Assembly (NCBI GenBank): GCA_024280885.1 | Contig: JAJRPF010000055.1 | Coordinates: 39,674-103,673 of the forward strand | Direction: 5' to 3' | Length of the DNA stretch: 64,000 nt | Origin: Planctomycetota bacterium | Lineage (GTDB): Bacteria > Planctomycetota > JAJSAM01 > JAJVHW01 | Shown here: piece by piece, positions 1-64,000 of the stretch | How the letters are laid out: the number at the start of each line of letters is the position of its first letter | Position numbering within the stretch: the first letter of the stretch is position 1 | Notes under the pieces: model-generated | What the model was told of the DNA's origin: nothing | The model's database searches: none | The model's input: only the letters and a program-made list of their open reading frames with translations | Translations under genes and position numbers: made by a program

Positions 1-2552
1 ACTCGGCTGACTACAAGGACTACCTGGCGCAGAACGACGGGATGTCCAACGCCTACACGGCGAACAACATCACGAACTACCACTTCGAGGTGCGCAACGA
101 CGCCTTCGAGGGCGCGCTCGACCGTTTCGCGCACTTCTTCATCGACCCGCTCATGACGGACGCGCTCTCCGAGCGCGAGGTGAATGCGGTGGACTCCGAG
201 CAGTCCAAGAACCTCCAGGACGAGTTCTGGCGCACACGGCAGGTCTATCGGTCGCTGCTCAACCCAGAGCATCCTCACTGCGGGTTTTCCACCGGCAACC
301 GGGACACGCTCGCCGGTGTGAAGAACGAGACGCTGCGCGCGTTCTACGAGTCGAAGTACTCGTCCAACATCATGCATCTCGTCATCCTCTCCGCGCACCC
401 GATGGAGCAGTTGGAGTCGTGGGTGGAGACCCTCTTCGCGGATGTTCCGAACCGCAACCGCGAGCCGCTGGCGATCGACGTCCCGCTCTTCGGCGATGGA
501 TTGCGCGGGAAGCTTGTCGAAGTGAAGTCGTTGCAGGATGTGAACCAGTTGTGGGTTCGCTTCGAGTTGCCGAAGTCGGCGTTCGACCACGACGCCAAGC
601 CGACGCAGATCCTCGGCGGAGTGCTCGGTCACGAGGGCCAGGAGAGTCTGCTCCAGAGTTTGAAGTCCGCGGGGCTCGCCACGTCACTCTCCGCTGGCGC
701 ACAGACGATCGGAGAGCAGGGCACGTTCAACCTCACACTCTCACTCACTCCGGCGGGCATGACACAGCTCGACGCGGTGCTTGACCACATCTTCGGGTCG
801 ATCAATCAGTTGCGCGCCTTGCCGGAACTGCCCGTCCACATCATCGAGCAGCGGCAGCGGATGGCCGAGTTGGAGTTGCGCTTCCGCCAGCGTGGGCCAG
901 CGATGACCGAAGCGCGCACATTGGCTGCATGGATGGTGGCGTATCCCTACGAGAACCTGCTCCCGAGTGTCCACCTCATCCCGAAGCCGAGTCAGGCGTC
1001 GATCCGCGCCGTGCTCGATGTGATGACGCCGGAGAACGCGATGGTGCTCGTCTACGCGAAGGATCGCGAGACGGACCAGGTCGAGGAATTCTACGGCACC
1101 GAGTTCCGTGTCACGCCGCTCGGCGATGAGCGCATCGCGAAGTTGAAGGCCGCCAAGCCCGCAGATGGAGTCGGTGTTCCCGCACCCAATCCGTTCATTC
1201 CGACCGAGTTCGATCTCGTCGATCCCGTGCATGCCGAGACCCCGTGGCACGCAGAGCTCGACGCCGGCGAGGTGTGGCTGCGGCACGACACGCTCTTCGG
1301 GCAGCCGAAGGCCGCTCTCCAGGTGGTCTTCTACAACGACAAGAACTCGCAGTCGTCGCGCGACTTCGTGCTCGGCAATCTCTACGCGGCTGCGGTGCGA
1401 CTCGCGATGACACCGCATAGCTATCCGCTCAACGAGGCGGGCGTCAACCTGGGCGTTACGAGCGAGCGCCGAGGAATCACGCTGAGTGCCAGCGGCTACT
1501 CACAGAAGATTCCGGAACTCGCCGAGTTCGCGATTCCGTTCCTTACGCAACTGCAGATCGACGCGGCGCAATTCGCGATCATCAAGGAGTCGATGCAGCG
1601 CGGCCTCGCCAACTTCGGCAAGCAACCGCCGACGAGCCAGGCGTTCGAGCTCTTCCGCAACCTGATCCGCGAGGTGCACTTCACCCCCGCGCAGCAGGCC
1701 GAGGCCCTGGCCCCGCTGGCACTGGCCGATCTCGCGGACTACTTCGAGCGCGTGCATGCCGCGATCCGCGTGCGAGCGTTCGCATACGGCAACATGAGCG
1801 AAGAGAGTGTGCAGCGCACGGTCGACCTGCTCGTCGCGGGCCTCGCGCCGAAGCGCATCATCCCCGAGGACGGGCGCTATCGTGGCCGCGTCATCAAACT
1901 GGCGCAGGGTTCCGGGACGGTCGTTCGGCAGAAGATCGATGCGAACGACAGCATCACGATGCTGCTCTACGAAGGGACCTCCGCCGATCGCGAGAGCCGT
2001 GCCGCGCTCACGCTACTCGGGAAGGTCTTTCCGCCAGGCTTCTACGGCGATCTGCGCACTCTGCAACAGACTGGCTACATCGTGCAATCGGGCGCGTTCG
2101 AGATCGAGTCGTTGCCGCTTCTCTTCGCGTTGTCGCAGTCGAGCGTCGTCGGGACGGACTCACTACGCGGTCGTTTCGTAGCGCACATGGCGGAGTTCCT
2201 CGACGAGCTGGACGCGATGCCGGATGCGACGTTCGAGGCGAATCGCGAGGCCGCGATTGCCGGGCTCGCAAAGAAAAGCACGTCGTTCGAAGACGAGCTG
2301 ACGCGCAACACACGGCTTGCGTACGCGCACTTCGGCGACTTCGCCGACACCGACAAGCAGATCGCCGCGCTGGGCGCGCTCACGAAGGAGCGCTGGATCG
2401 AGCTGACACGCGCGTTCCTCGGCAGTGCCGCGCGCGTGAGCATTCAACTCGATGGTGCATCGGAACGTCGGCGCTTCCAGGAGCAGGATCTCGACACCCT
2501 GCGCAAGAACGCCGAAGGCTGGCAGGAGCAGCCGAAGCCCGACGACGTCTAG
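1..2552 (+). CDS. M16 (insulinase/pitrilysin-like) family metallopeptidase, 5' end cut by window edge
   Basis: Frame is open from nt 3 with no upstream stop, so the gene continues upstream of the 836-aa ORF at 42..2552. N-terminal segment ...NDGMSNAYTANNITNYHFEV matches the conserved M16 NAxTxxxxTxY region; size typical of protease-III-like enzymes; stop TAG at 2550-2552. Confidence 0.8.
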   Translation, partial: SADYKDYLAQNDGMSNAYTANNITNYHFEVRNDAFEGALDRFAHFFIDPLMTDALSEREVNAVDSEQSKNLQDEFWRTRQVYRSLLNPEHPHCGFSTGNRDTLAGVKNETLRAFYESKYSSNIMHLVILSAHPMEQLESWVETLFADVPNRNREPLAIDVPLFGDGLRGKLVEVKSLQDVNQLWVRFELPKSAFDHDAKPTQILGGVLGHEGQESLLQSLKSAGLATSLSAGAQTIGEQGTFNLTLSLTPAGMTQLDAVLDHIFGSINQLRALPELPVHIIEQRQRMAELELRFRQRGPAMTEARTLAAWMVAYPYENLLPSVHLIPKPSQASIRAVLDVMTPENAMVLVYAKDRETDQVEEFYGTEFRVTPLGDERIAKLKAAKPADGVGVPAPNPFIPTEFDLVDPVHAETPWHAELDAGEVWLRHDTLFGQPKAALQVVFYNDKNSQSSRDFVLGNLYAAAVRLAMTPHSYPLNEAGVNLGVTSERRGITLSASGYSQKIPELAEFAIPFLTQLQIDAAQFAIIKESMQRGLANFGKQPPTSQAFELFRNLIREVHFTPAQQAEALAPLALADLADYFERVHAAIRVRAFAYGNMSEESVQRTVDLLVAGLAPKRIIPEDGRYRGRVIKLAQGSGTVVRQKIDANDSITMLLYEGTSADRESRAALTLLGKVFPPGFYGDLRTLQQTGYIVQSGAFEIESLPLLFALSQSSVVGTDSLRGRFVAHMAEFLDELDAMPDATFEANREAAIAGLAKKSTSFEDELTRNTRLAYAHFGDFADTDKQIAALGALTKERWIELTRAFLGSAARVSIQLDGASERRRFQEQDLDTLRKNAEGWQEQPKPDDV

Positions 2553-2613
2553 CTGCGCGGCTGCGCGCCGGTGTGACCGCGTGACAGTGCGCACATAGTT
2601 CCAGCGCGATCGA

Positions 2614-2642
2614 GCGCCCTCCGCTCCGGATGCGGGGGGCGC
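2614..2642. terminator. GC-rich hairpin (11-bp stem, 7-nt loop) between convergent genes; possible bidirectional terminator
   Basis: gcgccctccgc-tccggat-gcggggggcgc lies in the 128-bp gap between the + strand peptidase stop and the - strand FG-GAP stop; no U-tract, so weak. Confidence 0.3.
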
Positions 2643-2679
2643 CAACGCGTTCCCAGGGACGAATAGTCGCGAGCGCGCG

Positions 2680-5181
2680 TCAGTCGCCGAAGTTGAGGCC
2701 GGTCAGGATGATGTCAGCCAAGTCTGCCGTTTGCGGGAGCGGTCTCGTGCCGGAGAAGATGTAGAGCGACCCGCGGAGACCTCCCGCCACGGGCGCGAAG
2801 TCAACGACGATCACCTCCGCAAGACCATCACCGTCGAGATCCTGTGCGCTCAGACGATCACCGAAGCGACTCAGATCGACCAGGCCTTCGATGGTGAAGT
2901 CCGCGTCTGACGGTCCGCCCGATGTGAGCGAAGGGCCGCCCTCAAAGACCGCGGTTAGACCGCGGTTCTCGGCCTGCACCGCGGCGAGCGAGTCCCCGAT
3001 CAACAGGTCGCCTTTCGCGCTGCCCGAGACGTCGGCGATTGCCAGTACCGTACCGAACCTGCCCGAGGCCGCAACGCTGTCGTCGGTGAGCTTCACGTCG
3101 GCCGTCGAGCTGTCTCCGTCCGCCAGCCCCGCGCCGCCTGCAAAGATGAAGACGCTCTGCACTTTGGCGCCGACGCTCTGCGCGTGAACGACGATGTCCG
3201 CCGCGCCGTCGCCGATCACATCGCCGACGGCGAGGAAGTTGCCGAGGAGGTCCGAGTCCGCTGTGGCCGTCAGCGCGACGTCCGCGTCTGTGAGCGGCCC
3301 GCTCACGAAGCCCGCCCCGCCGAAGAACACGTAGACAACTCCTCGGGGCTGCAAGTTCGAGAACGCCGAGCCGATGATCAGGTCGTCGATGCCGTCGCCG
3401 GAGACATCCGCCGCAGCGACGTTCAGCGAGAATATCCCGTTGGATTGCGGTCCCGTGAACGTCACGGCGGGGACGGCATCACTTGTGAGAGCTGCGCCGC
3501 CTTCGTACACGACCGTCTCGTGCATCCCGAAGACGCTCGGACTCTCAATTGCTGTTGCGATGTCCAACGTCGCATCGCCTACGAACTGACCGACGGTGAT
3601 GGTCACGAGAGCGCGGGCGCTGCGACCGCCGCCACGCAGCACGAAGTCAGCGTCCCTCTCGACATCCAGGGATCCCCGGAACTCCGCTCCCCCGAGGAAG
3701 ATGAGTATCCGTCCCATGCCACCAGCGACGGGATCGGCGATACTGAGTATGAGATCGTCGATCCCGTCGCCGCTCACGTCCGCCACAACGCGCGCGTTCC
3801 CGAGGCGGCTGTTGGACGCCGTTCCTTGGAATACGACGTCGCGTGCGTCGATCCCCCGCGTCGTCAGTCCGGGTCCGCCCAGGACGACGCGGACGCGATT
3901 GACTCCACCCGAGCTATCCGTCACGACCAAGTCAGCCAGACCGTCATTGTTCAGGTCCGACCGGACAGTTGGCAGACGACCAAACGCCCGGAACGCGGTG
4001 AAGTGGCTGACGGGGAATGAGACCGTGCCCGCGCTCACGTCCACCGAGTAGGGCCGCGGGACGATGCGCGTTCGACCGCGCCCGTCTCGTTCCACGACAA
4101 TCAAGCTCGAGAAGTCATCGCCGAATGCAACGGCGTCGAAGGGGATCGACACGGTGACGGGTTCGTCGAAGACCTGGCCGACGGGACCGAAGAAGACGGT
4201 GGGTCCGGCGGCTCGCACGTCGTCCGCGAGGCCGCCTCGGATGGGAGGCGCCGAACCGATCAGAAGGGAGGTCGGTAGCGTGAGCGCACCCGGCGGCACC
4301 AGCAAAGACGCCTCGCCCAATCCGAAGTTGTTCTCAGGCGGCACTGCGAATTCCCCTCCGGCGGCCGGGATCACAACGCCGATCACGAAGTCGTCCCCGC
4401 CGCCGGCTCCCACGTCTATCCCCCTGACCGTGATGTTCCGCTTGCTCGTCTTGGGCGCCTTGATCTTCACCGTCACCCGCGCGGCGCCCACTCCCCCGAC
4501 GCCCGCGACGAACAGCCGGTAGTCGCCTCCCCGGGCGAGTGCGATCTTCTTCGCCTTGTGTTGCTTGTCTTGCGTAGCCGGTTGATCGATGTCGATCCGG
4601 TCCGCGTCCCTGAGACGCTCGATCCGCACGAGTCGCGGAAGTGCGTCTGATCCACGCGCAGGTTTAGCGACGACCGTGGCACGCGCGCCCGGATCGACGG
4701 CGAAGTCGATGGCGACTTCTCCGTCTGACAGTTGCACGTCGCGACTGAGCTTGGTCTGGCTCTTCCACTTCACCTTGAGCTGGTAGTCGCCGACGTTCTC
4801 ACCGTCTCCCGTCACCTCGATGCGGTACGTGCCGGTGGCGGGCACGAGGACGTTCTTCGCAGTCGATCCCGACTTCCCCTTCGCGCGGATGAACTCCGCT
4901 GCGATGTCGATACCATTCTCATTCAGCACCCGGAACGAGACGCGCGGAGCGGAGCTGCCACTCTGCTTCTTACCCTTCGGCCTCCTACCCGTGGCGACCA
5001 CCGAGAGCAGCGCGTCGTTCGGAAGTGTCACTCGCAAGATCTCGACCTCGGTGGCCGGCGAGAGAGAGCCCGTTACCTTGTCGCCGTTCGTGATGGCGAC
5101 ATCGACGCCCGCACGTCCCATCGAGGCGAACGAGAGCAAGCTGGTGGTGAGAAGCAGAGCGTGCAGGAGCGTCTGGGGCAT
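2680..5181 (-). CDS. Secreted FG-GAP (integrin-alpha-like) repeat protein with C-terminal pre-peptidase (PPC)-type domain
   Basis: Repeated VADVSGDGIDDLI / GDVIGDGAADIVV FG-GAP/Ca-binding motifs; C-terminal ~110 aa (ITNGDKVTGSL...GTYRIEVTGDG...YQLKVKW) looks like a PPC domain; signal peptide MPQTLLHALLLTTSLLSFASMGRA; ATG at 5181 preceded by GGAG (ORF track starts at 5220). Confidence 0.75.
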   Translation of the reverse strand: MPQTLLHALLLTTSLLSFASMGRAGVDVAITNGDKVTGSLSPATEVEILRVTLPNDALLSVVATGRRPKGKKQSGSSAPRVSFRVLNENGIDIAAEFIRAKGKSGSTAKNVLVPATGTYRIEVTGDGENVGDYQLKVKWKSQTKLSRDVQLSDGEVAIDFAVDPGARATVVAKPARGSDALPRLVRIERLRDADRIDIDQPATQDKQHKAKKIALARGGDYRLFVAGVGGVGAARVTVKIKAPKTSKRNITVRGIDVGAGGGDDFVIGVVIPAAGGEFAVPPENNFGLGEASLLVPPGALTLPTSLLIGSAPPIRGGLADDVRAAGPTVFFGPVGQVFDEPVTVSIPFDAVAFGDDFSSLIVVERDGRGRTRIVPRPYSVDVSAGTVSFPVSHFTAFRAFGRLPTVRSDLNNDGLADLVVTDSSGGVNRVRVVLGGPGLTTRGIDARDVVFQGTASNSRLGNARVVADVSGDGIDDLILSIADPVAGGMGRILIFLGGAEFRGSLDVERDADFVLRGGGRSARALVTITVGQFVGDATLDIATAIESPSVFGMHETVVYEGGAALTSDAVPAVTFTGPQSNGIFSLNVAAADVSGDGIDDLIIGSAFSNLQPRGVVYVFFGGAGFVSGPLTDADVALTATADSDLLGNFLAVGDVIGDGAADIVVHAQSVGAKVQSVFIFAGGAGLADGDSSTADVKLTDDSVAASGRFGTVLAIADVSGSAKGDLLIGDSLAAVQAENRGLTAVFEGGPSLTSGGPSDADFTIEGLVDLSRFGDRLSAQDLDGDGLAEVIVVDFAPVAGGLRGSLYIFSGTRPLPQTADLADIILTGLNFGD

Positions 5182-5320
5182 GCGTGGATCTCCGGAGGCA
5201 GGCGCGCACTGACGCGGCACCGCGCGAGGGACGCGTGCATGCTATCTCTTTGGCGGGCGGAGAGTGGCCTGATGCAAGATCTCCGCTCTCCCGGTCTGCG
5301 AGCGCGCTCCTCGCGCAGCG

Positions 5321-7186
5321 TCAGCGGCGTCCGCACCACAGCGCCCACTCGAGGAGCAGGACTCCGAGAGCCAGGAGTAGCAGTGGGTCGCGAAGCAGGA
5401 AGTTGCGGCGGATGCTGCCCGGTGTCGCCTGGACGGTGTCGCCGCCAAGTGTGAGCTCCGATCGCGGTGCCAGGCGGATCTCGTCGGAGTCGAAGAGCGC
5501 GAAGGTGCGCGGATCGCCGTCGCCGCCTTCGGGTGTCACGGTGTACAGACCGGCGTCGAATGTCTCGCGCGATTGGAGCCGTCCGTCGAGAGCGGCAACG
5601 GCTGCGACGTCCGCACCCGACGGGGTCGTGACCGTGAACGGCACGCCGTCGTCGGAGCGGATGATCGAGCCCGTGGGGAAGACTGGCGCCTCGTGCTCGC
5701 GCTGCACGTCGGCGAGCAGATGATCCAACGAATTCGCGAGCAGGAGTGGCCAGGCCAACTTGAGCGGGAGATTGGACGCGGCGGGATCGAACGCGAGCAC
5801 CAGGACCTCGCGTCCGGGGACAGGCGTCAGGAGGACGAGCGGCCCACCGGTCGTGTCCACGAGCGCCTCGGAGCGCTCATGGCCGGACAGTTGCATTGAC
5901 TCCTCGATCAGCAAGTCGTCGAACTGACACCGCACCGTCACCGGATGCGTGTGATGCCAGTCGATGACGACCGGATACTCCTGTCGTCCCGTCTCCCGCA
6001 AGCCGCTCTCGGGCGGCAGTACGTTGACGTAGATCTGCGCCGGGACATCCGGGATCGCGTCGAACGCCACACCGTCGAAGACGACGAGATCCACCTGCGT
6101 CCCCCCGTCGATGCTCGCCAGGGCTTCCGCGCTCGTGAGTTCGACCATCGCCAGCCCGGGGTGTAGGGCTTCCAGTTTCCGGGCGTCGAGGTAGAGCGAG
6201 GGCGCGTCGCGCACGAGGAGACCGAAGCGCGGGACGGCCGGACGTTGCACCAGCAGCGCCACGTCGTCCGCCGCGAGGATGTCGTTCCCGTCGAGGCGCA
6301 GTTGCAGGATGACCGGCGCGTCGCTCTCGGGTTCCTCGAGTTCGAAGAACGCAACGGCGTCACCGCCCGGGGCGAGCACGACCTCGCGGGCATCGGCAAC
6401 CTCTCCATCGCGCGAGAGGATGAGGGTGCGCGTGACGGGCTCGGCGGCGCCGTTTTCGATTCGCACAAAGAGTTGCGGTGGCTCTCCGGGGACGCTGGTC
6501 AACGTTATCTCGGCGATCCCCTGATTGGCATCGCTCTTGCCGACGCGCGCGAATTTCACCTCGCAGGAAAGGAGTGGGAGCCCGCCTGTCACGGCGCCAT
6601 CGGACACGATGATGACCTCGGGAGCGAAGCCCGGTGACGCTTTCGCAAACGACGCGGCGAGTCGCAATGCCGCCGCCGGCTTGCTCCCAAGATCGCGGGT
6701 CCGCAGCTCTTCGACAGCCTTCGTGAGGAGCGTCTCATCGCCAGTGAACGCGACCAGGACCTCGGCATCCCGATCGAACGCCACGAGCATGAGCTCGTCG
6801 GAGCCGCGCAGACCGTCGATCGCGTCGAGACAGAGTTCCTTCGCGACTTCCATCCGCGTCTGCTCTTCCTCGTCGGTGGCCGCCATGCTGCGACTGCGAT
6901 CGACGACGAGCACGATCCGGCGTGGCTGGTCGCCGACATCGAGGTCCAGACTGGCACCGGCGGCAGCGAGCGCGAAGAGCACGATCGACGCGACCTGCAG
7001 GAAGAAGAGCAGCGGTGTTCGGAGCCGCTGGAAGAGCGAGGACGCGCGCAGATCCTCCAGAGCGTTCTGCCAAAGGAAGGCCGCGGGGACGACGTGTTCC
7101 TGGCGACGCTGCTTCAGGAGATAGAGCGCGACGAGCGGCGCCAATGCCCCGAGCGCGGCCATTCCCAGCGGGAAGAGGAAGTTCAT
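5321..7186 (-). CDS. BatA-like aerotolerance-type membrane protein with von Willebrand factor A (VWA) domain
   Basis: N-terminus MNFLFPLGMAALGALAPLVALYLLKQRR is the classic BatA N-terminal TM region; VWA core VLVVDRSRSM...D; start ATG overlaps the upstream DUF58 stop (ATGA at 7183-7186). Confidence 0.8.
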   Translation of the reverse strand: MNFLFPLGMAALGALAPLVALYLLKQRRQEHVVPAAFLWQNALEDLRASSLFQRLRTPLLFFLQVASIVLFALAAAGASLDLDVGDQPRRIVLVVDRSRSMAATDEEEQTRMEVAKELCLDAIDGLRGSDELMLVAFDRDAEVLVAFTGDETLLTKAVEELRTRDLGSKPAAALRLAASFAKASPGFAPEVIIVSDGAVTGGLPLLSCEVKFARVGKSDANQGIAEITLTSVPGEPPQLFVRIENGAAEPVTRTLILSRDGEVADAREVVLAPGGDAVAFFELEEPESDAPVILQLRLDGNDILAADDVALLVQRPAVPRFGLLVRDAPSLYLDARKLEALHPGLAMVELTSAEALASIDGGTQVDLVVFDGVAFDAIPDVPAQIYVNVLPPESGLRETGRQEYPVVIDWHHTHPVTVRCQFDDLLIEESMQLSGHERSEALVDTTGGPLVLLTPVPGREVLVLAFDPAASNLPLKLAWPLLLANSLDHLLADVQREHEAPVFPTGSIIRSDDGVPFTVTTPSGADVAAVAALDGRLQSRETFDAGLYTVTPEGGDGDPRTFALFDSDEIRLAPRSELTLGGDTVQATPGSIRRNFLLRDPLLLLALGVLLLEWALWCGRR

Positions 7187-8058
7187 TTGAGCAACCCGCT
7201 TCTGCGCAACGACTCCAGGACAAGCGTCTCGAGGGGCGTGTCGGTCGTAGCGGTTGCAAGGACGATCTGTCGGCTACGGCAGAATTGGTCCAGTTGGCGA
7301 TCGTAGTCGCTGCGTGCTGCCTGGTAGCGCCGCAGGAGCGCCGGCGTGATCGAGATCTCGACGGCTGTCTCGTCCTCCGAATCGACCAAGCGCAGGTCAC
7401 CTTCGAGAGTCGGGGCTTCCTCCGCCGGTGTCAGAATACGAACGCAATACGGCTCCAATCCGCCGCGCACGATCGAACGCAGGTGCTGCCATGAGCCGTC
7501 GGGATGGAGCAGGTCGGACGCGAGGATCAGGATGCCCCGCGGGCGCCGCGTCGTGATCCATCGTCGTAGCGACTCGTCCAATCCCGTTGCGCCACCGACG
7601 GGGGCTCGCTCCAGCGCGTTGAAGAGGCGTTCCGCGCTGCGGATGCCGCGCAGATTCTTGACACCGACATCGCCGCCCTCGCCGGGGGACCAAAGCGACA
7701 CACGGTTGAGTCCCGCGAGCGCGACGTAGCCAAGAGCTGCCAGCACGCGCTTGGCGACCAGCACTTTCGATGGATCGCCGAAGTCCATCGAGGCACTGCG
7801 ATCCAGCACGAGGTGGATCTGCAGGTCCTCCTCGTCGTGGAAGAGCTTGATCATGAGCTTGTCGAGGCGCGCGTAGAGATTCCAATCGAGAAAGCGCAGG
7901 TCGTCGCCCGCTCCGTACGGACGGTGATCCGCGAATTCGACGGACGAGCCGCGGCGCACCGATCGACGTTCGCCGCGCTGCACACCACGGCGCAGTCGGC
8001 GAGCGACGATCTCGAGTCGTTCGAGACGCGCCAGGAACTCAGGTTCGAGCAATGCCAA
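7183..8058 (-). CDS. DUF58 family protein (MoxR-associated)
   Basis: MALLEPEFLARLERLEIVARRLRRG...FADHRPYGAGDDLRFLDWNLYARLDKL...LVLDRSASM is the characteristic DUF58 pattern; sits between the MoxR and BatA genes. Confidence 0.8.
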   Translation of the reverse strand: MALLEPEFLARLERLEIVARRLRRGVQRGERRSVRRGSSVEFADHRPYGAGDDLRFLDWNLYARLDKLMIKLFHDEEDLQIHLVLDRSASMDFGDPSKVLVAKRVLAALGYVALAGLNRVSLWSPGEGGDVGVKNLRGIRSAERLFNALERAPVGGATGLDESLRRWITTRRPRGILILASDLLHPDGSWQHLRSIVRGGLEPYCVRILTPAEEAPTLEGDLRLVDSEDETAVEISITPALLRRYQAARSDYDRQLDQFCRSRQIVLATATTDTPLETLVLESLRRSGLLK

Positions 8059-8070
8059 CGGAGGGTCCGA

Positions 8071-9093
8071 TCAGGCGGAGGCCAGCAGATCGGCTTGTTC
8101 GGTTGCACGCACGACTTCGGCAACGATGGCATCCGACTCCACGCCGTCGGCCTCCGCTTCGAAGTTACGGATCATGCGATGGCGCAGGACGGAGAGCGCA
8201 TCGCGTTCAACGTCGCGGAACGAGACGTTGAAGCGGCCCTCGAGCAGGGCGCGTACCTTGCCGAGCAGGATCAGCGCCTGCGCGCCGCGCGGGGACGAAC
8301 CGAAGCGCACGTACTTGTTGATAAGGTCGGTGGCGAATTCGGAACCCGGATGGGTCGCGATCACGAGTCGCGTCGCGTAGTCCGCAACGTGCGGCGCAAC
8401 GGCGACGTCGCGGACGAACGAACGCCAGGCCGAGACCTCTTCGCTATCCATCACGCGCTCCGCCACGGCGTTCTCGCGCCTGGTCGTGCGGGCGATGACT
8501 TCGTTCAATTCCTCGCGCGATCCGTAGCGCACGATCACCTTCACCATGAAGCGATCGAGTTGAGCCTCGGGCAGCGGGTACGTGCCCTCCATGTCGATCG
8601 GATTCTGTGTCGCGATCACGAGGAATGGCTCGGGCAAGAGTCGGGTGTCGCCACCCACTGTAACGCTGTGTTCCTGCATCGCTTCGAGCAATGCGCTTTG
8701 CGTCTTGGGTGTGGCGCGGTTGACCTCGTCGGCGAGCACGATATTCGCGAAGATGGGGCCCTTGCGGAACACCATCACGCGCTTGCCTGCGTCGTCCTCG
8801 GTCACGATGGTCGTACCGACGACGTCCGCAGGCATGAGATCCGGCGTGAACTGGATGCGTGCGAACTCGAGGTGCATCGCGTCGGAGAGCGTGCGCACGA
8901 GCATCGTCTTGCCGAGTCCCGGCACGCCTTCGAGCAGGATGTTCCCACCCGCGAAGAAGGTGCGCAGGACGGTGTCCAGGACATCGTCCTGACCGACGAT
9001 GACGCGCGCGAGCTGATGGCGCACCGCGCCGTAGCGTTCGCGGAAGAGATCCGCGCGTTCACGTGCATCCGCGGGCATCTGGAACGTACTCAC
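8071..9093 (-). CDS. MoxR-family AAA+ ATPase
   Basis: Walker A LLEGVPGLGKT, Walker B VLADEVNRA, MoxR-type sensor region; probable GTG start at 9093 overlapping the upstream stop (GTGA), with GGAGGA 6-10 nt upstream (ORF track start 9108 is TTG). Confidence 0.85.
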   Translation of the reverse strand: MSTFQMPADARERADLFRERYGAVRHQLARVIVGQDDVLDTVLRTFFAGGNILLEGVPGLGKTMLVRTLSDAMHLEFARIQFTPDLMPADVVGTTIVTEDDAGKRVMVFRKGPIFANIVLADEVNRATPKTQSALLEAMQEHSVTVGGDTRLLPEPFLVIATQNPIDMEGTYPLPEAQLDRFMVKVIVRYGSREELNEVIARTTRRENAVAERVMDSEEVSAWRSFVRDVAVAPHVADYATRLVIATHPGSEFATDLINKYVRFGSSPRGAQALILLGKVRALLEGRFNVSFRDVERDALSVLRHRMIRNFEAEADGVESDAIVAEVVRATEQADLLASA

Positions 9094-11981
9094 AGGTTCT
9101 CCTCCCAATCCGTCTTCTTCTTCGCGCGGCGCTTCGCACCGAGCAGATCGCTTGCAGGGTCCGCTTTCGGCGGCGGTTTGCCAGTCGCCTCGTCGTGGCG
9201 TGCTGGCCGCATCTGCGGGCCGACGTTCTTCTTTGGCGGGGCGTAGGCGCCCGATGGTTTCGGTCGCGTGATGTCACCTCCGAGGGCTGCTCCGGGCGCG
9301 GTGTCCGTCGGGGGGGGCGCCCCCGCCTTCGCGCGCTTCGGCAGCTTGAGCCGGAGGCGTCGCACGGCGACGTCTGTGACCAACAGGAGCGCAGCGAGGG
9401 CGGCGATCCATGGCCAGAGATCGACGGGCTCTGCTGACGAGATCAGCGCGCCGCTCCATGGCGCTAGCGCGGTATCCGGTGGGGGAGAGCCGTCGGCGGG
9501 GACGGGCGGTTCGGGGTCGAGCAATGTCGCTCCGGCCGCTTCGAGTTGCGCGAAGAGCCGCTCGTTCGAGGATTGTGCGAGGTGCTCTGCCGAGTACGAG
9601 ACACAGACGGCCGCGAGGGCCTGCCCGACGACGCCGGTCTCGGGGTCCTCGAACACGAGACTCGCGATGTGCGTCCCTACGGTCTGCGCGGGAAGCTTGC
9701 CTTCATAGCGCCCTGGCCCGCGCTGCTGGACACGGAACGACTCCGTGGTGCCGTCGGGGCGAATGACCGTTCCCTCGACCGATAGCCCGTTGCGGAACGC
9801 GCCGTCGGGTTCAAGCGCGTTCATGACGATGGTCGCCGTGCCGCCCTCGAGATCGGTGTCGATCTGCACACCGGGCCGTTCCAGAGAACGTGCCACAGAG
9901 CGCGCGACCTGGCCCCAGAACCGACCGTAGCCACCCCACGACAGCCAATCCCCGGACCAGCGTTCACTGGCATCGGAGGCCCACGCCGCCGTCTCGCCGA
10001 GTCCGTAGCGCCACCACGCGAGGAGCGGATCGTCGTGGGGACCGCCCATCAGTGGGTCAGCCTTCTCCTTCAGAGTCGTCACGACGTAACCGTGGAGTGG
10101 CGGGAAGTCGTCTTCGCCGAAGCCGCGCAACATCGTGTGTACGCCGACGATCGACGGCTGGAACGCCTCGTCGCGCCATGCTGATCGGCGCACGGTCACG
10201 GCTTCCTTGATGAAGATCTGCGGCAGGCGATCGAGCTGTGCCGACGTGACGTCGTAGTGATTGCCCCCCGCGTCGCTCGAGATCTGTCGCATCGCCCCCG
10301 ACCCGCCCGGGGAATGTGGGTCGACGCAAACCGTCGAGATCGTGATGCGCTGTTCGTGGATCTTGGACGAGAGCTTGGGGCCCGGGGGCGTCGCGTCGCC
10401 ATCCGAGATGATGATCATGTGTTTGGCCGCTGCGGTGCTCTGGCTCAACGCATGCTCTGCGAGTTGCATCGCACTCGCGAAGCTCGGCATATCCCAAGGC
10501 TGCGCGCGGTCGACCGCGGCGTAATGGCGTGACTTATTGCCCACTCGCTGGAGCGGGATGACCCACTGGTCTCCGCCGCCGCCCCATTCGATCACACCGA
10601 TTTCATCCTGCGACGAGAGCGCGTTGATCGCGGCTTTCGTGATTGTCCGCGCCGCCTCGTTGCCGCCCGCGAACTCGCATGTGTGCAGGATGACGATGAG
10701 CGCGCCGCTCGGGAGCACGCGCTTGTTCCGGATCTCCGACGAGAGGGGCAGGATCTCCTCGAGTTCTGTTCCCGCATAGCCGCCGGGGCCGTAGGTCTTC
10801 TCGCCGCCGATGCAGACGAGACCGACACCCAGATCGCGCACGGCAGACGCGAGCTGGCGGCGTTGCGTCTCGGTGAGCGCGAAGGCGGGGATGTTCTCAA
10901 GGAAGATCACGTCGTAGGGCGCGTAACCCGACGCATCCGATGGCAGCGAGTCCGCGCCCCCGGACTCGACGGGGATCGAGAGCTCGTCACGCAGCGCATC
11001 GGCGAGTTGCGAACCATTGACGCCCGATGCCACGAGAACGCGTCCCGGGCCCTTCACCTGCGTTGCGGCGACGCCCCGATTGTTGCGCGCGTCGCCGTCG
11101 ATCTCCGGGCTGACGACGACCTCGACCGTGTGGAACCCCGGCCCGCGGAACGCGGCACCGATCTCGAAGACGTTGCGGCCCTTGGCGAGCACGACGTCCT
11201 CGGAGGCGACCTCCTCGCCCGCCACTAGGTATTGGACACGCGCCGCGACGTCGTCGTGCGTGCTCTCGATGACAGCCCGGATCGGCACCGGCTGGTCTTC
11301 GGGAGCCGTCGCCGGTGCCACGAGCTTCCTGACGATGACGTCGCGCTCGCGCTCGTAGCGCAGTGGGAAAATCTGCACGTCCACGCCACTTGCGATGAGC
11401 TCCGCGACCGCCTTCTCGGCGTCTCCGCGCGTCTGGTTGCCGTCGGTGGCAATCACGATGCGACGCGATCCACCCGGGGGGAACCCAGCGCGTGCCAGTC
11501 GCAATGCCCCTTCGAGATCGGTCTCGCCCTTCGGCAGAACCGATCCGATGTGATCCGGATCGACGGGCACAGTCTCCAAGCGTTGCTCGGCCGAGATACG
11601 CGTGAATGGAGCCTCGACCGCGGCGCCGTCGGCGAAGACCACGAGGGCGGCATCGTCGTCTTCGCCACGACGCTCGGCGGCGCGCTTGATGAACTCGCGT
11701 GCGCGGTCGAGTGCTGCGGGAGGAACGCTCTCGCTCACGTCCATGACGAAGGCGACCGATCGGAACGGGGAGTCGATCCGGATACGCGGCACCGAGAGCG
11801 CGAGCGCGAGTGCCAGGAGCAGTAACAAGCGGGCGACGAGCGCGGCCTTGTCTCCTGCGCGCAACCCGCCCGACGCCGTGCGCAGCGTGAGCCAGACGAA
11901 GAGCGGGCTGACCAAGAGCACGAGCAGCCACAGCGGACGCGCGAGCTCCAGTGCGAACGCGATCAGCGGCACACCGGTCAT
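9090..11981 (-). CDS. Large membrane-anchored protein: BatA-like N-terminal TM region, VWA domain, GATase1/ThuA-like domain, basic C-terminal tail
   Basis: 963 aa. N-terminal TM pair; VWA motif FVMDVSESV...TDG; central region GALIVILHTCEFAGGNEAAR resembles class-I glutamine amidotransferase-like folds; ATG at 11981 overlaps the upstream permease stop (ATGA). Confidence 0.7.
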   Translation of the reverse strand: MTGVPLIAFALELARPLWLLVLLVSPLFVWLTLRTASGGLRAGDKAALVARLLLLLALALALSVPRIRIDSPFRSVAFVMDVSESVPPAALDRAREFIKRAAERRGEDDDAALVVFADGAAVEAPFTRISAEQRLETVPVDPDHIGSVLPKGETDLEGALRLARAGFPPGGSRRIVIATDGNQTRGDAEKAVAELIASGVDVQIFPLRYERERDVIVRKLVAPATAPEDQPVPIRAVIESTHDDVAARVQYLVAGEEVASEDVVLAKGRNVFEIGAAFRGPGFHTVEVVVSPEIDGDARNNRGVAATQVKGPGRVLVASGVNGSQLADALRDELSIPVESGGADSLPSDASGYAPYDVIFLENIPAFALTETQRRQLASAVRDLGVGLVCIGGEKTYGPGGYAGTELEEILPLSSEIRNKRVLPSGALIVILHTCEFAGGNEAARTITKAAINALSSQDEIGVIEWGGGGDQWVIPLQRVGNKSRHYAAVDRAQPWDMPSFASAMQLAEHALSQSTAAAKHMIIISDGDATPPGPKLSSKIHEQRITISTVCVDPHSPGGSGAMRQISSDAGGNHYDVTSAQLDRLPQIFIKEAVTVRRSAWRDEAFQPSIVGVHTMLRGFGEDDFPPLHGYVVTTLKEKADPLMGGPHDDPLLAWWRYGLGETAAWASDASERWSGDWLSWGGYGRFWGQVARSVARSLERPGVQIDTDLEGGTATIVMNALEPDGAFRNGLSVEGTVIRPDGTTESFRVQQRGPGRYEGKLPAQTVGTHIASLVFEDPETGVVGQALAAVCVSYSAEHLAQSSNERLFAQLEAAGATLLDPEPPVPADGSPPPDTALAPWSGALISSAEPVDLWPWIAALAALLLVTDVAVRRLRLKLPKRAKAGAPPPTDTAPGAALGGDITRPKPSGAYAPPKKNVGPQMRPARHDEATGKPPPKADPASDLLGAKRRAKKKTDWEENL

Positions 11982-13618
11982 CCTTCGAACCTGGTTCGAT
12001 AGAGGCGTGCCAGACGGCGGTAGAGCGCGTGGCCGAAGGCGACGTACAACGCCATCCAGATGGCCAGGGCGACGAGACCGGATGTGACGTCGCTTGCCGA
12101 GGGAGCCGCCACCACAGCGGTCTCGATGCTGGAGCCGCCCGTCCGCAGGAGTGCCGCTGGCAGGAGCGCTGCCGCGATCGGGTTGGCGCCGAGCGCCGAT
12201 CCCCAGGCAACGAAGTCATCGAGCCGCGAGAAGGCTCCTGCGAGCGGCCAGCCCACCTGGCCGGCGAGCAAGATGCCGACGATCCCCAGCATGGTCATGG
12301 TGCGCGCCACGGCACGCTGCGGCTCGCGTTGGTCGAGAGATTGGTAGAGCGCGAACGTCGCCCATGCCACGAGGACGACCACGCCACTGATCGCGACCGC
12401 CGGGGCCGCGAAGGGCGAGAATACGCCGATCACGGCGCCGTAGATCAGGTGGCCGAGAGGGACGAGCAGACAGGGCAGCAGAGCGCGCAGAACTCCCGCG
12501 AGTTTGCCGATGACTACGTCTGCCGGGGGTAGCGGAGCGGCGCGCAACAACTCGATCGTGTGGGACTCCTTCTCCTGAGCGAGCGCGGTTGCGCCAGCCG
12601 CCGCTACGGCAAGCACGATGAGCAGGCATTGAAACGCGAGGATCGCGAAATGGCCCAGGATGGACTCGGCTTCGACAGAACCGTTCCAGACCGCGACTCC
12701 GTAGGCCGCCTCCGACAGTAAGAGCAGCGCCAGTAACCCGCGCGCTGGGCTGCGCTTGCCGAGCAACGAAGCGCGCCGCAATTCGTGGTCGAGTACCGGG
12801 TTCTCGTGGCGAAGTGGACGGCAGCCGTTGCGGGAGAGGACAGGCGCCGGGGCGTCGGAGCCGTGGGCCTCGCGGTTCAGTCGCCATGCGGCCGCCATCA
12901 CCGCGAGCCCGGCCGCGCCGATCGCTGCGAGCACGAGCAGGAAGACTCCAGGGAACGTGCCCTCGCCGCGGCCCTCGGTCGAGACTGCGCGCATGACGGC
13001 GTGGATGGGCGAGACGGCCGTGGCCGCGGTCAAACTGGCGAGCGAACTCAGCGCCCACTCGCCGAGCAGCCAGAGCGCTGCGATGACCGCAGCTCCGAGC
13101 AGGTAGGCCGTGACGACGGCACTCGCGGTGCGACGTGCGAAGGCCGAAACGAGAAAGGCCGGTGCACCGAGAATCAGAACGGCCGCACCTGCGGCACAGA
13201 CCGCCTCGACGATCTGAATCCCACGCACACCGCCGTAGAGCAACGCCAGGGCGAGCGGCGGACAGGTCGCGAAGACAAGCAGGAAGAGCTGTCCTGCCCG
13301 CGCCGCGAACGCGCCGCCGGCGATCCCGATCGGGGAGAGCGGTGTGGCGAAGAGCACGGGGAGTCCACCCGAAGCGCGCGCATGCACGAGGACGGTTGCG
13401 AACGACCCCGGCGCAGCGAGACCGAGGAGGAGCGCTCCCAATCCGATGGTCGCCGTGAGCAGGGAGGTCCCGACGTCGTCGTACGAATCCATCGTATGCG
13501 CGCCGACGATCCGGACGAGAAAGAGCAAGCCCATTCCCGCGGCGAAGCCTGTGCGCAAGAGGAGGAAACGCCACGACGAACTGAACGCGACGTAGTCGCG
13601 CTCGAAGACAGCGTTCAC
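11978..13618 (-). CDS. ABC-2 type transporter permease (GldF-like polytopic membrane protein)
   Basis: 546 aa, many predicted TM helices, Ala/Leu/Gly-rich; located in an operon with an ABC ATPase and a second permease. Confidence 0.6.
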   Translation of the reverse strand: MNAVFERDYVAFSSSWRFLLLRTGFAAGMGLLFLVRIVGAHTMDSYDDVGTSLLTATIGLGALLLGLAAPGSFATVLVHARASGGLPVLFATPLSPIGIAGGAFAARAGQLFLLVFATCPPLALALLYGGVRGIQIVEAVCAAGAAVLILGAPAFLVSAFARRTASAVVTAYLLGAAVIAALWLLGEWALSSLASLTAATAVSPIHAVMRAVSTEGRGEGTFPGVFLLVLAAIGAAGLAVMAAAWRLNREAHGSDAPAPVLSRNGCRPLRHENPVLDHELRRASLLGKRSPARGLLALLLLSEAAYGVAVWNGSVEAESILGHFAILAFQCLLIVLAVAAAGATALAQEKESHTIELLRAAPLPPADVVIGKLAGVLRALLPCLLVPLGHLIYGAVIGVFSPFAAPAVAISGVVVLVAWATFALYQSLDQREPQRAVARTMTMLGIVGILLAGQVGWPLAGAFSRLDDFVAWGSALGANPIAAALLPAALLRTGGSSIETAVVAAPSASDVTSGLVALAIWMALYVAFGHALYRRLARLYRTRFEG

Positions 13619-13692
13619 GAGTCGCTCCTATCGTGCGAACGACTCGTGTTCACGCGACGATCGGCATCTGCGAGGCAACCGGCCAGCATCGA

Positions 13693-14064
13693 CTACTTGT
13701 CTTCGCCCAAACCGTCGAAGTACTCGCGAATGCCGTCGCGGTAGCGGCGCGGGATGACCTCGGCATCGAGGGGCGCTTGCGCGTCGGCACGCGCACGCTC
13801 GATGGCGGCGCGTCCGCCGGGCGTCATCTCCCCGGGCTTCGGAAGGCCGCGGAACGTCGTTACCGAGATCCGCCCCCGCGGGTCAATGCGACCGCGCACG
13901 CGTTCTGTCTTCGTTCCGGTTTCCAGGGTCTCGTCGAAGGGGACACCGCTGCCGCTTCCAGTCCCTTCGCCACCGGTTCCATTGCCGTTTCCCTGTCCGC
14001 CGTTGCCGTTGCCGTTTCCATTCCCATTGCCGTGCAGACCGCACGATCCGTTACCGCCGCCCGT
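13693..14064 (-). other. Open in-frame continuation of the upstream coiled-coil ORF past a single TGA: Gly/Asn/Ser-rich linker plus ~69-aa C-terminal domain
   Basis: Same frame as 14065..15390. Codon-periodic GNGNGNGNGNGGQGNGNGTGGEGTGSGSG, then ...RGRIDPRGRISVTTFRGLPKPGEM...IREYFDGLGEDK ending TGA at 13693. Could be a readthrough/Sec extension, a nonsense-mutated gene tail, or an independent small ORF (ATG 13899). Confidence 0.35.
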
Positions 14065-15390
14065 TCAGGTCCCGCCAGCGCCGCCGAGGCGCAACTTGCG
14101 ACCGCCGGACATCTCGCCGCCGCCCTGTCGCAGCATGTCGGCAAGATCCTCCATCCCGGCCATCTCGTCGAGCGAGTCGAGCAACTCCTGCAACTCCTCG
14201 CGCGACAACTCCGAGATATCCATCGAGTCCGACTCGCCGGCTTCGCTCTGCAGGTCCTCGTAGCTTTCGCCCTGCTCCATGCGCGAAGCCAGTTCGCGCA
14301 TGCGCTCGGCGATCTTCTGCAGGAGGTCCTCATTGCCGATTGCGCGGAGCTGCTCGCGCAGCTTGTCGGCCCCCATGGCGCCGGCTGACTCCATCGCCTT
14401 GCGCAGCGCATCGAGTCGCGACGCCATGTCGCGGAGGTCCTTCGCCGACGGTGGCTCGCCGCTCTCGGCGGCCTTGTCCAGGCGCTCCTGCAACTCCTTC
14501 ATCTGTCGGTCGAGACTCTCGAGACCGGTCTTCGACATCTGCCGCAGAAGCTCGGCCAGTTGACGGTTGGTCTTGGCCGCCTCGGGGTCCGACGTCGGCT
14601 TCTTCAATCCCGCGCGGCGACGCGCGGCGTCGCGGGCCAGATCCGAGAGTTCGTTCAGTTTGCGGAGCGCAACTTCGCGCCGGGGCGGCGTGCGCACCAT
14701 GGCCTCGGCCTGCTTCTGAATTTGCTGCGCGACGCGCTCCAGATCGACCTCCTCACGCTCCTTGGCACCTTCCTTGACGCGCTTCGCGGCCTCGGCCATG
14801 CGACGTGCGACGTCCGCGATGCGGTCTTCGTCGGCGAGTCGTGCGGCCTTCTCGACCGGCGTCTCTCCAGCCTGGATCGGCGGCTGGATCATGTAGAGCC
14901 CGCCCGCGACGGCAAGCGCCACGGCGGCGGTCGCGAGCGGTCGCCGGAGAACGCGTGGGCGGAACGCCCGGCGGAGCGCGTCGCGCGTGACGTGGGCGGC
15001 ACTTGTGGCTGCGTCCTCGACGACGAGCGGCGCCATCGGTCCGGCCGTCCGCCCCTCGCTCTGAGCCCAGACCGACGTGGATACGCGCTCCTGCAACCCG
15101 AGGGCGCGGTCGGCGCGGGCGGCCAGTGCGCGGCGGTCGTAGCGCCGCCCGAGGATGCCGATCAGAGGGACGATCAACGTGGCGGAGAAACCGGCGACGG
15201 CGACATGCAGCAACTCGGGGCGCCACCAACCCGTCGCACGGAGCGCGATACCGAGCGCCAGGAGAAGCGCGCCGCACGCACTGCCCCATTGGAGGTCTTC
15301 GAGCGCGCCTGCCAGTGCGAGGCGCGCACGCACACGCGTGAGCAGTCCGTCCGTATTGTGCATTGCTGTCTTGTGCATTGCGTCTGGCAT
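14065..15390 (-). CDS. Membrane protein with two N-terminal TM helices and a long acidic coiled-coil region
   Basis: 441 aa; TM segments ALLLALGIALRATGWW and FSATLIVPLIGILG; then K/E/R/A/L-rich heptad-like sequence; ends at TGA 14065-14067 but the frame stays open for a further 372 nt. Confidence 0.55.
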   Translation of the reverse strand: MPDAMHKTAMHNTDGLLTRVRARLALAGALEDLQWGSACGALLLALGIALRATGWWRPELLHVAVAGFSATLIVPLIGILGRRYDRRALAARADRALGLQERVSTSVWAQSEGRTAGPMAPLVVEDAATSAAHVTRDALRRAFRPRVLRRPLATAAVALAVAGGLYMIQPPIQAGETPVEKAARLADEDRIADVARRMAEAAKRVKEGAKEREEVDLERVAQQIQKQAEAMVRTPPRREVALRKLNELSDLARDAARRRAGLKKPTSDPEAAKTNRQLAELLRQMSKTGLESLDRQMKELQERLDKAAESGEPPSAKDLRDMASRLDALRKAMESAGAMGADKLREQLRAIGNEDLLQKIAERMRELASRMEQGESYEDLQSEAGESDSMDISELSREELQELLDSLDEMAGMEDLADMLRQGGGEMSGGRKLRLGGAGGT

Positions 15391-15446
15391 CGCTCTCCGG
15401 GCCTCCTATCGACTCTCTCAGAGTAACAGACGATTGAGCCTGGAGT

Positions 15447-17174
15447 TCAATCCCGACTCTTCTCAAGTGCCGCAGCCGATCGCAGGGCCAGCAGCGCGGC
15501 GCTGATGGCATATCCGCCGACGGCGAAGACCACGGTCAGGAACTGCTCGGTGCCGGGCATCTGGCTTGAGTTCGCAGACACCGAATCGAGAGCCCACGTG
15601 CCATAGAACGGCAGAACCGGCGGTAGCGCGATCGCGACGAACTTGAGGAAGTCGTTGTCCATTCTCGTGATGGCCACGATGAAGAACATCAGGACGATGG
15701 CCGCGATCGATCCGAAGAAGATACCGAATGTCCGTAGTGCGGCGTGCGTGGGGGAGCGCGCCGTGATCGAGGCGCGCAGGCCGAGCGCTCCGGCGAACGT
15801 GAGGAGCGCGGTCGAGATGACGACCCAGCCCAGGATCCCCGGCACACTGAAACCCCCGATGGCGACGATGATCCCGCCATAGAGGACACCGATCCCTAGA
15901 AGTGGGGACGTGGCGAGTAGGGCACCCATGAGTGTGCCGATGGCGATCTCCTCGCTGCGCATGGGGGTCACCAGCAACAGGTCGAGAGATCCGCGTCGCC
16001 GCTCCGACGCGATCGAGCGTGACGTAGCCGCCAGCACGCGTAGAACTCCGAGTGCGGTGAGGATGCCGAGCCCGGCAACCGCGGCGACCTGCAGCTCGCC
16101 TCGGCGGTTGAAACCGAGCGTCTCAAGCGCCGTCCAGAGGATGCCAGCGGTGATCATTGCGCCCAGAAGTGGGAGTGCGTAGCCGCCGAGCGTGGGGTGC
16201 GAGAGCAGCGAGCCCCGCACCCCGCGATCGAGGATCGGGTGGCCGAGGAAGACGCCTCTTGACCGCCGACCGCCGCTCGATCTACCTGCTCGGCCCGGCA
16301 AGAAGCGCCGCACCTGCGTCCATAGTCCCTCACCGGTTGACTCTCTGGCGACGGCCCGCGCGGCGAGCAAGAGAGCGATGACGACTGCTCCCGCGACGAC
16401 CGCAGCATGCCAGTACAACAGGTCTGGGTCGTGTCCGCCGCTCCGCGCTCCCTGCAGCGTGTTGAACCATGCGACGAAAGGGACTGCGACAGTGACGTTC
16501 AACGACTCGATGATCACTTCGGCCGGGACCCCGAAACCCGCTTGATCGAAAGCGGCGAGGATCGCGGTTGGCACCACGGGACCGAGCGCCGCCAAGAGAT
16601 AGGCGGCCAGTAGCGCCTGCGAGACGGAGCGCAGCCGAGCCGACATGAGGATTCCACACGCGACGCCGAGTGCGGCGAAGCAGAGTGTGAGGACGATCAC
16701 TTCGACGAACGCGTTGAGCGGGACGCCGCCGTAGAGCAGGCTGACGGCGGCCACCGGGAGCATCGCCAAGACGAGCGTCAGGATGGCGAGGAAACGCGAG
16801 ATGAACTTCGCCGTGACGAAGGCGAGTGGACTCACGGGAGATGCGAGTACGAGGCTCAGAGTTCCGCCTTCGCGCTCGGATACGATGGCAGGCGCGGCCG
16901 TTGCCGGCGCGATCAACATGATCAGCAGCGGCACCACCACCGCAGCGGCGGTGAAGATCGCGCGCCCGATCACGTCGCGTTCGGAGCCGGAGCGTTCGAT
17001 CGCGATCAACGCGACCACGAGAGCCGAAATCGCAGCGACCGCGGTGCGTATGGCGACGAACCGGCTGCGCGAGACTGTTGCCAGGAAATCGCGTTCCACG
17101 ACGGCCAGACTGGCGGCGCTCTTCCGTGCGAGCGAGCGGAACGGGCGACCGAGCCGCCCCACGCTGGACCCCAT
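15447..17174 (-). CDS. ABC-2 type transporter permease
   Basis: 575 aa polytopic membrane protein immediately downstream (8 bp) of the ABC ATPase gene. Confidence 0.65.
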   Translation of the reverse strand: MGSSVGRLGRPFRSLARKSAASLAVVERDFLATVSRSRFVAIRTAVAAISALVVALIAIERSGSERDVIGRAIFTAAAVVVPLLIMLIAPATAAPAIVSEREGGTLSLVLASPVSPLAFVTAKFISRFLAILTLVLAMLPVAAVSLLYGGVPLNAFVEVIVLTLCFAALGVACGILMSARLRSVSQALLAAYLLAALGPVVPTAILAAFDQAGFGVPAEVIIESLNVTVAVPFVAWFNTLQGARSGGHDPDLLYWHAAVVAGAVVIALLLAARAVARESTGEGLWTQVRRFLPGRAGRSSGGRRSRGVFLGHPILDRGVRGSLLSHPTLGGYALPLLGAMITAGILWTALETLGFNRRGELQVAAVAGLGILTALGVLRVLAATSRSIASERRRGSLDLLLVTPMRSEEIAIGTLMGALLATSPLLGIGVLYGGIIVAIGGFSVPGILGWVVISTALLTFAGALGLRASITARSPTHAALRTFGIFFGSIAAIVLMFFIVAITRMDNDFLKFVAIALPPVLPFYGTWALDSVSANSSQMPGTEQFLTVVFAVGGYAISAALLALRSAAALEKSRD

Positions 17175-17182
17175 TTCGGGGA

Positions 17183-18139
17183 CTACGCCACCCTGCCCTG
17201 CGTGACGTGGAGGAAGATGTCCTCGACGCTGAGGGTCGTCTCCTCGAGATGCAGGAGCTGCAGATCCGCGCGCACGATCTCTCGGGCGAGAAACGACGTG
17301 TCTTCGACGTCGGTGCGAATGCGGATGAGGACCTCGCCCGCGCCACCGGGCTTCAATGCTTCGACATCGGGGTGCCCGCGGAAGAGGTCGAGCACGGCGT
17401 TCGCCGAACGATCGTCCTCGCCCTCTTCGTGGACGCGGATTCTGATCACGCGCTCCGCACCGAGCTTCTTGCGCGCTTCGTCGATCGGCCCCGCGTAGAG
17501 CAGGCGGCCCTGCTCGATGATGCCGATCGTGTTACACATCGCGCCGATTTCCGAGAGGACATGCGACGAGATCAGCAGTGTCTTGCCCATGCGCCGGAGT
17601 TGCAGCACGAGCTCCTTGAACTCGATGCGTGCCCGGGGATCGAGGCCCGCGGCGGGCTCGTCGAGGAGCAGTACCTGCGGGTCATGGAGCAGGCAACGCG
17701 CGAGTCCGAGGCGCTGCCCCATGCCGCGCGAGAGTCCCATGACCGGCGCGTCGCGCTTCTCGCCGAGTTCCGTCAGTTCGAGCACCTCCGCAATGCGCTT
17801 GCGACGCGGTTCGCCGCGAATGCGATACGCCGCAGCGAAGAATTCGAGGTACTCGCCGACCAGCATGTCGTCGTAGATCCCGAGCACGTCGGGCATGTAA
17901 CCGATCAGCGGCTTCACGTCGTCGGAACGGCGCACGACATCGATACCGCAGACCTCGGCGCGTCCGCCGCTCGGTCGCACGAGCGTGGCGAGGATCTTGA
18001 TCGTCGTGGACTTGCCAGCGCCGTTGGGGCCGATGAAACCGAACGCGTCGCCGGCCTCGATCGAGAGGTCCAGATCGCGGAGCGCCGTCGTGCCGCGATA
18101 GACCTTAGTCAACCCCTCGATGTGAATAGCGAGACTCAT
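17183..18139 (-). CDS. ABC transporter ATP-binding protein
   Basis: Walker A GPNGAGKST; signature LSRGMGQRLGLA; Walker B LLLDEP; H-loop; ATG 18139 overlaps the upstream stop (ATGA). Confidence 0.9.
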   Translation of the reverse strand: MSLAIHIEGLTKVYRGTTALRDLDLSIEAGDAFGFIGPNGAGKSTTIKILATLVRPSGGRAEVCGIDVVRRSDDVKPLIGYMPDVLGIYDDMLVGEYLEFFAAAYRIRGEPRRKRIAEVLELTELGEKRDAPVMGLSRGMGQRLGLARCLLHDPQVLLLDEPAAGLDPRARIEFKELVLQLRRMGKTLLISSHVLSEIGAMCNTIGIIEQGRLLYAGPIDEARKKLGAERVIRIRVHEEGEDDRSANAVLDLFRGHPDVEALKPGGAGEVLIRIRTDVEDTSFLAREIVRADLQLLHLEETTLSVEDIFLHVTQGRVA

Positions 18140-20274
18140 GGCAAGTCGATCTCCATGCGAATGAGGACGTACGTCGAGCCTTCGTCCGCCGTTCCGGGAA
18201 GCGCGATGGGGCTCTCGTTCGCGGACGCCAGCAGCAGTGCCTTTCCGGACCGCAGCGCGTCGCCGCGTCCGATGCCGGTGCGCGCAAAGAGAACCTGCCG
18301 ATTGAGAGAGAGTGGTTGCGGCACTCCGGGCGCGAGCGGCATGCCGTCGATCCCGGATGTCGAGGTCCTGGAGAGGAAGCCGAGGAAATCGAGGACGTCG
18401 TTGCGCTCGGGGTCCTTCTGCAGTGAGCCGCCGTCACGCCACGTCGAGCCGAACCCCGCGTTCGCGACGTGCCACGTCGCCGTCTCCTCCTGCCCGGCAG
18501 GAATCCGCCCGAAGGCGTACATCCCATCGCGACCCGGCATGATCACGCTGACGGCTGCGAGGTCGACGGGAAGCCCATTGACGAGGCGCAACTGCGGGCG
18601 CGCACCATCGCCGATCCACTCCGCCTCGATGGTGCGCCCGGATGGCCCCTGCGCCACCGTGCGGACGGAGCGCTGTGAGCGGAAGGCGACCTGGACGCTC
18701 ACGGTCGGATCGAGCGTCTCGGTTCCCGCGACGACTACGGGCAGCGCACTGCCGACTGAACCGACCGCGCCGCCGCCGGGGAGCCTTGCACCGCCGACGA
18801 TCGTGGGGAGTGGGTAGTGGAGTTCCTGATCTGCACCGCGCGGGGAGTAGTACGCGACGAGGTCGTGGACGCGGACCACTTGCCGGCCGTCACGCCCGCC
18901 GTCGGCTAGATCCACGAGCACGATGCGATTGACGACGGCGCCCGATGCGAAGACGAGGAACGACGCGCCGTAGGCGACTGCGGTGAAGAGCAGCACGGCA
19001 CCGCCAAACGTGAATGTCGTCAAGCGCTGCTTCCCAAGGCGCCGCAACACGATCCAATCGAGCGGTCCGACCACGAGAACGTAGAGCGCGAGTGCGAGGA
19101 GCACGAGGATGAGTGGCGGAGCGGAGAACGCGTCCTTGCTCAGGATCTTCCCAACGGCTTCGTCGACATCGGTCGTCCCGCCGAACTGGAACGCGGACGC
19201 CGTCTCGGCGATCTCCTTCGTCCGGATCGGCGCGAGGCGACCGGAGAGAATACTGCCGACAGCTTCGAAGTGGCCGTGATCGGTGGCAGACCGGAGTGCC
19301 GCGCGCGCATCGAACGCGAGGAGTCGGATGCGGCCGTTGCCGAATGGGCGATCGACGTAGGGGACGAATTCGCCTTCGAAGACGAGCGGCAACCATACGC
19401 CCTCGAACGCCAGCCCGTCGCGCTTGGCCTTCTGCCCGGTTGCCTGCAACAAGATCGGCAGCAGTCGTTCGTACGACCTTCGTTCCGTCGCTCTCTTCGC
19501 GCGGCGCGGCAGGAAGGGAGCGAGGGGGGACGACCCGAGGGAGCCGACGTCGTCGCCGGGCGACACCACCAGCATGCCGCCGAGGGCGACCCAATCGAGA
19601 ACGCCATCGAGCGCCGCTGGGTCGGCGAGGACATCCGGCGAAGGATCGATCAGGACGAGCGCGTCGAAACCCTCGATCGAGAACGGTGCGGAAACGAGCG
19701 CCTCGAGGGCAACGGGCGCCGCCTCGATCCCATCGAGTTCGGCTGCCCACTCCTCGTACGACGGACTGAGCGCCTGTGGCAGTGTTGAGACGAGCACGTT
19801 TCTCTCGTCGCCGACGACGCCCACGATCCGCCCCGCCGAAGAGAGTTCAGCGCGCGCGAGCGGCTGCGGTCCCTGAACATCGATCGTCATGCGACCACGC
19901 GTATTGGTCTCGCCCATGTGCCGGACAGGAAGCGGCGGCGTGGTCTGGACAAAGAGCGAGAGCGAGGACGCGTAGGCCTGTGGCGCAGGGAGGATAAACC
20001 ACTCGCGGCGGGTTGCCCCTGGACCGACAAAGACGCTGCGGGTGTGACGCATCGGCGGACTGCCGAGAGCCTTCGATTGCGAGATCGTGAGACTGACGGC
20101 CGCCGCGTCGCGCCCGTCGTTGCGCAGCGTCACGGAGACGGGTGTCGTGCAACCGGCGATCCAGCGTCCGCCGTGGCCGAGACTCACGTCGACATGGATA
20201 TCGGCCCGGGCTGTGCTGAGCGGGGCCGCGAGGAGCACGAGCAGGGTGGCGAAGGCAGCGAGAAACGCTTTCAC
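18136..20274 (-). CDS. GldG-like ABC-transporter-associated large periplasmic/membrane protein
   Basis: About 712 aa with signal peptide KAFLAAFATLLVLLAAPLSTARA and a C-terminal TM helix; position upstream of the ABC ATPase/permease matches gldG-gldA-gldF order; start is either GTG 20274 (GTGA overlap with NHL gene stop) or ATG 20373. Confidence 0.55.
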   Translation of the reverse strand: MKAFLAAFATLLVLLAAPLSTARADIHVDVSLGHGGRWIAGCTTPVSVTLRNDGRDAAAVSLTISQSKALGSPPMRHTRSVFVGPGATRREWFILPAPQAYASSLSLFVQTTPPLPVRHMGETNTRGRMTIDVQGPQPLARAELSSAGRIVGVVGDERNVLVSTLPQALSPSYEEWAAELDGIEAAPVALEALVSAPFSIEGFDALVLIDPSPDVLADPAALDGVLDWVALGGMLVVSPGDDVGSLGSSPLAPFLPRRAKRATERRSYERLLPILLQATGQKAKRDGLAFEGVWLPLVFEGEFVPYVDRPFGNGRIRLLAFDARAALRSATDHGHFEAVGSILSGRLAPIRTKEIAETASAFQFGGTTDVDEAVGKILSKDAFSAPPLILVLLALALYVLVVGPLDWIVLRRLGKQRLTTFTFGGAVLLFTAVAYGASFLVFASGAVVNRIVLVDLADGGRDGRQVVRVHDLVAYYSPRGADQELHYPLPTIVGGARLPGGGAVGSVGSALPVVVAGTETLDPTVSVQVAFRSQRSVRTVAQGPSGRTIEAEWIGDGARPQLRLVNGLPVDLAAVSVIMPGRDGMYAFGRIPAGQEETATWHVANAGFGSTWRDGGSLQKDPERNDVLDFLGFLSRTSTSGIDGMPLAPGVPQPLSLNRQVLFARTGIGRGDALRSGKALLLASANESPIALPGTADEGSTYVLIRMEIDLP

Positions 20275-21203
20275 GGATTGCGCCAGTCTGCGGCCCTGGC
20301 GTCGAAACGCTGCACGCGGTGATTCCCCATGTCGGCAACATACAGGTAGCCAGCGTGCCACGCGATGTCCCACGGCTCTCGGAATTCTCCGGGTTCCGTT
20401 CCCTCTCTGCCGAGCACGCCGGTCAACGCGCCATCGGCGCGCAAGCGCAGAATGCGATGGCCGACGAGATCGGTGACGTAGAGCGTGCCGTCGGGGGCGC
20501 GGCAGAGGCCGTACGCGAGGACCTCGTCACCGAAGGGCCACTCCGGCAGTTGGCCGAGACACGCGCCGTCCTCTCCGAAGTGAACGATGCCCGCGACCTG
20601 ATCCGCGACGAGACTTCCGCCATCGGGGAGCGGGACGACCCCCATCGGTCGCACGAGCCCGCCGTCGGCATCGTCCGGCCCCCCGAACATCGACTTCGGG
20701 GAGCCATCGAGGGCGAGTACCTGGATGCGGTTCGTCGCTCCCATACCGTGATCGCTGATCAGGAGGTCGCCGTCGCTCCGCAAGCTGACGCGCTGCGGAA
20801 AGAGGAACTCGCCGGGTTGCACGCCGTAATCGCCGAAGACCGTCTCGGCTCCGGTCACCGGATCGATGAGACGCATGCGCGAGGAGTGCGTGTCCGCGAC
20901 GGCAAGACGTCCGTCGGGCAGCCAGGCCAGACCGATGGGCAAGCCGCGGCGCACGTCGCCCGGAACGATCGTGAGGGTCTGGCGCGGCGATCCGTCCAAC
21001 TCGAGGATCTGCAGTCGCCCGGTGCGGTCAAGGACGGCGATGCCCTGTTCCGAGACGGCGATCCCGCGCGGGTCGCGAAACTCCCCGTCACCGAGCCCCG
21101 GGCGTCCGATGACGTAGGGCGGATCCGGCGCGCACGCAGCGACCGTCGCGCCCAGGGCGACGATCGCAAGCAGCGGCAGCAACCGGCGCGAGAGGGTGAT
21201 CAC
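20271..21203 (-). CDS. NHL-repeat (six-bladed beta-propeller) lipoprotein
   Basis: Repeated motifs GEFRDPRGIAV, GQLPEWPFGD, GEFREPWDIAW typical of NHL repeats; lipoprotein-like signal LLPLLAIVALGATVAAC; likely GTG start at 21203 (track ORF extends to 21296). Confidence 0.7.
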   Translation of the reverse strand: MITLSRRLLPLLAIVALGATVAACAPDPPYVIGRPGLGDGEFRDPRGIAVSEQGIAVLDRTGRLQILELDGSPRQTLTIVPGDVRRGLPIGLAWLPDGRLAVADTHSSRMRLIDPVTGAETVFGDYGVQPGEFLFPQRVSLRSDGDLLISDHGMGATNRIQVLALDGSPKSMFGGPDDADGGLVRPMGVVPLPDGGSLVADQVAGIVHFGEDGACLGQLPEWPFGDEVLAYGLCRAPDGTLYVTDLVGHRILRLRADGALTGVLGREGTEPGEFREPWDIAWHAGYLYVADMGNHRVQRFDARAADWRNP

Positions 21204-21258
21204 GTCGAGATCGTAACCGGCATGGGGGAAAGGGGTTCGTCGCACTTCGGCGTCCGCC

Positions 21259-22959
21259 GTGCTCGCGCGTAGACTATGCCGTGTGAAACGAGTCATCCCC
21301 CTCCTGCTCCTCGTCCTGGTGGCGGCGGCCGTCGTATTCAGCTACATGGGTGGCGACCCCGTTGGGCGCGACGCGAATTTCGACGCGCGGCAGCTGACCG
21401 TCATCGAGCGTCGGCTCTCGGCTGGCGACGTGGCTGGTGCACGGAAAGCACTCGAGTCCGATACCGCACTGGGCGAGGCGGAGCGGCTCTACGCTTCCGC
21501 GGCGGTCGCGTTGGCGGAGCGCCGGATGGACGAAGCGCTGGCCGACGCCCGCGCGTCGCGTGCGATCGCGCCGGCGGCATGGCGCCCGCTCTCGCTCGAG
21601 TTCGCGGCGCTGTCGATGCTCGGGCGCTCTGCTGATGCGGGGGTTCTCGCCCACGATTCCGTCGAGGCGGCTCCCGACGACGAGCGTGTGCTCGCGTTGG
21701 CCGCTCATCATTGGGCCAGCACGCAGGACGACCCCAATCCGCATCTTGCGTTGGAACTTCTGGATCGCATCGAGGCTCTACCGGTTCGGCGCGCAGCGCA
21801 GGACGATCCGACGGCTGTCCGCCCGCGACAGATCATGGTTGTGCGCTACATGGCGTCGATGGCGACCGGTGCGTACGAGGAAGCTCTCGCCGTCGCGCAG
21901 GAGCTCGCCGACAGTGCGCCCGGCGATCCGTCGCTGGATGTGCTCGTCGGCGAGGCCGCTCGGCGGGGAGGCCATGCCTCCGTCGCCATCACGGCCTACA
22001 CGCGGGCCGTGAAGGGACAGCCGCAAGCGCGGCCGTGGCGCATCCATCTCATCCAACTACTGCTCGATAATCCGGGCTCGGTCGAAGAAGCGCTGCATCA
22101 AACGCAGTTCCTGCTCGAACGCGGCGTGGATCGCGACTCTCTCATCCTCCGTGCGCGTGCTCTCTCGCGAGCTGAGAAGATCCTGCCGAACGGTCCCGAC
22201 GAAGCCGCGGGCGTGTACCGTGCGCTCCTGACCAAGATGCCGGACGACCTCGTGGTCCTGCGCAATCTGGCGCTGCTGCTCTACGACTGGAAGCAAGGTG
22301 GGCAGGACGGCACGTATCTCGACGAGTCCTATTCGTTGCTGCGGCGCTACGTCTTCCGCGGCGGCGTCATCGACGACGACCTCGCCGACACGTGGAAGCA
22401 ACTCCAGCTCCACGCCGAGAAGCGCATTTCTCCCGAGGTCGTGACCGAAGTCGGGCGCGTATTTGCCGAGAATCCGGGAGATTCCGACGCCGCCGAGGCG
22501 TATCGCGCTGCATTGGTTGCGCAGGGGAAGGATCGCGAGGCGGGCGACGTGGTGCGGAAGGCTCTCGCGGCAGCTCCCGACAACGCGGCTGTCCGCCTGC
22601 TCGCAGCGCGTCATTTCCTGGCCGAGGGTCCGGATCAACAGCCCGACACCGCCCTGGCGGAACTCGCTGCCGTCACGAAGATGATGGGGGGCGACGCCGC
22701 GTTGCCGGAGTCCGTCGTCTGGTTGCGGACGCTGGCGTACATCTGGGCCGCGCGTCCCGAGGAAGCACTTGTGGATGCAGAGCGACTCCTGGTTCTCCGA
22801 CCGACGGAGCCCGCTTACCTCGAAGCGGTCGGTCGTGCGCTGCTCATGCTTGAGCGGTTCGCGGAGGCCGAGAGCAAGTTCCGCGAGGCGCATTCTCTGG
22901 CACCGCGGCCGGAACTGGAGACGCTGATCGAGCGGGCCGTCCAGCGGCGTACAGAGTAG
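21259..22959 (+). CDS. TPR-like repeat protein with N-terminal signal anchor
   Basis: 566 aa; N-terminal hydrophobic VIPLLLLVLVAAAVV; Ala/Leu-rich helical repeats with TPR-like periodicity; divergent from the long operon. Confidence 0.65.
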   Translation: MLARRLCRVKRVIPLLLLVLVAAAVVFSYMGGDPVGRDANFDARQLTVIERRLSAGDVAGARKALESDTALGEAERLYASAAVALAERRMDEALADARASRAIAPAAWRPLSLEFAALSMLGRSADAGVLAHDSVEAAPDDERVLALAAHHWASTQDDPNPHLALELLDRIEALPVRRAAQDDPTAVRPRQIMVVRYMASMATGAYEEALAVAQELADSAPGDPSLDVLVGEAARRGGHASVAITAYTRAVKGQPQARPWRIHLIQLLLDNPGSVEEALHQTQFLLERGVDRDSLILRARALSRAEKILPNGPDEAAGVYRALLTKMPDDLVVLRNLALLLYDWKQGGQDGTYLDESYSLLRRYVFRGGVIDDDLADTWKQLQLHAEKRISPEVVTEVGRVFAENPGDSDAAEAYRAALVAQGKDREAGDVVRKALAAAPDNAAVRLLAARHFLAEGPDQQPDTALAELAAVTKMMGGDAALPESVVWLRTLAYIWAARPEEALVDAERLLVLRPTEPAYLEAVGRALLMLERFAEAESKFREAHSLAPRPELETLIERAVQRRTE

Positions 22960-23110
22960 GCGACGTAGCGGGGAGTCGCTGGGAGGCCCTATCCGATTGC
23001 GCGCATGAGGTCCGCGGACCTCGACGGCGACGTGAGTGCATGCGATGCGAATCGAGCTCTGTGCGGTGATAGACTCTCGTTCCGTGAATACCATTGTTCA
23101 GGAGAAGCGC

Positions 23111-24442
23111 ATGCTCGATCCGGATCGCGCGCAGAGGCTCGCGCAGATCGCCCTTGAAGAGTCCGGGGCTGACGAGACCGAGGTCTGTGTCACGCAGTAC
23201 GAAGAGGAACTCAATCGGTTCACCGCCGATCATCCTGTGCAGAATCTCGTCCGGCGGATGGCGAACGTGGCGGTGCGGGTGCGTAGCAACGGACGCGAGG
23301 GCAAAGCGAGCACGGGCACGCCGACCGAGGCCGCTGTCCGCACGACGGTCCGACGCGCAATCGAAGCCGCGCGGCACATGCCAGCCGGCGAGTTCGTGCC
23401 GATGGCGGGGCCGCAGGAAGACTACCGGTTGCGGCGACCGGACCCGCTGACGCCAGACCCCGACCACACCGCCGACGCGGTGGCGCGCATGACCGGTGCG
23501 TGCCGCGACGCGGGCTGCACGGCGGCTGGCATCCAGGGCGTCGAGAACGATCTGCGGCTCATTGCCAACTCGAACGGCCTCTCGGTCTGGGATCTCGACA
23601 CCCGCGCACGGGCGTCGCTCTCGGTCTTCGCTGACGAGGGCGCGGGATGGGCCGATGGCTTGTGCGCGGGACGCGACGCACTCGATGTCGATGCCATTGC
23701 ACGGCGTGCCGTCGACAAGGCGCTGGCGAGTCGCGCACCGCACGGCGTCGATCCTGGTGAGTACACGGTCGTGCTCGAGCCGGCCGCCGTCGCGAGCCTG
23801 CTCCTCTTCGCTGCCTACAAGGGCTTCGGAGCACAACAGGTGCAGGACGGCTCCAGTTTCCTGGCGGGGAAGGTCGGAGAGCGCGTCGCGCACGAGAGCG
23901 TCTCGATTGACGACGATGTCTACAACCCACTCACCGTCGGTCACGTATTCGACGGCGAGGGTATGCCTCGTTCGTCCGTCGCCCTCATCGAGCACGGCGT
24001 GGCACGCGGGTTGGTCCACGATCGCCGCACAGCGCAGAAACAGGGGTGTCGTTCGACGGGGCATGCGCTACCGCAGCCGAACGTCTCGGGACCGTTGCCA
24101 GCCAACATCGTCATGTCGTCGGGCGCGGGCGAGACAGGGGATCTGATCAAGGATGTGGATCGCGGCATCCTGATCACCGAGTTCCATTACACGAACATGG
24201 TCGAGCCGACGAAGTTGACGCTGACGGGGATGACCCGCAACGGGACGTTCTTGATCGAGAACGGCGTCGTCACACGGCCCGTCAAGAACATGCGCTTCAC
24301 GCAGTCCTTGGTCGAGGCGCTCGAACGCGTCTCCGGTCTTGGCGGCGACGCGCGCCTCGCGTCGGCCCTCTTCGGTGGCTACACCGTCGTGCCCTCGCTG
24401 CGCGTCGACGGTTTCCGCTTCACCAGCCGGACGGACTTCTGA
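23111..24442 (+). CDS. pmbA: TldE/PmbA-family (peptidase U62) protein, paired non-catalytic subunit
   Basis: U62/modulator-of-DNA-gyrase fold pattern without an HExxxH motif; ATG 23111 preceded by AGGAGA; directly upstream of the tldD paralog. Confidence 0.75.
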   Translation: MLDPDRAQRLAQIALEESGADETEVCVTQYEEELNRFTADHPVQNLVRRMANVAVRVRSNGREGKASTGTPTEAAVRTTVRRAIEAARHMPAGEFVPMAGPQEDYRLRRPDPLTPDPDHTADAVARMTGACRDAGCTAAGIQGVENDLRLIANSNGLSVWDLDTRARASLSVFADEGAGWADGLCAGRDALDVDAIARRAVDKALASRAPHGVDPGEYTVVLEPAAVASLLLFAAYKGFGAQQVQDGSSFLAGKVGERVAHESVSIDDDVYNPLTVGHVFDGEGMPRSSVALIEHGVARGLVHDRRTAQKQGCRSTGHALPQPNVSGPLPANIVMSSGAGETGDLIKDVDRGILITEFHYTNMVEPTKLTLTGMTRNGTFLIENGVVTRPVKNMRFTQSLVEALERVSGLGGDARLASALFGGYTVVPSLRVDGFRFTSRTDF

Positions 24443-24491
24443 AATGACCGCTTCTGAGATGACCCCTTCCGAGATGACTGGGAGAGCAAGC

Positions 24492-25973
24492 ATGAGCGCA
24501 GTCGCCACACCGACCGAGACGGCCCTCTGGAGAGAACTTGGATTGCGCGCGCTCGACGTGGCGCAGCGTGGCGGCGCGGATTGGGCCGACGTTCGTCTCG
24601 GTCGCGTCGAGGTCGAGGAGATCGCGATCCGCAATGGCCGCGTGGCGCGGCTGGAACAGTCGGAACAGGCCGGTTTCGGCGTGCGCGTGCTCGTTGACGG
24701 AGCACACGGATTCGCGTCGGGCTTCGACGTCACCCCGGACGAGGTCGAGCGCGTCGCGAACCTTGCCGTGCGCATCGCAAAGGCGGGTCGCCGTGCCGGT
24801 CCGGGGAGATTGCAATGGGCTGGTGAACCGGCGCACCGCGATGTCTGGACATCCACGTATCTGGTGGATCCATTCGCGGTCTCGTTGGAGAAGAAGCTCG
24901 ATCTTCTCATGCGCGCGGACAAGGTTCTGCGCACGAAGCCCGAGATCACGGCAACGTCTTGCTCGATGTCGTTCCGGCGCGAGTCGCAGCTCTTCCTCTC
25001 GAGCGAAGGCGCTGACATCGAACAGCGCGTCGTGCGCAGTGGCGCCGGGATCAGTTGCGTCGCACACACCGACGGCGAGACGCAAGTACGCAGCTATCCG
25101 GCCGCGTTCGGCGGCAACTTCATGTCGGTCGGCTACGAACTGGTGGGGTCGCTCGATCTCGTCGGCAACGCCGAACGGTGTCGCGACGAAGCGATCGAGT
25201 TGCTGTCAGCCGACCCGTGTCCCGTGGGCGAGACGGACATCATCCTTTCGGGCGATCAGCTCGCGTTGCAGATCCACGAGTCGGTCGGACATGCGACGGA
25301 ACTCGACCGCGTACAGGGCTGGGAGGCGAATTTCGCGGGCACCTCGTTCATGGACACGGGCAAGCTCGATGGCTTCCGCTACGGCAGCGACATCGTCAAC
25401 CTCGTGGCCGACGCGACCGTCCCGGGTGGGCTGGCAACGGTCGGCTACGACGACGACGGCGTGCGCAGCCAACGCTGGCACATCGTGCAGGACGGTAAGT
25501 TTGCCGCGTACCAGACTTCGCGCGACGTCGCACACTTCGAGAACAACGAGCGCAGCCGCGGGTGCAGTCGCGCCGAGGGCATGTGGAACGTCCCGATCGT
25601 CCGGATTTCGAATCTCTCGCTCATGCCGGGTTCGTGGACGTTCGACGACCTCGTTGCCGACACCGAGGATGGGATCTACATGGCCGGCGTCAAATGCTGG
25701 TCCATCGATCAGCAACGGCTGAACTTCCAGTTCACTTGCGAGTACGGCCGCGAGATCAAGAACGGTCAGTTCGGGCGTCTGCTGAAGAACCCGACGTATC
25801 AGGGGCTGACGCCGCAATTCTGGTCGGCGTGCGACGCGATCTGCGCGCCAGAAGAATGGCGTCTGTGGGGCGTCCCGAACTGCGGCAAGGGCCAGCCGAT
25901 GCAGACCGCCGAGATGTCGCACGGCGCGGCGCCTACGCGCTTCCGCAAGCAGGCAGTCGGCGTTCGCGCCTGA
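24492..25973 (+). CDS. tldD: TldD-family (peptidase U62) metalloprotease
   Basis: Contains HESVGHATELD (HExxxH zinc motif of TldD) and C-terminal GxC motifs; ATG 24492 preceded by GGGAGAG. Confidence 0.8.
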   Translation: MSAVATPTETALWRELGLRALDVAQRGGADWADVRLGRVEVEEIAIRNGRVARLEQSEQAGFGVRVLVDGAHGFASGFDVTPDEVERVANLAVRIAKAGRRAGPGRLQWAGEPAHRDVWTSTYLVDPFAVSLEKKLDLLMRADKVLRTKPEITATSCSMSFRRESQLFLSSEGADIEQRVVRSGAGISCVAHTDGETQVRSYPAAFGGNFMSVGYELVGSLDLVGNAERCRDEAIELLSADPCPVGETDIILSGDQLALQIHESVGHATELDRVQGWEANFAGTSFMDTGKLDGFRYGSDIVNLVADATVPGGLATVGYDDDGVRSQRWHIVQDGKFAAYQTSRDVAHFENNERSRGCSRAEGMWNVPIVRISNLSLMPGSWTFDDLVADTEDGIYMAGVKCWSIDQQRLNFQFTCEYGREIKNGQFGRLLKNPTYQGLTPQFWSACDAICAPEEWRLWGVPNCGKGQPMQTAEMSHGAAPTRFRKQAVGVRA

Positions 25974-25989
25974 GCTTCTCCCGCACGCG

Positions 25990-27558
25990 ATGGACGATCC
26001 GTTTGATTGGCAGGCGGTCTATCCGCGTGGTTTGACGCGCGAACTTCCGGCCCTCGAGCAGGCGTGGGACGCCGTCTTGCAGAGTGCGGATGCGAGCGAC
26101 GCGACAGCGCGAGTCGCGCTCACTTCGGCCGATGGGGACATGACGTACCGCGATCTCCACATCGGTGCGACAGATCGCGCGACGCGGTTGCGCACTCTCT
26201 CTGCGGAGCCGAGCGAGAGGGTGCTTCTCATTCGGCACGCGAACGGGAGCGCGTTTGCGTGTGCCGTCTTCGGTGCCTATCTCGCGGGATGGAAAGTCGT
26301 CGCCGTCTCTCCGGATGCGCCAGAGAGCGTGCTACGAGAGATCGTGACGGACGCGTCTCCGAGCGTGGTTGCGTGCCCGAAGTCTGATCGGGCAACGCTG
26401 CGCCGGATTGCCCCCACGATCCGTCTCCTCGACGAGATCCGTGTCGTCGCAGAGCCGAGTGTTGCCACGTGTCCAGCGATCGCCTCGCACGGTCCGCGCA
26501 GCGGCAAGGACGTCGCCGTCCTGCAGTACACGAGCGGCACGACCGGCGGCCGCAAAGCCGCGCGCATGTCGCAGCGCAATCTCATGGCGAATGCGTTGCA
26601 GAACAATCTGTGGTTCGATTGGACGCCTGACGACGTCGTTCTCGGTGCGCTCCCGTTCTGTCACACGTGGGGATTGTCGTGCGTGCTGCATGCCGCCGTG
26701 CTCGCGCGAGCGCGCATCGTCGTGATCGAACGCTTCGACGCCGACGAGGTCCTCGCGGCCATCGAACGCGAACAGATCACGGTGGCCTACGGCAGCGCGA
26801 CGATGTGGCATCGCCTGCTCGACGCGGCGGGGGCCTCTGCAGCGCGTGTCTTCTGTTCCCTGCGCTACGTGAAGGCGGGCGCCATGCTGGTGGGCGGCGA
26901 TCTCGCTGATCGCTGGGCGAGGGCGGTCCCCGAGGTGCCCATGGTTCTCGGCTATGGGTTGACGGAAGCGTCTCCCGAGGTCTGCAACAACCCATTGCAT
27001 GCGCCCAGACCGGGAACGGTCGGTGTTCCGTTGCCCGGAACGGAGATCAGGCTCCGCGCACCCGATGATCCCGACGGAGAAGACGTTGCGCAGGGTGAGC
27101 TGCAGGTGCGTGGCCCACAGGTCACCTCCGGCTATCACAATCGTCCGGACGCGACGAGCGCGGCGTTCACGGCCGACGGTTGGCTGCGCACGGGCGATGT
27201 CGCGCGCTTTGACGACGCGGGTTACGTCGTGATCGTGGACCGGCTGAAGGACCTCATCAAATTCCGTGGCTACAGCATCGCGCCGGCAGTCGTCGAGGCT
27301 GCGCTGCGCGTGCATCCGGGCGTCCGCGACGCGGTCGTCGTCGGGGTCACGGACAACGTGGACGGCGAGGTGCCGGTGGCGTTCGTCGAGACGGCACCCG
27401 GGTGCGATCCGCCGTCTGACGAGGCGCTACATGCGCTGGCCGCCGAACGACTGGCTCGCTACGAGGCCCCCCGAATGTTCGTCTCGATCGACGCGATACC
27501 ACGCAATCACGTCGGAAAACCGCTGCGCCGCGTCCTACGCGATCGCGCAAATTTGTGA
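25990..27558 (+). CDS. AMP-dependent synthetase/ligase (acyl-CoA synthetase family)
   Basis: AMP-binding signature LQYTSGTTGGRKAA; YGLTE motif; GWLRTGD; C-terminal conserved Lys (VGKPLRR). Confidence 0.85.
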   Translation: MDDPFDWQAVYPRGLTRELPALEQAWDAVLQSADASDATARVALTSADGDMTYRDLHIGATDRATRLRTLSAEPSERVLLIRHANGSAFACAVFGAYLAGWKVVAVSPDAPESVLREIVTDASPSVVACPKSDRATLRRIAPTIRLLDEIRVVAEPSVATCPAIASHGPRSGKDVAVLQYTSGTTGGRKAARMSQRNLMANALQNNLWFDWTPDDVVLGALPFCHTWGLSCVLHAAVLARARIVVIERFDADEVLAAIEREQITVAYGSATMWHRLLDAAGASAARVFCSLRYVKAGAMLVGGDLADRWARAVPEVPMVLGYGLTEASPEVCNNPLHAPRPGTVGVPLPGTEIRLRAPDDPDGEDVAQGELQVRGPQVTSGYHNRPDATSAAFTADGWLRTGDVARFDDAGYVVIVDRLKDLIKFRGYSIAPAVVEAALRVHPGVRDAVVVGVTDNVDGEVPVAFVETAPGCDPPSDEALHALAAERLARYEAPRMFVSIDAIPRNHVGKPLRRVLRDRANL

Positions 27559-27696
27559 CCCCGGTCGCCCCTTGCCCTCGTTCTGGACTTGACGGGGGTA
27601 GTGCCGGGCATGGCATCCTCGGTGTGGATCGAGAGGGACTGCGAACCGGATAGGGACAATCAGGACGTTGAAGACAGGACGTTGAAGGAGACTCCG

Positions 27697-28284
27697 ATGA
27701 ACAAGTTGATGATCTCGGCAGCGGCGTTGGTGGTGTGTGGCGGGTGCTTCCTTGCTGGTCACGTCTTCGCACAGGAAGCGAACGAGGGCGGCGGCGGCTT
27801 CCAACTTCCGGCGTGGACGCAGAAGGGGCCCCAGCACGAGGGAATGCAGAAGTCGGTCGGCACCTGGGATGTCGCGACGAAGATGTGGATGCCAGGCCAG
27901 CCTCCGATGGAGGGCAAGGACAAGACGACAAGCTCGCTGCTCTTCGACGGTCGCTTCATCGAGTCGAAGTACGAAGGTTCCATGATGGGAGTGCCCTTCA
28001 CGGGCAGACTCCTCCTGGGATTCGACCAAGTGGACAAGGAGTGGGTCGCGGTCTGGATCGACAGCATGTCCACGTATGTGTCGGTCTCACGCGGTCCCGA
28101 GGTCGATGGCGTCATCACCTTCAAGACGAACGATCCGGACTGGACGACCGGCAAGAAGAAGCCTGCCGAGATGGTCATGAAGTGGACCAGCGACGACCAG
28201 TACGTCCTCACGTTCCAAGAGAAGGGCGAAGACGGCGCGATGCGCACGACGATGGAGTTCACGTACACGCGCCAGAAAGACTGA
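27697..28284 (+). CDS. DUF1579-family small secreted protein
   Basis: Signal peptide MNKLMISAAALVVCGGCFLAGHVFA; ATG 27697 preceded by GAAGGAG; beta-rich ~170-aa mature domain. Confidence 0.6.
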   Translation: MNKLMISAAALVVCGGCFLAGHVFAQEANEGGGGFQLPAWTQKGPQHEGMQKSVGTWDVATKMWMPGQPPMEGKDKTTSSLLFDGRFIESKYEGSMMGVPFTGRLLLGFDQVDKEWVAVWIDSMSTYVSVSRGPEVDGVITFKTNDPDWTTGKKKPAEMVMKWTSDDQYVLTFQEKGEDGAMRTTMEFTYTRQKD

Positions 28285-28344
28285 TCAGGACCAACAGACC
28301 GGGGCGGCCTTGGGGCCTTATAGCCTCAAAGCCGACCCGAAAAG

Positions 28345-28505
28345 CGCCCAGCAACGTCGCATAACCCCAGCCAGACCGGGTCTATTTTCGCGCCTTTTTG
28401 AGTTGGCAAGGGCCTTTGGGGCACGTTGGACACGCGTCCGGCAGCCCCCAAAAAGGGCGTATAAACAGACCCGGTCTGCGCCTGGTTATGCGACGTTGGC
28501 TGTCT
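28345..28505. repeat. Long imperfect inverted repeat (~55-bp arms around a ~45-bp core with the palindrome GGACACGCGTCC)
   Basis: Left arm gcgcccagcaacgtcgcataaccccagccagaccgggtctattttcgcgcctttttg and right arm (reverse complement) ..caacgtcgcataaccaggcgcagaccgggtctgtttatacgccctttttg; lies between convergent genes. Confidence 0.5.
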
Positions 28506-29988
28506 GTTCTGCCTGGATCTCTGTTAGCACGTCGCGCAGCGTGTTGACGAGTAGCGCGCGTTCCCGGTCGGTGATCCGGAAGTGGGGCGTGAAGCGGAGA
28601 GCGTTGCGTCCCCCGTGGATGATGCCGACGCCGCGGAAGCGGCAGCGCTCCTCGGCGCTACCCGGGCCGATTGCGGCGACGCACTCCGGATTGAGCTCCG
28701 CGCAGAAGAGCAGACCCGTGCCTTGCACCTCGGTGATCATGTCCGGGAACTCGGCCTGAACTGCGCGCAGGTCGTCGAGAAACGCCTCGCCCTGTCGCCG
28801 GATGTTGGCGCGCACGTCGTCGGTCACCATATCGAGCGTGGCACAGGCAACGTCGAGCGCGCGTGGGTTCGTCGTCATCGTGTTTCCGTAGACGCCAATC
28901 GTGTACTCGTCGGCGGCGCGGGACGTCAGCCCGAGGACCGAGAGCGGGTACTGGCCGGCGTTCAGAGCCTTCGACCAACTCTCCATATCCGGAGCGGCGG
29001 CGTCCTGGAAGCCCGGGTAGTCCACGATCGAGAGCGTGCCCCAGGCGCGAAGGCCAGCCTGGATGCTGTCCACGACCAGGAAGCAGTCATGGGCGAGAGT
29101 CAGTTCGCGGGCGAGATCGTAGAACGGGCGCGTCATGGCGAGGCCGGGTGAACCCTCGCCTTGCACGGGCTCCATCCAGAATGCCTCGATGAAGACGTTC
29201 TCGCGCTGGGCGCGGTCGAACGCGGCGCGCAGGGCATCCAGATCGTTCGGCGGAATGGTCCAGAGGTTGTCCAGGCCCTCGAAGGACGCGAGGTAGCGCT
29301 CGTACTTGGGCCTCGTGGAGTCGGAGTAGCTCGCGGGCCGGAACGTGCGACCGTGGAAGGCCCGTTCGATGCCGAGCCCGACTCGTCTCTGCCCCGTGTG
29401 GCGGGCGCCAGGCTGCGTCATATTCTTCGCGTGAACATCGGTGATCCGCGCCGCAACGCTCATCGCCTCGGAGCCGGAATTCATGCAGAGGAATTGACCG
29501 AAAGGGCACCCCGTGCTTCGGGAATGCCCGAGTTCCGCACGGAGCCGCTCGACGAGGCGAAGCTGCGAGACGTTGGCCGTCATGATATTCGCCATGACCT
29601 GTCGACCGGCGAGGGCCCCAATCACGCTGTCCGGGGCATGGCCGAAGCCGAGCATGCCGTACCCGCCACTGTCGTGAACGACGGCTCCATGCAGCGTGAC
29701 GAGCCACGGCCCCTTGGCGGCGAGCGCCACGAAGGGGTTCAGCGCATCCGGAGAGTAGAAGTTTACGTAGCCGGCTTGCACTGCCTCGATCACGGCCAAT
29801 TCGTCTTGCAGGACCAACTCCGGGCGCTCCGCGGCGAGGGCGTCGAATGCCTCGCTGGCCCAGGCGATGGCCGTCTCTAGGTCCCCGTCGTTCTGGAGGA
29901 AGCCCGTCACGATGTCGTTAGGGAGTCCCTTCACACGGGCGGGGCCGGTGGCGGCGCGGATCCTCTGGAGTGTATCGAGCGGCTTCAT
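28486..29988 (-). CDS. Class-III PLP-dependent aminotransferase
   Basis: Class-III aminotransferase region LVVDSIQAGLRAWG and overall similarity to acetylornithine/GABA aminotransferases; start ATG 29988 (MKPLDTLQ...) preceded by GAAGAGG; the track's longer 584-aa ORF includes a non-coding 5' extension. Confidence 0.8.
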   Translation of the reverse strand: MKPLDTLQRIRAATGPARVKGLPNDIVTGFLQNDGDLETAIAWASEAFDALAAERPELVLQDELAVIEAVQAGYVNFYSPDALNPFVALAAKGPWLVTLHGAVVHDSGGYGMLGFGHAPDSVIGALAGRQVMANIMTANVSQLRLVERLRAELGHSRSTGCPFGQFLCMNSGSEAMSVAARITDVHAKNMTQPGARHTGQRRVGLGIERAFHGRTFRPASYSDSTRPKYERYLASFEGLDNLWTIPPNDLDALRAAFDRAQRENVFIEAFWMEPVQGEGSPGLAMTRPFYDLARELTLAHDCFLVVDSIQAGLRAWGTLSIVDYPGFQDAAAPDMESWSKALNAGQYPLSVLGLTSRAADEYTIGVYGNTMTTNPRALDVACATLDMVTDDVRANIRRQGEAFLDDLRAVQAEFPDMITEVQGTGLLFCAELNPECVAAIGPGSAEERCRFRGVGIIHGGRNALRFTPHFRITDRERALLVNTLRDVLTEIQAEQTANVA

Positions 29989-30290
29989 GGGGACCTCTTC
30001 GGCGGGCGACAGTCGGGATGATCGACAGGGCCAACGATGCCATCTGGACGCGCGTCCGACGACCGAATCGTGGGGGTGAGACACCGCGGCGATGAGCTCT
30101 CCCTGGGCGGCGCTGTCCCTGCTGCGAACCCCGACCGCTGAGGCTCGAACCACAATCGGTGCGCGGCGGTTGAACGGATCGACGTGGGGCGCGTCGAACA
30201 ACCTCTCGAATCGAGGGTTCGCGCGTGGCCTGGAGCGCACGCGACGGATACCATGCGCCGGGGAGTCGGATCACCGGAAGGGGGGGCACG

Positions 30291-30929
30291 ATGGGCGAGT
30301 TTCTGACATCGGTTCTCATGTACCCGACCGTGATCTTCTCGGGGCTCATGATCCTCGTGCTCATGTTCTGGATGGTCGCCATGCTTGGTGCCATCGACAT
30401 CGAAATCTTGGATATCGATGCTGACTTCGATGGCGACGCTGATCTCGACGCGGATGGGGGTGGCGGTCTCATCGATACGTTTGGGTTCGCAGGAATGCCG
30501 ATCTCGATCGCGATCTCGACCATCATTCTCTTCGGCTGGATCGTGTGCCTCGTCCTGAACGCGTACGCGATGCCCTCGGTCAGCGAGGTCCTGCCGAAGG
30601 GGGCGTCACGCGTTGTGGTCTTTCTTGCGTCCGCCGTGTTTGCTGTCGTTCTCGCTGCGGTCGCGCTGCGACCGGTGCGCAGAGTGTTCACAGGCCACAA
30701 GGCCGTCTCGAAGCACGCGCTCACGGGGCGCAACTGCCGCATCACATCGATGACGGTCACGGCAGAGCAGGGGCAGGGCGAGATCGAAGACGGCGGCGCG
30801 GGCATCGTGGCGCAGCTGCGCTGTGCTGCGTTCAACACACTGGAACTGCACTCTCGAGCGATCGTGATCGGCTATGACGCAGAACAGGATGCGTTCACGA
30901 TCGAGCCGTTGGATGAACCGGACGCCTGA
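30291..30929 (+). CDS. NfeD-like (YqiJ-type) membrane protein
   Basis: Two N-terminal TM helices, acidic linker, C-terminal OB-fold-like beta domain; sits immediately upstream of a flotillin gene (canonical NfeD-SPFH pairing); ATG 30291 preceded by GGAAGGGGGGG. Confidence 0.7.
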   Translation: MGEFLTSVLMYPTVIFSGLMILVLMFWMVAMLGAIDIEILDIDADFDGDADLDADGGGGLIDTFGFAGMPISIAISTIILFGWIVCLVLNAYAMPSVSEVLPKGASRVVVFLASAVFAVVLAAVALRPVRRVFTGHKAVSKHALTGRNCRITSMTVTAEQGQGEIEDGGAGIVAQLRCAAFNTLELHSRAIVIGYDAEQDAFTIEPLDEPDA

Positions 30930-30997
30930 GTTTCCGGTAAGACAAGAGCGAATGAGAGCGCGCGTCACGCGCTGGTGAACACGGGGAGAGACGACAG

Positions 30998-33004
30998 ATG
31001 CCGAGCATGGAAACACTGATCACAGGCGCAGCCATCTTGGGGGCCGTGTTCTTCCTCGGAATGGCCGTCCTCGTCTTCATCTCCCGCATCTACCGCAAGG
31101 TGGACCAGGGTAAGGCGCTGATCGTCAACACGATGGCTCAAGAGCCGGACGTCACATTCACCGGACGCCACGTCATTCCGGTCTTTCACCGAGCCGAGGT
31201 AATGGACATCTCGGTCAAGACGATCGAGCTCGACCGGCGCGGCAAGGAAGGCCTCATCTGCGGCGACAACATCCGCGCCGATATCAAGGTCATCTTCTTC
31301 GTCCGCGTCAGCAAGACGAAGGAGGACGTGCTCAAGGTCGCGCAGGCGATCGGCTGCGTCCGCGCGTCGGAACAGCGAACACTGGAAGACCTCTTCATCG
31401 CCAAGTTCTCGGAAGCCTTGAAGACCGTCGGCAAGCAACTCGATTTCATCGATCTGTACACCAAGCGCGACGAGTTCCGCGACCAGATGATCCAGCTGAT
31501 CGGGCGCGATCTGAACGGTTACGTCCTGGAAGACGCGGCGATCGATTACCTCGAACAGACGCCGCTTGAGATGCTCGATGAGCACAACATCCTCGACGCT
31601 GAGGGCATCCGCAAGATCACCGACCTCACGACGAAGGAACACATCCGCACCAACCTCTTCACAAACGAAGAGACGATGAAGATCAAGAAGCAAGATGTCG
31701 AGCGCGCCGAGGCGGTCTTCGCGCTGGAACGACAGGAGGCCGAGGCGAAGGCGAAGCAAGAGCGCGAGATCCGCACGGTGCAGGCGCGCGAAGCCGCCGA
31801 AACCCATAGCGTCGAGGCCGAGGAACGCCTGAAGGCCGAAGGTGCCCGGATCAAGACCGACGAGGAGCTCGGCATCCAGGAACAGAACAAGATGCGTCAG
31901 ATCGAAGTCGCGGAGAAGAACCGCGAACGCGTCATCGGCGTCGAGGAAGAGCGCGTCCTGAAGGACCGGCAGCTCGAGGCGATCGCCCGCGAGAGGGTCA
32001 CGGAACTCGAAGACATCGCGAAGGAGAAGGCGCTTGAGGTCGAACGCAAGCTGATCCAAGAGGTCATCCGCGAACGCGTGGCCGTTGAGAAATCGGTCGC
32101 CGTCGAAGAAGAGGCGATCAAGGAGATCCGCGTCGTAGAGGAGGCCAGCCGCACGAAACAGTCGGCTGTCATCACCGCGGAGGCGGAAGCGCAAGAGGCG
32201 CTGATCAAGGTCACGACAGCGGCAGAGGCCGAAGAGGCGGCCGCGCGTCACGCCGCCAAGAAGCGCGTTGTTCTTGCCGAAGCGGAACTGGAAGCGTCCG
32301 ACAAGGAAGCCGCCGCGAAGATCCGTCTGGCCGAGGGCATCCAGGCCCACGAAGCCGCCACGGGACTCGCAGCCGCGCGCGTCAAAGAAGCCGACGCGAC
32401 CGCGCACGAGAAGCACGGCTTGGCCGACGCGAAGGTGCGGCGCGAGATCGGCGTGGCCGACGGCATCGCCATCAAGGAGAAAATGTCCGCCGAGGCCGAT
32501 GGTCTCACGGAGAAGGCCGAGGCCATGAAGCTGCTGGACGGGGTCGGTCGCCAGCACGAGGAGTTCCGCATCCAACTGGAGAAGGACAAGGACGTCGAGA
32601 TCGCGGCGATCGACGCGCAGCGGCGTATCGCAGAAGCACAGGCCGAGACGCTCGGCGAGGCGTTCAAGTCGGCGGACATCGACATCGTCGGCGGCGACGG
32701 ACAGTTCTTCGACCGGATCGTCGGTGCGGTTGGACGGGGCAAGGCCATCGATGGGTTCATGCGCGGTAGCGACACGGCGCAGACCATCTTGGGCGACTAC
32801 ACCGAGGGCCGACGTAGTCTGCCGGAAGACGTGAAGGACATCCTCTCGGACCCTGCCGTCTCGACGGGTGACCTCTCCAATCTCACACTCTCAGCACTCT
32901 TCCTGAAGCTCATGCAAGGTGCAGATGGCGACACGCGCGAGAAGCTCTCGAAGCTCGCCGAACACGCCAAGGATCTGGGCCTGACGGACGCCAAGAAGAA
33001 CTAG
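30998..33004 (+). CDS. Flotillin-like SPFH/band-7 protein (YqiK family)
   Basis: N-terminal TM helix, SPFH domain (ALIVNTMAQEPDVTFTGRHVIPVFHRAEVMDISVKTIEL...), then ~350 aa of EA-rich coiled coil typical of flotillins. Confidence 0.85.
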   Translation: MPSMETLITGAAILGAVFFLGMAVLVFISRIYRKVDQGKALIVNTMAQEPDVTFTGRHVIPVFHRAEVMDISVKTIELDRRGKEGLICGDNIRADIKVIFFVRVSKTKEDVLKVAQAIGCVRASEQRTLEDLFIAKFSEALKTVGKQLDFIDLYTKRDEFRDQMIQLIGRDLNGYVLEDAAIDYLEQTPLEMLDEHNILDAEGIRKITDLTTKEHIRTNLFTNEETMKIKKQDVERAEAVFALERQEAEAKAKQEREIRTVQAREAAETHSVEAEERLKAEGARIKTDEELGIQEQNKMRQIEVAEKNRERVIGVEEERVLKDRQLEAIARERVTELEDIAKEKALEVERKLIQEVIRERVAVEKSVAVEEEAIKEIRVVEEASRTKQSAVITAEAEAQEALIKVTTAAEAEEAAARHAAKKRVVLAEAELEASDKEAAAKIRLAEGIQAHEAATGLAAARVKEADATAHEKHGLADAKVRREIGVADGIAIKEKMSAEADGLTEKAEAMKLLDGVGRQHEEFRIQLEKDKDVEIAAIDAQRRIAEAQAETLGEAFKSADIDIVGGDGQFFDRIVGAVGRGKAIDGFMRGSDTAQTILGDYTEGRRSLPEDVKDILSDPAVSTGDLSNLTLSALFLKLMQGADGDTREKLSKLAEHAKDLGLTDAKKN

Positions 33005-33012
33005 GCCGACCC

Positions 33013-36000
33013 GTGTCCGACGACAAACAGTCAGCCAACGCAGACCCCGGGGGCGGAGCGCAGACGATCGAAGAGGGGACCTACGAGGTCATCCGCAACC
33101 GGCTTCTCTCCCACGGGAAGGAGCTGGCGGGGAAGGCCGACTCTCTCAACGAAGCGCGCATCGAGATCTTCGGCGGTTCGCGCATGTCGATCATCGGCAA
33201 CGAGCGTGTGCGCACGGAGAACAACTGTGTGCCGCGCGATATCGTCGCAATCGGCAACGAGATCCTCTTCGGCTACAACGTCTTCCTCGGGCTCAAGACC
33301 GAGACGAAGCTCGCTGACGTCTTCTCACTGCAGCGGTTCGAGGCAACCGCGACCGGGTTTCAGTTCTCCGCCGCAACCGGCGCAGAGGGGCCGATCTCCG
33401 GTCGCAACCCGGTGGCTGACGAGGTCTTTCAGAAGCATTTCCGCGACCTCTATCAGTACTACAAGGATGCGAAGCTGCAGTCCCTCCGCAAGGTGGACGG
33501 CAAGCTGCTCGCGATCTTCCAGGTGGGGCGCTACCTGACCGACGTCAAGGGCTTCCAGTGGGCACTCGGAGCCGATGGATCGGTCACGTACATCGACAAC
33601 CTGGGTGATCGCCACAACCGTTACCCACCGACGCACGACTTCGAATGGACCGCGACGACGCGCGAGAATCACATCAGCGGGCAACACCCGCACGTCTCCG
33701 TTCTCGACGAGGTCTTCGTCGAGACGGTGGGTGGCGATCTGACGGTCAAGGTCGAAGACAATACGACCGACGGACTCGGTATCTATCGCGAGCCGGTGGT
33801 CGACGCCGATCAGGCGCTCGACGACGCACAGATCGACTACGCGAAGCTTGGCTCGCTGATCCTCATGCGCGTCAAGCCATACCTCGAAGAGGAGCGCCGC
33901 TACCTCGTCTTCAACACGCTGACGCGACGCGTTCATCGCATCGACGCGATCGGCAACGCTTGCGTCCAGTTGCCCGAAGACCACGGCATCATCTTCCCTG
34001 GCGGTTACTACCTGCAGCGCGGCGAGACGAAGGTCTTCGACGCCAACATCGAAGGCATGACGATCGAGCGCGTCGTGCACTCCCCCAACGGCGAGGACGT
34101 GCTCTACGTCTTCCACCGCACGCGCGATGGCGTCTACGTCCTCCTGCCGTACAACATGATCCGCAAGGAAGTGGATACGCCGCTGCACTGCCGCGGCTTC
34201 TGCCTCTTTGAAGACGGGCGTATGATCCTTCTGCGCGCGAGCGGTGACGAGCCCACACGCGTCCACGCAATGCAGATCTGGCAGACGCCGTTCACGAGTG
34301 ACGTCTTTGCTGCACAGGCCCCGACAGGCGACTCGTATCTCGAGAAGATCGGCAACGCAGATCTCGTGCGCGGGATCTCGGATTGCCTCTCGATCCGGCG
34401 CATGATCGAGGAGCAATCCCCGACACGCGAGATGTACGAGGAGTTGATCGCCGCGACGACGCGCGTTCTCGACCACTACCACTGGCTCGCCGCCACGGAG
34501 ATCGGCGATTTCCAAGCGACGTTGCGCGAGGTGCTGCAGACGGCCGAGTTGGTTGTGGACGAGTTCGAGAAGGTGCAGGTGCTACGCGGTGATGCGGCGA
34601 AGGCCATGGCCGTTGCCGAGGAACGCAAGACCGAGCTCTTCAGATCCATCCGTCCGAGCGAGTGGAAGTCGGTCGACGACTTTGTCGGCGCCCTCTCGGG
34701 GATGCGCCAGGAGCGCGGGCGGCTGATCACTCTGCGCGCGGTTCGTTACGTGGACGTCGCGCGCATCGAGCGCTTCGAGGAAGAGGTCGTCCAGCGCTTT
34801 GGCGAGGTCAGCGCGAAGGCCGTTGACTTCCTCGTCGACGCGGATGCTTTGCGTCCCTATCACGTTCGCATCGAGGAGGTCGAAGCCGACATCGAGAGCG
34901 TCACGAAGGTAACAGACGCCGTGCCGCTGGCGGAGTCGCTTGAGTCGATTGGCGAGGGTCTCGATCTGCTCACCGAGGTCGTCGGCGGTCTGGAGATCGA
35001 CGACACGACCGTGCGGACACAGATCCTGGAGTCGATCAGCGAGGCGATGGCCGCGCTGAACCGTGTTCGCGCCCTGGTCACGGCACGCCGGCGTGAGCTG
35101 GGGCACAAGGAAGGCGTGGCCGAGTTCGGCGCGCAATTCGCTCTCTTCTCGCAGAGCGTGGCGTCCGCGCTGGCGCTGGCGGAGACACCCTCGAAATGCG
35201 ACGACCAGATGTCTCGCTTGCTCGTGCAACTCGAAGAGCTCGAAGCGAAATTCAGCGAGTTCGACGATTTCCTTGAGCAACTGACCACGAAGAGGGAAGA
35301 GGTCGTCGAGGCGCTTGGTGGCAAGAAGCAGATGTTGTTGGACCAACGTCAGCGACGGGCCCAGCAGTTGATGCAGGCCGTGGAGCGCATCCTGGGCGGC
35401 GTCGCGCGGCGCGCGAGTGCGTTCAGCGAGATCGACGACCTGAACGCGTACTTCGTGTCCGACCCGATGATCCTGAAGGTGCGCGATCTGGCCGAGAAAC
35501 TCCGCGACCTCGACGACTCGGTCCGCGCGGACGAGGCGGACTCGCGCCTGAAGTCTGCTCGCGAAGATGCCGTGCGCTCACTGCGTGACAAGCGCGACAT
35601 CTTCGAGGAGGGCGGCGCGGTCATCCGTCTGGGCAAGCACGCGTTCAGCGTCAACACGCAAACCCTCGATCTTACGATGGTGCCGCACGCCGACGGGATC
35701 GCACTGCACCTGACCGGTACGGACTTCCGCGAACAGGTCGAAGACGACGCCTTCGCAGCGACTCGTACGTACTGGTCGCAGGACGTGGTCTCCGAGACCG
35801 CAGAGGTCTACCGCGCCGAGTATCTTGCGTACTCGCTACTCGCCGCCGCCGAGCGCGGTGAGGACGGCCTGAACATGGCGCGCTTGACCGAGGCTGCGCT
35901 CGACGAGACAAAGCTCCTCGCAGTCGTACGCGAGGCCGCGGGGACACGCTACGACGAAGGCTATGAACGCGGTGTTCATGACCACGATGCGGCACTGATA

Positions 36001-38571
36001 CTGGGGCGCGTTGTCGGTCTCTATCGTTCGGCTGGGCTCTTGCGTTTCGCGCCGGCAGCGCGCGCCGCAGCATGCCTGTCGTGGGCGTTTGGACCGGAGG
36101 ATCAGTCCGCTGCGCGCGCGCGTCTTCGCCGTCGGGCGCAGAGCTTGCAACGACTCCGACAAGCGTTCACCCAGAGCGACGCGATCGTGTTGCTCGAACG
36201 CGATCTGACCGAGATCGTCGTGGCGTTCCATGCTGATGCGGGGCTCGAAGTGAGTGAAGGGGACGGACGCGTCGCCGGCCGCTATCTCTTCGAGCAACTC
36301 GGTATCGCGGAGGAACGCTTCGTCGCAGGGGGAGAGGCGTCGGGCGTTCTCTCCGCCTTCCTTGCGCATGTGGACTCGCTCGGGTCGCGACGGGACCTCG
36401 AAGAGGATCTCGAACGACTCGACGGCGAGTTGGCGCAGCAGCACGCACTGCTCTCGGCGTGGCTGACAGCATGGGCGGACTCGCGCGACGAAGCAGAGGC
36501 CGATGCGGCCCGTGCCGTGCTGCCCGAGGCTGTCGCGTTGCAACTGATCGGCGAACGCTTGCCGCGCGAAGTGCAGACGGCGACTTCGCGGACGACCGTC
36601 GAGGGACTGCTCGGTCAGCACAAGCGGATCGCAGAGCGTCAGATGGACGTTCGGCTGGACGCATTTCTCGGTCGACTCTCGCGCTTCGCACACGAGCGGG
36701 TGCCTGGCTATCGCGCCTACCAGACGCGCCGCGCCAAGTTGCTTGCCCGTGAGAAGAGCCGCCTCCGGATCTCGGAGTTCATGCCGCGGGTGCTTTCGTC
36801 ATTCGTACGCAACCGCCTGATCGACGAGGCGTACCTGCCCCTGATCGGGGACAATCTCGCGAAGCAACTCGGCGCCCGCGGCGCGGCGAAGCGCACGGAC
36901 CTGATGGGGCTCTTGCTCCTCATCTCGCCCCCCGGCTACGGCAAGACGACGTTGATGGAGTACATCGCGAACCGCCTCGGGTTGGTCTTCATGAAAATCA
37001 ACGGTCCGGCGTTGGGGCATTCCGTCACGTCGCTCGATCCGGGCGAGGCCCCGAATGCCACGGCGCGTCAGGAAGTCGAGAAGATCAACCTGGCGCTCGA
37101 GATGGGCAATAACGTGTTGCTCTACCTCGACGACATCCAGCACACGCACCCAGAGTTGCTCCAGAAGTTCATCTCTCTGTGTGACGCCCAGCGCAAGATC
37201 GAGGGCATGTGGCGCGGGACGACGCGCACATACGACCTGCGCGGAAAGAAGTTCGTCGTCTGCATGGCAGGCAATCCCTACACGGAATCGGGCGAGCGGT
37301 TCCAGGTGCCGGACATGCTGGCGAATCGCGCCGACGTCTACAATCTGGGCGATGTGCTCGGCGGCAAGGAAGAGCTCTTCGCGCTCAGCTACATCGAGAA
37401 TGCGCTCACGTCGAATACGGTGCTGGCCCAGATCGCCACACACGACCACCGCGACATTCATCCGCTCGTGCGCATGGCGCAGGGGGCGGAGATCCCGGCC
37501 TCGGAATTGAACCACCAGTACTCGCGCGTTGAACTCGACGAGTTGCTCTCCGTCCTGCGCAAGGTCCTGCGTGTCCAGGAGGTCCTACTCGCCGTCAATC
37601 GCGAGTACATCCGTTCCGCGTCGATGGACGACGACTATCGCACCGAGCCGCCGTTCCAGTTGCAGGGCAGCTATCGCAACATGAACAAGCTGGCCGAGAA
37701 GATCGTGCCGGTGATGAACGACGCCGAGCTCGAGGCACTGCTTGTCGATCACTATCTGGGAGAGGCGCAGACGCTGACGTCGGGGGCGGAGCAGAATCTG
37801 CTCAAGCTCTCCGAACTGCGCGGGCAGATGACGGAGGCCGAGCAGGCGCGGTGGACGGAGATCAAAGATGCGTTCGCGCGCCGCCGCATGATGGGTGGCG
37901 ACGACGACGATCCGGTTGTCCGCGTGACCTCGCAGCTCATTCGCTTGGGCGACAGCGTCGGCAGCATCGGAGAATCGATCCGCGAGGCCGCAGACGAGAG
38001 CCGCATTCGCCAGAAATCGTGGGAGCAAGCGCTGGTGACGCGTCGCGAAGCACAGGTCGAGACCGATGCCGCGCTCGTCGCCGCGCGTGACGATGAGGGC
38101 GAAAGGGACGCCGCCGCCGACGCTCCCGCACTCGCTGATGCACTGGCGCAGACGCTCGGTCCGGTCCTCGCGCAGCTCGAGGCGACACTGGTCACGCTCT
38201 CGAATCGGCAAACCCTGGCCGATTCCGCGCCATCAGCGGCGGCACGTGACGTGGCGGCTGGTTCAGCCGAAGACGATGCTGCAGACAAGGTCGCCACGCT
38301 CGCCGCGCGGCAGTCGGAGATCATCGAGGTGGGGCTCCTGCCCGTGCTGCGTTCCATGAACCAGAACCTCAAGATCTCGCGTGCTGTGTGGGAGCGTCTG
38401 GAGGGGGTGCAGCGACGGCTCGACGCGCTTGCTGGCAAGTCGGCAGCGAAGCGTGCCAAGAAGACTGCCAAGAAGGCGTCGAAGTCGGCGTCCAAGAAGT
38501 CCGGGGCGCAAGCGGCGGCGAAGCGGTCGTCCCCGTCGGGTGACGGTAACTCGGATCCGTCACCTGCGTAG
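33013..38571 (+). CDS. Giant (1852-aa) protein: N-terminal beta-rich domain, long coiled-coil middle, C-terminal MoxR/dynein-like AAA+ ATPase domain, basic C-terminal tail
   Basis: Walker A ISPPGYGKTT, Walker B LLYLDDIQH, sensor region FVVCMAGNPYTESGERFQVPDMLANRADVYNLG; starts 8 bp after the flotillin stop (GTG 33013); such proteins are often labelled 'DNA repair ATPase' without evidence. Confidence 0.7.
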   Translation: MSDDKQSANADPGGGAQTIEEGTYEVIRNRLLSHGKELAGKADSLNEARIEIFGGSRMSIIGNERVRTENNCVPRDIVAIGNEILFGYNVFLGLKTETKLADVFSLQRFEATATGFQFSAATGAEGPISGRNPVADEVFQKHFRDLYQYYKDAKLQSLRKVDGKLLAIFQVGRYLTDVKGFQWALGADGSVTYIDNLGDRHNRYPPTHDFEWTATTRENHISGQHPHVSVLDEVFVETVGGDLTVKVEDNTTDGLGIYREPVVDADQALDDAQIDYAKLGSLILMRVKPYLEEERRYLVFNTLTRRVHRIDAIGNACVQLPEDHGIIFPGGYYLQRGETKVFDANIEGMTIERVVHSPNGEDVLYVFHRTRDGVYVLLPYNMIRKEVDTPLHCRGFCLFEDGRMILLRASGDEPTRVHAMQIWQTPFTSDVFAAQAPTGDSYLEKIGNADLVRGISDCLSIRRMIEEQSPTREMYEELIAATTRVLDHYHWLAATEIGDFQATLREVLQTAELVVDEFEKVQVLRGDAAKAMAVAEERKTELFRSIRPSEWKSVDDFVGALSGMRQERGRLITLRAVRYVDVARIERFEEEVVQRFGEVSAKAVDFLVDADALRPYHVRIEEVEADIESVTKVTDAVPLAESLESIGEGLDLLTEVVGGLEIDDTTVRTQILESISEAMAALNRVRALVTARRRELGHKEGVAEFGAQFALFSQSVASALALAETPSKCDDQMSRLLVQLEELEAKFSEFDDFLEQLTTKREEVVEALGGKKQMLLDQRQRRAQQLMQAVERILGGVARRASAFSEIDDLNAYFVSDPMILKVRDLAEKLRDLDDSVRADEADSRLKSAREDAVRSLRDKRDIFEEGGAVIRLGKHAFSVNTQTLDLTMVPHADGIALHLTGTDFREQVEDDAFAATRTYWSQDVVSETAEVYRAEYLAYSLLAAAERGEDGLNMARLTEAALDETKLLAVVREAAGTRYDEGYERGVHDHDAALILGRVVGLYRSAGLLRFAPAARAAACLSWAFGPEDQSAARARLRRRAQSLQRLRQAFTQSDAIVLLERDLTEIVVAFHADAGLEVSEGDGRVAGRYLFEQLGIAEERFVAGGEASGVLSAFLAHVDSLGSRRDLEEDLERLDGELAQQHALLSAWLTAWADSRDEAEADAARAVLPEAVALQLIGERLPREVQTATSRTTVEGLLGQHKRIAERQMDVRLDAFLGRLSRFAHERVPGYRAYQTRRAKLLAREKSRLRISEFMPRVLSSFVRNRLIDEAYLPLIGDNLAKQLGARGAAKRTDLMGLLLLISPPGYGKTTLMEYIANRLGLVFMKINGPALGHSVTSLDPGEAPNATARQEVEKINLALEMGNNVLLYLDDIQHTHPELLQKFISLCDAQRKIEGMWRGTTRTYDLRGKKFVVCMAGNPYTESGERFQVPDMLANRADVYNLGDVLGGKEELFALSYIENALTSNTVLAQIATHDHRDIHPLVRMAQGAEIPASELNHQYSRVELDELLSVLRKVLRVQEVLLAVNREYIRSASMDDDYRTEPPFQLQGSYRNMNKLAEKIVPVMNDAELEALLVDHYLGEAQTLTSGAEQNLLKLSELRGQMTEAEQARWTEIKDAFARRRMMGGDDDDPVVRVTSQLIRLGDSVGSIGESIREAADESRIRQKSWEQALVTRREAQVETDAALVAARDDEGERDAAADAPALADALAQTLGPVLAQLEATLVTLSNRQTLADSAPSAAARDVAAGSAEDDAADKVATLAARQSEIIEVGLLPVLRSMNQNLKISRAVWERLEGVQRRLDALAGKSAAKRAKKTAKKASKSASKKSGAQAAAKRSSPSGDGNSDPSPA

Positions 38572-38664
38572 GGCACCACGCCGCGTGTGAGATCCGCGCT
38601 TCGGGAACTGGGTTGCAACCCATAGCGTTCTCGTGCGTTATGGACTGCAGAGAGGGACTCAACC

Positions 38665-40038
38665 ATGCTTGCGACCCACATGCGAACGACTCATGCACTC
38701 GCCTTGCTCCGGAAGATGGCGAATTTTGCGCTGGCGCTCGGACTGCTCACCGCCGCGTCGCTTCCGGCCTCGGCTCAGGACCGCTCGGCGAAGAACGCGT
38801 TACCGCGCTGGGCGCCGTCGATCGAGAAGGGACTCGCAGAGGCGACGGAACGTGGCGTCGCGATGATGGTCGCGCTCAACATGGACGACGAGCGCGGCAA
38901 CCAGGGGATGGTGGACAACGTCTACACGGACAAGAAGTTCCTGCAGGCAACGGAGAAGTGTGTTGTCGCGATCGGTTCCCTGTTCCAGCACGGCGCCGGA
39001 GGCTCGGCAATCTGTGAGCGCTTTGGCACGATCACATGCGCCCAACATCAGGCGATCGAGAAGGTCATCCGGCAGGACTGGCTGAAGCGCGGTCCCAACG
39101 ATGACGTCGAGAGTCCGCGGCACTTCTTCCTCGCCCCCGATGGCCGCATGCTCTTCCAACGCACGTGGACGATGCGAGCTGGCGCGCTTGCCGAATTGAT
39201 GACACGGGCATCGGAACTCTGCACGCCAGGGCGGTTGGCGAATTGGAACACCCTCGACGCGAAGTTGGAGCGCGCCGCAGATACGGCCCAGTCCGTGCGC
39301 GAAGCTGCGCTGGAAGAGTTGATCGCCGAGAACGACCCGGAGATCGACGCGCAACTCGCCACCCTCGCGAAGAAGTCCAAGGAGCCGATGGTGACCGGTT
39401 CCATCCTTGCATCGTTCGCCCTCGCGAAGACTCCCGAGCGTCGCGCACTTGCCCACTCGGCGCTCTCGCACAAGGCGCCCGAGGTCCGCATGCTGGTCGC
39501 ACACGCCATGCACCAGAGCGGTGCGGGAGATCATCTGAAGCCGCTCCTGAAGCGCACCGGAAAGGAGCGCGACCGAGCCGCCAAGGGCGAGATGTATCGC
39601 GCGCTTGGCATCCTCGCACCTGACCAGAAGGACGAGGCCAAGGCGCTCAAACTGATCCTGAAAGGCGTGGGGAACTCAAAGGACGATGGGCGTGCTCATG
39701 CGTGTGTCGCCAGCGCGCATTGGGTGAACGAGAAGGGCGTGCGCGCCGCACTCGAGAAGGTGCTCGTGCAGGGCGGCTCACGCGTTCTTCGTTCGTCCGC
39801 TGTGTGGGCTCTCGGCTACAGCGACGCGAAGGGCATAAAGAAGACCCTTCAGACGTACCGCGATGGCCTGTCGCGACGGGACTGGCGCGTGAAGCAAGTG
39901 ACCGACGCGGCGATCGCCAAGTTGCGCGGCCTGGTGAAGAACGAGGCGGCGTACGACGCCGCGCCGGAGAAGTTCCTCCCTCATCCGGCGGACGGAGTCG
40001 AGGACGACGAAGACTCCGACGGCGGCCGCAGGCGTTGA
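38665..40038 (+). CDS. Secreted thioredoxin-fold (DUF255-like) plus HEAT-repeat protein
   Basis: Signal peptide; N-terminal thioredoxin-like segment (MMVALNMDDERGNQGMVDNVYTDKKF...); C-terminal HEAT/PBS-lyase-like repeats. Confidence 0.55.
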   Translation: MLATHMRTTHALALLRKMANFALALGLLTAASLPASAQDRSAKNALPRWAPSIEKGLAEATERGVAMMVALNMDDERGNQGMVDNVYTDKKFLQATEKCVVAIGSLFQHGAGGSAICERFGTITCAQHQAIEKVIRQDWLKRGPNDDVESPRHFFLAPDGRMLFQRTWTMRAGALAELMTRASELCTPGRLANWNTLDAKLERAADTAQSVREAALEELIAENDPEIDAQLATLAKKSKEPMVTGSILASFALAKTPERRALAHSALSHKAPEVRMLVAHAMHQSGAGDHLKPLLKRTGKERDRAAKGEMYRALGILAPDQKDEAKALKLILKGVGNSKDDGRAHACVASAHWVNEKGVRAALEKVLVQGGSRVLRSSAVWALGYSDAKGIKKTLQTYRDGLSRRDWRVKQVTDAAIAKLRGLVKNEAAYDAAPEKFLPHPADGVEDDEDSDGGRRR

Positions 40039-40175
40039 TAGGGCGCGGAAGCTCTCATCGTCGGCGCGTGTTGGTGTGCTCAGAAGCAGCGCACGAACCG
40101 AACGACTAACCGGCTCTCACGGTCCGGCTCTTCCCCATGTCGTGGGGCGCACGCGTGCTCTGGGGAGGACGCACG

Positions 40176-41678
40176 ATGGCCGACGTTTCCGCAAACGACG
40201 CGGCGCTGAATTCCAGGGGCCGCACGCACGCGCACGCTTCCCCGCGCGTCCTCGCGTACTACGCCGGCGCCGCCACGCTGATCGGTTTCTACGGCGGTCA
40301 GGTCTGTTCGTTTCTGGAGACGCTTGGCGCGGGCCGGATCATTCTCATTATGGGGAGTGCATTCGGCCTGGCGTTGATTGCGCGCTACCTGCTCGAACCG
40401 CACTTTGTCGATTGCGCCCCCGACGTGGCCCAGGGCCGGAGACAGCTGGTCCTCGACTTCGGGCTCTTTCTGGCTGTCGGCTTCGGTGTGACGTTCTGGG
40501 ACATTGCGGTCCACCGTTTTCCGGTTGTCAGCGGAGTCAAGCTGACGCTCGGCTGCGCGACAATCGGCGTCTTTGCGGCGATCGACCTTGCGTTGGAAAG
40601 AGAGCGACACGTCGCGCGTCGCCTCATCGCTTCCGGCGCGTCCGGCAAACTCGTACGCCGCGGCGCGTCTGTGACACTCAAGCTCGCCGTTCCGGCGCTG
40701 AGTCTCACGGCGCTGGTTGCAACCGATGTCGCCCTGCTCGTGAACAAGGACCTCGACTACCTCGCTTCAGCGGGGCCGGAAGAGGTCGGTGCCGCACGCA
40801 TGGCGGTCGTCACGGAGATCGGGTTCGTGATGGCGGTGCTTTCCGTCCTACTGGTCGTCGTCATCGTCTCGTTCTCACGCAATCTCCGGCTCTTCTTCGA
40901 CAACGAGACGGCGATCCTGGAGGACGTCGCTGCAGGTGACTTGGAGCGGTACGTTCCAGTAGCCAGTGACGACGAATTCGGTCTCATCGCGAGTCATACC
41001 AATCAGATGATCGACGGGCTCCGCGAGCGCCGACGGGTGAAGCAGATCTTCGGGAAGATGGTCAGCCCGAAACTCGCCAAGCGCATCCTAGAGTCCGACG
41101 TGGGAATGCGGCCGTCCGGGACACGTCGACGCGTGGCCGTGCTCTTCTCAGATGTCCGCAACTTCACGACGCGCACCGAGAACAGCCCCGCCGAGGAAGT
41201 CGTGAACGATCTCAATCTCTACTTCGAGCAGATGGTGGCGATCGTCCATCGACACGGCGGGGGGGGGGACAAGTTCATCGGCGATGGGATGATGGCCGTC
41301 TTCGGTGTCGAGGACGTCGAAGGGGCCGCCGACGCGTCCGTTCAGGCGGGCATCGAGATGCTCGCGGCCGTCGAGGAACTCAATCCGCGGCTCACCGCGC
41401 CCATCGCGATTGGCGTGGGCGTTCACATCGGCGATGTGATCGCGGGGAGCATCGGCTCCACAGAGCGTCTCGAGTACACCTTCATTGGCGACGCGGTGAA
41501 CGTGGCTGCGCGCCTCGAGGGCCTCACGAAGGAAGTGGGTGCCCCGCTGGTCGTCTCGGCCGTGACCCGCGACGAGATTCAGGATGCTGATCTCCGCCGC
41601 TGCCTCGTCGATCTGGGTGCCCACGCGTTGAAGGGCAAGGCGCAGGCTTTACCGGTTTGGGGTGTCCCGGCGGCGTGA
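40176..41678 (+). CDS. Membrane-bound class III adenylate/guanylate cyclase with HAMP-like linker
   Basis: Six N-terminal TM segments; cyclase core RRVAVLFSDVRNFTTRTE...FIGDGMMAVFG...IAIGVGVHIGDVIAGSIGS...YTFIGDAVNVAARLEG. Confidence 0.85.
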   Translation: MADVSANDAALNSRGRTHAHASPRVLAYYAGAATLIGFYGGQVCSFLETLGAGRIILIMGSAFGLALIARYLLEPHFVDCAPDVAQGRRQLVLDFGLFLAVGFGVTFWDIAVHRFPVVSGVKLTLGCATIGVFAAIDLALERERHVARRLIASGASGKLVRRGASVTLKLAVPALSLTALVATDVALLVNKDLDYLASAGPEEVGAARMAVVTEIGFVMAVLSVLLVVVIVSFSRNLRLFFDNETAILEDVAAGDLERYVPVASDDEFGLIASHTNQMIDGLRERRRVKQIFGKMVSPKLAKRILESDVGMRPSGTRRRVAVLFSDVRNFTTRTENSPAEEVVNDLNLYFEQMVAIVHRHGGGGDKFIGDGMMAVFGVEDVEGAADASVQAGIEMLAAVEELNPRLTAPIAIGVGVHIGDVIAGSIGSTERLEYTFIGDAVNVAARLEGLTKEVGAPLVVSAVTRDEIQDADLRRCLVDLGAHALKGKAQALPVWGVPAA

Positions 41679-41699
41679 TCACACAGGTGCGCGCGGCAC

Positions 41700-41810
41700 T
41701 CAGTCGTCGTCTTCGAGCTGGGCTCGAACGAACCAGCCGATCCCGATTCCGAAGAGAATGGAGAGTGGGATTGCCCATATATGCGGCCAGAAGGTGATGT
41801 CCATCATTGT
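41700..41810 (-). CDS. Possible 36-aa hydrophobic micro-protein (MMDITFWPHIWAIPLSILFGIGIGWFVRAQLEDDD)
   Basis: Below the ORF-track size cutoff; single TM helix; no clear SD; sits just after the cyclase gene on the opposite strand. Confidence 0.25.
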   Translation of the reverse strand, partial: TMMDITFWPHIWAIPLSILFGIGIGWFVRAQLEDDD

Positions 41811-42035
41811 CCGCGGAGTGTAGCGCGACCCGGGTGCGCGACCGAACGCAACTGCGCGGAGTGAAGCGCAGCCGGCTCTGCCGACGCGACCTGGACGTCA
41901 TGCGCTTGCCCGTGTCCGGTGACAGCGCGGCGGATGACAGCCTGGCGCACGGTGCTACGATCACGTGAGGATCGCTGTCGGGGCTGTTCAGTTGCCTCGG
42001 CGTGTGTCAGCGACGCACTGGGTCAGCGAGGAAAC

Positions 42036-43832
42036 ATGCGAGCCATTCTCTCCGGGATCTTGACGGGCGTCATCGGGGTGGGCCTGCTGCCGTCGGGCGC
42101 CTTTGCCCACGGTGGGTACTACCAGGGACCGCGCACGCCGAGCGGCGTGCCGATCCCTACGTCCGGACCGACGACAGGCGGGGGATTGCGCGGGGGGCCA
42201 ACGACGGGCGGTGGCGGCTATGGTCCCGCCGTCACTGGGCGCAAGGGGAAGAAGGTCCGCGAGGTCACTCCCTCGACCACGACTCTCCCCCCTGCGTTCG
42301 CCGATCCGCCTGTGATGGCGACCGGTTGGGAGCAATGGTGGGCCTTCCACCGCGAGGAGTTCCTCCGTACCGAACCCGGCGGCGCGCGACCGCTCGACGT
42401 CACGCCGCGGCAGCGCGACAGCGGCGACGGCCCGCCGGAGGGAGTACGCGAGGCCGCGGTCCGCGCGCTGATCGCAGCGAGCAAGGAGGGATCGGCCGAC
42501 GTGCGTGCGTCCGCCGCTCTCGCGCTCGCGCGGACCGACGATGAGCGCGCGGTCGCCGTGCTGCGCAGTATGGCAAGTGACGACGCGGCGGACGACGTGC
42601 GCGATGTCGCGCTGCTCGCGCTCGGCATCGTCGGTGGGCCGATCGAGGTGCCCTTCCTGCACGGGGTTTTCTCTGATGCCTCTAGGTCAGAACGCGCGCG
42701 CGCCTTGGCTGCGATCGCGCTCGGCATGGTGGGCGACGAGGACGCGGTCGATCTCATCGCGATGACACTCACTCCGGGTGAGAAGGCCGCCGCCAAGATC
42801 CCAGATGAAGTGATGGCCGCGGGCCTGATCGGGCTCGGTGCCGGCCGCCGACCGACTGCGGTCCCCGTGCTGCGCCAGGCCCTCACGAACGTGCGCCTGC
42901 ATTCGCTCGTACGTGCCCACGCGGCAACGGCACTCGGTGCGGTGGGGGACCGTGGTTCGCTGGAACTACTCCGTCGCCAGGTCCTGAACTCGCGCGAGCC
43001 GCTGGTGCGACAGAGTTGCGTCATCGCGCTCGGTCGCATGCTCTCGGTGGAAGACGTCGAGGCGATCAATGCGTTGCTCCACGTGGCGAAGGGCGACCGG
43101 GATCAGACGGTTCAGTCATTCGCGGCGCTGGCGCTCGGCGCCATCGACGGTGAGGCCGTTCGCGATCAGCTCCTCGTTCTCTTCGCGAGTTCGTCGGACA
43201 ACGACAAGACCTGGCGCGCGCTCGCGCTGGGACTGCAAGGCGATGCCACCGTCCTGCCCACGCTGCGCTCTGCTTTCCGGGCCGACGATCACGAGGAGAG
43301 TCTGCAAGGCGCATATGCGATCGCGATGGCGTTCTTGCACGACCGCGAAGCGAGAGCTCTTCTCGAATCCGAGGTCAGCCGACACCGGCGGTTCTGGTCA
43401 CCGACCTATGCCGCGCAAGCGCTGGCCATGCTCGGTTCACGCGAGAGCGCAGACGTCATTCACGCACGGCTCGATTGGGCCACCGATCCCAGACAACGCG
43501 CCGCGATGGCGACTGCCCTGGGCATCCTGGGCGACGAGCGCTCGACGAAGGCGATGGTGCAACAACTGCGCGGTGAGGACTCGATCTACCTGGCGTGTAC
43601 TGCCGCGATGGTGCTCGGGGCCGCGCGTCGAACAGATGCACTTGAAGAACTGATCAAGACCGCCGGTGATGTCGATCGCAACCGGTACGTGCGCGCCTGC
43701 GCCGCGTCGGCCATCGGTCGCATTCTCGACTCTGGCGACGTTCCGGTACTGGCCGACCTGCTCGCGCCGCAGCACTACCTCTCTCCGCTGGTCTCGATTG
43801 CGTTCGCGCGCGACATGCTTGACAAACGCTGA
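42036..43832 (+). CDS. HEAT/PBS-lyase-like repeat protein with Gly/Pro-rich N-terminal region and signal peptide
   Basis: Signal MRAILSGILTGVIGVGLLPSGAFA; Gly-rich low-complexity stretch; >10 repeats of the (D/E)xxVRxxAAxALG HEAT-like motif. Confidence 0.7.
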   Translation: MRAILSGILTGVIGVGLLPSGAFAHGGYYQGPRTPSGVPIPTSGPTTGGGLRGGPTTGGGGYGPAVTGRKGKKVREVTPSTTTLPPAFADPPVMATGWEQWWAFHREEFLRTEPGGARPLDVTPRQRDSGDGPPEGVREAAVRALIAASKEGSADVRASAALALARTDDERAVAVLRSMASDDAADDVRDVALLALGIVGGPIEVPFLHGVFSDASRSERARALAAIALGMVGDEDAVDLIAMTLTPGEKAAAKIPDEVMAAGLIGLGAGRRPTAVPVLRQALTNVRLHSLVRAHAATALGAVGDRGSLELLRRQVLNSREPLVRQSCVIALGRMLSVEDVEAINALLHVAKGDRDQTVQSFAALALGAIDGEAVRDQLLVLFASSSDNDKTWRALALGLQGDATVLPTLRSAFRADDHEESLQGAYAIAMAFLHDREARALLESEVSRHRRFWSPTYAAQALAMLGSRESADVIHARLDWATDPRQRAAMATALGILGDERSTKAMVQQLRGEDSIYLACTAAMVLGAARRTDALEELIKTAGDVDRNRYVRACAASAIGRILDSGDVPVLADLLAPQHYLSPLVSIAFARDMLDKR

Positions 43833-43894
43833 AGTCCGCTCAACCGTTCCAGACGCGTGGCTCTCCGCCGGCGGCTCGGCTCGGAATCGAACGA

Positions 43895-43920
43895 GGCCGC
43901 CGGGCGACTGCCCGGCGGCC
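43895..43920. terminator. Perfect 10-bp GC hairpin (ggccgccggg-cgactg-cccggcggcc) between convergent genes; likely bidirectional terminator
   Basis: Located 63 bp after the + strand HEAT gene stop and 32 bp after the - strand peroxiredoxin stop; weak U-tract. Confidence 0.4.
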
Positions 43921-43951
43921 TCCATGAATCTGTCCGGACGGACCTGACGGA

Positions 43952-44560
43952 TCAGCCGTTCAGCGCTTCGTGTACCTTGCCGACCATTTCCGGGCCCGGC
44001 GTCAAGGTCGCGTCGCCGTCGTCTTTCCACTTCGAGGGGCAACCTTCGTTGGCCTTCTTCGAGAGGTAGACGTTGGCCTTGAACTTGCGCAGCAACTCAT
44101 CGATGTTGCGGCCCATGTTGTAGAAGTTGACCTCGGAGTTCATCAGCACGCCCTGCGGGTTGATGATGAACGTGCCGCGCAGACACAGGCCGGACGTCTT
44201 GTCGTAGACGCCGAACTGCCGACCGAGCTTGCCCGTCGGGTCGGCCCCCATCGGGTACTTGACGTCGGCCAGCTCACCCTCGTGGCGCTGCCACGCAAGG
44301 TGCACGAACTCGGTGTCGGTGCTGACGGTCACGATCTCGCAACCCATCCGTTCGAAGCGCGTGTACTGCTCTGCCAGAGCAGCGAATTCGGTCGCTCAGA
44401 CGAATGTGAAGTCGGCGGGATAGAAGAAGAGAACCGTCCACTTCCCGGCCTCCTTGGCCTCCGCCAGACTGAACCTCCCGAATCCGCCAGTCTTGGGGTC
44501 GAACGTGTTGATCTCGAAGTCCTTGACCTCGCGACCGAGGCCTACCTTTGGCTTGCTCAT
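43952..44560 (-). CDS. prxU: Selenocysteine-containing typical 2-Cys peroxiredoxin (AhpC/Prx1 family; PrxU-like), in-frame TGA = Sec at the peroxidatic position
   Basis: Track splits it into 44396..44692 and 43952..44347, which share a frame and are separated only by TGA at 44396-44398. The TGA sits exactly where the peroxidatic Cys belongs (FYPADFTFV-U-ATEFAAL; canonical FTFVCPTE). Resolving Cys present (NEGCPSKW). ATG 44560 preceded by AGGAGGA. Confidence 0.8.
44366..44382 (-). promoter_or_regulatory. Putative bacterial SECIS stem-loop (CUGCUC-UGGCA-GAGCAG) starting 14 nt 3' of the in-frame UGA
   Basis: 6-bp perfect stem with a 5-nt loop containing GG, at the spacing expected for a bacterial SelB-binding hairpin directly downstream of a Sec codon. 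Confidence 0.5.
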
Positions 44561-45175
44561 GTCATCCTCCTGCGGGTTTGCGTTGCATGGGATCTGCGTG
44601 TCCGCGCGTCCACGCGTGCCAGTGTCCACGTCTGCCAGCGCTCGTGCCGGAGAGCGGAGCTCTCCGCGTCGAGGCGCTTCGCAGCACGTCAATGCACCAT
44701 TGAATCACTGCTGAGGGTTCGCGCAGGAATAACTTCGTGGGACCGAGGGCGAGCGAAACGGCGTGGGGCAAGGCGCATCGACGACGCGACTCGCGGTCAT
44801 GATTGAATTGGACGGGGAGCCGAGTCGGGGAGGAGAGGCAACGCAGCCCCACGCCGTCGCAGCCGACCGAGTCCCCGCAGCTAATCCTGCGCGGACCCTG
44901 AGGCCAGACGCGGAGAAGAGGTCGCGGGTAGAGCTGAGTATCCGAATGCAGAGTCAAATCACGCGCTCCATAAAGGCCCCCTCAGGGGTGCCGATATCCA
45001 GTGCAGCGACGGAGCGGGCGGGCCGACAACCCGGACCGAACGCGAACTCGCTGCCTGACACTGCCAGCCCGGGGCGCACCCTTCCCAAAGCCCTCGTGCA
45101 GCTTGCTGCATCGCGCCCTGGGCCCCTCTCCTCCCCTGACACGGCGTTGCTCGGACTCGCGAGCTCGCCTGCGGA

Positions 45176-45529
45176 GTGTCCATGACCAACGACGAACGGA
45201 TCGCGGCCCTCGAAGGTCGCCTCGAGACCCTGCATGACGAGTTCTCGGCCTACGCTCTCGGGCGCGAGCAACTCTTCGGCGATATCGAGGAGCTCTTCCT
45301 CGAACTCGGAAAGGCGCTCACGCTCGTCGCTGTCTCGTTGGAAGATCTCTCCGAGGAGGAGGAGCCAGCGCTCTTCAGCGACGCCACGGGCGTGATGGCG
45401 CGTGCCTTCGAGCTGCAGGCCCTGCTCGGGATGTTCGGTGACAACGTGAACGTGCTGCACGAGCGCCTGAAGACAATGCGCCGACCGCGCGCGCAGCAGA
45501 TCCTCGAACCGGCGACGGCGAGTTCCTGA
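45176..45529 (+). CDS. Hypothetical acidic helical protein (117 aa)
   Basis: ORF with GGAG 9 nt upstream of ATG; coiled-coil-like composition; no recognisable family. Confidence 0.35.
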   Translation: MSMTNDERIAALEGRLETLHDEFSAYALGREQLFGDIEELFLELGKALTLVAVSLEDLSEEEEPALFSDATGVMARAFELQALLGMFGDNVNVLHERLKTMRRPRAQQILEPATASS

Positions 45530-45541
45530 GAAGCGCGCTGA

Positions 45542-46717
45542 TCAGGTGAGTTCGCGCATGGCCGCGTCGAGACCGGCGAGCGTGAGCGGGAACATCCGAT
45601 CGTCGAGCATCTCGCGCACCATGGCGATCGATTCGGTGTAGTCCCAGCCGCGCTGCGGCACGGGATTGAGCCACACGGCGTCCGAGAAACGATCGAGGAA
45701 GCGCTTCATCCAGACGTGGCCGGGTTCGTCGTTGAAGTGCTCCACGGCTCCGCCCGGCATCACGATCTCGTAGGGACTCATCGAGGCATCGCCGACGAAG
45801 ACGAGTTTGTAGTCGCGACCGTAGGTGTGCAGGAGATCGAGTGTGGGTGTGCGTTCGTCGTAGCGCCGGGCGTTGTCGCGCCACATGAACTCGTAGACGA
45901 AGTTGTGGAAGTACCAGTGCTCGAGATGCTTGAACTCGGAACGGCAAGCCGAGAAGAGCTGTTCGATCTCGCGAATGTGATCGTCCATCGATCCGCCGAC
46001 GTCCAGCAGCAGGAGTACCTTGACCTTGTTGTGTCGCTCGCGCTCATAGCGCAGATCCAACCAACCGGCGTTATCCGCGGTCGCCCGGACCGTGTCGTCC
46101 ACGTCGAGGAGGAGTTCGCCGCCTTCGCGCGTGAAGTTGCGGAGGCGACGCAGGGCGATCTTCATGTTGCGCGTGCCGAGCGCGACCGAGTCGTCGAAGT
46201 CACGAAATTCGCGCTTGTCCCAGACCTTCACCGCGCGACGGTGGCGCGAGACGCCCTGCCCCATGCGGATGCCCTCGGGATTGTAGCCCCACGCGCCGAA
46301 GGGCGACGTGCCGCCGGTGCCGATCCACTTGCTCCCACCCTGATGGCGCTCATGCTGTTCGCGCAGTCGGTCGCGGAGCGTCTCCATCAGCTTCTCCCAG
46401 CCGCCGAGAGACTCGATCAGCGCCTTCTCTTCCTCGCTCAAGAAGCGCTCCGCGAGTTTGCGCAACCACTCGTCGGGGATCTCAGCATCGAACTTATCGA
46501 AATCGAGATCGAGGCCTTTGAAGTGGTGCCCGAAGACCTGGTCGAAGCGGTCGAAGAGGCGTTCGTCCTTCACCAACGCGGTGCGCGCCAGGTAGTAGAA
46601 GTTCTCCAGCGAGTAGCCGTGGAGTTCCTGCGAGAGCGCCTCCAGCAGCATCAGAAACTCCCGCAGCGAGACCGGAAGCCGTGCCCGCCGCAACTCGAAG
46701 AAGAACCCCACCAGCAC
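45542..46717 (-). CDS. CoxE-like VWA-domain protein (partner of CoxD/MoxR-type ATPase)
   Basis: VWA core KVLLLLDVGGSMDD..., conserved ...GRDYKLVFVGDASM...; begins 3 nt after the upstream AAA+ gene. Confidence 0.75.
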   Translation of the reverse strand: MLVGFFFELRRARLPVSLREFLMLLEALSQELHGYSLENFYYLARTALVKDERLFDRFDQVFGHHFKGLDLDFDKFDAEIPDEWLRKLAERFLSEEEKALIESLGGWEKLMETLRDRLREQHERHQGGSKWIGTGGTSPFGAWGYNPEGIRMGQGVSRHRRAVKVWDKREFRDFDDSVALGTRNMKIALRRLRNFTREGGELLLDVDDTVRATADNAGWLDLRYERERHNKVKVLLLLDVGGSMDDHIREIEQLFSACRSEFKHLEHWYFHNFVYEFMWRDNARRYDERTPTLDLLHTYGRDYKLVFVGDASMSPYEIVMPGGAVEHFNDEPGHVWMKRFLDRFSDAVWLNPVPQRGWDYTESIAMVREMLDDRMFPLTLAGLDAAMRELT

Positions 46718-46720
46718 GTG

Positions 46721-47566
46721 TCACCGGCCTCGCCGACGACCGTGGCGTGAACCCAGGTGGCGAACAGTGGCGACGTCTTCCTCGCTCTTCAGCAGCGCGC
46801 CGAAGAGCGGCGGCATCCCGCCTTGGCTGGCCTTTTCGAGTGCCTCGTCGGGAACGCTCTCGGCCTCGAGCACCTTCAACCAGTCGAGGAGCTCCGATGT
46901 GCTCGGCCGCTTCTTGAGACCCGGCACTTCACGCAATCCGTAGAAGACGCGCATCGCGGCGTGGATGAGCTTTTCACGCAGGTCCGGATGGTGGACATCG
47001 ACGATCCTGCTCATCGTCTCGGCATCCGGGAATTTGATGTAGTGGAAGAAGCAGCGCCGGAGGAATGCGTCCGGCAGTTCCTTCTCGTTATTCGACGTGA
47101 TGATGACGAGTGGACGCTTGGTCGCCCGGATCGTCTCCTTCGTCTCGTAGACGAAGAACTCCATGCGATCGAGTTCGAGCAACAGGTCATTCGGGAATTC
47201 GATATCCGCCTTGTCGATCTCGTCGATCAGGAGGATCGCGCCGTCGTCCGAGTCGAATGCTTCCCAGAGCTTGCCACGCACGATGTAGTTGGAGATGTCG
47301 TTGACGCGCTCGTCGCCGAGTTGACCATCGCGGAGGCGAGCGACTGCGTCGTAGTCGTAGAGCCCCTGCTGCGCCTTGGTCGTGGACTTGACGTGCCACG
47401 TGACGAGCGGTTTCCCGAGCGAGCGGGCGATCTCCTCTGCCAGGACCGTCTTGCCTGTGCCCGGCTCGCCCTTGACGAGCAGCGGACGTTCGAGGGCGAT
47501 CGCAGCGTTGACGGCCACCATCAGATCCTCGGTGGCGATGTAGTTTTCGGTTCCCTGAAAGCGCAT
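46721..47566 (-). CDS. CoxD/MoxR-like AAA+ ATPase
   Basis: Walker A VKGEPGTGKT, Walker B ILLIDEIDKA, sensor LVIITSNNEKELPDAFLRR; ATG 47566 preceded by GGAGGA. Confidence 0.85.
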   Translation of the reverse strand: MRFQGTENYIATEDLMVAVNAAIALERPLLVKGEPGTGKTVLAEEIARSLGKPLVTWHVKSTTKAQQGLYDYDAVARLRDGQLGDERVNDISNYIVRGKLWEAFDSDDGAILLIDEIDKADIEFPNDLLLELDRMEFFVYETKETIRATKRPLVIITSNNEKELPDAFLRRCFFHYIKFPDAETMSRIVDVHHPDLREKLIHAAMRVFYGLREVPGLKKRPSTSELLDWLKVLEAESVPDEALEKASQGGMPPLFGALLKSEEDVATVRHLGSRHGRRRGR

Positions 47567-47683
47567 CTCGGTCCTCCGGCCCACGTGAGGCCTCGCGAGG
47601 GTAGGGCGAACCGGTCCCCTCCCGGGAGTTCCCTTGGCGCGCGCCTCGGTGAGCGCTACTTCGTGGGCGCCATCTCGTGGGCG

Positions 47684-48349
47684 CTACTCGTCGTCTTCGG
47701 ACGCGTCGGTGCCCGTATCCGAGGCGCCGCTGCCGTCGAGGTCCGGATCTTCGGTATCCGCTGCGTCGTCGTCGGGCGTTTCGAGGGCGTCGTTCAGCCT
47801 TGCCGCGAAGAGCGGCGAGTCCACATCGATGCGTTCGAGCAGGAACTCGCCATCGGCCTCGCGCAGCGTGATTGCGATCGTGGCGTCGCCGTTCGTGAAC
47901 GTCCCGTCGTAGACGAGAGAGTGCAGCTTGCCCGCACGCGATCCGACACGCGTATTCACGTCGTATGTGCGGATCCGCATGCTCTCGAGGTCGCCCATCA
48001 CGCCGGCGACGCGATCGTGTACCCCCTGCAGGCCGTCGCGGTCGGTCGTCGCCCGGTATTCCTCCGACGTGCGCTCCCACGCGTCATCGACCCGGTGCTC
48101 TGCGAGGAAGAGCGTGCAGTACTCCTCGGCAGCTGCGCCGCTCTCTCCGGCGAGATCCGCAACGATCTCGCGCAAGCCCTCCTCGAAGCCACCCGGATTA
48201 TCTGCAATCTCGCGCGCGCCGAGAAAGCCAATGACTCCGACGCCGCCACAGCATAGAAGACTCACCGCGCCGAGAACTCCGAGCACGATCCACAACGTGT
48301 TGGACTTACCTTCTCCGCCACCCATCGCCTCACCTCTCTGTCTTGCCAC
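47684..48349 (-). CDS. Hypothetical membrane-anchored protein with acidic C-terminal tail
   Basis: N-terminal TM helix LWIVLGVLGAVSLLCCGGVGVIGFL; C-terminus is D/E/S/G-rich; start may be the internal ATG at 48325. Confidence 0.5.
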   Translation of the reverse strand: MARQRGEAMGGGEGKSNTLWIVLGVLGAVSLLCCGGVGVIGFLGAREIADNPGGFEEGLREIVADLAGESGAAAEEYCTLFLAEHRVDDAWERTSEEYRATTDRDGLQGVHDRVAGVMGDLESMRIRTYDVNTRVGSRAGKLHSLVYDGTFTNGDATIAITLREADGEFLLERIDVDSPLFAARLNDALETPDDDAADTEDPDLDGSGASDTGTDASEDDE

Positions 48350-48465
48350 TGCTCTGTATTGCCACTGCCTCGCGCCGATCGCATCCGATGAAAGCTTCTA
48401 CCACGCCGACTCGGCAGGAAGCGATCTGCGGACCCTGAGGTAGCCTGCCCGGTCTTCCACTCCTC

Positions 48466-51400
48466 ATGCCTCTCCCCGCACACCTCGTCGCCATGTTCCC
48501 GAAGGACGCCCGCAAGAAGGGGCGCGCCTATGCGGCTGGCGGCGATGTGCGCATCGACGCCATGACCGAGACCACGGTTGCGGCCGATGTGCGCGACGAG
48601 CGCATGTACACCGTCGAGATCGACCTCTCGGAACTCGATGCTCCGCGGCTCAGTTGCACCTGCCCCGCGTGGCAGCGATGGGGCCCGTGCAAGCACCTGT
48701 GGGCAACTTTGCTGGAAGCGGATCGCGAGGGGCTGCACGTGCTGCAGCCAGAGGTCCCACTGCGACCGGCGCGCGTCGAAGAGGTGCCGCCAGCCGACTG
48801 GGAGGGGCGTCTCGACGCACTCGCAGAGACCTACGGGCGCCACGAGCCGGAGCCGATCGTCCGCCGCGCCTCCGAAGTCCTCTACGTGATCGACCGGACG
48901 CGGAGTCGGCGGTCGCACATCCTGGCCCTGACGGTTTTCGTTCGGCGGCGTCTGCGGAGCGGCAAATGGGGCATCTTGCGCGCATTCGGTCCGGCCTCTC
49001 GCGACGCACCGCCGGCGCTCGACGCCACCGATCGCGCGGTCCTCGCGGCGCTGCGTGGGGCCTCGGAATGGTCCCGCGAAGACGATGTCGATATGGATAC
49101 GTTCCTGCTCGACAACGATCAGATCGGCGTTTTCGTGCCGCTTCTCTGTTCGACCGGTCGTCTGCTTCTCGGGGAGCCTGCGCCCGAAGAGAAGTTGCAA
49201 CCGCTGACCTGGTCCGCGGAGCCGTCCTGGCGGTTGGAGACAGCGCTCGAGCGGACCGAAACGAGCGATCGCGTCCATCTCTCGGCGTCGCTGGTACGGG
49301 GCGACGTGAAGAAGCGCCCCGAGGAGCTCGATCTCTGCCTGCCGACCGGGCTGGTCATCTTCGAGCACGTCGCAACGCCGCTGCGCGTCGGCCACGCTGG
49401 CCCATGGCTCCAGGCGTTCCTCGACGAAGGGCCGATCGCGGCCGAGAAGGACGACGCCGAGGCCTTCGTCGAACGACTGCTCTCACTCCCGGCCGCGCCA
49501 CCACTCCGCGGCGATGCCGTCGAGTTGATCACCGGCGTTCGCCCGCAACCCCATCTCGACGCACGCGCAGCGGTCGAGGTCGGGCCGGGCTGGGTCGACT
49601 GTCGCGTCTGGGCGAATTACCACACGGATCGCGTGCGTCTCAGCGACCGATCGACGGCCGTGAACGATGCCGAAGGGCGCCGCCGCGTCGTGCGGGACAC
49701 CGAACTTGAGCGCGAGCTCAGCAAGAGTGTGCTGGAGCATGCCGAGGCCCTTCCGCCCCAGGGACCGGACTCCGATCTCTCGCTTCCGGCCACCACTCTC
49801 GTCACGTTGCTCCCCGCACTCCTCGCCGAGGGCTGGACGGTCGAGGCCTCCGGGAAGCGGTATCGTTCTGCAGGCAGCTTCAAGGCCAGCGTCGCGTCGG
49901 GAATCGACTGGTTCGGCGTACAGGGCGGCATCGAATTCGATGGTGTTCTCGCGCCGATGCCCGAGCTGTTGCGCTCGATCCGCGCCGGCAGTCGCACGGT
50001 CCGACTCGACGACGGTTCGCTCGGACTCCTTCCGGACGACGTCTTGCGAACCTGGGGATTGCTCTCCGCGATCGGGCGCGTCGAAGACGACGAGTTGCGC
50101 TTTGCGAAGCACCAGGGCTGGGTCATCGACGCGCTTCTGGCTTCGCGCGAGGGTGTGCAGGTCGATCCCGACTTCGAGGAGTATCGCCGTCGCCTCCAGG
50201 GCTTCGCGGGCATCGACTCCATCGACGAGCCGGAGACGTTCCAGGGCGAGTTGCGCACGTATCAGCGCGAAGGCCTCGCGTGGCTGCAGTTCCTGCGCGA
50301 GTTCGCCTGCGGCGGCTGTCTTGCGGACGACATGGGGCTCGGCAAGACCGTCCAGGTTCTGGCAATGCTCGAGGCGCGCCGCATCGACGATCAGGACCAC
50401 GGTCCGGCGCTGGTCGTTGCCCCGCGCTCCGTGGTCTTCAACTGGATCGACGAAGCCGCACGCTTCACTCCGGAGCTGAAGGTCCTCGACTACACGGGGC
50501 CGGGACGCCGCAGCCACATGGACGAGCTCATGTCGTACGACCTGATCGTCACGACGTACGGCGTGCTGCGTCGGGACATCGAGCAGTTGGTCGAGATCGA
50601 GTTCGACTACGCGATTCTCGACGAGTCACAAGCGGTGAAAAATGCCGCCACACAGGCGTCGAAGGCGGCTCGTGCGTTGCGGGCACGGCATCGCCTCGCG
50701 CTCTCTGGCACGCCGCTCGAGAATCACCTCACCGAGTTGTGGTCGCTCTTCGAGTTCCTGAACCCCGGGATGCTCGGTCGCAGCAGCGCCTTCAAGCGAT
50801 TGACGCGCAAAGGGGCTGGCGACGGGATCGACCGCGAGGGGCGTGCCCTACTCGCGCGCGCTCTGCGTCCGTTCCTCCTGCGACGCACGAAGGAACAGGT
50901 CGCGAAGGACTTGCCCGAGAAGACCGAGCAGACGTTGCATTGCGAGATGGGTCCGAAACAGCGTCGACTCTACCGGGAGCTCGCGACGCACTATCGCGAG
51001 TCACTCCTCGCGAACGGCGCCGAGGCGGCGATCCAAGGATCGCGCATGCATGTGCTTGAGGCACTGCTCCGCCTTCGTCAAGCGGCCTGTCATCCTGGCC
51101 TTCTCGATCCGGCGCGGCGCGGCGAGGAGAGCGCCAAGCTGGACGCTCTCCTGCCACTGCTCGAAGAGGTACTGGAGGAGGGGCACAAGGCGCTCGTCTT
51201 CAGCCAGTTCACGTCGATGTTGTCGATCGTACGCGATCGGTTGGACGCCGCGGAGATCACGTACGAGTACCTGGACGGCCAGACCCGCGACCGCAAGAAG
51301 CGCGTCGATCACTTCCAGAGCGACGAGTCTTGCGGTGTCTTCCTGATCAGCTTGCGCGCGGGCGGTCTTGGTCTCAATCTCACCGCCGCGGACTACGTGT

Positions 51401-51636
51401 TCATTCTCGATCCGTGGTGGAACCCGGCCGTCGAGGCGCAGGCGATCGACCGCACGTATCGCATCGGGCAGACACGCCACGTCATGGCGTACCGCATGGT
51501 CTGCAAGGACTCGGTCGAAGAGAAGATCCTCGATCTGCAGAGCAAGAAGCGCGCGCTCGCCGACGCGATCCTCACTGACGACAACGCGGTGCTGACCGAT
51601 CTCTCGCCGGGCGACCTCGAACTCCTGCTCTCGTAG
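48466..51636 (+). CDS. SWIM zinc-finger plus SNF2-family helicase
   Basis: N-terminal SWIM motif CTCPAWQRWGPCKHLW; SNF2_N motifs LRTYQREGLAWL, LADDMGLGKTVQ, DESQAVKN; helicase-C region FLISLRAGGLGLNLTAADYVFILDPWWNPAVEAQAIDRTYRIGQ. Confidence 0.9.
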   Translation: MPLPAHLVAMFPKDARKKGRAYAAGGDVRIDAMTETTVAADVRDERMYTVEIDLSELDAPRLSCTCPAWQRWGPCKHLWATLLEADREGLHVLQPEVPLRPARVEEVPPADWEGRLDALAETYGRHEPEPIVRRASEVLYVIDRTRSRRSHILALTVFVRRRLRSGKWGILRAFGPASRDAPPALDATDRAVLAALRGASEWSREDDVDMDTFLLDNDQIGVFVPLLCSTGRLLLGEPAPEEKLQPLTWSAEPSWRLETALERTETSDRVHLSASLVRGDVKKRPEELDLCLPTGLVIFEHVATPLRVGHAGPWLQAFLDEGPIAAEKDDAEAFVERLLSLPAAPPLRGDAVELITGVRPQPHLDARAAVEVGPGWVDCRVWANYHTDRVRLSDRSTAVNDAEGRRRVVRDTELERELSKSVLEHAEALPPQGPDSDLSLPATTLVTLLPALLAEGWTVEASGKRYRSAGSFKASVASGIDWFGVQGGIEFDGVLAPMPELLRSIRAGSRTVRLDDGSLGLLPDDVLRTWGLLSAIGRVEDDELRFAKHQGWVIDALLASREGVQVDPDFEEYRRRLQGFAGIDSIDEPETFQGELRTYQREGLAWLQFLREFACGGCLADDMGLGKTVQVLAMLEARRIDDQDHGPALVVAPRSVVFNWIDEAARFTPELKVLDYTGPGRRSHMDELMSYDLIVTTYGVLRRDIEQLVEIEFDYAILDESQAVKNAATQASKAARALRARHRLALSGTPLENHLTELWSLFEFLNPGMLGRSSAFKRLTRKGAGDGIDREGRALLARALRPFLLRRTKEQVAKDLPEKTEQTLHCEMGPKQRRLYRELATHYRESLLANGAEAAIQGSRMHVLEALLRLRQAACHPGLLDPARRGEESAKLDALLPLLEEVLEEGHKALVFSQFTSMLSIVRDRLDAAEITYEYLDGQTRDRKKRVDHFQSDESCGVFLISLRAGGLGLNLTAADYVFILDPWWNPAVEAQAIDRTYRIGQTRHVMAYRMVCKDSVEEKILDLQSKKRALADAILTDDNAVLTDLSPGDLELLLS

Positions 51637-51690
51637 CCGGTTCGCGACGCAGCGCACCCCGTCACTCGCACCCCGTTCATGCGCAGAGGG

Positions 51691-54600
51691 TCACTCCCAG
51701 TCGAAGCGCAGGATCGTGTACTTATCCGACGCTTCCTTGAGCAGGAACGACGTGCGCGAGAGTTGCTCGCGGTCGGTACCCGGATACCGGATCACCGTGG
51801 CGTAGCAGCGACTGCGGAGCGTTGTTCGAAGTCCGTCGGAGCCGTAGTAGTTCGCCTTGACGATGTACGCACCGGAGACGGCCCGGCCGAGGACGAACAT
51901 CTCGGGCCCATAGCCCTGCGTGACGTCGTCCGTGATCCCACCACCGATCGGGGAGCGGGGCACCCCGTAGTAACACTCGAAGCCCGTCGGGTCGATGACG
52001 TGGAGATCGACGTCCGTGCGATCGGTGTTCCACGTCAGCGTGACCACGAGTTCGGGGAGCGCGCGTAGGTACTTTGACGCGATGCGCTCCCGGGCGTCGT
52101 CAGCGATATTGGTCAACGTCGTCGTCACCTCTCCGCGCTCGATGCGGCGCAGCAGCCGCAAGTAGTCCATCGCGGCGATCAGTCGGAATGCACCGAAGCG
52201 CTCCGACCATTCGCCGCGTACTGCGATCTCGTACATCAGAAGAGCCGCATCGATCTTGTCGAGGCGCACCAGGCACTCGGCCATCGCCCGGTAGGTCTCC
52301 GGCTCATGCGGGCGCGCGTTCGCGACGCGTCGCAGCAGCCCGTAGGCCTGCGCGGGCCGGTCCCAATCCAGCATGGTGAACGCAACGTCGCGGAGCAGCG
52401 CGCTGGAACCCGGGTCCGCCTCGACGAGGGAGGAGAGGGCGCGGATGCCGTCGGAGACTCCCCGAACGGACGCGCGACCGAGCGCCTCGTCCTGCGCGGC
52501 GTCGTACGTGATTTTCTCGATGGTCAAGACCGAACGATAGGCGTCGGAGACGTCGTCCCAGGAGCGCGTGGCGCACGCCAGTGGGGCGGCATCGATGTCG
52601 AATGCCGAGGCGGGGAGTCGGACTGCGGCGCCGCGGACGGTGTCGAGATCCTCGAACGTGACTCCGGAGACGCGCTCCAGTCGATCGAGCCACGCCAGGA
52701 ACCGAGTGCGGGCGTCGGCGCGTCCTCGCTCTGCCGCGGCAGCGTGCTCGGCGACCACCGCCTCGACGGGACGCCGACGCACGTTCTCGGCTTCATCGGC
52801 CGGGACGATCTCGTAGCGGGCGTACGCCTCGTCGTCTTCGAGCATGAGCAACGAACAGGTCGTGCCCGTCACGCGATAGTGCAGCGCGTAGGAACGCGCA
52901 TCGTCGGAAGCGACGGGTTCGAGCGATTCCAGAGTGCCCGTCGCGATCTCGCCGTAGGTGCGCGCGGCGAGTGCAGATGGAGTGGGGGAGTCGAGTGGGA
53001 CGCGAACCGTCCGCGTCTGCCCGTCCTGCTCAAGCGTCAGGACGATCTCGTCTCCGGCCTGTGGACGACCTCTACCCGCGATGCGCAATCGCTGACCGGG
53101 GAAGAGTGCGAATGGACGTCCGGCGATCAGGATGTCGGAACAACCCGCCACCTCGACGCTGCGCAGCGTCCACGGTCGCGAGCGATGCGCGACAGCGGCG
53201 GCCCGAATCTCGTCGTCTGACGAGACGGAGAACACCGCGCCGCCGGTCTCCCTTGCCAGCGCTTCCAGGGCGCGTGTGTCGGAGCCGGCGAAGGGGCTCG
53301 CATACGCGAAGACGGGCGCCGCGAGGCCGCGGGCCACTGTCCGAGCCAACTCGACACCCCATGTCTCGGCGCCGTCGGAGAGCAGAAAGAGGTCTGCGTC
53401 GAGCCGTCCACTCGCCCACGCGGGCGCGCCGGCTTCTCGGAGCGCGGCCCCGAGATCCGTCGCCCCCTCGACGGCGAGACGACGGGCGTCCTCCACAAGA
53501 GCGGCGACCGTGGCTGGGTCGTTCTGCGCGAACTGCCCGCGCCACCACCACGTCTCGACGTTGAAGAAGAGAACAGCGAACTCCTGCAGCTCGGGCCGGT
53601 TGCGTTCGAGAGTTGCCCGCATCAATTCGATCCACGTGTTGACGCGATCTGGATTGGCAGACATCGACACGTCGAGCAGGAAGATCGCACGGCGGGACGG
53701 CGTCGCCTCCGTCGCTGGCACATCGGGCGTGATGACGCTGGCGAAATGTGGTCCGAGGGCAGGATCGTCGCCTGTGAGCGTCATGCCGTTCGACGCCGGG
53801 ATCACGACGCCGACGCGTTGACCTGCGACGTCGTCCCACGTGAATGTGGCGTGCGTCACGGTTATGTCGGCGGCGGTCACCGGAGACGCGTCGCTCGAGA
53901 GCGCATCGTCGATGCCGTCGATCGACTGCTGCACGACGACACGCGTCGCCTCGACCGATGAGGGAACGCTCAGTGCGAACTCAAGGCCCCCGGCGACCGG
54001 CGTCAGATCGACGTCGTAGGCGATCGTGATGCGCGACCGCTTTCCGGGCAGGAGGGGGAATACGCGCGTCGAGAAGATCCCGGCCCCGTTCCATTCCATC
54101 AGCGCGGGATCGACACTGTTCGCCGTCTCGGCGGCATAGGCCCTTTGCGCCGCCTCCCGGGGGACGATGCGCGCCTCGCGGAAGACGTCCTGCGTTCCGC
54201 GCGCGGCGCGCAGTGTGCTCGGTGAAAAGTCAAGCGCCGGGATCGCCTGCTGCGGCAGATCGATCAGGAGCGGCGCCTCTGCAACGGTGTCGCCGAAGGC
54301 CAAGTAGTGGACGGACGCCTCGTCCGGCAAGCGCAGCTTGAACGAGCCTTCGAGCGGCTGGTCGAACGTATTCGTGTATTGCAGATCGAGCACCACGCGC
54401 GCGCGAAAGCCGTCAATCCGCACCGTTGCCTGATACGCGTCGAGTGGCAGGAACTCGTCGTCGCCGATTGTGAGTTTGCACGCGCCTTCGGCCTGCTCGG
54501 AGCGTTTCCAGTTCACCACGCGACCGCCGCGCGCCGCGTTCGCACTCTCAGATTCGTATTCCTCTTCGCCTGCTCCGCCGAATGCTGCAACGCCCTCGGT

Positions 54601-54915
54601 GGCTCGCCCGAACATCGGACTTCGGTCGGGCTCCTCGGCCGACGCGGGGGCGCCGCCGGCGCTCGGTGGCGGAGGTGCTTCACCCTCCTCCGAGTCCTCG
54701 TCGGCCATGCCGAACGTCGGGTTACGGGAGGCCACCTCGGACATCGACGGGAACCAATCCGGCGCGAAGAACGTGTCGATCCATTTCTCTGGAGAGACGT
54801 CCGATGGCCGCGGTGGTTCCGGGGGAGGGGACGACGGCCCGTTGGTCGCCTGTGGCGCATCGCCACAGGCTGCGATTCCGACCAGCGCGATGATGAGAGC
54901 AACAAGACGACGCAC
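51691..54915 (-). CDS. Large secreted lipoprotein with VIT (vault inter-alpha-trypsin) domain, VWA domain and DUF2135-like C-terminus
   Basis: Lipoprotein signal LVALIIALVGIAAC; VIT-like region (QATVRIDGFRARVVLDLQYTN...), VWA core AIFLLDVSMS; C-terminal ~150 aa resemble DUF2135. Confidence 0.7.
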   Translation of the reverse strand: MRRLVALIIALVGIAACGDAPQATNGPSSPPPEPPRPSDVSPEKWIDTFFAPDWFPSMSEVASRNPTFGMADEDSEEGEAPPPPSAGGAPASAEEPDRSPMFGRATEGVAAFGGAGEEEYESESANAARGGRVVNWKRSEQAEGACKLTIGDDEFLPLDAYQATVRIDGFRARVVLDLQYTNTFDQPLEGSFKLRLPDEASVHYLAFGDTVAEAPLLIDLPQQAIPALDFSPSTLRAARGTQDVFREARIVPREAAQRAYAAETANSVDPALMEWNGAGIFSTRVFPLLPGKRSRITIAYDVDLTPVAGGLEFALSVPSSVEATRVVVQQSIDGIDDALSSDASPVTAADITVTHATFTWDDVAGQRVGVVIPASNGMTLTGDDPALGPHFASVITPDVPATEATPSRRAIFLLDVSMSANPDRVNTWIELMRATLERNRPELQEFAVLFFNVETWWWRGQFAQNDPATVAALVEDARRLAVEGATDLGAALREAGAPAWASGRLDADLFLLSDGAETWGVELARTVARGLAAPVFAYASPFAGSDTRALEALARETGGAVFSVSSDDEIRAAAVAHRSRPWTLRSVEVAGCSDILIAGRPFALFPGQRLRIAGRGRPQAGDEIVLTLEQDGQTRTVRVPLDSPTPSALAARTYGEIATGTLESLEPVASDDARSYALHYRVTGTTCSLLMLEDDEAYARYEIVPADEAENVRRRPVEAVVAEHAAAAERGRADARTRFLAWLDRLERVSGVTFEDLDTVRGAAVRLPASAFDIDAAPLACATRSWDDVSDAYRSVLTIEKITYDAAQDEALGRASVRGVSDGIRALSSLVEADPGSSALLRDVAFTMLDWDRPAQAYGLLRRVANARPHEPETYRAMAECLVRLDKIDAALLMYEIAVRGEWSERFGAFRLIAAMDYLRLLRRIERGEVTTTLTNIADDARERIASKYLRALPELVVTLTWNTDRTDVDLHVIDPTGFECYYGVPRSPIGGGITDDVTQGYGPEMFVLGRAVSGAYIVKANYYGSDGLRTTLRSRCYATVIRYPGTDREQLSRTSFLLKEASDKYTILRFDWE

Positions 54916-55240
54916 GGCAACCTCCCGATATTGCGCGACCGTCTACAGGATAGCGGCAGTCGGCGGTGCTCGCGTCACTCGCCGCCCACTCCTGGCCAGA
55001 ACACTCGTCCCACGTCGTGGAAGACAGCGGCTCGTTGCGTGTTCGAGGCCAGGGAGGATGTTCGTTCGACCGACTCGTCCCGCGCGCGGAGATGCGCGCG
55101 AGCCGCAGTGACGGACGTGACAGATCGAGAATCGGCGAATGTGGGAAAGCGACTCACGTCACAGGGCATACACCAGAGCGCTGTAGACCGTGGCGGGCGA
55201 GAGTCCGCAACGAACGACCACGACCAAGAGGGGAAGATCC

Positions 55241-56059
55241 ATGAAGCCGACTATCGGAGCAGTTGCTGTCGCACTCATCGTTCTGACAGCGAACGTCGCC
55301 AGCGCCGGAACCCTCTATGCGGTTCGAGGCTCCGACAACGAGTTGGTCAGCATCGATACCGATACGTTCGAGTTGACCGATGTCGGTGCACTTGGCGTTG
55401 ACTTCAGTCTCGGGGGACTCGCGTACGATCCGGACGCGGACGTGATGTACATGGTCCAGGGGAGCGCGGGCAAGGGGCTCTATTCGGTCAACCGGAGCAC
55501 CGGCGCGGCGGCTCTTGTCGGCGTGCATGGTATCTCGACGCTCTTCTCCCTGGGCTTCGACTCAACGAACGGCGTTCTCTACGGTGGAGATCTCGTAGCT
55601 GAAGGGCTCTACTCGCTCTCGACAGGAAACGGCTCGGCCACGCTCGTCGGCATTACGTCCCTCAGTGTACTTGGCGGCCTGGCCTACGACTCGAAGCGGG
55701 ATCAACTGATCGGCATGGACGACGGAGCAGGCGACCTCTACAGCATCGATCGCACGACTGCAGTGCCCACGCTCCTCTTCGACGGCACCTTCGTGAACGA
55801 CAGTGGCTTGGCGTACGATGCCGACAAGGACCTGTACTGGGACCTGGACTTCGACGGCAACCTCCACTCGTACGATCCCAATGCCGGGTTCGTACAGACA
55901 TTGGAAGCGAACTTCGGTTCGGCTGGGCGGTGGGACGGGCTCACCTACGCGCCCTTCATAGCCGTCGTCCCGCTCCCTGGCGCCGCCTGGATGGGTCTGA
56001 GCGTGCTCGGCGCGCTCTTCGCCCTTGAGCGCAGAAAGAAGCGACTCCGCACCGCGTAA
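55241..56059 (+). CDS. Secreted beta-propeller-like protein with PEP-CTERM-like C-terminal sorting signal
   Basis: Signal peptide MKPTIGAVAVALIVLTANVASA; repeated LY(S/A)xD... blades; C-terminus VPLPGAAWMGLSVLGALFALERRKKR fits the motif / TM / basic-tail architecture of PEP-CTERM; ATG 55241 preceded by GAGGGGAAG. Confidence 0.6.
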   Translation: MKPTIGAVAVALIVLTANVASAGTLYAVRGSDNELVSIDTDTFELTDVGALGVDFSLGGLAYDPDADVMYMVQGSAGKGLYSVNRSTGAAALVGVHGISTLFSLGFDSTNGVLYGGDLVAEGLYSLSTGNGSATLVGITSLSVLGGLAYDSKRDQLIGMDDGAGDLYSIDRTTAVPTLLFDGTFVNDSGLAYDADKDLYWDLDFDGNLHSYDPNAGFVQTLEANFGSAGRWDGLTYAPFIAVVPLPGAAWMGLSVLGALFALERRKKRLRTA

Positions 56060-56396
56060 GCGAGAAAGTCCTTGCACGGGCTTCCACTCTCGATACCGAT
56101 CATCGCGATCAGCCGCACTCCAGGACTTTCGCTGCACGCATTGACGTCAATGACATCGAATCGTCGACGTTGATGATGTTGGCGAGGGACGTGCCTGGGC
56201 AGCGCTTGCGGAGCGGGAGGCGGCGTCACGCCTTCTGTCGCTCCGCGCCCCCAGTTCCGCAACGGCGTCCTTCGGTAGCTGAACTCGCGACGCGACGCGA
56301 GTCGCGATCGAGCGGACACACTCATCGGAAGTTCGCGAACTCTCTCGCCCGCAGTGCGTCCTAGGGTTCGAGAAGCACGTCACCGGGAGACCCTCG

Positions 56397-57875
56397 ATGC
56401 AACTCAGTTCTGTCATCAGCTCGGTCATCACTCCGGTCATCAGCGTGTCGGCTTGTGTTGGCGCGCTCCTTGCCGTATCCGCGGGGCCCGCGCACGCGGA
56501 GTGGATCAACCGGACCGAAAACGTGCCCGTCGCGCGCCTCGTTACGAACCTCGAAGCACGGATTGCGAAGAACCCGCGCGATGCTCAGGCGCACTACGTT
56601 CTGGCGCGGGTTCACAGCATGGCGTGGGCGCACGAGACGGAGGTTGTCGAGATCGAGCCGCCCGCGACAGACGCTGCGCTACCGACCTTCGCACCGTGGC
56701 AGAGTGTTCAGCGCGCACGGGAGGCGCAGAAGGGGCTCGCCGTCTCGGCGCCCTCCGAGACGGCGAAGACGCATTTCCATCGTTCCGTCTCACACTACCG
56801 GACCGCGGCGAAGCTGGACGGGAAGGCGTCGATCCACTTCATGGGGCTCGGGTACATGCTGCAGGACGGTGCGCGTTACGTGCAGTGGTTGCGCACGCCC
56901 GACGGCTCCGAGACGAAGACAAATCTCTCCGACGAGGAGATCGCGCGACACCAGGCGCTGGTCGCACGCCTCACGGCCGAGACGAAGGGCGATCGCGAGG
57001 TCGCGCGACGCAAACTGATCGCGGCGTTGCCCGCTGCCGCAACGGTTCTACGCTGGCACCTGCGGACCGAGGATGCCGGTGAGCGCGCGGCAGTCATCGA
57101 GTTGCTGCGTTACCACTGGCTCGACCTGGCGGCCGCGGCATACCGCAGGTCCCACACAATCGCACTGCCGAGCGATCTGGCGCAGGAGGCCCACGCCGAC
57201 GCGGGCGACAAGCCGCTGAGTCAGGAGTCCGGAGCGGCCCTCCTGGCAATCCTGCGGACGCGCGAGATGTCGAAGTCGATCGAGCAGGAGATCGCAACAC
57301 TCGAAGTAGTGCTGAAGAAGCTGAAGGCGCTCCCGCGCTGGGAGACGCCGATCGTCTTTCCGCTCTCCGGACAGCGACCACTCGTCGATCTGATCCATCC
57401 GACACGGCGCGTGGACTTCGATCTTGACGGTGACGGCGTCGCCGGGCGCTGGCCCTGGGTTCGGAGCGACGTCGGCATCCTGGTCTGGGACCCCGATGGC
57501 GACGGTATCGTCTCGTCGGGACGCGACCTCTTTGGCGGACGCACATGGTGGATCCGCTGGCCGGATGGATATGCGCCTCTCGCCGCCCTCGACGACAACT
57601 CCGATGGACACCTCGCCGGTGACGAGCTTCGCGGTCTCGGCGTCTGGGTCGATCGCAACGGCAATGCGATCAGTGATGCTGGCGAAGTGCGACCGGTCAC
57701 CGAGCTCCTCATCGCGGCGATCAGCGTGCGCAGCGACCACGAGCACGATGGGGTCCCCGCGACTGTTCGCGGGATCACATTCGCGGACGGTGCGACAGTG
57801 CCAACCTACGACTGGACGCCCGAGCGCGCAGTATCGGCGACAGAGAAGTCGCTACGAAAGCGTCTTGCTGAGTAG
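56397..57875 (+). CDS. Hypothetical secreted protein with C-terminal Asp-rich (calcium-binding-like) repeats
   Basis: Signal peptide ...GALLAVSAGPAHA; helical N-terminal half; C-terminal DxDGDG motifs (DLDGDGVAG, DPDGDGIVS, DDNSDGHLAG); ATG 56397 preceded by GGGAGA. Confidence 0.55.
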   Translation: MQLSSVISSVITPVISVSACVGALLAVSAGPAHAEWINRTENVPVARLVTNLEARIAKNPRDAQAHYVLARVHSMAWAHETEVVEIEPPATDAALPTFAPWQSVQRAREAQKGLAVSAPSETAKTHFHRSVSHYRTAAKLDGKASIHFMGLGYMLQDGARYVQWLRTPDGSETKTNLSDEEIARHQALVARLTAETKGDREVARRKLIAALPAAATVLRWHLRTEDAGERAAVIELLRYHWLDLAAAAYRRSHTIALPSDLAQEAHADAGDKPLSQESGAALLAILRTREMSKSIEQEIATLEVVLKKLKALPRWETPIVFPLSGQRPLVDLIHPTRRVDFDLDGDGVAGRWPWVRSDVGILVWDPDGDGIVSSGRDLFGGRTWWIRWPDGYAPLAALDDNSDGHLAGDELRGLGVWVDRNGNAISDAGEVRPVTELLIAAISVRSDHEHDGVPATVRGITFADGATVPTYDWTPERAVSATEKSLRKRLAE

Positions 57876-59291
57876 TTCCTTCATCTCCGGTACGCCGCCC
57901 TGGAAGAGCAGGTAGCCGTCGTGCGGTTCGCCGTCGGTGATCTCGCCGGCGACCGGCGTTGACATCAACTCGCGGACGCGGTCCGGATCGTCGGGATGCA
58001 GCCCGAGTGCCCACGACAGCTTGATGTACGCGGCTTCCGGCAGCATGTTCGCAAGGGGGATGACGCCGAGTTGGAGGATCTCGCGTCCGGTCTCGTAGAC
58101 GTTCATCTGCACGAAACCCCAAAGGGTCTGCAGCGTCATGTAGACCTGCACTCCGGCGTCGCGTGCGCGTTCGAGTGCCGGATAGACGAGCCGGTTGACA
58201 TGCCCGAGTCCGGTTCCCGCGATGATGATCCCGCGGTACCCCTTCTCGACCATCGCATCGACGATGTCAGCCTGCATGTTCGGGTAGTAGTAGAGGATCG
58301 TGACGCGATCGCAGAAGGCGGCTTGGATGGTGACTTCGCGATCGTCGCGGCGCGGTTTCCAGGTCTCGTGGATGTGCGTGAGTCCTTCGTCGTTCACCAT
58401 CGCGAGTGGCACGTCGCCGAGTGTGCGGAAGGTGCTCCGGTACGAGCTGTGCATCTTGCGCACGCGGGTGCCGCGATGCAGCAGGTTGTAGCTGTGCGAT
58501 GTGGGCCCGAGCATGCAGACCATGACCTCGGCGATCGGGCCGTGAGCCGCAGCGTAGGACGCGGCGATGAGATTGCGCGCGGCATCGGACGACGGACGAT
58601 CCGAAGAACGCTGACTGCCGACCATCACGATCGGTACGGGTGGGTCCTGCACCATGTACGAGAGCGCCGCCGCCGTGTGATGCATCGTGTCCGTGCCGTG
58701 CCCGACCATCACGCCGTCGCAGCCTTCGCGGATGGCCTTGCCGATCCGTTCGGCAAGGACGAGGTATTCCTCGCGCCCCATATTCTCCGAGAAGACGCCG
58801 AAGAGCTTCTCGGTCTCGAGATTGCAGACGTCGGCGAGTTCCGGTACGGAGCCGTAGAGCTCGCCGGGGGTGAACGCCGGGATCACGGCTCCCGTGCGAT
58901 AGTCGAGACGCGATGCGATGGTGCCGCCCGTCCCAAACAGCACGACGTTCGGCTTCGAGTCGTCGCGCGGGAACTCCTTCTCCGGGACCTTGTAGATCGC
59001 CTTGCGATAGCCCGTCTTCGTCAACTCGGTGATCGTGTCGTAGCGCAGCCCGACGTTGTAGCCACTCTCGAGTTTCAGGACGAGATGCTCGGCGTCGGAG
59101 GTCTCCGAGCGCGGGAGTACGAGACCCTCGAAGCGTCCGGATGAAGTTACCGCGACGACCGTGGACCAGACCGTCACGTGCGACTGTTTCAGAAGGCCGA
59201 GAGCGGGCTCACGATAACCCTTGTAGTCCTCCGCGTCGGCCACCTCGTCCGCGGCCCCAGCTCCGTTCGGCCCAACGCTCTTCGTATTCAT
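57852..59291 (-). CDS. gatD: GatD-like subunit of archaeal-type Glu-tRNA(Gln) amidotransferase (asparaginase-fold glutaminase)
   Basis: N-terminal GatD-specific domain followed by an asparaginase domain with VVLFGTGGTIAS and ...GHGTDTM... motifs; ATG 59291 overlaps the gatE stop (ATGA). Confidence 0.75.
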   Translation of the reverse strand: MNTKSVGPNGAGAADEVADAEDYKGYREPALGLLKQSHVTVWSTVVAVTSSGRFEGLVLPRSETSDAEHLVLKLESGYNVGLRYDTITELTKTGYRKAIYKVPEKEFPRDDSKPNVVLFGTGGTIASRLDYRTGAVIPAFTPGELYGSVPELADVCNLETEKLFGVFSENMGREEYLVLAERIGKAIREGCDGVMVGHGTDTMHHTAAALSYMVQDPPVPIVMVGSQRSSDRPSSDAARNLIAASYAAAHGPIAEVMVCMLGPTSHSYNLLHRGTRVRKMHSSYRSTFRTLGDVPLAMVNDEGLTHIHETWKPRRDDREVTIQAAFCDRVTILYYYPNMQADIVDAMVEKGYRGIIIAGTGLGHVNRLVYPALERARDAGVQVYMTLQTLWGFVQMNVYETGREILQLGVIPLANMLPEAAYIKLSWALGLHPDDPDRVRELMSTPVAGEITDGEPHDGYLLFQGGVPEMKELLSKTLS

Positions 59292-61354
59292 GACGCGCTC
59301 CCCTCTGTCGCGGCCGCCAGCGCTTCGTTTACGGCGGTGCGCACGTCGTCGATCGTCGCGCGTCCGAGCACGTACGGCATCACCTCGCCGAGGGCACGGC
59401 GCAGGAGTGCATCTTCGTCGAGGCGCTCCGCGCCATGGAGCGTCCGCACTTCGTGAAGGCGCTCGCCCATGAGGTCGTCGTCGTCATCGCCGCCGCGAAA
59501 GATCGCGAGGACGATGTCCGCGTCACGCTCGGGCTCGCGAAGGAGATCCTCGAACGCCGCCTCGAATGCCTCGGGCAGGATCACGCCCTCGTCCACGTCG
59601 CGCACGAGCGGGGCCAGACGCTCGGCATCGGGCAACCCGACAAGGACGCCCGCGCGGCGCAGATAGGGGATGCGCTTCTCCAGCGCAAATGCCAGCCGCC
59701 GCGCCGTCACGAGCGTGGCGGGTGCCAGGTCATCGTAGAGTTGTGACCACTCCGACATCGCCAGCCGGCGGGCAAGAGCGAGTGGCAGCCCTGCCGCGAC
59801 GTAGCGATCCTCGCGGACCCAGGGGCAGTCCTTGACCGCGTGTTCGATGCGATCAACCCATGCGTCGAGGATCTTGATCGGCGGCGTATCCGTGTCGGGA
59901 TACATGCGCTCGGGACCCGGGAGGATGCGTTCGAGACCGGTCGTGCAATCGCCGTACATCTGGCGCGTCTCGGAGGGGACACCGATGAGCGCGTCCTGCG
60001 CGCGAGTGAGAAGCTCGCGGCACGCGGTCGCCACGTCGTCTTCCGGGCCCCAGACCAGAATGACCGCGTCGCCCTCCGCGGCGCTAACCGCCGCTCGGAC
60101 AGCGGACCAGATCGATTCCTCGACACCGACGCTCTCGTCGGTATGCGTCATGAACGGTTGTGCCGTCAGGCATGCGATCACACGCAGGCGCTCGCTGAAC
60201 TCCTGCGCGAAGACGACACCGGGCTGCGTGCGCACGGTCAACAGTCCACCGAAGTGCGGAAGCCGCACGGCGGCAACCGTGTCACCGAATGCGCGCGCGT
60301 TCTGGAGCGGTTCGTATGCGGAGTCCGCCACCGCAACTCCGACGAGTGCGATCTGTGACGAGTTCCAAGGCGTGGCTTCGTCCTCCGGCACGACCATCGC
60401 GTGCGTGCAACCGCGCGTTCGCAGCGTCTCGCGGATGCGCAGCAACTCGAGCTGTCGGAAGGCCTCGATGTGCACGAGCTTCGGCAACACCTTGTGCTGC
60501 GGAACCCCCTTGATCTCGATGCGGCGACTCCCGGCGATGGAGACGTTCACATCCTGGCGCGCCGCACCGCTCCCGCGTCGCACCTTGCCACTTGCGCGTG
60601 CCACCGCCGCGATCAGACGCCCGCCCGACTCGACGTCGCGCGGGGTCATCAGCTCCGGTTCCGTGACGGTCTCGATGAGCGGCATTCCGAGGCGATCGGT
60701 GCGGAACACGATCTTGTGGCCGATGTCCGAGATCTCGCGGCACGAGTCCTCTTCCAGCGTGAGCTGACGCAGGTTGAGCATCGCGTCGGCGCCCAGCGAG
60801 CTCTCGCGAAACGGGATCGCACCACCGACCGCGATCATCCCGGTGCGCTGGAACCCGGTGGGGATGGAGCCATCGAGGTACTGCTTGCGCATCACCTGCA
60901 GTTCGGAGACGAGTGCCATGCCGAACATCGAGGCGATCTCGAGCGACGACTTCACGGCTTCCTCGTCGATCGGAAACGGCGGCGTGTCGTCGATCTCGTA
61001 TGTGCACACACACGCCCGCGCGACGCGATAGACGATCTGCTTCTCGGTCTTGAACTCCATCAGCGCGCAGCCGTCGTAGCGCCCGAGCTCCGAGAGCGTC
61101 GGCCGCATGTGGCGCAGGATCTCGGCGTCCACGCGATCAGTGAACACGCCGGCGGGACAGCGACAGAAGAGCTTGCGGCGCGTGTCGAGTTGTTGATGCA
61201 CTTCGAGGCCGCACATGAAGCCGATTTCGTCGTACTCCGCGTCGGTCATGTCACCGAAATCACGCCACGGGAAGTGGAGCGCCGGATCGGTTCGAGGATT
61301 CAGATCGATGGGAGCGGGAGGGGCGGCTTCCCGCTTGAAATGGCGCCGCGTCAC
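59288..61354 (-). CDS. gatE: GatE-like subunit of archaeal-type Glu-tRNA(Gln) amidotransferase
   Basis: GatB/GatE catalytic motif CGLEVHQQLDTRRKLFCRCP near the N-terminus, RMYPDTDTPP motif, C-terminal helical (YqeY/GatB-like) tail; GTG 61354 overlaps the glnS stop (alternative ATG 61249). Confidence 0.75.
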   Translation of the reverse strand: MTRRHFKREAAPPAPIDLNPRTDPALHFPWRDFGDMTDAEYDEIGFMCGLEVHQQLDTRRKLFCRCPAGVFTDRVDAEILRHMRPTLSELGRYDGCALMEFKTEKQIVYRVARACVCTYEIDDTPPFPIDEEAVKSSLEIASMFGMALVSELQVMRKQYLDGSIPTGFQRTGMIAVGGAIPFRESSLGADAMLNLRQLTLEEDSCREISDIGHKIVFRTDRLGMPLIETVTEPELMTPRDVESGGRLIAAVARASGKVRRGSGAARQDVNVSIAGSRRIEIKGVPQHKVLPKLVHIEAFRQLELLRIRETLRTRGCTHAMVVPEDEATPWNSSQIALVGVAVADSAYEPLQNARAFGDTVAAVRLPHFGGLLTVRTQPGVVFAQEFSERLRVIACLTAQPFMTHTDESVGVEESIWSAVRAAVSAAEGDAVILVWGPEDDVATACRELLTRAQDALIGVPSETRQMYGDCTTGLERILPGPERMYPDTDTPPIKILDAWVDRIEHAVKDCPWVREDRYVAAGLPLALARRLAMSEWSQLYDDLAPATLVTARRLAFALEKRIPYLRRAGVLVGLPDAERLAPLVRDVDEGVILPEAFEAAFEDLLREPERDADIVLAIFRGGDDDDDLMGERLHEVRTLHGAERLDEDALLRRALGEVMPYVLGRATIDDVRTAVNEALAAATEGSAS

Positions 61355-63828
61355 TTCTCTTGCACCCCTTCGACGCCACCGAGTTTTTCGGTGAGCAACG
61401 TGTTCACGAGACCGGGATTGGCCTTGCCCTGCGATGCGCGCATGACCTGGCCCATGAAGAAGCCGAGCAGGCCGGTCTTTCCGCCACGATAGAGCGCGAC
61501 CTTGTCTGCATTCGCGTCGATGACGGAGTCAACGATCGCGCCAAGAGCGTCGGTGTCGGAGACCTGTCGCAATCCACGGCGCTCCACGATGGCAGCGGGT
61601 TCGCCTCCGTCCGCGATCATCTCGGAGAAGACATCCTTGCCGGCCGCGGCCGAGATCTCGCCCGCTTCGACGAGTGCGACCAACGCCCCGAACGCGGCGC
61701 CGCTGAAGGGGAGTTCGCCGAGCGGACGCTCCTTCAGCTCGCGGAGCAGCTCGTTGATTGCCCACTTGGCGACGGCGGGACCGTCGTCGTGTACTGCGAT
61801 CGCTGCGTCGACGAAGGCAACCAAGTTGGCATCGCCCGTGAGTCGGTCGGAATCCTCTTCCGTGAGACGGAGATCAGCCGTGTAGCGCGCGAACGCAGCG
61901 GCGAGTACAGGGTTCGCGGCGCGCGCGCGCACACGTTCGTCGGCGATCGTGGTCTGTGGGCCGCTCACCTGCGGCGCGCGCTGCTTCGTGGCGCGTGGCG
62001 CCGCCCGGGCGACGGCGCCGGTCTTCTTGCCCCACGTATCGCGCAACGAGACGACGCGGTTGAAGACGAGCGCGCTCGGAGCGCTGTCTTCGCTGTCGGG
62101 GATGAAGTATCCGACGCGTTCGAATTGGTAGCGACTCTGCGGTCCGTCGGCTGCGACCGAGTCCTCGACGCGGGCGCCCTGCACGACAGCGAGCGAGTCC
62201 GGGTTGAGGTCGAGCTTGAAGTCGCGCTCGGCTCCGGGGGCGGCCGCGGCGAAGAGACGATCGTAGAGGCGTACCTCACAGGCAACCGAGTGACTGGCCG
62301 AGACCCAGTGGATCGTGCCCTTCACCTTGCGTCCATCGACCTGGCCGAAACGCGTGGCCGGGTCGTGCGAGCAGAGCAAGCGTACGATGTTGCCCTCGCC
62401 GTCCTTCTCGACCTCGTTGACACGGATCACATACGCGTGACGCAGGCGCACCTCGCCGCCTGGCGCCAACCGATGCCAGCCCTTGGGCGGGTCCTCGCTG
62501 AAGTCACCGCGGTCGATGTAGATGCGGCGCTCGAAGAAGATCGTGCGCGACGCCTCCTTCGGAATGTCGTGCGGCCAGTAGGGCGCCTCGATCTCCTCGG
62601 AGTCCTCCGGGTGCCACGTCGTGATCACGACCTCGAGCGGATCGAGCACGCACATCACGCGCGGGCTTCGCGGGCTCAGGTCCTCGCGCAGGCAATAGTC
62701 GAATTTGCCGATGTCCACCAGGCTGTTGGTCTTCGAGATGCCGACCAGGTCGATGAATGCGCGGATTGCTTCGGCGGTCACTCCGCGACGTCGCAATCCG
62801 GCGATGGTCGGCATGCGGGGATCGTCCCATCCGCTGACGTGGCCGTCGTTCACCAGTTCCGCGAGCTTGCGCTTGCTGGTCACCGTGTATTCGATGTTCA
62901 GGCGTGCGAATTCGTACTGATGGGGACGCTTCGCAAGTGCCTCACCTTCGAGCGTGTTGTCGAGCACCCAGTCGTAGATCCCGCGCCGCGTCTCGAATTC
63001 GAGCGAGCAGAGCGAGTGCGTGACTTCCTCGTACGCGTCTTCCAGGCAGTGGGCGAAGTCGTACATCGGGTAGATGCACCACGTGTCCCCGGTCCGATGA
63101 TGCGTCACGTGACGGATGCGATAGAGCAGCGGGTCACGCAACAGCATGTCCGCGGCACTCATGTCGATCTTCGCGCGAAGAACGCGGGAGCCGTCTTCGA
63201 ACTCGCCCGCCTTCATGCGTCCGAGGAGGTCGAGGTTCTCCTCGGGCGAGCGTTCGCGGAAAGGGCTGTTGACACCCGGTTCGGTGATCGTCCCACGACT
63301 GGTAGCGAGGTCTGCCTTGGACTGGTCGTCGACGTACGCGAGTCCCTTGCGGACAAGGGTCTGCGCGCTCGCGTAGATGAAGTCGAAGTAGTCGGAAGCG
63401 TGCCGGACGGGAGGTTCCCACGCGCAGCCGAGCCACGCGATGTCGGCGGAGATCGCCTCGACGAAGCGCGCGTCCTCGGTGAGCGGATTCGTATCGTCGA
63501 AGCGCAATCGAAAGAGCCCATCGTAGGCCGTCGCGAGCCCGTGGTTGACGCCGATGGCCTTGGCGTGCCCGATATGGAGGAAGCCATTCGGTTCCGGCGG
63601 GAAACGGGTCACCACACGCTTGCAGCGGCCGGCGGCAAGGTCCGCATCGACGATATCGGTCAGGAAGTTCGTCTTCCTGGCGACCTCGTCGGCATCTCGC
63701 TCTGCGTCCACACTACCGTCGTCTTCGTCCAAGTCCCTGCCTCCGGCGTTCGAGGCCGGCTCCGGGGGAATCCCGCCGTCGGCGCTCGCCAAGACGGCGA
63801 AGATAGCGCGCCGGACCCGAGGCTCCAA
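61351..63828 (-). CDS. glnS: Glutaminyl-tRNA synthetase fused to a C-terminal GatB/YqeY-like domain
   Basis: Class-I motifs FPPEPNGFLHIGHAKA (HIGH) and VTSKRKL (KMSKS-like); GlnRS-specific segments; ~230-aa C-terminal extension with the YqeY/GatB-C fold pattern (as in Deinococcus-type GlnRS); ~65-aa N-terminal extension may reflect a later true start. Confidence 0.85.
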   Translation of the reverse strand: MEPRVRRAIFAVLASADGGIPPEPASNAGGRDLDEDDGSVDAERDADEVARKTNFLTDIVDADLAAGRCKRVVTRFPPEPNGFLHIGHAKAIGVNHGLATAYDGLFRLRFDDTNPLTEDARFVEAISADIAWLGCAWEPPVRHASDYFDFIYASAQTLVRKGLAYVDDQSKADLATSRGTITEPGVNSPFRERSPEENLDLLGRMKAGEFEDGSRVLRAKIDMSAADMLLRDPLLYRIRHVTHHRTGDTWCIYPMYDFAHCLEDAYEEVTHSLCSLEFETRRGIYDWVLDNTLEGEALAKRPHQYEFARLNIEYTVTSKRKLAELVNDGHVSGWDDPRMPTIAGLRRRGVTAEAIRAFIDLVGISKTNSLVDIGKFDYCLREDLSPRSPRVMCVLDPLEVVITTWHPEDSEEIEAPYWPHDIPKEASRTIFFERRIYIDRGDFSEDPPKGWHRLAPGGEVRLRHAYVIRVNEVEKDGEGNIVRLLCSHDPATRFGQVDGRKVKGTIHWVSASHSVACEVRLYDRLFAAAAPGAERDFKLDLNPDSLAVVQGARVEDSVAADGPQSRYQFERVGYFIPDSEDSAPSALVFNRVVSLRDTWGKKTGAVARAAPRATKQRAPQVSGPQTTIADERVRARAANPVLAAAFARYTADLRLTEEDSDRLTGDANLVAFVDAAIAVHDDGPAVAKWAINELLRELKERPLGELPFSGAAFGALVALVEAGEISAAAGKDVFSEMIADGGEPAAIVERRGLRQVSDTDALGAIVDSVIDANADKVALYRGGKTGLLGFFMGQVMRASQGKANPGLVNTLLTEKLGGVEGVQEK

Positions 63829-64000
63829 CGCGTGCGCGGGCGCGTGATGAGGAGGATTGAGTTGGGCTCGCCGCCGACGTGCACCGACGCGGACGGAATC
63901 GGTGCCCCGGGAGGTCAGAGGGTGTTCCCATAAACAGTGGGAGCGCCAGCTTGCTCGTGGAGCCTGTCAGCAAGGCGCGGTCGCGAACGCGACTCCTGAC

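What the first reader, a model, noticed from the sequence alone, without database searches (positions are those of the whole stretch)
43952..44560. Peroxiredoxin with in-frame TGA at the peroxidatic cysteine plus a SECIS-like hairpin: probable selenoprotein PrxU split into two ORFs
Two ORFs (44396..44692 and 43952..44347) are in the same frame, separated only by TGA at 44396-44398. The TGA falls exactly on the peroxidatic residue of the AhpC/Prx1 motif (FTFV-U-ATEF versus canonical FTFVCPTE). The resolving Cys (EGCPSKW) is intact downstream. A 6-bp stem/5-nt loop (CUGCUC-UGGCA-GAGCAG) starts 14 nt after the UGA, matching bacterial SECIS placement. Sec-containing Prx (PrxU) is known from a few anaerobes but is routinely mis-annotated as a truncated pair. 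It also implies a complete Sec pathway elsewhere in this genome.
Basis: partly seen in the sequence, partly recalled or inferred. Interest (0 to 1): 0.75.

Follow-up and report, generated by a model that had tools for sequence, protein, structure and literature searches.

The report
Selenocysteine peroxiredoxin gene with SECIS hairpin
This is one intact gene for a peroxide-detoxifying enzyme whose catalytic cysteine is replaced by selenocysteine, encoded by a recoded UGA stop codon; the reading is correct, but it is an ordinary new member of a selenoprotein family known since 2001.

Summary
Minus-strand gene 44560..43952 encodes a 202-aa AhpC/Prx1-type peroxiredoxin. It is interrupted only by TGA at 44398..44396, which is codon 55. 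That codon aligns with the peroxidatic Cys of solved AhpC structures. Thr52, Arg128 and the resolving Cys174 are intact.

An 8-bp stem with a GGC loop (44383..44365) starts 13 nt after the UGA. It meets all four published criteria for a bacterial SECIS.

The decisive evidence is comparative. The 80 closest relatives come from species-representative genomes labelled as about nine phylum-level groups. All 80 carry TGA at this codon. The six hairpin codons (GCT GCT CTG GCA GAG CAG) show almost no synonymous variation. The other 101 conserved codon columns vary freely. Three of four Cys-encoding homologues with the same or similar amino acids lack the hairpin.

TGA is also the normal stop of 17 of 25 genes in the window, including this gene's own stop. 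Recoding is therefore local, not a genome-wide reassignment.

Not shown: selA, selB, selC and selD were not found in the 64 kb window, and the rest of the genome is not available. The protein also scores below NCBI's cut-offs for both PrxU and AhpC. It is best filed under the general Sec-Prx (TxxU) family. Interest is low.

The parts
43952..44560 (-). Complete coding sequence of the Sec-containing peroxiredoxin: 202 aa plus the terminal TGA, with Sec at residue 55
   Evidence: Translation. Pfam AhpC-TSA E 1.9e-34. PDB AhpC 1yf1 E 5e-47 over residues 23-196. GC3 is 0.75-0.88 on both sides of the TGA.
44396..44398 (-). In-frame UGA, codon 55, read as selenocysteine at the peroxidatic position of the PxxxTxxU motif
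   Evidence: Aligns with the peroxidatic Cys of AhpC structures. TGA is at the same column in 80/80 relatives. Cys homologues carry TGC or TGT there.
44365..44383 (-). SECIS hairpin GCUGCUCU-GGC-AGAGCAGU. It has an 8-bp stem and its loop lies at 44375..44373. It encodes AALAEQ.
   Evidence: Free energy is -8.3 kcal/mol for the 17-nt core and -11.1 for 21 nt. Spacing from UGA to loop is 20 nt. The loop fits U-G-[G/U]-C-A. It meets the bSECIS model of PMC13188914. The six codons are used in one form in 81 sequences, against a mean of 1.16 bits elsewhere. 98.6% of cells are paired.
44039..44041 (-). Codon of the resolving cysteine Cys174 (EGCPSKW)
   Evidence: Aligns with the C-terminal Cys in EVCPAKW of S. 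typhimurium AhpC. Invariant in 81 sequences as TGC or TGT.
44566..44571 (-). Shine-Dalgarno-like AGGAGG, 5 nt upstream of the ATG at 44560
   Evidence: Read directly from the sequence. Homologue alignments begin at residues 1-8.
43952..43954 (-). True stop codon of the gene. It is also TGA, but no SECIS-type hairpin lies in the first ~28 nt after it; the next strong stem is the 13-bp terminator-like one listed below.
   Evidence: TGA ends 17 of 25 Pfam-supported genes in the window.
43893..43922 (.). GC-rich perfect hairpin (core GGCCGCCGGGC-AGTC-GCCCGGCGGCC) in the 119-nt gap between the convergent prx and HEAT-repeat genes. It is a possible transcription terminator.
   Evidence: RNA fold gives a 13-bp stem; the 72-nt segment folds at -41.3 kcal/mol. 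The consensus terminator scan did not call it because it lacks a T-run. Function is inferred only.

Best explanation
This is one gene for a typical 2-Cys (AhpC/Prx1-type) peroxiredoxin whose peroxidatic residue is selenocysteine.

Proposed recoding mechanism: when the ribosome reaches UGA at codon 55, the hairpin 13 nt downstream acts as a bacterial SECIS. It recruits SelB-GTP-Sec-tRNA(Sec), Sec is inserted, and translation continues to the real stop at 43954..43952.

Proposed catalytic mechanism: the selenolate of Sec55 is positioned by Pro48, Thr52 and Arg128 and attacks a hydroperoxide. The resulting selenenic acid is resolved by Cys174 of the partner subunit, giving a selenenylsulfide. A thioredoxin-type reductant encoded elsewhere then reduces it.

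Shown here: the reading frame, the homology, the catalytic-column alignment, conservation of the TGA, RNA-level constraint on the hairpin, and its fit to the SECIS model.

Inferred: actual Sec insertion, the presence of selABCD in this genome, the catalytic cycle and the reductant.
For: - The TGA is in frame and is the only interruption.
- Homology: AhpC/TSA domain E 1.9e-34 and AhpC crystal structures E 5e-47. The TGA falls on the peroxidatic Cys. The resolving Cys and the catalytic Arg are aligned.
- The genome scan used peptide patterns that do not include the Sec site. All 80 best loci carry TGA at this codon. By their record titles they are Planctomycetota, Acidobacteriota, Deltaproteobacteria/Geobacteraceae, Nitrospirota, Krumholzibacteria, Rokubacteria/NC10, Binatia, Gemmatimonadota and Eisenbacteria.
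- The six hairpin codons have codon entropy 0-0.1 bit in 81 sequences. The 101 other conserved degenerate columns average 1.16 bits, and none reaches 98% use of one codon.
- Cys-form controls L082, L083 and the L077 paralogue encode the same or similar peptide with other codons. They have no hairpin (-4.9 to -6.4 kcal/mol, against -8.8 to -14.1).
- The hairpin meets all four bSECIS criteria quoted in PMC13188914. Its geometry is close to that of E. coli fdhF, whose GGUC loop lies at nt 22-25 and here GGC lies at nt 24-26.
- Downstream of the TGA, differences between the window and the syntenic relative L001 fall 19/8/38 on codon positions 1/2/3. That part is therefore under protein-coding selection.
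- TGA is the commonest true stop in the window, 17 of 25 genes.
- Sec-Prx with a TxxU motif is an established family. A member was verified experimentally in Eubacterium acidaminophilum, as cited in PMC13188914. Members are catalogued in Geobacter, Anaeromyxobacter and Syntrophus (PMC1794560).
Against: - No selA, selB, selD or tRNA-Sec was found in the 64 kb window or in the flanks of related loci. The Sec trait of this genome is therefore assumed, not shown.
- The helix has no covariation. Six of eight pairs never vary and no pair changes on both sides.
- The 66-nt fold is no more stable than shuffles, z = -0.34.
- No Rfam family matches.
- All comparison genomes are metagenome-assembled.
- There is no experimental evidence for Se incorporation in this clade.
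Confidence: 0.93

Rival explanations
1. The gene is a relic. This lineage has lost the Sec-decoding machinery, so the TGA now terminates translation and the gene is a recently inactivated pseudogene.
For: No Sec machinery is visible in the window. Decay does occur in the family: L087 has CGA instead of TGA and a broken N-terminus.
Against: The window copy has a consensus hairpin, an intact frame and an RBS. GC3 is 0.85-0.88 downstream of the TGA. Substitutions against the syntenic relative L001 are dominated by the third codon position. A 64 kb window would not be expected to contain the sel genes anyway.
Confidence: 0.04
2. The TGA is a sequencing or assembly error, or a private nonsense mutation of TGC or TGT. 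The hairpin is a coincidence of a GC-rich coding sequence.
For: A single base separates TGA from TGC or TGT. The local fold is not more stable than shuffles.
Against: 80/80 independent genomes have the same TGA and the same 18-nt hairpin, with frozen synonymous sites. Three of four Cys forms lack the hairpin.
Confidence: 0.01
3. UGA is decoded here by something other than the Sec system. Candidates are genome-wide reassignment to Trp or Gly (codes 4 or 25), or near-cognate read-through that inserts Trp or Cys.
For: Four database homologues were translated with W at this position by their gene callers.
Against: TGA ends 17 of 25 well-supported genes in the window, including this gene itself. 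A Trp or Gly at the peroxidatic position would kill catalysis. The conserved downstream hairpin is the signature of SelB-dependent recoding.
Confidence: 0.01
4. Two separate products are made: a 54-aa N-terminal peptide, and a 131-aa protein started at the internal ATG 44347.
For: Both appear as ORFs in mechanical ORF calling.
Against: Neither fragment would contain a complete thioredoxin fold or the catalytic residue. The internal Met is not conserved as a start: the column is Met in 84% of sequences, inside a conserved R-F-x-K-M-G stretch. Selection acts on the whole frame across the TGA.
Confidence: 0.01

Closest known systems
Sec-containing peroxiredoxin family (Prx, PF00578, TxxU motif) of the prokaryotic selenoproteome catalogues; reference protein WP_011365628.1 as listed in PMC13188914 and PMC9312934
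   Same: AhpC/TSA domain. Sec replaces the peroxidatic Cys in PxxxTxxU. A bSECIS lies directly after the UGA. Cys homologues exist at the same column. The family is found in Geobacteraceae and other Deltaproteobacteria, as here in L006, L041 and L046.
   Different: Nothing essential. This copy comes from an unsampled Planctomycetota-like genome: the best genomic relative is 84% identical and syntenic, and the window's neighbouring gene is not on record in the protein collection. The clade carries U-A-T-E instead of the canonical C-P-T-E.
PrxU of Eubacterium acidaminophilum (Sohling et al. 2001, cited in PMC13188914); NCBIfam NF040737 peroxi_PrxU
   Same: A peroxiredoxin with Sec at the peroxidatic position, thought to depend on thioredoxin. 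The HMM aligns over residues 6-199.
   Different: Scores 175 bits against the curated cut-off of 270, so it is not an equivalog. The model is 233 positions long and the match starts at position 36, so the PrxU N-terminal extension is missing.
AhpC, alkyl hydroperoxide reductase subunit C (TIGR03137; PDB 1yf1, 4ma9, 1n8j)
   Same: Best structural and sequence relative, E 5e-47. Same 2-Cys architecture and the same C-terminal xxCPxKWxxGxxTLxPxxxxVGK tail with the resolving Cys.
   Different: Sec instead of Cys at the peroxidatic site and Ala instead of Pro after it. Scores 189 bits against a cut-off of 272. No AhpF gene lies next to it in the window, and no AhpF, thioredoxin reductase or thioredoxin family appears among the families listed for 96 flanking ORFs of relatives.
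E. coli fdhF SECIS, the reference bacterial SECIS
   Same: A hairpin inside the coding sequence, immediately 3' of the UGA. The loop starts with G followed by G or U. The UGA-to-loop spacing is 18 nt in fdhF and 20 nt here.
   Different: There is no bulged U in the stem. The loop is 3 nt (or 5 nt) instead of GGUC. There is no extended lower helix conserved among relatives.

Membership tests
Sec-containing peroxiredoxin (Prx selenoprotein family, TxxU) | AhpC/TSA (PF00578) thioredoxin-fold peroxiredoxin domain | tested here: met
   Pfam PF00578 E 1.9e-34, 118.7 bits against a cut-off of 26. PDB AhpC hits to E 5e-47.
Sec-containing peroxiredoxin (Prx selenoprotein family, TxxU) | In-frame UGA at the peroxidatic Cys column of PxxxTxxC | tested here: met
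   P48-A-D-F-T52-F-V-U55. The position aligns with the peroxidatic Cys of AhpC structures.
Sec-containing peroxiredoxin (Prx selenoprotein family, TxxU) | Sec/Cys pair: homologues with Cys at the same column, and other homologues with TGA | tested here: met
   80/80 genomic relatives have TGA. 115 of 120 database homologues have Cys. Three looked-up homologues and one paralogue (4 genes) are verified as TGC or TGT at the DNA level.
Sec-containing peroxiredoxin (Prx selenoprotein family, TxxU) | Sec-decoding machinery (selA, selB, selC, selD) in the same genome | not testable with these tools
   Only 64 kb is available. The window has no tRNA, no Rfam hit, and no SelA, SelB or SelD by Pfam or tblastn.
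Sec-containing peroxiredoxin (Prx selenoprotein family, TxxU) | Selenium actually incorporated (75Se labelling or mass spectrometry) | not testable with these tools
   Requires an experiment.
Bacterial SECIS consensus (bSECISearch model as quoted in PMC13188914, Fig. 2) | Apical loop of 3-9 nt and upper stem of 4-16 bp | tested here: met
   3-nt loop with an 8-bp stem, or a 5-nt loop with a 6-7 bp stem.
Bacterial SECIS consensus (bSECISearch model as quoted in PMC13188914, Fig. 2) | G in the first two loop positions, following the pattern N1 G [G|U] N N2 with N1-N2 pairable | tested here: met
   U-G-G-C-A in the window and 72 relatives (73 of 81). U-G-U-C-A in 8 relatives.
Bacterial SECIS consensus (bSECISearch model as quoted in PMC13188914, Fig. 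2) | [quoted passage not shown] | tested here: met
   20 nt to the GGC loop, or 19 nt to UGGCA. E. coli fdhF has 18 nt.
Bacterial SECIS consensus (bSECISearch model as quoted in PMC13188914, Fig. 2) | MFE of -7.5 kcal/mol or lower | tested here: met
   -8.3 kcal/mol for the 17-nt core, -10.3 for 19 nt and -11.1 for 21 nt.
Bacterial SECIS consensus (bSECISearch model as quoted in PMC13188914, Fig. 2) | Evolutionary support for the helix | tested here: inconclusive
   There is no covariation; 6 of 8 pairs are invariant. Synonymous sites in the hairpin are frozen, unlike the rest of the gene and unlike three of four Cys forms. This shows RNA-level selection but does not by itself prove pairing.
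PrxU equivalog (NCBIfam NF040737) | Whole-protein score at or above the curated cut-off of 270 bits | tested here: not met
   175.3 bits.
AhpC equivalog (NCBIfam TIGR03137) | Whole-protein score at or above the curated cut-off of 272 bits | tested here: not met
   189 bits.
AhpC equivalog (NCBIfam TIGR03137) | Adjacent AhpF-type flavoprotein reductase gene | tested here: not met
   None in the window. No AhpF, thioredoxin reductase or thioredoxin family appears among the 25 families listed (of 83 matched) for 96 flanking ORFs of relatives.
Typical 2-Cys peroxiredoxin (AhpC/Prx1 subfamily) | Resolving Cys in the C-terminal arm, plus the conserved catalytic Thr and Arg | tested here: met
   Cys174 (EGCPSKW), Thr52 and Arg128 are aligned to AhpC and invariant in 81 sequences.

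The most novel reading that the evidence does not exclude
This U-A-T-E clade may be a distinct Sec-AhpC lineage. It carries a frozen 18-nt SECIS (GCUGCUCUG[G/U]CAGAGCAG) across genomes labelled as about nine phylum-level groups. On this reading it is a self-contained selenoprotein cassette that moves horizontally, and its single SECIS sequence is accepted by very different SelB proteins. That would make it a natural 'universal' minimal bacterial SECIS, and the catalogues have not described it as such. In the neighbour-joining tree Cys forms are interleaved with Sec forms. One Cys form retains the hairpin with a U-A to C-G double change. Both points would then mark repeated Sec-to-Cys reversions.
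Probability: 0.15. Interest if true: 0.4.

Novelty: new member of a known kind. Interest (0 to 1): 0.22.

Why it matters
- Annotation: the two ORF fragments should be merged into one selenoprotein gene with a translation exception at 44398..44396.
- Physiology: the gene predicts that this Planctomycetota-like organism has the Sec-decoding trait. It also predicts that peroxide defence in this organism depends on selenium supply.
- Method: the clade gives a clean example of how frozen synonymous sites reveal an RNA signal inside a coding sequence when covariation is absent.
- Engineering: the invariant 18-nt hairpin could serve as a compact SECIS tag if it proves to be broadly accepted by SelB proteins.

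None of this changes current understanding of selenoproteins.

Tried and rejected
- **Rfam at gathering threshold** over the whole window, and at E<=10 over 44250-44480. The only result was a meaningless miRNA hit at E 6. No Rfam family matched this hairpin.
- **ARAGORN** on the window and 60 related loci found no tRNA and no tRNA-Sec.
- **Pfam scan of about 30 large ORFs, and tblastn with E. coli SelA, SelB and SelD** against the window and all loci found no Sec machinery. The single SelB-like hit, in L041, is LepA/EF4.
- **Thermodynamic significance of the local fold** gave z = -0.34, which is uninformative in 66% GC DNA.
- **Covariation counting** found none, because the helix is invariant.
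- **Looking up the window's neighbouring gene** to identify the source contig: it is not on record.
- **Scan of the window for other TGA-split coding frames** found only this gene. The other three candidates are one pair of abutting genes and two non-coding frames overlapping the HEAT-repeat gene.
- **Census of flanking genes in relatives**, to find a conserved reductase or regulator, found none. ArsP_1 permease (11 of 96) and HMA (9 of 96) occur in a subset only. A first attempt by all-against-all clustering of raw ORFs was swamped by spurious high-GC ORFs.
- **Neighbour-joining tree of Sec and Cys forms**: the largest pure TGA-form clade holds 60 of the 81 Sec sequences, and Cys forms are interleaved. 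The tree is not robust enough to count conversions.
- **Structure prediction** was judged unnecessary given E 5e-47 to solved AhpC structures.

Full report
**1. What is in the sequence**

On the minus strand an ATG at 44560 is preceded by AGGAGG at 44571..44566. It opens a frame that runs to TGA at 43954..43952. The only interruption is TGA at 44398..44396, which is codon 55. The stretch from 44692 to 44561 is only the extension to the first possible TTG. The product is 202 aa, not 203. GC3 is high on both sides of the TGA: 0.75 for the whole upstream stop-to-stop segment and 0.88 downstream.

**2. What the protein is**

With Cys placed at codon 55, the protein matches three kinds of reference:
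- Pfam AhpC-TSA, E 1.9e-34.
- Solved AhpC structures, E 5e-47 over residues 23-196.
- NCBIfam AhpC at 189 bits and PrxU at 175 bits. Both are below the curated equivalog cut-offs of 272 and 270.

In the PDB alignment, FYPADFTFV-[TGA]-ATE lies over FYPADFTFVCPTE. The TGA is therefore exactly the peroxidatic residue. EGCPSKWKDDGDATLTPGPEMVGKV lies over [24 protein letters not shown], so Cys174 is the resolving Cys. Thr52 and Arg128 are in place. This is a typical 2-Cys, AhpC/Prx1-type peroxiredoxin. It is not a curated equivalog of either AhpC or PrxU.

**3. Comparative test of the TGA**

One scan of species-representative genomes used six peptide patterns, none of which covers the Sec site. It returned 242 relatives, of which the best 80 were kept at 68-84% identity. 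Their record titles name these groups:
- Planctomycetota
- Acidobacteriota (Holophagae, Sulfomarinibacteraceae, Thermoanaerobaculia and others)
- Deltaproteobacteria, Geobacteraceae and Geothermobacteraceae
- Nitrospirota and Thermodesulfovibrio
- Krumholzibacteria
- Rokubacteria and NC10
- Binatia
- Gemmatimonadota
- Eisenbacteria

All 80 have TGA at the aligned codon.

The protein database gives full-length homologues at 62-76% identity. Of the top 120, 115 have Cys at this column, 4 have W and 1 has R. Three Cys forms looked up at the DNA level carry TGT or TGC. So does a tandem paralogue in L077. This is the classical Sec/Cys pair signature.

**4. The hairpin**

Counting from the U of UGA, nucleotides 16-34 (GCUGCUCU-GGC-AGAGCAGU, 44383..44365) form an 8-bp stem with a 3-nt loop. 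Alternatively the stem is 6-7 bp with loop UGGCA. Free energy is -8.3 kcal/mol for the 17-nt core and -11.1 for 21 nt.

The bacterial SECIS model quoted in PMC13188914 sets four criteria, and all are met:

| Criterion | Model | Here |
|---|---|---|
| Apical loop | 3-9 nt | 3 nt (or 5 nt) |
| Upper stem | 4-16 bp | 8 bp (or 6-7 bp) |
| Loop pattern | N1 G [G\|U] N N2 | U-G-G-C-A; U-G-U-C-A in 8 relatives |
| Spacing from UGA to loop | 16-37 nt | 20 nt |
| MFE | -7.5 kcal/mol or lower | -8.3 to -11.1 |

For comparison I read E. coli fdhF from NC_000913.3. Its UGA is at codon 140, its GGUC loop lies at nt 22-25 and the spacing is 18 nt.

On its own the structure is not statistically remarkable. 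A 66-nt fold has z = -0.34 against shuffles, and no Rfam family matches.

**5. Why the hairpin is nevertheless real**

I built a codon alignment of the 81 Sec-form genes. The six codons that make the hairpin are GCT GCT CTG GCA GAG CAG, encoding AALAEQ. Each is used in a single form; one sequence has GCC at the first codon, and codon entropy is 0-0.1 bit. The 101 other columns with a conserved, degenerate amino acid average 1.16 bits. None of them reaches 98% use of one codon. The four codons between the UGA and the hairpin (A, T, E, F) vary freely.

The Cys forms give the control. L082, L083 and the L077 paralogue encode CATEFAALAE(K/Q), or CATEFEALAD in L083. They use other codons and have no stable hairpin (-4.9 to -6.4 kcal/mol, against -8.8 to -14.1 in Sec forms).

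A formal pair count gives 98.6% of cells paired. Six of eight pairs are invariant, two vary on one side only (G-C or G-U, and U-A or U-G), and none changes on both sides. The support is therefore RNA-level purifying selection tied to the presence of TGA, not covariation.

**6. Excluding the dull alternatives**

- *Global TGA reassignment.* TGA is the real stop of 17 of 25 Pfam-supported genes in the window, including this gene.
- *Termination at codon 55.* Downstream of the TGA, differences between the window and its closest relative L001 fall 19/8/38 on codon positions 1/2/3. That region is translated and under selection.
- *A private error.* Eighty independent assemblies share the TGA.
- *Other selenoprotein genes nearby.* A scan of the window for other TGA-split coding frames found no further candidate.

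**7. What could not be shown**

The window has no tRNA. It has no SelA, SelB or SelD by Pfam scans of about 30 large ORFs. It has none by tblastn with the E. coli proteins either. The only SelB-like hit in any locus is LepA.

The window's neighbouring gene is not on record in the public protein collection, so the source genome could not be traced. The Sec trait of this organism is therefore inferred from the intact, consensus state of the gene and its SECIS.

L001 shares the neighbouring AAA ATPase (86% identity), the VWA/CoxE-like protein (81%) and a small hypothetical protein (43%) with the window. L001 comes from Planctomycetota MAG Dive96_bin10.89, so the window probably comes from a related planctomycete.

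**8. Context**

The gene stands alone. A 119-nt gap containing a 13-bp GC-rich hairpin separates it from a convergent HEAT-repeat gene. About 600 nt upstream lies a divergent small gene. No AhpF, thioredoxin reductase, thioredoxin or Fur/PerR gene is adjacent. A Pfam census of 96 flanking ORFs from relatives shows no conserved partner. The reductant is therefore unknown. A thioredoxin system is the default inference, based on what is known of AhpC/Prx1 enzymes in general.

**9. Comparison with what is known**

Sec-containing peroxiredoxin (PF00578, TxxU) is listed among the established prokaryotic selenoproteins, with the Eubacterium acidaminophilum enzyme as the experimental case (PMC13188914; PMC9312934). 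A 2006 survey counted 12 bacterial Prx selenoproteins, in Geobacter metallireducens, Anaeromyxobacter, Syntrophus, Syntrophobacter and others (PMC1794560). [quoted passage not shown]

The window gene fits that family on every feature I could test. It does not reach NCBI's PrxU or AhpC equivalog cut-offs. I therefore file it as a new member of the known Sec-Prx kind, in an AhpC-like clade marked by U/C-A-T-E.

**10. Verdict**

The PrxU label is loose. The family is far from rare. The Sec machinery remains to be found. Confidence that this is a genuine SECIS-dependent selenoprotein gene is about 0.93. Interest is low, about 0.2. The most novel reading still open is that the frozen 18-nt SECIS, shared across genomes labelled as about nine phylum-level groups, marks a horizontally mobile cassette with a universally accepted SECIS.

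Noticed in passing
window 57852-63828 (minus strand): Three abutting genes. The first is a GlnRS/YqeY fusion (61351-63828; NF011291, 1092 bits against a cut-off of 681). The second is GatE (59288-61354; TIGR00134 gatE_arch, 397 bits against 320). The third is GatD (57852-59291; TIGR02153 gatD_arch, 477 bits against 324). To my knowledge GatDE is the archaeal Glu-tRNA(Gln) amidotransferase. Here it sits in a genome that looks bacterial (Planctomycetota-like), next to a direct-pathway GlnRS. One literature search found no paper containing the term GatDE.
   Followed up: partly
L081:988-1030 (Logan SRR27730022 contig): A Cys-form homologue (TGT) still carries the hairpin, but with a U-A to C-G double change (GCCGCUCUGGCAGAGCGGC, -14.7 kcal/mol). 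It looks like a fossil SECIS after a Sec-to-Cys conversion. It is the only compensatory change seen in this helix. A FUR-family gene lies directly upstream of this copy.
   Followed up: partly
L087:3001-3597 (JGI 3300021511 contig, protein P0004): This homologue has CGA (Arg) in place of the Sec TGA, with an intact SECIS hairpin. Its N-terminal region does not align with the family. It is probably a decaying copy or an assembly error.
   Followed up: partly
L077:2474 and L077:3142 (Planctomycetota chromosome OZ245838.1): Tandem paralogues about 670 nt apart. One has TGC and no hairpin (GCCGCCCTGGCGGAGCAG). The other has TGA and the consensus hairpin. They form a natural Sec/Cys pair in one genome.
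   Followed up: partly
protein database hits (for example P0005): Four full-length homologues in the protein collection have Trp at the Sec position. Presumably TGA was translated as W by gene callers using an alternative code. No Sec form appears full-length among the top 120. This suggests the family is systematically mis-called in metagenome annotations. The DNA of P0005 was not retrievable.
   Followed up: partly
window 5321-11981 (minus strand): An aerotolerance-type cluster: BatA plus VWA (5321-7186), DUF58 (7183-8058), and a 963-aa VWA/GATase1-like protein (9090-11981). Not examined further.
   Followed up: no
window 30998-38571 (plus strand): An SPFH/Band-7 protein (668 aa) is followed by an 1852-aa protein with DUF3686 ('ATPase involved in DNA repair', E 9e-204), DUF7902 and an AAA domain. 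This is a large conserved pair of unknown function.
   Followed up: no
window 43893-43922: A perfect 13-bp GC-rich hairpin lies in the 119-nt gap between the convergent prx and HEAT-repeat genes. It has no T-run, so the terminator scan did not call it.
   Followed up: partly
flanks of L001-L076 (96 ORFs): In a subset of Sec-Prx loci the neighbouring ORF is an ArsP_1-type permease (11 of 96), carries an HMA heavy-metal domain (9 of 96), or is DUF1028 (7 of 96). This is not universal. It may be a lineage-specific link to metal or metalloid handling.
   Followed up: no

Follow-up and report, generated by a model that had tools for sequence, protein, structure and literature searches.

Known routes to glutaminyl-tRNA

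The amidotransferase GatDE is represented by the archaeal enzymes of Methanothermobacter thermautotrophicus (2D6F) and Pyrococcus abyssi (1ZQ1), and in the archaeal glutamine transamidosome (ND-GluRS:GatDE) a synthetase of the GlxRS family is functionally paired with it (PMC2943598). GlnRS is absent from archaea (PMC9499178). In bacteria, a direct synthetase and an amidotransferase coexist in Bdellovibrio, Thermus and Deinococcus (PMC4206432); these genera and Pseudomonas possess GlnRS and/or AsnRS plus GatCAB and combine direct and tRNA-dependent routes in one cell, as we propose here (PMC4206432, PMC3927822). Their amidotransferase is the heterotrimeric GatCAB, however, and where tested, their indirect route has proved to serve asparagine, whereas the locus described here encodes GatDE with genomic links to glutamine. 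The GlnRS of Deinococcus radiodurans (2HZ7; NF011291) additionally carries a YqeY domain that increases affinity for tRNAGln (PMC1865053, PMC3927822).

The window, by which we mean the whole 64-kb stretch of DNA analysed, holds in one coupled operon the genes for a direct glutamine-charging enzyme and for an intact GatDE, which textbooks place in archaea only. As reviews up to 2022 confine GatDE to archaea, the pairing of GlnRS and GatDE in a bacterium is unusual by the standard of the literature, just as the initial annotation had held. Restriction to archaea does not apply to this GatDE: its genes lie in a bacterial context, gatE overlapping the gene for GlnRS, and the enzyme falls into a large bacterial branch of its family, one of which we found no discussion in the literature searched. 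The window GlnRS shares fusion architecture and family with the D. radiodurans enzyme, yet the amidotransferase accompanying the latter is GatCAB, for asparagine, while the window glnS is coupled to gatE-gatD. Compared with the archaeal transamidosome, the synthetase is a glutamine-specific GlnRS instead of ND-GluRS, and a physical complex with GatDE would be hypothetical here.

Organization of the glnS-gatE-gatD operon

The three genes follow one another on the minus strand in the order glnS, gatE, gatD, and both the ORF list and the sequence place a 4-bp overlap at each junction, which bears out the coupling initially annotated:

61351..63828, minus strand: glnS, longest ORF (ORF list and sequence)
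61351..63732, minus strand: glnS, likely coding extent, 793 aa from TTG 63732, with C-terminal YqeY fusion
63740..63744, minus strand: GGAGG Shine-Dalgarno sequence, lying 7 nt ahead of TTG 63732-63730, the likely start of glnS
61351..61354, minus strand: GTGA overlap of the gatE start GTG with the glnS stop TGA
59288..61354, minus strand: gatE, 688 aa, kinase/amidotransferase subunit of GatDE
59288..59291, minus strand: ATGA overlap of the gatD start ATG with the gatE stop TGA, with GAGGGGAG upstream
57852..59291, minus strand: gatD, 479 aa, asparaginase-type glutaminase subunit of GatDE

Overlaps of 4 bp are commonplace in operons and, taken alone, are therefore statistically unremarkable. 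Both are retained in three further assemblies (L002, L086 and L087), so that the coupled glnS(YqeY)-gatE-gatD arrangement is present in four independent assemblies including the window, with GatE identities to the window protein of 67% (L002), 60% (L086) and 58% (L087). The N-terminal extension of about 65 aa first ascribed to GlnRS turned out to be an artefact of the longest ORF, for which TTG 63828 is merely the first start codon: the identical deposited protein (P0127, 793 aa) has TTG 63732 as its start, from where it exceeds E. coli GlnRS by about 12 residues, and its relatives (770-800 aa) have a likewise short and acidic N-terminus.

A GlnRS with a YqeY domain

The glnS product reached 1092.5 bits against the curated model of the GlnRS/YqeY fusion (NF011291, cutoff 681) and 671 bits against TIGR00440, and comprises the following domains:

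62677..63615, minus strand: class I catalytic domain of GlnRS (PF00749, 306.8 bits, residues 72-384 of the long ORF)
62095..62667, minus strand: anticodon-binding domains of GlnRS (PF03950 and PF20974)
61381..61815, minus strand: YqeY/GatB-type C-terminal domain of GlnRS (PF02637, 144.8 bits)

The fusion score and the PF02637 match confirm the Deinococcus-type enzyme proposed initially. Its YqeY domain aligns with the C-terminal domain of D. radiodurans GlnRS (2hz7) and matches GatB models (E 1e-41) far more strongly than GatE models (E 5e-10). The core is about 58% identical to the GlnRS of Pseudomonas aeruginosa and E. coli, and both class I motifs are present, HIGH as LHIGHAK and the KMSKS equivalent as VTSKR. 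Alignment to E. coli GlnRS (1gsg_P) showed R30, D66, Y211, H215, S227, C229, F233 and Q255, the residues of the glutamine pocket, to be identical throughout; engineering work has established that these residues, C229 and Q255 among them, tell GlnRS from GluRS. Hence, glnS is predicted to encode a genuine glutamine-specific GlnRS of the Deinococcus-type YqeY fusion. This fusion occurs far more widely than first described, being found in Chloroflexi, Myxococcales, Longimicrobium, Planctomycetes and Acidobacteriota.

GatE and GatD

Window and archaeal GatDE consist of the same two subunits with the same domain order, GatD combining GatD_N with a type I asparaginase and GatE a cradle domain, an AspRS-like insertion and a tail that is predicted to be helical in the window protein. 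The likeness extends to the equivalog models, which were passed by GatD and, in the case of TIGR00134, by GatE, to the catalytic residues, which are kept, and to 2D6F and 1ZQ1 as the best structural matches. Two domains are specific to the subunits:

60020..60292, minus strand: AspRS-like (GAD) insertion domain of GatE (PF02938, residues 355-445, E 6.6e-5)
59031..59156, minus strand: GatD-specific N-terminal domain (PF18195, GatD_N, 45.2 bits)

The gatE product scored 397.4 against the equivalog model TIGR00134 (cutoff 319.55) and 455.8 against NF003107, marginally under the cutoff of 456, with positions 2-626 of the 630 in the model aligned. It contains PF02934 together with the PF02938 insertion (23.5 bits, cutoff 23.4), and Foldseek searches with its AF2 model returned secondary matches to AspRS structures; such a GAD insertion is a feature of GatE that is absent from GatB. 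The best matches of the AF2 model were 1zq1_C and 2d6f (TM 0.68-0.70). Identity to the archaeal structures 1zq1_C and 2d6f_C, which phmmer matched as well, is 32-34% (Foldseek), and to archaeal GatE generally about 30-38%. An identity as GatB was rejected, since the best GatB model gave only 117.4 against a cutoff of 338, the GAD insertion is present and the partner is GatD, not GatA.

Among 83 archaeal GatE representatives, 65 positions are at least 95% conserved; the window protein keeps 61 of them, and at 56 of the 65 conservation in the bacterial clade is 90% or more. The catalytic and metal-binding residues of the cradle domain are conserved, and the kept positions include H53, E201/E202 and E228, which correspond to H15, E157/158 and E184 of M. 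thermautotrophicus, as well as R266, D268, N270, S272, E280 and K282, whereas some archaeal-invariant positions are changed across the bacterial clade (e.g. Q240 to P). The tail, the part with which GatE reads the D-loop of the tRNA, is confidently helical in the AF2 model (residues 490-688) and resembles the YqeY C-terminal motif only marginally (E 0.048). In contrast to archaeal GatE, it is too diverged for Pfam, by which the YqeY-like tail (PF02637) went undetected in the window protein but was detected in many bacterial relatives.

For the gatD product, TIGR02153 gave 477.5 (equivalog, cutoff 324), and the GatD_N domain is followed by the Asparaginase N and C domains; phmmer matched 1zq1_A (E 3e-112) and 2d6f_A (E 1.6e-110). 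The asparaginase catalytic motifs TGGT (121-124, with the nucleophilic Thr) and HGTDT (198-202) and the Lys K279 are conserved, with T124, T200/D201 and K279 aligning with their counterparts in 2d6f_A and 1zq1_A. Full-length bacterial homologues retain the TGGT and Lys motifs throughout (42 of 42) and HGTDT in 38 of 42. GatD is 64% identical to its Ignavibacterium and 50% to its Heimdallarchaeota counterpart, shares about 50% identity with archaeal GatD, and is very strongly conserved between phyla (61-80% identity). With TIGR00134 and TIGR02153 passed and the GatB models far below cutoff, the two proteins are true GatE and GatD rather than paralogues of GatB and ordinary asparaginases, and the residue comparison likewise upheld the asparaginase site of GatD and the conserved positions of GatE. 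Judged by their residues, GlnRS, GatE and GatD all look active.

Gene neighbourhoods and proposed function

Essentially every bacterial locus with downstream sequence has gatE and gatD side by side. In the window they are co-directional and overlapping, gatE preceding gatD, whereas the Heimdallarchaeota locus L095 has them divergent; unlike any archaeal GatDE, they also coexist and are coupled with GlnRS, an enzyme found in no archaeon. Adjacency of glnS is confined to few lineages: most bacterial gatED loci are without it, as are all 80 metagenome loci. Paraliomyxa miuraensis, a cultured species, has the genes in the order gatE-gatD-glnS. A true glnA adjoins gatE in seven loci, one Gemmatimonadetes and one Acidobacteriota MAG have a GS-like gene that overlaps the stop codon of gatD, and gltX is adjacent to and divergent from gatE in L014. 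Gln-synt_C is the commonest family among 108 immediate neighbours, while AsnRS, AspRS, AsnB and GatABC are missing from the 25 most frequent neighbour families. The neighbourhoods (GlnRS, GS, GluRS) thus point to glutamine rather than asparagine, although recruitment to another tRNA-dependent amidation, as raised by the initial annotation, retains a small probability.

The most likely function, which we favour with slightly better than even confidence, is that GatDE amidates Glu-tRNAGln, the substrate that we infer, in parallel with direct charging by GlnRS. The synthetase, as a member of the YqeY-fusion family, would charge tRNAGln directly, and a putative GluRS not fully discriminating against tRNAGln would supply Glu-tRNAGln. 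GatD would hydrolyse the amide donor (Gln or Asn) and release ammonia, with which GatE would amidate the tRNA-bound glutamate after ATP-dependent phosphorylation of its side-chain carboxyl group. Direct and indirect synthesis of Gln-tRNAGln would then be co-expressed in one cell, presumably with a division of labour. Because GlnRS is intact, the indirect route would be formally redundant; it may remove Glu-tRNAGln that arose by mischarging, be dedicated to one tRNAGln isoacceptor or supply Gln-tRNAGln when free glutamine is scarce. Archaeal GatDE reads A1:U72 and the D-loop of archaeal tRNAGln (PMC9499178), and these features are missing from bacterial tRNAGln (U1:A72), so the specificity of the window enzyme must have changed and its tRNA identity elements must differ from those of archaeal GatDE.

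We regard it as unlikely that bacterial GatDE instead replaces GatCAB in asparagine decoding and amidates Asp-tRNAAsn, alone or together with Glu-tRNAGln, leaving glutamine to GlnRS. The U1:A72 pair is common to bacterial tRNAAsn and tRNAGln and is read by bacterial amidotransferases (PMC1635274), so GatDE, once adapted to the tRNAs of bacteria, could be dual-specific; the diverged GatE tail and the precedent that an amidotransferase retained beside GlnRS in bacteria normally serves asparagine (PMC4206432) fit this reading. Against it, the suggestive neighbours (GlnRS, GlnA, GS-like, GluRS) are all related to Gln/Glu and none to Asn/Asp, and archaeal GatDE is specific for Glu-tRNAGln. A lead comes from Ignavibacterium, whose species carry GatDE and of which I. 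album is listed with both GlnRS and gatCAB (PMC3927822): if all three share one genome, GatDE is no replacement of GatCAB there.

A little less probable is a single transamidosome-like complex in which GlnRS is mainly a partner that binds and hands over tRNAGln instead of an independent parallel route. The translational coupling kept in four lineages, the additional tRNA-binding YqeY domain of GlnRS and the binding of archaeal GatDE to ND-GluRS, a GlnRS homologue (PMC2943598), argue for such a complex, but most bacterial gatED loci lack an adjacent glnS, the GlnRS adjoining gatED in Paraliomyxa is without YqeY, and with a fully intact active site the window GlnRS need not depend on GatDE. At similarly low probability, GlnRS-YqeY and GatDE may form a bacterial complex of this kind with a eukaryote-derived GlnRS in place of archaeal ND-GluRS and, more broadly, GatDE may be an ancient, Asgard-related component of bacterial translation and not an archaeal signature; a single particle would then make Gln-tRNAGln by either chemistry.

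Recruitment of GatDE outside ordinary translation, for example to act on a specialised tRNA or on glutamate bound to a carrier, whether in secondary metabolism or in the cell envelope, appears improbable. An enzyme redundant with GlnRS, and possibly with GatCAB, would be free to take on a new role, and the clade-specific GatE substitutions and diverged tail could reflect one; yet in the loci examined gatED is not consistently linked to biosynthetic clusters and has GS, GlnRS and GluRS as neighbours, the L087 operon lies amid core housekeeping genes (alaS-rpmF-plsX-fabDG-acpP-fabF), and the conservation of GatD across phyla fits a core function.

Bacterial host and origin of the operon

The genes flanking the operon are bacterial (BatA/MoxR, ABC-2, TldD/PmbA), and the 64-kb window contains no tRNA gene and no translation gene besides the operon itself. 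The GC3 of the operon, 0.82-0.83, is in line with the rest of the window, without compositional anomaly. A mis-assembly that placed archaeal sequence in a bacterial contig, or a recent archaeal transfer now in decay, might be suggested by the archaeal annotation of the GatDE family in the literature and by the NF003107 score just under cutoff, but is highly improbable and contradicted by the matching GC3 and bacterial flanks, the overlap of gatE with a gene for GlnRS, which archaea lack (PMC9499178), the recurrence of the operon in independent assemblies, the intact ORFs with conserved catalytic residues and the well-supported bacterial GatE clade.

Two origins raised by the initial annotation fall with it: the contig is bacterial, not archaeal, and a recent horizontal acquisition from archaea disagrees with the GC3, with an operon kept down to 58% GatE identity and with a clade spanning several phyla. 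As for the ordinary GatB and asparaginase paralogues in close relatives by which the initial annotation would have been refuted, homologues are indeed widespread in bacteria, but as GatDE orthologues. The operon is most likely a vertically inherited bacterial one and is not a recent archaeal import. In the GatE tree, in contrast to archaeal GatDE, the bacterial sequences form one separate, monophyletic clade with 98/100 bootstrap support, in which Myxococcota, Gemmatimonadota, Acidobacteriota, Planctomycetota and Ignavibacteria are represented, with Asgard sequences as the closest archaeal relatives at weak support. All named relatives are bacterial, and relatives adjoin Lnt, MurC/D, MraZ, OmpA and T9SS-tail genes.

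Operon organization and gene identities

The ORF listing of the window revealed three open reading frames of 825, 688 and 479 codons on the minus strand between positions 57852 and 63828, and a reading of the reverse strand confirmed that they are joined by two 4-bp overlaps, as described in the initial annotation:

61351–61354 (−): GTGA, shared by the glnS stop and the gatE start
59288–59291 (−): ATGA, shared by the gatE stop and the gatD start

The gene identities, assigned by curated profile models with their cutoffs, were likewise correct. The first ORF encodes a glutamine–tRNA ligase/YqeY fusion (NF011291, 1092.5 bits vs. a cutoff of 681), in line with the proposed Deinococcus-type YqeY C-terminal domain, and the second encodes GatE (TIGR00134, 397.4 vs. 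319.55) with a GatB/E-type catalytic domain and a GAD insertion. A further model for the latter, NF003107, aligned over positions 2–626 of 630 and scored 455.8 against a cutoff of 456. The third ORF encodes GatD (TIGR02153, 477.5 vs. 324), featuring GatD_N and both asparaginase domains. Rfam as well as promoter and terminator scans around the operon yielded nothing informative.

Active sites of GlnRS and GatDE

An N-terminal extension of ~65 aa had been ascribed to the GlnRS, but TTG 63828 is merely the earliest possible start within the longest glnS ORF. The deposited protein P0127, which is identical to the window GlnRS, is 793 residues long, its start codon being TTG 63732 with GGAGG located 7 nt upstream, and the relatives (770–800 aa) possess a similarly short acidic N-terminus; hence, the extension does not exist. 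The enzyme aligns over its full length with the GlnRS of E. coli, P. aeruginosa and D. radiodurans, and all glutamine-pocket residues of the E. coli enzyme (R30, D66, Y211, H215, S227, C229, F233 and Q255) are conserved. C229 and Q255 are the positions altered in established engineering to shift GlnRS towards glutamate. As every pocket residue including these two is conserved, we read the protein as a predicted true glutamine-specific enzyme, and a GluRS-like mischarging activity was rejected given the intact pocket. Derivation of its YqeY domain from the GatE tail was also dismissed, because the similarity between the two is marginal and GatB-type YqeY matched far better. Compared with the Deinococcus-type GlnRS/YqeY fusion, the window GlnRS is an ordinary family member, and a protein search revealed this family to be much more widespread than first reported (cf. 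PMC1865053, PMC3927822).

Alignment to the solved archaeal GatD structures showed that the window GatD keeps all catalytic residues that were checked, namely TGGT (121–124), HGTDT (198–202) and K279. For GatE, 65 alignment columns conserved in at least 95% of 83 archaeal representatives were considered, of which the window protein retains 61, while 56 of the 65 are kept by at least 90% of the bacterial clade. The retained columns include the conserved His/Glu/Glu positions, which we take to be the metal site of GatB/GatE. The AlphaFold model of GatE (pLDDT 76) matched archaeal GatE best (1zq1_C from Pyrococcus abyssi and 2d6f from Methanothermobacter thermautotrophicus), with GatB second, followed by AspRS via the insertion domain. 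Its C-terminal 200 residues are confidently helical in the model; this tail has diverged beyond detection by the Pfam YqeY model and retains marginal similarity to the C-terminal motif of YqeY. In sequence, domains and catalytic residues, the window GatDE, a predicted amidotransferase, belongs to its closest family, archaeal GatDE, but it departs from the archaea-only distribution stated for that family in the literature.

Distribution and phylogeny of bacterial GatDE

The GatE search matched at least 8000 proteins, and the best 120 of these are 54–100% identical to the query, with all named ones being bacterial: Myxococcota (including the cultured Paraliomyxa miuraensis), Acidobacteriota, Planctomycetota and Gemmatimonadota. 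The nearest named GatE/GlnRS relatives at 54–60% identity belong to Myxococcota, Acidobacteriota, Planctomycetota, Chloroflexi and Gemmatimonadota. A comparison with 1.84 billion representatives gave 555 GatE clusters (50% identity) at an E-value of 1e-30 or lower. Metagenome contigs scanned with a pattern gave at least 80 loci; among those listed, gatD comes after gatE wherever the downstream sequence suffices. The low-GC loci in this set have neighbours with T9SS tails, and the one that was searched (L054) matches Ignavibacterium/Ignavibacteriales. A genome-contig search with the single GatE protein was discarded, its sole match, a Bathyarchaeota locus, being an archaeal GatB adjoining a tRNA-Asn.

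Neighbour joining of 137 sequences, with an archaeal GatB as the root, placed all bacterial-type GatE sequences (n = 51) in a single clade with a bootstrap of 98/100, the deepest member of which is surrounded by lnt, murC, murD, mraZ and rsmH. The nearest archaeal sequences are those of Asgard archaea (Heimdallarchaeota first, then Hod-, Thor- and Odinarchaeota). This Asgard grouping has a support of 49/100, and the bacterial clade may branch either as the sister of all archaea or from within Asgard. The database proteins P0286/P0405 (TET29438.1) and the Heimdallarchaeota locus L095 count among the Asgard representatives whose GatE comes closest to the bacterial clade. Within bacteria, GatD is remarkably well conserved, being 61–80% identical to the window protein (64% in Ignavibacterium), compared with 50% for Heimdall GatD. 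Moreover, gatD and gatE are divergently transcribed in L095, whereas the bacterial pair is co-directional and overlapping.

A horizontal transfer from archaea had been considered for these genes; as a recent event, it is rejected on account of the 98/100 support of the bacterial clade and of a GC3 (0.82–0.83 for glnS, gatE and gatD) typical of the window, the overall GC of which is 66%. The remaining window genes are bacterial, among them a BatA/DUF58/MoxR/VWA operon, ABC-2 transporters, TldD/PmbA, a SWIM-SNF2 helicase and a PEP-CTERM-like protein, and GlnRS is absent from archaea (PMC9499178). For these reasons neither an archaeal origin of the contig nor a chimeric assembly nor a recent transfer is a credible explanation. 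The operon is vertically inherited and part of a bacterial GatDE clade rather than a fresh archaeal import.

GatDE is a textbook archaeal signature, and the view that archaeal tRNAGln evolved together with GatDE, thereby blocking the acquisition of GlnRS, rests on it. Reviews from 2009 to 2022 describe it as exclusive to archaea (PMC2811023, PMC8007984, PMC9499178), and no description of a bacterial GatDE was found in the searched literature. A native bacterial clade of an archaeal-type amidotransferase, here in an operon with GlnRS, contradicts this distribution and offers a testable system. The enzymes themselves are familiar, and public annotation already shows the clade, its proteins being named GatE/GatD by the NCBI pipeline. 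Annotation rules that restrict GatD/GatE to Archaea misjudge such genomes, as does inferring the lack of an indirect Gln pathway from missing gatCAB.

Gene linkage across loci

The glnS(YqeY)–gatE–gatD order with both 4-bp overlaps recurs in three relatives (L002, L086 and L087), the GatE proteins of which are 67%, 60% and 58% identical to that of the window, respectively. The operon of L087 is placed after alaS-rpmF-plsX-fabD-fabG-acpP-fabF; even its ACP, L32 ribosomal protein and FabF form single-member clusters at 90% identity. In two further relatives, GlnRS and GatE come from equal-sized contigs. The gene order in P. miuraensis is gatE–gatD–(small ORF)–glnS, and its GlnRS (L003, 13779–15503) matches the fusion-family model best (870 bits over positions 7–560) while being devoid of YqeY, which suggests a secondary loss of the appended domain. 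Among the 80 metagenome loci listed, none carries glnS near gatE/gatD. A true type I glutamine synthetase (GS) adjoins gatE at seven loci, and a divergent GS-family gene overlaps the gatD stop in one Gemmatimonadetes and one Acidobacteriota MAG. The order gatE–gatD–GS-like represents a second type of conserved bacterial GatDE operon.

Glutamine- and glutamate-related genes beside gatE/gatD at compared loci

L005, 13467–14867, and L090, 13464–14867: GS-like gene after gatE–gatD, 466–467 aa, GlnA model 152–155 bits vs. a cutoff of 429
L014, 1257–2651 (−): gltX, bacterial-type GluRS, divergent and adjoining gatE at 2871, 455 bits vs. 290

A second gltX lies ~9 kb away from gatE at locus L017. In the census of 108 immediate neighbours, Gln-synt_C ranked first, and the 25 commonest families included neither Asn/Asp enzymes nor GatA/B/C. 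No tRNAGln, tRNAGlu or tRNAAsn was detected beside bacterial gatED when the window and 60 related loci were scanned for tRNA genes. A link to MurT/GatD-like cell-wall amidation, considered for Mur ligases near gatE in L003 and L088, was dropped as these are ordinary MurE and MurC.

Possible function of the GatDE–GlnRS pair

The reaction is well characterized in archaea: GatD frees ammonia from an amide donor, and GatE, using ATP, activates and amidates the tRNA-bound glutamate. Because the active sites are conserved and all informative neighbours are tied to glutamine or glutamate, we lean towards Glu-tRNAGln as the substrate of the bacterial enzyme, in which case the organism would co-express a direct route to Gln-tRNAGln through GlnRS and an indirect one through GatDE and amidated Glu-tRNAGln. 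Keeping both might serve to remove Glu-tRNAGln formed by an imperfectly discriminating GluRS, to divide tRNAGln isoacceptors between the two routes, or to assure Gln-tRNAGln at low free glutamine. The coexistence of a direct synthetase and an amidotransferase in one cell has been described for GatCAB, usually in connection with asparagine (PMC4206432), but is not known for GatDE.

Alternatively, GatDE could serve Asn-tRNAAsn synthesis. A lead from Ignavibacterium bears on this reading: I. album is listed with both GlnRS and gatCAB in a published survey (PMC3927822), and protein searches revealed GatDE in Ignavibacterium spp. If all three were present in one genome, GatDE would not be a simple GatCAB replacement. 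A GlnRS:GatDE complex and an action of GatDE on a non-translational substrate are further alternatives to the favoured role in Gln-tRNAGln formation. As an intact GatDE of a large bacterial clade coexists with, and is translationally coupled to, GlnRS, neither system excludes the other. The pair provides a system for asking why cells keep two Gln-tRNAGln routes, how GatDE reads bacterial-type tRNA, and whether GatDE is older than the bacterial–archaeal split or was exchanged with Asgard-like archaea; cultured carriers are Paraliomyxa miuraensis and, on present evidence, Ignavibacterium spp.

Genomic surroundings of the operon

Within the window, tRNA scans and Rfam at gathering thresholds detected no tRNA or Rfam family, and no other translation gene is present. 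Several other loci were observed.

Other loci of the window

5321–11981 (−): Bat-type 'aerotolerance' operon of BatA/VWA, DUF58, MoxR (AAA_3) and a VWA protein of 963 aa with a GATase1-like domain
30998–38571 (+): SPFH/Band7 protein of 668 aa, then an 1852-aa DUF3686/DUF7902/AAA protein (DUF3686 'ATPase involved in DNA repair', 677 bits), the two forming a giant ATPase–SPFH/Band7 pair
45542–54915: VWA_CoxE and AAA_5 ATPase pair facing a 1056-aa SNF2 helicase with a SWIM zinc finger, then a VIT/VWA/TPR protein of 1074 aa
55190–56059 (+): DUF4394 protein whose C-terminal end, VPLPGAAWMGLSVLGALFALERRKKR, resembles a PEP-CTERM-type sorting signal
56397–57875 (+): 492-aa ORF without a Pfam match, carrying Asp-rich DxDxDG-like repeats and an N-terminus that resembles a signal peptide

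The 492-aa ORF converges on gatD, and their 3' ends overlap by 24 bp (57852–57875). Since a VIT protein and an SNF2 helicase likewise adjoin gatD in the relative L002, the neighbourhood at 45542–54915 is conserved in the lineage.
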